Of a stretch of 19,179 nt of DNA, positions 1 to 19,179 are shown one piece after another (position 1 is the stretch's first letter; the number at the start of each line of letters is the position of its first letter). This stretch comes from Candidatus Fervidifonticultor secundus. Its GTDB lineage: Bacteria; Sysuimicrobiota; Sysuimicrobiia; Sysuimicrobiales; Humicultoraceae. The DNA lies in the NCBI GenBank assembly GCA_031459385.1, contig JAVKIP010000033.1:1-19179 (forward strand), written 5' to 3'. The translations under genes were made by a program, and so were the position numbers. Under the pieces are notes generated by a model. That model made no database searches. It was not told the origin of the DNA and saw only the letters and a list, made by a program, of their open reading frames with translations.

Positions 1-384
1 CTCCAAGGGTATAACCCCGGGGTAAAGGCGGTGGTGCGGCGTCTGGCGGTGCAGGCCGCCGACGACGCGCTGCTCCTCGAGACGCTGGCCGCTGAGGCCG
101 CCCGCGGAGTGCTGCGGCGCCGGCGCAGCCGCGTGACGATCGACGCGGCCGCACTGTGCGCGCTGCCTGCGGCGTTGCAGCGCCGGGTGATCTACCAGGC
201 GCTGCGCAGCGCCCGGGGGAACATCCGCGGCCTGGCGTTCGTTCATGTGGAACGTGTGCGGCGCATGGCGCGGGCCGGCCGCCCAGGGGAGCGTGCCGAC
301 CTCCCCGGGCTCGTCGCCGAACGGACCGCCCGTGACGTGACGGTGCGCCGCGTGCACCGCCGGCACCGCCGGACCGGAACATAG
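1..384 (+). CDS. tilS: tRNA(Ile)-lysidine synthetase, C-terminal part (5' truncated by window)
   Basis: Frame 1 is open from base 1: LQGYNPGVKAVVRRLA...LCALPAALQRRVIYQAL...LAFVHVERV...DLPG, resembling the TilS helical connector and CTD1; lies directly upstream of ftsH as in the conserved tilS-(hpt)-ftsH order; TAG at 382-384. Confidence 0.8.
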   Translation, partial: LQGYNPGVKAVVRRLAVQAADDALLLETLAAEAARGVLRRRRSRVTIDAAALCALPAALQRRVIYQALRSARGNIRGLAFVHVERVRRMARAGRPGERADLPGLVAERTARDVTVRRVHRRHRRTGT

Positions 385-390
385 AGATGA

Positions 391-399
391 TGCTATAAT
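391..399 (+). promoter_or_regulatory. Extended -10 sigma70/SigA-type promoter for ftsH (TGcTATAAT)
   Basis: TG at 391-392 and perfect TATAAT at 394-399 in a very GC-rich background; GGAGG/GGAG at 427-437 precedes the GTG at 444. Confidence 0.75.
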
Positions 400-443
400 C
401 GAAGCGCAGCGCGCGACGGCGCGCACGGAGGACGGAGCCGCTC

Positions 444-3692
<3,249 letters not shown>

Positions 3693-3724
3693 ATCAGACG
3701 CATCAGCCCCGGGGTGGAGTGGCG

Positions 3725-4327
3725 ATGCCGCGAACGATCGAGGTGCCCGAGTACGTCATCCAGGACGCCGTCACCGTGCCCGCCGCGACCACGGCGCTGG
3801 TTGTGGTCGACATGCAGAACGACTTCGTCACCCCCGGCGGGGCCCTGGTGGTGCCCGATGCCGCCAGGACCGTGCCGGTCATCGCCGCGCTGTTGGCCCG
3901 CGCGCGCAGCGCAGGCGTGCGGGTGTTCTACACACAGGACACCCATGCGGAGGGCGACCCCGAATTCCCCATCTGGGGCGTGCACTGTTCCGAAGGCACC
4001 TGGGGCTGGCAGATCGTCGACGCTCTGGCCCCGCAACCGGGAGACCGCGTGGTGCGCAAGCTCCGCTACGATGGGTTCTTCGGGACGTCCCTCGACCATG
4101 AGCTGCGGCTGGCCGGCGCGCAGACCCTGGTGGTGTGTGGCACCGTGGCCAACATCTGCGTGCTGCACACCGCCGGCAGCGCCGCGCTCCGCGGCTATCG
4201 GGTCGTCGTACCAGTAGACGCTGTCTCGGCTCTCACCCCGTTCGATCTCGAAGCGGCTCTGCGGCAGGTGCACTTCCTCTACCGCGGGACACTGGTCCAC
4301 GCCTCGGGGCTGACCTTCGCACCCTGA
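3725..4327 (+). CDS. Cysteine hydrolase, isochorismatase family, nicotinamidase (PncA)-like (200 aa)
   Basis: VVDMQNDF, TQDTH...WGVHC metal-binding pattern, RKLRYDGFFGTSL, GTVANICVLHTA with the catalytic Cys; ATG 3725 preceded by GGAG; the longer track ORF from 3443 overlaps ftsH and was trimmed. Confidence 0.88.
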   Translation: MPRTIEVPEYVIQDAVTVPAATTALVVVDMQNDFVTPGGALVVPDAARTVPVIAALLARARSAGVRVFYTQDTHAEGDPEFPIWGVHCSEGTWGWQIVDALAPQPGDRVVRKLRYDGFFGTSLDHELRLAGAQTLVVCGTVANICVLHTAGSAALRGYRVVVPVDAVSALTPFDLEAALRQVHFLYRGTLVHASGLTFAP

Positions 4328-4417
4328 GGCCGGCCCCGCTGCCCGCGCGGGTCGCCCTGCGGGGAGGGGTGCCTCCCGGCGGGTGGAATATTTCTGGGGT
4401 CTGACTGGAGGTGGCAG

Positions 4418-4900
4418 GTGACGGGTGTGCGGTCCAAGAGCCTGACGCGCAAGACCGGCATCAACGTCGTCCCCATTGCCATCTACGTGGCGGTGGCCGT
4501 GCTGGTGACCGGCGGGATGTACGCGTGGGATCTGAGCTATCGCCGGCAGCAGGAGGCGCGGCGGCGGCCGCCCGAGCCCGAGGTCCTGGCCAAGAACCTC
4601 GTGGAGAACATCGTGGGCGCCAACACCGTGCGCGACGTCACGGTCGACCGCGAGAAGAAGACCGTGGCGGTGACGTTCACGTCGGTGCTCTTCAAGCCCG
4701 AGAAGCCCAAGAAGGAGCTCCGAGACCTGCTGGAGGCGGAGGCCACCCTGGCCACCCAGGCGATCCTGAGCCAGATGCGCGAGTACACCGGGGTGACGGC
4801 CACCCTGGTCCACGACGGGACCTCGCTGGCCACCGCGGTCGCGACCCGCGGCACAGAGAAGGTGACCATGACCTACCTGGACGCGCGCCTCAAAGACTGA
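4418..4900 (+). CDS. Hypothetical single-pass membrane protein (160 aa)
   Basis: GGAGGT RBS at 4407-4412 before GTG; basic N-terminus then hydrophobic INVVPIAIYVAVAVLVTGGMYAW; GC3-rich codon usage like neighbouring genes. Confidence 0.8.
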   Translation: MTGVRSKSLTRKTGINVVPIAIYVAVAVLVTGGMYAWDLSYRRQQEARRRPPEPEVLAKNLVENIVGANTVRDVTVDREKKTVAVTFTSVLFKPEKPKKELRDLLEAEATLATQAILSQMREYTGVTATLVHDGTSLATAVATRGTEKVTMTYLDARLKD

Positions 4901-4919
4901 CCCCCGCGCGGAGGAGTCG

Positions 4920-5291
4920 ATGTACGCGCTGAACTTCTATTCGTCGCTATTCGCGGAGGCGCTGCGCACGGGCCGGAAGACGGTGACCATCCGGCTCGGC
5001 AACAAGACGGATAAGTACCACGACGGGCAGGTGGTGTGGGTCACCGTCGGCCGCCGCTTCGGCACCCGGCGCAAGATCTTCCCGGCGATCATCGATCGCG
5101 TGGAGGTGAAGCGCGTGGCAGAGGTGACCCCCCGCGAGATCGAGCGCGACAACCCGGAGCTGCGGCGGCACGAAGAGCTCATGGAGTTCCTCTCGAAGAT
5201 CTACGGCCGGCCCGTGTCGCTGGACGACGAGGTGTCGGTCATCCACTTCTCCCGGATCGAGGAGGGCACCGGCATCGGCGGTGACGCCTGA
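4920..5291 (+). CDS. ASCH domain-containing protein (123 aa)
   Basis: N-terminal ALRTGRKTVTIR matches the ASCH GxKxxTxR signature; C-terminal IYG...VSVIHF is typical; GGAGGAG RBS just upstream. Confidence 0.85.
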   Translation: MYALNFYSSLFAEALRTGRKTVTIRLGNKTDKYHDGQVVWVTVGRRFGTRRKIFPAIIDRVEVKRVAEVTPREIERDNPELRRHEELMEFLSKIYGRPVSLDDEVSVIHFSRIEEGTGIGGDA

Positions 5292-5893
5292 GGCGTCGCT
5301 GGCTGCCAGCCGGCTCCGTCGGGGATGAGGAGCACGGCGGGCGGGAGCGGACCCGTCAGGTAGAGCTGGGGACCAGCGCGCCAGAAGACGATGCCGGCGT
5401 CGTGCGCCGGACGCGCACGCACCGCCACCACGACCACGTCGTCGGCGTGCCGCCGGGCTACTGCCGCGGCCTCAGCCGGTGTCGTGGCCAGGTGAACGTA
5501 CTGCCGGGCCCCCGGGCGCAGCCCCGCCGCCCGGATCTCGGCGAGAGCCCCCCACGGCACGCCACAGTACAGCCACTCCGGCGGCAGGGCGGGTGTGCCG
5601 GGGGCCTGGATCTGCACGGTGTGACCGTAGCGCGCGCGGATGCGCCCGTCGCGGAGTTCGTACCGGCGCGGGTCGGCGGCGGCGACGCTGGCGACCTCAC
5701 CGGCCGTGATCTCCTCCCATCCCGGCTGCGCCGCCAGTGCCCGGGCCAGCGCGCCGAGTTCCACGAAGCCCTCGGCGTCCAGCGTCAGGCCTACGTCCTC
5801 GGGCTTGTGGCGGAGTACCCGCGCCAGCAGCCGGCTCAGGCGGAGCCGGCGCAGTGCCGACCGTCTGGCTCCCGCACCGCGCGTCGACGGCAT
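5201..5893 (-). CDS. kptA: RNA 2'-phosphotransferase KptA/Tpt1 family protein (230 aa), divergent NAD lobe
   Basis: C-terminal part of track ORF 5201..8428(-), from MPSTR at 5893: LSRLLARVLRHKP..GLTLDAEGFV, DPRRYE, IRARYGH, RQYVHL are Tpt1 hallmarks; start codon uncertain. Confidence 0.85.
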   Translation of the reverse strand: MPSTRGAGARRSALRRLRLSRLLARVLRHKPEDVGLTLDAEGFVELGALARALAAQPGWEEITAGEVASVAAADPRRYELRDGRIRARYGHTVQIQAPGTPALPPEWLYCGVPWGALAEIRAAGLRPGARQYVHLATTPAEAAAVARRHADDVVVVAVRARPAHDAGIVFWRAGPQLYLTGPLPPAVLLIPDGAGWQPATPQASPPMPVPSSIREKWMTDTSSSSDTGRP

Positions 5894-5980
5894 GAACGTC
5901 CCTGCGGGGAGGGTTGGCCATCGTGCCGAGGAGAACCTGCCGTCGCGACGAACTGCACGCGCGAGGTGACGGAGAGGACG

Positions 5981-6886
5981 GTGGACCCCGTGCCCGCCCG
6001 CCTGGTGGAGTGCGTCCCGAACGTCAGCGAGGGACGTCGACAGGAGGTCGTCGACGCCATCGTGCAGGCCGTGCGGGCGGTGGACGGCGTCCGCGTGCTC
6101 CACGTGCACTCCGACCCCAGTCACAATCGCAGCGTGATTACCTTTGCGGGCGCTGCCGATGCCGTCGGCCGGGCCGCGCTGGCCCTGGCCCGCGCCGCCG
6201 TGGAGCGCATCGACCTGCGCACCCACCGCGGCGAGCACCCGCGGATCGGTGCCGTAGACGTCATCCCGTTCGTGCCCGTCGGTGAGACGTCTATGGAGGA
6301 GTGCGTGGCGCTGGCGCGCCAGGTAGGACAGGAGATCTGGGGGACGCTGCGCGTGCCCGTGTACTTCTACGCCCAGGCCGCCACGGCGCCCCACCGGATC
6401 CGGCTGCCGGAGATCCGCAAGGGCGAGTTCGAAGGACTGGGCGAGAAGATGGCGCAGGCGGACTGGGCGCCGGACGTGGGCGACCCGCGACCGCACCCTT
6501 CGGCCGGCGCGGTGGCGGTCGGGGCGCGGCGGCCGCTGGTCGCCTACAACATCAACCTCCACACCGCCGACGTGGGCGTGGCGCGCGCCGTCGCCCGCGC
6601 CGTCCGCGAGTCGGGCGGTGGGCTCGTAAACGTGCAGGCCATGGGTGTGATGGCGGCCTCGGGGCAGGCGCAGGTGTCCATCAACGTCCTGGACCCGATG
6701 CAGACCCCGCTGCACCGGGTGTTCGACCTGGTCCGCCTCGAGGCCGACCGCCACGGCGTGGCCGTTGCGGAGAGCGAGATCGTCGGGCTGGTGCCGCTGG
6801 ACGCCCTGGTCGATGTGGCGCGCGCCTACCTGCGCCTCTGGCGCTTCGAGCGCAGCCAGGTGCTTGAGGTGCAGTTGATGGAGTGA
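5981..6886 (+). CDS. ftcD: Glutamate formiminotransferase (FT domain only, 301 aa)
   Basis: LVECVPNVSEGR, HSDPSHNRSVIT, IDLRTHRGEHPRIGAVDVIPFVP, AVGARRPLVAYN, ESEIVGLVP; GGAGAGG at 5971-5977 before GTG 5981 (GTG 5990 is an alternative). Confidence 0.92.
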   Translation: MDPVPARLVECVPNVSEGRRQEVVDAIVQAVRAVDGVRVLHVHSDPSHNRSVITFAGAADAVGRAALALARAAVERIDLRTHRGEHPRIGAVDVIPFVPVGETSMEECVALARQVGQEIWGTLRVPVYFYAQAATAPHRIRLPEIRKGEFEGLGEKMAQADWAPDVGDPRPHPSAGAVAVGARRPLVAYNINLHTADVGVARAVARAVRESGGGLVNVQAMGVMAASGQAQVSINVLDPMQTPLHRVFDLVRLEADRHGVAVAESEIVGLVPLDALVDVARAYLRLWRFERSQVLEVQLME

Positions 6887-6889
6887 GCC

Positions 6890-7720
6890 GTGACCGCTGG
6901 ACCGTCTGATGCCAGGGCAGGGCCCGCGCAGGACCTGGCGGCCACCGGGCTGGCCTGGGACTTGCCCACGGCTGCCGCGGCCGGTCTCGGACGCCCGCTG
7001 GTGCGCGTCGGGGAGACCGAGTCGACCAACGACCTGGCACGGCGCCTGGCGGACGCCGGGCTGCCCGAGGGTACGACCGTGGTCGCGGTCCGGCAGACCC
7101 GCGGGCGGGGCCGCCTGGGCCGCGCCTGGGCGTCGCCGGAAGGCGGGCTGTGGTGCTCGGTGCTGCTCCGCCCTCCTCCCGGGGTCGCCTGGACGCTGCT
7201 GAGCCTGGCCACGGCGCTCGCCGTGGCGGAAGCGGTGGAGGCCGTCGGCGGAGTGCGTGCCAGCCTGCGGTGGCCGAACGACGTCCTGGTGCACGGCAGG
7301 AAGGTCTCTGGCATCCTGCTCGAGGCCACGGGGAGCGCGCTGGTCGTCGGCGTCGGGATCAACGCCAACGTGCGCCTGGACGCGCTGCCGCCGGAGGTGC
7401 GCGCGGGGGCGACGTCCCTCGCCGTCGCGGCCGGTCGGCCCGTGGACCTGGAAGCTCTGCGCGTGGCATTCCTGCGGCGGCTCGCCGTCTGGTACGATGC
7501 GTGGAGGGCGGCAGCAGACGTCCCCGGTGCGTGGGCCGCGCGCGACGCGCTGGCCGGGCGACGCGTGGTGGTCCGCACATCGGGCGAGGTCGTCGAGGGC
7601 ACCGGGGAGGGTGTGGCAGACGATGGCGCACTGCGCGTGCGTCTGGCGAGCGGCGAGGTCCGGCGCGTGCTCGCGGGCGATCTCGTGGGACTGGAGGTAC
7701 GCGGCGCGCACGGGCCGTGA
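6890..7720 (+). CDS. birA: Biotin--[acetyl-CoA-carboxylase] ligase without an N-terminal HTH
   Basis: STND, QTRGRGRLGRAWASP, RWPNDV, KVSGILLE, GVGINAN and a C-terminal DDGALRV domain. Confidence 0.92.
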   Translation: MTAGPSDARAGPAQDLAATGLAWDLPTAAAAGLGRPLVRVGETESTNDLARRLADAGLPEGTTVVAVRQTRGRGRLGRAWASPEGGLWCSVLLRPPPGVAWTLLSLATALAVAEAVEAVGGVRASLRWPNDVLVHGRKVSGILLEATGSALVVGVGINANVRLDALPPEVRAGATSLAVAAGRPVDLEALRVAFLRRLAVWYDAWRAAADVPGAWAARDALAGRRVVVRTSGEVVEGTGEGVADDGALRVRLASGEVRRVLAGDLVGLEVRGAHGP

Positions 7721-7729
7721 CGGGATCGG

Positions 7730-8728
7730 ATGCCGCCGGGCCCCCGCATGATCCGGACGGCCGTCGAGGGCAGCCCGGCGTCTGGTGACCCCGATCGCCT
7801 GCGGCGCGTCGTCAGCGCGAGCCTGGGCTCCAGCCGGGGCAATCACCGCTTCGAGACCACGCTGCTCGGCCGGCGGTTCGTCATCGAGCGCATCGGCACC
7901 GACGGCGACTACCGGGCCTGGTGCCGGCTGCTCCGCGACCTGGATGGCCGGGTGGACGCCATCGGGCTCGGCGGCATCGACCTGGCGCTGGTGGCCGGCA
8001 GCCGCCGCTATCCCATCCGGGACGCGGTCCGCGCTGTGGCCGGACTGCGCACGCCGGTCGTCGACGGTTGGGGGATCAAGAACAGCTGGGAGCGGCACGT
8101 CATCCACCAGGTGCTGCCGCAGGCCCTGGGCACCCCGCTGCGCGGCCGGCGGGTGCTCCTGGTCTCCTCCGTGGACCGGTACGGCATGGCCGAGGCGTTC
8201 ACCGAGGCCGGCGCCGACGTGATCTTCGGCGACTTCATGTTCGGCCTGGGGCTGCCGCTCCCGCTGCGCGGGCTGCGGACGGTGCAGGTGCTGGCGGCTG
8301 TGCTCCTGCCGGTGCTCACGCGGGGGCCCTTCACATGGCTCTACCCCACCGGAGCCAGGCAGCACCGTAGCACCCCGCGCTTCGGCGGCGCCTACCGGTG
8401 GGCCGAGGTCATCGCCGGTGACTTTCACCTCATCAGGCGGTACATGCCGCCGCGGCTGCCCGGGAAGGTCATTTTGACCAACACCGTGACCGCTGCGGAC
8501 GTCGAGGACCTCCGGCGCCGTGACGTCGCGCTGCTGGTCACGACGACTCCGGAGATGGGCGGCCGGTCGTTTGGCACCAACGTCATCGAGGCCGTGCTGG
8601 TGGCAGCGGCGGAACGCCGACCGGAGGGGCTGCGCCCGGAGGACTACCTAGCCTGGATGCAGCGCATCGGCTTCCAGCCCCGCGTCGAGCGGTTCGCGCC
8701 GGCGTCCTGGGCCGCCGCTCGCGCGTAG
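7730..8728 (+). CDS. Conserved hypothetical protein (resembles a family often loosely annotated 'quinate 5-dehydrogenase'); start uncertain
   Basis: RRVVSASLGSS, IERIGTDGD, LDGRVDAIGLGGIDL, VDRYGMA, WLYPTG, IAGDFH, ILTNT, GRSFGTNVIEA look like conserved blocks; fills the gap between birA and era; ATG 7748 is an alternative start. Confidence 0.75.
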   Translation: MPPGPRMIRTAVEGSPASGDPDRLRRVVSASLGSSRGNHRFETTLLGRRFVIERIGTDGDYRAWCRLLRDLDGRVDAIGLGGIDLALVAGSRRYPIRDAVRAVAGLRTPVVDGWGIKNSWERHVIHQVLPQALGTPLRGRRVLLVSSVDRYGMAEAFTEAGADVIFGDFMFGLGLPLPLRGLRTVQVLAAVLLPVLTRGPFTWLYPTGARQHRSTPRFGGAYRWAEVIAGDFHLIRRYMPPRLPGKVILTNTVTAADVEDLRRRDVALLVTTTPEMGGRSFGTNVIEAVLVAAAERRPEGLRPEDYLAWMQRIGFQPRVERFAPASWAAARA

Positions 8729-8736
8729 GCCCTACC

Positions 8737-9642
8737 GTGTCCGGCGACATCCCCGCCGTGCCGCACCGGTCGGGGTTCGTCGCCCTCGCGGGCCGTCCCA
8801 ACGTGGGCAAGTCCACCCTGTTCAACCGTCTGGTCGGTGCCCGGGTGGCGATCACCTCACCGGTGCCCCAGACGACGCGCACCGTCGCCCGCGGCATCCT
8901 GACGCGGCCCGACGCGCAGGTGGTGTTCCTGGATACCCCGGGGCTCCACGCGCCCCGCCACCGGCTGGGTGCCTGGATGGTGGAGCAGGCCCGTCGCGTC
9001 CTGGACGAGGTGGACCTGATCGCCTGGATCGTCGACGCCGCGGCCGGAGTGCGCGACGACGATCGCCTGGCGGCCAGAGCGTTGCGCGCGGCAGCGAAGC
9101 CGGTTGTGCTCGTGGTGAACAAGGTCGATGCCGCCGCCCCCGCGGCCGTCGAGGCCGTCGCCGCCGAGGCCGGAGCCCTGGTCCCGGTGGCCGTCACGTG
9201 CCGGCTGTCGGCCGAGCAGGGCCTGGGGGTCGCTGAGTTCCTCGACGTGGTGCTGGCGCGCCTGCCCGAGGGGCCGCCGTACTACCCCGCGGTCATGGTC
9301 ACGGACCAGCCGGAGCAGGTGCTGGTAGGCGAGCTGATCCGGGAGCAGATCATCCGGCATACTCGCGACGAGGTGCCGCACGTCGTGGCGGTAGAGGTCG
9401 AAGAGTTCGTCCAACGCAACGACGCGGCCGCGTACGTGCGGGCCACCGTGCACGTGGAGCGGCCCTCGCAGAAAAAGATCGTCATCGGCCGGGGCGGGCA
9501 GCGGCTCAAAGCCATCGGCACCGCCGCGCGGCGGGAGATCGAGACCCTGCTGGGTCGGCCGGTCTACCTCGATCTCTGGGTCACGGTGACCCCCGGATGG
9601 CGGGAGAAGCTGGCGTTCATCCGCGGATTCTACCCGGGGTGA
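8737..9642 (+). CDS. era: GTPase Era
   Basis: SGFVALAGRPNVGKST, QTTR, DTPG, NKVD, ELIREQI and KH domain IVIGRGGQRLKAIG. Confidence 0.96.
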   Translation: MSGDIPAVPHRSGFVALAGRPNVGKSTLFNRLVGARVAITSPVPQTTRTVARGILTRPDAQVVFLDTPGLHAPRHRLGAWMVEQARRVLDEVDLIAWIVDAAAGVRDDDRLAARALRAAAKPVVLVVNKVDAAAPAAVEAVAAEAGALVPVAVTCRLSAEQGLGVAEFLDVVLARLPEGPPYYPAVMVTDQPEQVLVGELIREQIIRHTRDEVPHVVAVEVEEFVQRNDAAAYVRATVHVERPSQKKIVIGRGGQRLKAIGTAARREIETLLGRPVYLDLWVTVTPGWREKLAFIRGFYPG

Positions 9643-9677
9643 GTGGCCGCCCGGCCCGGCGCCCAGGTACACCCAGC

Positions 9678-9706
9678 TTGACGCGCCCAGGCACCGCCGG
9701 TATACT
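9678..9706 (+). promoter_or_regulatory. sigma70/SigA-type promoter for greA
   Basis: TTGACG (9678-9683), 17-bp spacer, TATACT (9701-9706). Confidence 0.8.
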
Positions 9707-9777
9707 CCATGCCAGTCGCCAACCGACCGCCGGGCGCGCGTCCGGCGGTCGAGTCCATTGTATCGGCGGGCTGCAGC

Positions 9778-10284
9778 ATGAAGAACCCGAAGAATGCCAG
9801 GGTCAATGACGCCGAGAAGGAAACGATCCTGACCCGCGAGGGGCTCCGCAAGCTCGAGGAAGAACTCGAACACCTCAAGGGCACCCGGCGCAAGGAGGTG
9901 GCCGAGCGTATCAAGCAGGCCAAGGCGTTCGGCGACCTGGCGGAGAACGCGGAGTACGACGACGCGAAGAACGAGCAGGCCTTCATCGAGGGGCGCATCC
10001 TGCAGATCGAGCAGATGCTCCGCAGCGCCCGGGTCATCGACGACGCCGCCGTAGCGGCCGACGTGATCTCGGTAGGGTCCACGGTGCGGCTCAAAGACGT
10101 CGCGGCCGGCAGCGAGTTGACGTACACCATCGTGGGCTCGGCCGAGGCCGATCCCCTGGAGGACCGCATCAGCAACGAGTCGCCGGTGGGGCGGGCGCTG
10201 CTGGGCCGGAAGAAGGGCGAGACCATCACCATCCGTGTCCCGGCTGGCACGCTCAAGTACACGGTCCTCGACATCGTTCGGTAG
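9778..10284 (+). CDS. greA: Transcription elongation factor GreA
   Basis: LTREGLRKLEEEL, AKAFGDLAENAEYDDAK, YTIVGSAEADP..RISNESPVGRALLG; ATG 9778 chosen because ATG 9709 lies only 2 nt past the -10 box. Confidence 0.95.
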   Translation: MKNPKNARVNDAEKETILTREGLRKLEEELEHLKGTRRKEVAERIKQAKAFGDLAENAEYDDAKNEQAFIEGRILQIEQMLRSARVIDDAAVAADVISVGSTVRLKDVAAGSELTYTIVGSAEADPLEDRISNESPVGRALLGRKKGETITIRVPAGTLKYTVLDIVR

Positions 10285-10289
10285 TCCTC

Positions 10290-10328
10290 GGGCCGGGGTG
10301 GGGACCTGCCAGGTCCCGCCGTCGGCCC
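10290..10328 (+). terminator. GC-rich stem-loop downstream of greA (possible terminator or processing hairpin)
   Basis: gggccg (10290-10295) pairs with cggccc (10323-10328) and gggacct (10301-10307) with aggtccc (10311-10317); no good U-tract follows. Confidence 0.45.
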
Positions 10329-10510
10329 AATTGGGTACATCCTCTAGTGGATGCAGCTCCCCGGTGCCGGACTCGCCAGGGAATGCCGTCGCAGCGGGGT
10401 ACGTAGTACTGAAAGGGAACGGGGTCTCCATTCGTGTTCCGGGTCCGGGGAACCGGACCAGGCAGGAGTGCCGTTGGAGAAGACAGAATCGTGACGAGCG
10501 AGAAGCGGGG

Positions 10511-10536
10511 TTCCTCTCACCCTCGGAAGAGAGGAG
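10511..10536 (+). promoter_or_regulatory. Hairpin sequestering the clpC ribosome-binding site
   Basis: ttcctctc (10511-10518) pairs with gagaggag (10529-10536), which contains the SD GAGGAG. Confidence 0.5.
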
Positions 10537-10542
10537 CGTGCA

Positions 10543-13002
10543 GTGCCGATGTTTGAACGGTTCACCGAGCGCGCGCGCCGTGTCATCATCCTCGCGCAGG
10601 AGGAAGCCAAGCGGCTCAACCACAGCGCGGTGGGAACCGAGCACATTCTGCTGGGCATCATCCGGGAGGGTGAGGGGGTTGCCAGCAAGGTTCTCGAGAG
10701 CCTCAACATCAGCCCGGAGCGTGTGCGCGCCGAGATCGAGGGCGCCATCGGGCGTGGCGAGCGGTCTCCCCACGAAGAAGTGGCGTTCACGCCCCGGGCC
10801 AAGAAGGTCCTGGAGCTGGCCCTGGACGAGGCCCGGCGGCTGGGGCACAACTACATCGGCACCGAGCACCTGCTGCTCGGCCTGATCCGGGAGGGTGAGG
10901 GGGTCGCGGCGCGGGTCCTGGAGGCGATGGGGGCCGACCTGGACCGCGTCCGCGCCCAGGTCGTCTACCTGCTGGGCGAGGAGGGGACGACGTCCTACGC
11001 CAAGCAGGCCAGCAAGACCCCGACGCTGGACGAGTTCGGCCGCGATCTGACCAAGCTGGCCCGCGAGAGCAAGCTCGATCCGGTGATCGGACGCGAGCGG
11101 GAGATCGAGCGGGTCATTCAGGTGCTCTCCCGCCGCACCAAGAACAACCCGGCGCTCATCGGCGAACCCGGCGTCGGCAAGACGGCCATCACCGAAGGTC
11201 TGGCGCAGCGCATCGTCCGTGGCGACGTCCCCGAGGTGCTCCGGCACAAGCGCGTCGTCCAGCTGGACCTGGCGGCGCTGGTGGCCGGCACCAAGTACCG
11301 CGGCGAGTTCGAAGAGCGCATGAAGAAGGTGATGGAGGAGATTCGCAAGGCGCAGGGCGAGGTCATCCTGTTCGTCGACGAGCTCCACACCCTGGTCGGC
11401 GCGGGCGCCGCCGAGGGTGCCATCGACGCCAGCAATATCCTGAAACCTGCGCTGGCCCGCGGCGAACTGCAGTGCATCGGCGCCACCACGCTGGACGAGT
11501 ACCGCAAGTACGTCGAGCGCGATGCGGCGCTGGAGCGCCGGTTCCAGCCGATCCTGGTGGCCGAGCCGACCGTGGAGCAGACCATCGAGATCCTCCGTGG
11601 CCTGCGCGACCGGTACGAGGCCCATCACGGTGTCACCATCAGCGATGAGGCCCTGGTGGCGGCCGCGACGCTGGCCGACAAGTACATCTCCGACCGCTTC
11701 CTGCCCGACAAGGCCATCGACCTGATGGACGAGGCCGCCAGCAAGATCCGGCTGCAGGCGTCGTTCCTGCCGCAGGAGCTGCGTCAGGCCATGGAGCGCG
11801 TGGAGCGCACGCGGCGTGAGAAGGAAGAGGCCAGCAAGGCACAGGACTTCGAGCGGGCCGCGCAACTGCGCGACCGCGAGCGGGTGCTGCGGCAGAAGCT
11901 CGAGGAGCTGCAGGGGTCCATCAAGCGCGAGAAGGGCCGCGAGCCCACCGTGGTGACCGCCGAGGACATCGCGGACATCGTCTCGTCGTGGACCGGCATC
12001 CCGGTCACGCGGCTGGTCGAGGAGGAGACGCAGAAGCTGCTGCGGATGGAAGAGACGCTCCACGAGCGCATCGTCGGTCAGGATGACGCCGTGCGGGCCG
12101 TGGCCAAGGCGGTACGCCGCGCGCGGGCGGGCCTGAAAGACCCCCGGCGGCCCATCGGGTCGTTCATCTTTTTGGGCCCCACGGGCGTCGGCAAGACCGA
12201 GCTGGCACGGGCGCTGGCCGAGTTCCTCTTCGGCGATGAAGGGGCCCTGGTCCGCATCGACATGTCGGAGTACAGCGAGCGGCACACCGTCTCGCGGCTC
12301 GTGGGCTCCCCGCCAGGGTACGTCGGCTACGAGGAGGGCGGCCAGCTCACCGAGGCGGTGCGCCGACGGCCGTTCTCGGTGGTGCTCTTCGACGAGATCG
12401 AAAAAGCGCACCCGGAGATCTTCAACGTGCTGCTGCAGATCCTGGACGACGGCCGGCTGACCGACGCCCAGGGGCGCACGGTGGACTTCAAGAACAGCGT
12501 GATCATCATGACGAGTAACGTCGGCGCCCCGCAGCTGGACAAGGAGGTCGGCATCGGCTTTCGTGCCGCGGGCTACGACGAGACGGTGGACCGCGAGCGG
12601 CAGTATGAGCGGATGCGGGAACATGTCATGGAAGAGCTGCGGCGGACGTTCCGGCCCGAGTTTCTCAACCGCCTGGACGAGATCATCGTCTTCCGGCCGC
12701 TCACCCACGAGCAGATCAAGGCCATCGTGGGGATCCTGATGGAGCGCGTGCGGCGCGAGCTGCGCGGCCAGAACATGGATCTGGAGCTGACGCCGGCCGC
12801 CCAGGAAGTGCTGGCGCGCGAAGGGTTCGACCCCAAGTTCGGCGCGCGTCCGCTGCGGCGCGCCATCCAGCGGTTGATCGAGGACCCGCTGTCCGACGAG
12901 CTGTTGCGCGGGCAGTTCCGGCGCGGCGACGTGGTCGTGGTCGATGCCCGCGACGAGAAGATCGTCTTCGAGCGCAAACGCGAGCCGGCCCTGGCCGAGT
13001 AG
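10543..13002 (+). CDS. clpC: ATP-dependent Clp protease ATP-binding subunit ClpC
   Basis: MFERFTERA start (ATG 10549; GTG 10543 has better SD spacing), two Clp N-repeats (GTEH), Walker A GEPGVGKT and GPTGVGKT, short UVR-like M domain ([13 protein letters not shown]), IGF ClpP-docking loop, GARPLRR. Confidence 0.96.
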
Positions 13003-13026
13003 CCGTCGGCCGGCACCGACACCGGC

Positions 13027-13058
13027 GAACCCGGGCCCGCGGGCCCGGGTTCCTTTTT
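13027..13058 (+). terminator. Rho-independent terminator after clpC
   Basis: Perfect inverted repeat gaacccgggcccgcgggcccgggttc (13027-13052) followed by cttttt. Confidence 0.8.
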
Positions 13059-13108
13059 CCGCCGGCGGCATCGGGCGCTCCGGTGGTCGATGACCGGGAG
13101 GGGAAGCC

Positions 13109-14449
13109 GTGGAGCGCACCCGCTTCGTCTGCCAGGCCTGCGGGCACACGTCGGCCAAGTGGCTGGGACGGTGTCCCGGGTGCGGGGAGTGGAACACGCT
13201 CGCCGAAGAGGTCGTCCGGGCTGCCGGGCGGGGCACGCGACCGCCGGCGGCTGCCGAGCCGGTCTCGGTGGCTGCCGTGGACCTGGTACAGGAGGCGCGC
13301 ACCCCCAGCGGCCTGGCCGAGTTCGACCGCGTGCTCGGCGGCGGCGTCGTGGCCGGCTCCGTCGTGCTGGTGGGAGGCGATCCGGGCGTCGGCAAGTCCA
13401 CCTTGCTGACGCTCATCGCGCACCGGCTGACGCGCGCCGATCGGCCAGTCCTCTACGTCACCGCCGAGGAGTCGGCGCGGCAGACGCGCCTCCGGGCGGA
13501 GCGGCTGGGGGCCCTGGCACCCGAACTGCTCCTGCTGGCGGAAACCGACCTGGACGCGATCGCCGAGACCGTGCGGCGCGTGCGGCCGGCGGCGCTCATC
13601 GTGGACTCGATCCAGACCGTGTACCGGGGCGACGTGGCCTCGGCGCCGGGCAGTGTCGCCCAGGTCCGCGAGTGCGCCGCCTCGCTGGTGCGGCTCGCCA
13701 AGGACGAGGGCATCGCGACGTTCCTGGTCGGGCACGTGACCAAGGAGGGCGCGCTGGCCGGCCCGCGCGTCCTGGAGCATCTGGTGGATACGGTCCTGTA
13801 CTTCGAAGGCGACCGCCACCACGCGTACCGCGTGCTCCGGGCCACGAAGAACCGGTTCGGGCCCACCAACGAGATCGGCGTCTTCGAGATGACCGCCGCC
13901 GGCCTGCGCGAAGTGCCCAACCCCTCGGCCGCCTTCCTCGCCGAGCGACCTGCAGGCACGCCCGGCTCGGCCGTGGTGTGCGCCATTGAGGGCACGCGCC
14001 CCGTCCTCGTGGAGGTCCAGGCGCTGGTGACGCCGACGCACTTCGGCATGCCCCGGCGGACCGCATCGGGCGTCGACTACAACCGGCTGTTGTTACTGCT
14101 GGCGGTGCTGGAACGGCGCGCGGGGCTGCGGCTGGGCGACCAGGACGTCTACGCCAGCATCGCCGGCGGGCTCACCGTCGAGGAGCCGGCCGCCGATCTC
14201 GGCATCGCCCTGGCGGTGGCCAGCAGCCTCCGCGATCGGCCCGTGGACCCGCAGACCGTGGTCGTGGGCGAAGTGGGACTGGGCGGGGAGATACGCGGCG
14301 TGCCACAACTCGTGCGGCGGGTGGCCGAGGCCGCGCGGCTGGGCTTCGGGCGGGTGGTGGTGCCGGCGCAGGCCGTACAGGAGATTCCCGCGGGCGTCGA
14401 GGTGGTTGCGGTCCGCGATCTGAGCGGCGCGCTCCGGGCCCTGCTCTGA
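13109..14449 (+). CDS. radA: DNA repair protein RadA/Sms
   Basis: C4 zinc finger CQACG...WLGRCPGCGEWN, Walker A GDPGVGKST, IVDSIQT, KNRFG motif and a Lon-like C-terminal domain. Confidence 0.97.
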   Translation: MERTRFVCQACGHTSAKWLGRCPGCGEWNTLAEEVVRAAGRGTRPPAAAEPVSVAAVDLVQEARTPSGLAEFDRVLGGGVVAGSVVLVGGDPGVGKSTLLTLIAHRLTRADRPVLYVTAEESARQTRLRAERLGALAPELLLLAETDLDAIAETVRRVRPAALIVDSIQTVYRGDVASAPGSVAQVRECAASLVRLAKDEGIATFLVGHVTKEGALAGPRVLEHLVDTVLYFEGDRHHAYRVLRATKNRFGPTNEIGVFEMTAAGLREVPNPSAAFLAERPAGTPGSAVVCAIEGTRPVLVEVQALVTPTHFGMPRRTASGVDYNRLLLLLAVLERRAGLRLGDQDVYASIAGGLTVEEPAADLGIALAVASSLRDRPVDPQTVVVGEVGLGGEIRGVPQLVRRVAEAARLGFGRVVVPAQAVQEIPAGVEVVAVRDLSGALRALL

Positions 14450-14453
14450 GCGG

Positions 14454-14471
14454 CGCGCCGCGCGCGGCGCG
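14454..14471. other. 18-bp perfect GC palindrome between convergent radA and the minus-strand gene
   Basis: cgcgccgcgcgcggcgcg is its own reverse complement; no U-tract on either strand, so function is uncertain. Confidence 0.3.
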
Positions 14472-14488
14472 GTGGCCGCCGGTGGCCG

Positions 14489-14884
14489 TTACGTCAGGTG
14501 AAAGACGCCCAGCGTAGCGACCCGCTCGTGCTCCTTGCGCAGGATCGCCTCGAGGTCGAGGTCCAGCAGGCTGGCGGTGGCGGCCAGGTAAAACAACGTC
14601 GTGCCGATCTCCGTCTCCAGGATCTCACGGCAGCGCTCGCACAACGCGCCGTCGACGTGCGTCTGCATGACCGCCTTGACTTCTGCCAGGCTCATCTCGG
14701 CGGGGAATCGCTGTTTCCCGGCCCTGATCGAGATGCACCCGCAGGCGGTGACACACTTGGCAATGGCGCGATTGACGCGGGCAGCGGATTCAGTGAGCTT
14801 GCTCTGCACATCGAGGATACTGCGGTGGCGGATCAGGTATTCCGAGACCGTGTGCTGGAAGGAGCCTTGATCGATCTCTGCCAT
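14489..14884 (-). CDS. Conserved hypothetical Cys-rich protein (131 aa) with a MazG-like C-terminal helix
   Basis: MAEIDQGSFQHTVSEYLIRHRSILD...CVTACGC...LCERC...EIGTTLFYLAA; strong AAAGGAG RBS upstream of ATG 14884 and its own consensus promoter. Confidence 0.85.
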   Translation of the reverse strand: MAEIDQGSFQHTVSEYLIRHRSILDVQSKLTESAARVNRAIAKCVTACGCISIRAGKQRFPAEMSLAEVKAVMQTHVDGALCERCREILETEIGTTLFYLAATASLLDLDLEAILRKEHERVATLGVFHLT

Positions 14885-14927
14885 AGCGAACGCTCCTTTG
14901 GATCGCATCTGGCGCGACGACGGTCCC

Positions 14928-14957
14928 ATTATAGAAACCGCCCTGCACGGCTGTCAA
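14928..14957 (-). promoter_or_regulatory. Consensus sigma70/SigA promoter for the 14489-14884 gene
   Basis: Minus strand TTGACA (14957-14952), 18-bp spacer, TATAAT (14933-14928). Confidence 0.85.
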
Positions 14958-14986
14958 ACCGCGGCGCTTCTCCGCGCGCAAATCGC

Positions 14987-14997
14987 TGTGCTATACT
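14987..14997 (+). promoter_or_regulatory. Extended -10 promoter for the PIN/TRAM-ispDF operon
   Basis: TGTGcTATACT; back-to-back with the minus-strand promoter. Confidence 0.7.
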
Positions 14998-15067
14998 TTC
15001 AGGCGCAAGTCGGTGTCATGAGACCGGGCAGCGCTGCGCGCGCGTGGAGTGGCCCGGGAGGAGATCC

Positions 15068-16147
15068 ATGCGTGACAGCGTGATGCGTGCGGTCGGCGCA
15101 CTGCTGGGAGGCGTGGCGGGATACCAGATCGCACTCCTCGCGGGCGAGTACTGGACGTCGGTGGCAGCCGCGGGGTTTCGCCCGCAGGCGTTGGGCGTCA
15201 TCCTCGGCGGGCTGGTGGGGCTACTGGCGGTGCCGCCACTGTCGCGCGCGTTCGTGGCAGCCATGGCGTGGGTGCTGCACCCGCTGGCCGGTCTCTCGCT
15301 CCACGATCTGATTTTGGGCGGCCTGGGCCTCGTCGTGGGGCTCATGCTGGCCCTCTTCGTCGGCTACCTGCTGGAGGGCATGCCGCTCATCGGACCGTAC
15401 GTCCGGCTGGTGGCTGGTGTGGTGCTCGGATACCTCGGGCTGCACGTGGCGCTACAGCGGCGCGACGAGCTGGCCGGGATCCTGCGCCGCCAGGACGGGC
15501 CGGTGGCCGGGCCGCGCGGGCACGCGCATCCCAAGCTCCTCGACACCAGCGTGGTCATCGATGGGCGCATCGCCGACATCTGCCGCGCGGGGTTCCTGGA
15601 GGGGCCGCTGCTCGTGCCGCGGTCGGTGCTCACAGAGCTGCAGCGGATCGCGGACTCCGCCGACGCGGTCCGGCGCAACCGCGGCCGGCGGGGGCTCGAC
15701 ATCCTGAACCGCCTGCGCCGCGAGCTGGACTCGGTGCAGGTGATCGAGGACATCGGGGACGCGCTGGACGTCGACGCGCAGCTGATCGCGCTGGCCAGGG
15801 CGCACGACGCCTGGGTAGTCACCAACGATTTCAACCTGAGCAAGGTTGCCGAGCTCCAGGGCGTGCGGGTGCTCAACGTCAACGAGCTGGCGCAGGCGGT
15901 GCGGCCCACGGTGCTCCCCGGTGAGGAACTCACCGTCCAGGTCATCCGCGATGGGAAGGAAGCAGGCCAGGGCATCGCCTACCTTGACGACGGCACGATG
16001 ATCGTGGTAGAAGGCGGCAAGCGCCTCATCGGTGAAACGTCCGAGGTTGTAGTCACCAGCATGCTCCAGACGTCGGCGGGACGCATGATCTTCGCCCGCC
16101 CGAAGTCCAGCGAGCCCACCGGTCCCTCGTCGCTGCCCAAGCGGTGA
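15068..16147 (+). CDS. Membrane-anchored PIN/TRAM domain protein (YacL-like, 359 aa)
   Basis: About four N-terminal hydrophobic segments, PIN motifs KLLDTSVVIDGRI, RGRRGLDIL, VTNDFNL, TRAM-like GKEAGQGIAYLDDGTMIVVE; GGAGGAG RBS at 15057-15063; usual position before ispD. Confidence 0.92.
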   Translation: MRDSVMRAVGALLGGVAGYQIALLAGEYWTSVAAAGFRPQALGVILGGLVGLLAVPPLSRAFVAAMAWVLHPLAGLSLHDLILGGLGLVVGLMLALFVGYLLEGMPLIGPYVRLVAGVVLGYLGLHVALQRRDELAGILRRQDGPVAGPRGHAHPKLLDTSVVIDGRIADICRAGFLEGPLLVPRSVLTELQRIADSADAVRRNRGRRGLDILNRLRRELDSVQVIEDIGDALDVDAQLIALARAHDAWVVTNDFNLSKVAELQGVRVLNVNELAQAVRPTVLPGEELTVQVIRDGKEAGQGIAYLDDGTMIVVEGGKRLIGETSEVVVTSMLQTSAGRMIFARPKSSEPTGPSSLPKR

Positions 16148-16153
16148 GGGCAG

Positions 16154-17323
16154 GTGTGCTTCTCGCCCGTGGGTGAGGAGACCGCCGGCGCGGTCATCGT
16201 GGCGGCCGGCGAGGGCCAGCGCCTCCAGGGGCCCGTGCGCAAGCCGTTCCTGCCTCTGGACGGGACCACCGTGCTGGACCGCGCGCTCTCGGCGTTCGTG
16301 GAGTGCCCGCGGATCGGTCCTATCGTGGTCGTGGTAGCTGCGGCCGCCGCGGATGCGCTGCGGTCCCGGCTGCCCCCGCGCGTGACGGCCGTGGTGCCGG
16401 GGGGCGCGACGCGCCGCGCCTCGGTGGCCGCAGGGCTCGCGGTGCTCGACGAGGTGGGCTGGGTGGTGGTGCACGACGGCGTGCGTCCCTTCGTGACCCC
16501 GGAGCTGATCTCCCGCGTGGTGGACGCGGCCGCCGAGACCGGCGCGGCCACCCCCGGCCTGGCCGTCACCGACACGCTCAAGGTCGTGGAGGGAGATCGC
16601 GTCCGCCGCACCGTCGACCGCCGGGGGCTCGTGGCGGTGCAGACGCCCCAGGCGTTCCGGACGACGCTGTTGCGGCGGGCGCATGCAGCAGTGCCGCTCG
16701 ACGCGCACGTGACCGACGACGCCGAGCTGGTCGAGCGGCTGGGGGTCGCGGTGCGGGTCGTACCCGGCGATCCCGCCAACCTGAAGATCACGACGCTAGC
16801 GGACTACGAGCTGGCCCGGCGGTACGCCGGGCGCATGGCCGGCGACCTCCGGGTGGGCATGGGTGTGGATGCCCACCGTCTGGTACCCGACCGACCGCTC
16901 GTGCTGGGCGGGGTACGCATTCCCCATGCCCGCGGGCTCGAGGGACATTCCGATGCCGATGCTCTGACCCACGCGGTCATCGATGCCCTCCTCGGCGCCG
17001 CTGGCCTGCCGGATATCGGCCGGCAGTTCCCTCCCGACGACCCGGCCTTCCGCAACGCCGACAGCCTGGACCTGTTGACCCGGGTGGTGGCGGACCTGGC
17101 GACAGCGGGCTGGACCGTGGTGAACGTGGATGCCGTCGTCTGCGCGGAGGAGCCGCGGCTGGCGCCCCATGTGGAGACGATGCGCGAACGGCTGGCAGAG
17201 GTGCTGGGCGTCGCCCCCGCGTGCGTGGGCATCAAGGCCACGACATGGGAAGGGCTGGGCGCGACCGGGCGCGGCGACGGCATCACGGCTCAGGCGGTGG
17301 CGCTCGTGCGGAGGCAGGCGTGA
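16154..17323 (+). CDS. ispDF: Bifunctional IspD/IspF (MEP cytidylyltransferase / MEcPP synthase)
   Basis: IspD motifs IVAAGEGQRL..K, VHDGVRPF, QTPQAF, NLKITT fused in frame to IspF motifs RVGMGVDAH, GHSDAD, DIG..FP, IKATT; GTG 16169 is an alternative start. Confidence 0.93.
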   Translation: MCFSPVGEETAGAVIVAAGEGQRLQGPVRKPFLPLDGTTVLDRALSAFVECPRIGPIVVVVAAAAADALRSRLPPRVTAVVPGGATRRASVAAGLAVLDEVGWVVVHDGVRPFVTPELISRVVDAAAETGAATPGLAVTDTLKVVEGDRVRRTVDRRGLVAVQTPQAFRTTLLRRAHAAVPLDAHVTDDAELVERLGVAVRVVPGDPANLKITTLADYELARRYAGRMAGDLRVGMGVDAHRLVPDRPLVLGGVRIPHARGLEGHSDADALTHAVIDALLGAAGLPDIGRQFPPDDPAFRNADSLDLLTRVVADLATAGWTVVNVDAVVCAEEPRLAPHVETMRERLAEVLGVAPACVGIKATTWEGLGATGRGDGITAQAVALVRRQA

Positions 17324-17700
17324 GCGCCCGCCGCCGGCGGCCTGCACCTGCCCGGCGGCGCCGGCCCGGGGCCGGCGGTCGTCCGGGGGCGGGGCTGGCG
17401 CACGACGTCGTCTTCATCGAGCGTGCGGCGCTCGCCGAACCGGTAGCCGTGGAGCTGGCGCTGCCGGCGGCGCCGCGGCCCCGGCTCGTCGGCTTCTGGC
17501 GCGGGCGGGAGTTCCACACCATCGTGCGCACCGTGGCCGTCCGCCGCGAACACGAGGCCACCTACCACCGGGTGGTCACGGACCGCGGGGCGTTCGACCT
17601 GCGCGCGGTGCGCCGGATGCACCCCCTCACGCTGCGCGTGCACCGCGCCTGGGAACTGTGCGCCGAACTGGAGATGGTGCCCGTCGCCCGCCACCCTTAG
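17320..17700 (+). CDS. Small hypothetical protein (126 aa), DUF6504/ImuB-C-like
   Basis: C-terminal part of track ORF 16303..17700; GTG overlaps the ispDF stop (GTGA) with GGAGG at 17310-17314; pattern EPVAV...FWRGREF..IVR...YHRVVTDRGAFDL...WEL. Confidence 0.65.
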   Translation: MSARRRRPAPARRRRPGAGGRPGAGLAHDVVFIERAALAEPVAVELALPAAPRPRLVGFWRGREFHTIVRTVAVRREHEATYHRVVTDRGAFDLRAVRRMHPLTLRVHRAWELCAELEMVPVARHP

Positions 17701-17728
17701 AGGCTGCGCCGCGCGGCCGCACGTGCCC

Positions 17729-17758
17729 TTGTGGGTCCTGCAGGTCGCCCAGTAGACT
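17729..17758 (+). promoter_or_regulatory. Possible promoter for the cysS-like gene
   Basis: TTGTGG (17729-17734), 18-bp spacer, TAGACT (17753-17758); GAGGTG RBS at 17767-17772. Confidence 0.4.
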
Positions 17759-17776
17759 GATCACGCGAGGTGGGCT

Positions 17777-19179
17777 ATGCCGCTGCAGGTCTACAATTCG
17801 CTGACCCGCCGCAAGGAGCCGTTCACCACCCTCGAACCCGGCCGCGTACGCATGTACGTCTGCGGTCCCAACCTCTACGGGCCGGCGCACGTGGGCCACG
17901 CGCTGTCGTACACGGTTTTCGACGTCATCCGTCGCTACCTGGAGTACCGCGGCTACCAGGTCCGCCACGTGCAGAACTTCACCGACATCGAAGACCGGAT
18001 CGTCGAGCGGGCACGGCGGGAAGGTCGCAGCATCTTCGAGATCGGCCAGGAGTACCTCGAGCGCTTCCTCGCCGAAATGGACGCCCTTGGTATCCAGCGC
18101 GCGCACCACTACCCGCGGGCCACCCAGGTCATCCCCAAGATGATCGAGATCATCGAGACGCTGATCGCCCGGGGCAACGCTTACGCCGTCGATGGGGACG
18201 TGTACTTCCGGGTGACCTCGGTGCCGCACTACGGGGCGCTGGCGGGCAGGACGCTGGAACAGATGCAGGCGGGCGCCCGCGTGGACGTGGACGAGCGCAA
18301 GGAGCACCCCATGGACTTCGCGCTGTGGAAGGCCGCCAAGCCCGGGGAGCCGGCCTGGGACAGCCCCTGGGGGCCCGGCCGGCCCGGCTGGCACATCGAG
18401 TGCTCTGCCATGTCGATCCAGTTCCTGGGCGAGCAACTCGACGTGCACGGCGGCGGAGAGGACCTGCGGTTCCCGCACCACGAGAACGAGATCGCCCAGT
18501 CGGAGGCCTACACCCGCCGGCGGCCGTTCGTGCGATTCTGGATCCACAATGCGCTGATGAAGCCGCCGGTCGGTGAGGAGATGCACCGGCACCTGGGCAA
18601 CTTCGTCTCGATTCGCGACGCGCTGGCCCGGTACGAGGCGGACGTGATCCGGCTGTTCGTCCTCTCGGCCCACTACCGGACGCCGCTGCGCTGGACCGAC
18701 GAGGCCCTGGACGGCGCGGCGCGGGGGCTGGAGCGCCTGCGGACCGCCGCGGCGAACGCGGCGGCCGCGCTGGAGCGGACCTCCGGCGTACCCACCGCGG
18801 GCCCGCTGGCGGCGCGTGCCGAGGCCGCGCGGGAGGCGTTCGAGGCGGCCATGGACGACGACTTCAACACCCCGCAGGTCCTGGCCGCGCTGTTCGACCT
18901 GGCCGCCGACGTCAACCGTGGTGCGGCCGCCGCGCTCCAGGGCCACCGGGCCGCGTCGGGCGGGCTGGCGGCCGCTGCGGAGATGCTGCGGCGGCTGGCC
19001 GGCGTGCTGGGGCTGCGGCTCGACCGCATCGACGTGCCCGAGGCCACGGCCGCCGCGCTGGCACGCCTGCTGGATGATCTGCGCGCGCGGGAACCGGCGC
19101 TGTTCGCCGACGGCGCGCCGCCGGCGCATCCGGCGGCCATCGTGGCGGGGGGGGGGGGGGGGGGGGGGGGCCGGCCCCC
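17777..19179 (+). CDS. cysS: Cysteine--tRNA ligase-like protein with atypical catalytic motifs (3' truncated; missing from the ORF track because no stop is reached)
   Basis: Hand translation from ATG 17777: MPLQVYNSLTRRKEPF...MYVCGPNLYGPAHVGHAL...NFTDIEDRI...YPRAT...DFALWK...WDSPWGPGRPGWHIECSAM...DVHGGGEDLRFPHHENEIAQSEA...GEEMHRHLGNF...SAHYR...AMDDDFNTP. Confidence 0.88.
   Translation, partial: MPLQVYNSLTRRKEPFTTLEPGRVRMYVCGPNLYGPAHVGHALSYTVFDVIRRYLEYRGYQVRHVQNFTDIEDRIVERARREGRSIFEIGQEYLERFLAEMDALGIQRAHHYPRATQVIPKMIEIIETLIARGNAYAVDGDVYFRVTSVPHYGALAGRTLEQMQAGARVDVDERKEHPMDFALWKAAKPGEPAWDSPWGPGRPGWHIECSAMSIQFLGEQLDVHGGGEDLRFPHHENEIAQSEAYTRRRPFVRFWIHNALMKPPVGEEMHRHLGNFVSIRDALARYEADVIRLFVLSAHYRTPLRWTDEALDGAARGLERLRTAAANAAAALERTSGVPTAGPLAARAEAAREAFEAAMDDDFNTPQVLAALFDLAADVNRGAAAALQGHRAASGGLAAAAEMLRRLAGVLGLRLDRIDVPEATAAALARLLDDLRAREPALFADGAPPAHPAAIVAGGGGGGGGRP

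Follow-up and report, generated by a model that had tools for sequence, protein, structure and literature searches.

A cysteine--tRNA ligase gene (cysS) of Candidatus Fervidifonticultor secundus most probably encodes a working, essential housekeeping cysteinyl-tRNA synthetase (CysRS) with a lineage-specific remodelling of its KMSKS loop, which here reads EMHRH. The EMHRH loop is a conserved, selected trait of an uncultured phylum; it is neither decay nor the mark of a new job, and a new enzyme function is not indicated. The gene is the only CysRS of its genome, in which no other route to Cys-tRNA was found, and it is this sole-copy status, together with conservation, that makes CysRS activity the most likely reading of the sequence.

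The gene and its active site

The window, that is, the whole stretch of DNA that we analyzed, is contig JAVKIP010000033.1 of assembly GCA_031459385.1, positions 1-19,179 of the forward strand (19,179 nucleotides). All features described here lie on the plus strand. The 5' 456 codons of cysS occupy 17777..19145 and are followed by a non-coding poly-G/GC tail at the contig end (19146..19179), which is an assembly or sequencing artefact. A preliminary description of this DNA had reported an uninterrupted frame at 17777..19146; there is indeed no interruption, but the frame has no true end, as it runs off the contig and its last 34 bases are the poly-G/GC tail. Because full-length orthologues, including one from the same genus, have about 507 amino acids and the contig breaks off within the gene, the window copy must be without some 50 C-terminal residues. 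Of its tRNA-binding modules, the DALR_2 helical domain is present (PF09190, 60.4 bits; residues 354-415, 18836..19021, including DDDFNTP), and the C-terminal anticodon-binding domain lies beyond the contig end and is seen in the orthologues only.

The family assignment is clear. The protein scores 437.5 bits against TIGR00435 (cut-off 340) and 382.4 bits against PF01406 (cut-off 27). The AlphaFold2 model is confident (pLDDT 93.1) with the fold intact, and its top Foldseek matches are the CysRS structures 8qhp, 1u0b, and 1li5 (TM 0.77-0.83 on query length).

Translating 17777-19179 reproduces every motif of the preliminary description, at the positions it gave. The stretch GEEMHRHLGNF (residues 266-276, 18572-18604) stands where CysRS usually has GEKMSKSLGNF, and EMHRH itself covers residues 268-272 (18578..18592). 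From the two-lysine KMSKS signature only the Met (Met269) is retained, with Arg271 at the position of the second Lys. To call this KMSKS rewritten as EMHRH is accurate for the letters, but the Glu is best explained by the loop having become one residue shorter at the expense of the first Lys, as the alignment of relatives (EEKMTRH) with the window protein (EE-MHRH) indicates.

The remainder of the catalytic site is largely that of a CysRS. The Zn site is formed by Cys29, in CGPNLYG (residues 29-35, 17861..17881), by Cys209, in WHIEC (residues 205-209, 18389..18403), and by His234 and Glu238, in HHENE (residues 234-238, 18476..18490). These four ligands, W205, and H206 do not vary in an alignment of 59 sequences, and in a phmmer alignment the E. 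coli equivalents are C28, C209, H234, E238, and W205. The HIGH signature is present as HVGH (residues 38-41, 17888..17899), with H38 and G40 invariant and H41 nearly so. The preliminary description had taken the Zn/cysteine site as a whole to be intact; this holds for the Zn ligands but not for the cysteine site, where the Thr of CG-x-T has become Asn32. In MshC, the mycothiol cysteine ligase, that Thr makes a hydrogen bond to the substrate's alpha-amino group, as a passage in PMC9736012 has it.

The Asn is one of seven alignment columns that switch together between variant and canonical types (54 variant and 66 canonical rows). Position 32 is Asn in all 54 variant rows and Thr in all 66 canonical rows. 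Position 72, within TDIEDRIVE (residues 69-77, 17981..18007; TDIEDRI itself is residues 69-75, 17981-18001), is Glu in 54/54 variant rows and Asp in 60/66 canonical ones. Two further columns bring new basic residues: Arg96 (18062..18064; Arg in 51 of the 54 variant rows, Glu or Asp in 51 of the 66 canonical rows) and Lys262 (18560..18562; Lys or Arg in 54/54, Gln in 50/66), the latter a variant-specific residue that opens a pre-loop stretch two to three residues longer. For an active site, losing the first Lys, changing a substrate contact (T32N), and acquiring D72E are not trivial. Two other features that had been listed as departures are ordinary: where the window protein has Leu instead of the Arg after HIGH-x (HVGHAL, residues 38-43), canonical Chloroflexota CysRS read HVGHAMS, and canonical CysRS of the same phylum share its HNA (for HNG; residues 257-259).

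Distribution, selection and copy number

The phylum, CSP1-3 or "Sysuimicrobiota," was covered by a loop census of 64 genomes and a copy-number count of 60. In the census, 28 genomes carry EMHRH, 30 carry [KR]MTR[HS], and 6 carry KMSKS, so that cysS is of the variant type in 58/64. EMHRH is invariant across a family-level clade; as 28 independent genomes have the same motif, encoded by synonymously differing codons, an assembly error can be dismissed. Among the 150 nearest representatives of 50% clusters, 124 have KMSKS and the second Lys is present in almost all of the rest, and the KMTR-type DNA pattern is rare in Chloroflexota (2/401 sampled genomes). Other class I synthetase-like ORFs of the source genome retain x-M-S-K-[ST]; the loop change is therefore specific to CysRS. 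In the literature on CysRS KMSKS loops, the second lysine, persulfide, and cysteinyl-AMP structures, the EMHRH and [KR]MTR[HS] variants were not found, and a term search of the main text of the phylum description (PMC11604079) returned no relevant term.

The motif is under constraint. Across 11 pairs dN/dS lies between 0.068 and 0.237, and EMHRH is invariant despite synonymous variation in its codons. With the fold intact, these values (0.07-0.24) bear out the earlier suggestion of a selected multi-site change as opposed to decay.

It was also suggested that the protein is a repurposed enzyme, a sensor or editor, or an inactive protein partnering another, canonical CysRS, with Cys-tRNA made by another enzyme. 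Both KMSKS lysines are gone, the first replaced by an acidic residue, and CysRS-family paralogues with other roles, such as MshC, do exist (PMC9736012, in part of its text). The source genome (97.6% complete, 5.5% contamination), however, has one cysS-family match above the cut-off, and a search of the assembled DNA of this MAG found no second one. SepRS and SepCysS were likewise not found in it, the best matches scoring 30.5 bits (cut-off 380.65) and 25.3 bits (cut-off 365.25), respectively. Across the phylum, at least one cysS-family copy is present in 59 of 60 genomes and exactly one in 58; the single genome without a match (G001) is 94% complete. The window protein retains the Zn site, HIGH, and DALR_2, as well as the anticodon-binding domain in its orthologues, its dN/dS is about 0.1, and it falls below the cut-off of the MshC model (TIGR03447, 289.1 against 485.1 bits). 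The genome also encodes a normal tRNA-Cys(GCA) with U73 and CCA (G000:C34:164361-164435). A 96-nt ARAGORN "tRNA-Cys(GCA)" at G000:C2 was rejected as a false positive: its T-arm is poor and it matches nothing in Rfam at E ≤ 1.

Canonical and variant enzymes, moreover, replace one another on the same tRNA. Within one genus, two species, represented by the genomes G051 (EMHRH) and G037 (KMSKS), have identical tRNA-Cys, and the tRNA-Cys of G003 (KMTRH) and G048 (KMSKS) are identical too. Such a swap within one genus argues for equivalent cellular function. Taken with the copy number and with the orthologous housekeeping position of the gene, it leaves repurposing or loss of function very improbable.

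That position is the usual cluster radA / PIN-TRAM / ispDF / cysS, with the first three genes upstream. The ispDF fusion lies at 16154..17323 (PF01128, 191 bits; PF02542, 209 bits), and between it and cysS is a small ORF of about 100 amino acids (17389..17700), which blastn shows to be conserved at over 40 related loci. Throughout the phylum it precedes variant and canonical cysS alike, including five of the six canonical-type loci, and it matched no Pfam family. The conserved DNA upstream of cysS is this ORF; a T-box or other leader RNA 5' of cysS was considered and rejected, there being no Rfam match at the gathering threshold or at E ≤ 1.

The same neighborhood bears on whether the loop was selected to exclude a natural inhibitor mimicking Cys-AMP, as a resistance or self-immunity form. 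To our knowledge, no natural CysRS inhibitor has been described, the neighbors are housekeeping genes, and the variant is a phylum-wide sole copy, not an extra copy beside a biosynthetic cluster. The changes do affect the contact with the amino acid (T32N) as well as the phosphate-binding loop, and part of PMC5059758 supplies a precedent, a self-immunity LeuRS whose KMSKS loop is altered to KQSKS; even so, we consider this the least probable of the explanations weighed here.

Proposed catalysis and origin of the loop

Selection of cysteine falls to the Zn site (C29, C209, H234, E238, and W205), which the sequence shows to be intact. Going by passages in the description of the MshC structure, cysteine's alpha-amino group would be contacted by the G30 backbone, T69, and Asn32, which replaces the usual Thr. 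ATP presumably binds to HVGH and to Met269, which is conserved. Arg271 would take over from the second lysine, with T32N, D72E, the new K/R262, and R96 co-varying; the Arg guanidinium would stand in for that lysine in the adenylation transition state, and the new basic Lys262 and Arg96 might, more speculatively, offset the lost first lysine. Cys-AMP would then be transferred to the ordinary tRNA-Cys (GCA, U73), recognized by the C-terminal anticodon-binding domain seen in full-length orthologues.

Experiments on other CysRS are relevant here. According to a section of PMC5660078, the E. coli mutants K266A, K269A, and K266/269A keep protein-synthesis capacity in a cell-free system, a qualitative result that does not amount to wild-type kinetics, and human CARS2 K317/320A retains Cys-tRNA synthetase activity.

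The history of the loop was examined with a "quick" IQ-TREE of 71 rows from which the loop columns were excluded. A single origin of EMHRH is rejected (AU test, p = 6e-5), and since EMHRH is not one clade, the KMTRx/EMHRH state must have changed at least two times. Two origins of the whole variant type are suggested by the free tree, where the Dehalococcoidia KMTRS rows group with canonical Dehalococcoidia, but are not established, as a single clade is not rejected (AU p = 0.24). We envisage a series from KMSKS to [KR]MTR[HS] with two to three extra residues, and from there, once the Lys was lost, to E-MHRH. This series was probably aided by a strong GC bias disfavoring Lys codons; as a sufficient cause that bias is rejected, because the phylum has canonical KMSKS at 0.72 GC, and KMTRH is seen at 0.56 GC.

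The repeated change of state suggests a favored path, which raises the question of whether the loop and the coupled T32N, D72E, K262, and R96 alter the chemistry or regulation of a working CysRS. Such an enzyme might have a His-Arg-His loop that depends on metal or pH, another nucleotide or divalent-ion preference, or a changed tRNA dependence of activation. The concerted switch of seven columns would fit such a change, as would the model, confident elsewhere, having its lowest confidence at the loop (pLDDT ~72, residues 261-280), although low confidence is usual at KMSKS loops (PMC11580382, in the part concerned with them). KMTRS forms have no loop His and KMTRH forms only the last, yet both are equally sole-copy, so the loop histidines are not needed for the variant type; the within-genus exchange on the same tRNA also speaks against new chemistry. 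We regard altered chemistry as unlikely, if less so than repurposing, and prefer a remodelled loop doing the usual work.

Persulfide synthesis and comparison with known enzymes

Akaike et al. in 2017 reportedly identified CysRS as a cysteine persulfide synthase (CPERS). The PLP-binding lysines reported as needed for this activity in E. coli are K73, K76, K266, and K269 (PMC5660078, in the part describing them). The CPERS-active enzymes belong to the same protein family as the window CysRS, where these residues are R74, E77, E268, and R271, the first two corresponding to the ends of the E. coli "KIIK." All four lysines are thus absent, as the preliminary description had observed. A predicted side effect is that the enzyme has no lysines for PLP-dependent cysteine-persulfide synthesis; because all four are gone, it may be a natural separation-of-function form, with aminoacylation kept and persulfide synthesis null.

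Put in full, the proposal is that the phylum translates with a lysine-free KMSKS loop, its catalysis rewired to R271, K262/R96, and a T32N pocket, in a state reached or exchanged at least two times, and that the enzyme is aminoacylation-competent and CPERS-null. We offer this combination tentatively, as a real possibility that we hold at somewhat less than even credence. If true, a separation-of-function CysRS would contradict the claim that CPERS is conserved in all organisms, and the variant enzymes offer a test of the universality of this moonlighting activity.

The practical implications are several. CSP1-3, with the variant type in the great majority of its censused genomes, and a few Dehalococcoidia rely on a CysRS without the canonical loop lysines, which warns against taking KMSKS as obligatory in annotation and in work on drug targets. 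KMSKS, KMTRH, and EMHRH orthologues form a ready set for dissecting what the loop lysines contribute in CysRS, and the within-genus swaps amount to a natural complementation experiment.

A precedent for such a loop may exist in another family. Austin and First are said to have reported in 2002 (cited in PMC7927068) that K+ replaces the second KMSKS lysine in human TyrRS, a working class I synthetase that naturally lacks this lysine and in which it is thus dispensed with or replaced. The window CysRS belongs to a different family, has Arg at the position of the second Lys, and has lost the first Lys too.

Its closest counterparts, the CysRS of [KR]MTR[HS] type, come from other families of CSP1-3 and from a few Dehalococcoidia MAGs; they have in common with it the signature N32, P36, E72, R96, K/R262, and R271 and are, like it, sole copies (in 5/5 of the Chloroflexota genomes carrying the KMTR type). 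They differ in keeping the first Lys/Arg, in having Thr instead of His at the third position, and in a loop one residue longer.

With bacterial CysRS at large, the window protein shares the Zn ligands, HIGH, W205, DALR_2, and the invariant loop Met; E. coli CysS (1LI5/1U0B) and the archaeal-type 8QHP are 43-46% identical to it and have the same fold. Unlike them, it has EMHRH in place of KMSKS, with the first Lys gone and the second turned to Arg, a longer pre-loop stretch with a new Lys/Arg, CG-x-N for CG-x-T, TDIED for TDIDD, and Arg for Glu/Asp at position 96. The paralogue MshC matches the window protein in catalytic fold and Zn site; it differs from the window protein with respect to the DALR_2 domain, which the latter has, and, according to part of PMC9736012, in keeping the loop itself (289-KMSKS-293).

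The cysS frame and its altered loop

The gene occupies 17777-19145 on the forward strand, in a frame that stays open to the last base (17777-19179) and translates to 467 residues. The window is the entire contig (G000:C27), its final 34 bases form a poly-G/GC tail, and cysS overruns its end. Because full-length orthologues reach ~507 aa and terminate in the usual anticodon-binding domain, the absence of ~50 residues here is technical, not biological. In the translation of this strand, residues 29-45 read CGPNLYGPAHVGHALSY, 69-77 TDIEDRIVE, 205-209 WHIEC, 232-238 FPHHENE and 257-276 HNALMKPPVGEEMHRHLGNF. EMHRH falls at residues 268-272 (18578-18592), exactly where the preliminary description had placed it; all its other positions likewise agree with the translation, and the loop variant is real.

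The protein belongs to the cysteinyl-tRNA synthetase (CysRS) family. It scores 437.5 bits against the cysS equivalog model TIGR00435 (cut-off 340), falls under the cut-off of the MshC model (289 vs 485 bits), and carries both PF01406 and DALR_2 domains. The closest solved structures are the CysRS entries 8QHP, 1LI5/1U0B, and 3TQO. The fold was confirmed with an AlphaFold2 model, a check the preliminary description had proposed (59 sequences; mean pLDDT 93.1, pTM 0.89), whose top Foldseek matches are CysRS structures at TM 0.77-0.83 by query length; its sole weaker stretch is the loop (pLDDT ~72 at residues 261-280). HIGH and the loop Met are kept, and the Zn ligands and W205/H206 show no variation across the alignment.

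When 54 non-identical rows of the variant type (EMHRH or [KR]MTR[HS]) are compared with 66 canonical KMSKS rows, seven columns change together. Position 32 is Asn in 54/54 variants and Thr in 66/66 canonical rows; position 36 is Pro against mostly Asp, Lys, Ser, or Glu; position 72 is Glu (54/54) against Asp (60/66); and position 96 is Arg (51/54) against Glu or Asp (51/66). Position 262 is Lys or Arg (54/54) against Gln (50/66), position 270 Thr or His against Ser, and position 271 Arg (54/54) against Lys (64/66). Variant-type enzymes also have 2-3 extra residues in the stretch ahead of the loop. By analogy with MshC, where the Thr of CG-x-T hydrogen-bonds the substrate alpha-amino group (PMC9736012), the change at position 32 would touch a functional residue and be no bystander, the two Thr being equated through the common Zn-Cys-G-x-T motif. 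EMHRH enzymes differ from KMTRH enzymes in having lost the Lys (EE-MHRH vs EEKMTRH), in a Thr-to-His change, and in P264. Two further departures singled out at the outset are not distinctive: canonical Chloroflexota CysRS have HVGHAMS, so that Arg after HIGH is not universal, and canonical CysRS of this phylum (CSP1-3) also have HNA.

Other natural loop variants occur among representative CysRS proteins. P0048, P0049, P0065, and P0103 have KMAHS, with the second Lys replaced by His, together with CG-L-T-P-K upstream of HIGH, whose lysine looks compensating; P0048 scores 443 bits on TIGR00435. P0104, a CysRS homologue known as a metagenomic singleton, has EMHKS, TDIEDRL, HHEAE, and PGWHIED, in which the Zn-ligand Cys209 has become Asp, and its cysS match is confined to model positions 1-331. 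For a truly repurposed CysRS-like protein, P0104 is a stronger candidate than the window protein.

Genomic setting

In the genome (3.3 Mb, 97.6% complete, 5.5% contaminated), the window cysS is the only match to its own sequence and to TIGR00435, apart from one weak match of 25 bits in a 965-aa class I synthetase-like frame. A second cysS or a SepRS/SepCysS pair had been suggested, and none exceeds its cut-off: the SepRS model reaches 30.5 bits at best (cut-off 380.65) and the SepCysS model at most 25.3 (cut-off 365.25). ARAGORN finds an ordinary tRNA-Cys(GCA) of 75 nt with U73 and an encoded CCA. A further 96-nt call (G000:C2:58854-58949, reverse strand) is probably a false positive; it has an 8-bp acceptor stem, a long extra arm, and a poor T-arm, lies in GC-rich DNA, and lacks an Rfam match.

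Upstream of cysS lie radA, a PIN/TRAM gene, and an ispDF fusion, the classical cysS neighborhood of many Gram-positive-type genomes. Between ispDF and cysS, a small ORF of ~100 aa (17389-17700, forward strand) matches no Pfam or Rfam family; its DNA is conserved at ~66-80% identity upstream of cysS at >40 related loci, canonical cysS included.

Elsewhere in the genome, class I synthetase-like frames, identified from motif context only, retain KMSKS, KMSKT, or RMSKS, and the loop change is therefore specific to CysRS. RMSKS, with its first Lys changed to Arg, occurs in LeuRS-like and ValRS-like frames (G000:C12:55490-57973 and the 965-aa frame of that contig, locus L004), consistent with Lys drifting to Arg generally in this genome, whose GC content is 72%.

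Elsewhere in the window, a forward-strand gene (444-3692) encodes an FtsH of 1082 aa with FtsH_ext, AAA, AAA_lid_3, and Peptidase_M41 domains. An insertion of ~400 residues divides its AAA domain and is probably an intein, given a sub-threshold Intein_splicing match (30.3 bits, cut-off 35.8). Two large reverse-strand ORFs may be partly spurious at 72% GC: one of 1075 aa (5201-8428) has only a C-terminal Tpt1/KptA RNA 2'-phosphotransferase domain, and one of 1519 aa (8857-13416) has no Pfam family at E <= 1e-5.

Distribution, selection, and history of the variant

The lineage belongs to the candidate phylum CSP1-3 ("Sysuimicrobiota"). Among 60 phylum genomes, each >=90% complete, 59 have a cysS-family match over cut-off: exactly one in 58, two in G010, and none in G001 (94% complete). 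The loop could be scored in 64 of the 69 genomes searched (G001 had no match; matches in G020, G023, G024, and G026 were fragmentary), giving 28 EMHRH, 30 [KR]MTR[HS], and 6 canonical KMSKS. This census takes in two unpublished genomes, G019 among the EMHRH and G010 among the KMTR set, on neither of which any other result depends; G010 is the sole census genome with a second copy of a different type.

Outside the phylum, the variant occurs in a few Chloroflexota MAGs, as the only cysS in 5/5 tested. It is rare there: a KMTRxLGN DNA pattern is present in 2/401 sampled genomes, with 0 control matches. When 1.8 billion proteins are clustered at 50% identity, KMSKS stands in 124 of the 150 nearest cluster representatives, and only P0002 (KMTRH), whose cluster represents this lineage, is of the variant type. 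Many Dehalococcoidia genomes (within G074-G193) have 2-3 cysS-family genes, in contrast to the single copy in CSP1-3. In some extras the match covers the first ~370-425 positions of the model and no more, mostly in ~390-470-aa frames that lack the C-terminal part; others are full-length matches within ~750-850-aa frames beside a normal cysS.

The preliminary description argued against decay, and rightly so: pairwise dN/dS is 0.068-0.237 (11 orthologue pairs, 280-449 codons), indicating purifying selection, and the invariant EMHRH peptide is encoded by synonymous codons that vary from one genome to another (CAC/CAT, CGG/CGC). In trees built without the loop columns, the CSP1-3 variants form one well-supported group (FastTree, 120 rows, support 98; IQ-TREE quick, 71 rows, 97). 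One clade for all variant rows is not rejected (AU p = 0.24), so the type may have a single origin. A single EMHRH clade (26 rows) is rejected (AU p = 6.4e-5), which points to at least two changes between KMTRx and EMHRH, or to exchange by recombination.

The six canonical CysRS of CSP1-3, all in family f2 (loci L034-L036, L038, L039, L041), are divergent (~50% identity) and lie on a long branch away from the other enzymes. Their genes stand where relatives have the variant gene, in one case within a genus (G037 vs G051), and the small upstream ORF is kept at 5/6 of these loci. From tree and position, this looks like in-situ xenologous replacement by a foreign canonical gene.

Swaps between the enzyme types amount to a natural complementation. 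G051 (EMHRH) and G037 (KMSKS), of one genus, have identical tRNA-Cys genes, as do G003 (KMTRH) and G048 (KMSKS), and cysS is single in each. Whichever of the three enzyme types accompanies it, the tRNA varies only in the variable loop and at a single position of the T-stem; its acceptor stem, U73, D-arm, and anticodon arm do not change. We regard such swaps with a shared tRNA as the strongest evidence available that the variant fills the role of the canonical enzyme. The earlier preference for a repurposed enzyme, or a partner of a second CysRS, is not supported, given the within-genus swaps, the sole cysS, and the lack of SepRS/SepCysS over cut-off.

The loop and known synthetases

We envisage ordinary two-step ATP-dependent aminoacylation in which Arg271 would stand in for the second lysine and Asn32 would replace Thr as alpha-amino-group acceptor. 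More speculatively, Lys262 and Arg96 might make up for the first lysine, and GC pressure might have promoted Lys-to-Arg changes. Lys content is ~1.4% in EMHRH-type enzymes and ~5% in canonical relatives; GC pressure alone is not a sufficient cause. Human TyrRS sets a precedent as a working class I enzyme without the second lysine. In LeuRS, where the loop lysines have their usual roles as excerpted from PMC5059758, the second lysine touches phosphate and the first touches C75 of the tRNA.

The enzyme is a known one, in a form that is new and lineage-wide. Literature searches, including a term search of PMC11604079, found no paper on KMTRH- or EMHRH-type CysRS. Excerpts of PMC5660078 report, from cell-free assays, "intact protein synthesis potential" for E. 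coli CysRS K266A, K269A, and K266/269A, and retained Cys-tRNA synthetase activity for human CARS2 K317/320A; persulfide-synthase activity was lost in all the KIIK/KMSK lysine mutants. In the window protein, R74, E77, E268, and R271 stand where those four lysines were reported as needed, and, if the lysine model holds, this enzyme would be without the side activity. The variant is chiefly useful as a natural experiment, one that bears both on the KMSKS loop and on the claim that persulfide synthesis by CysRS is universal.
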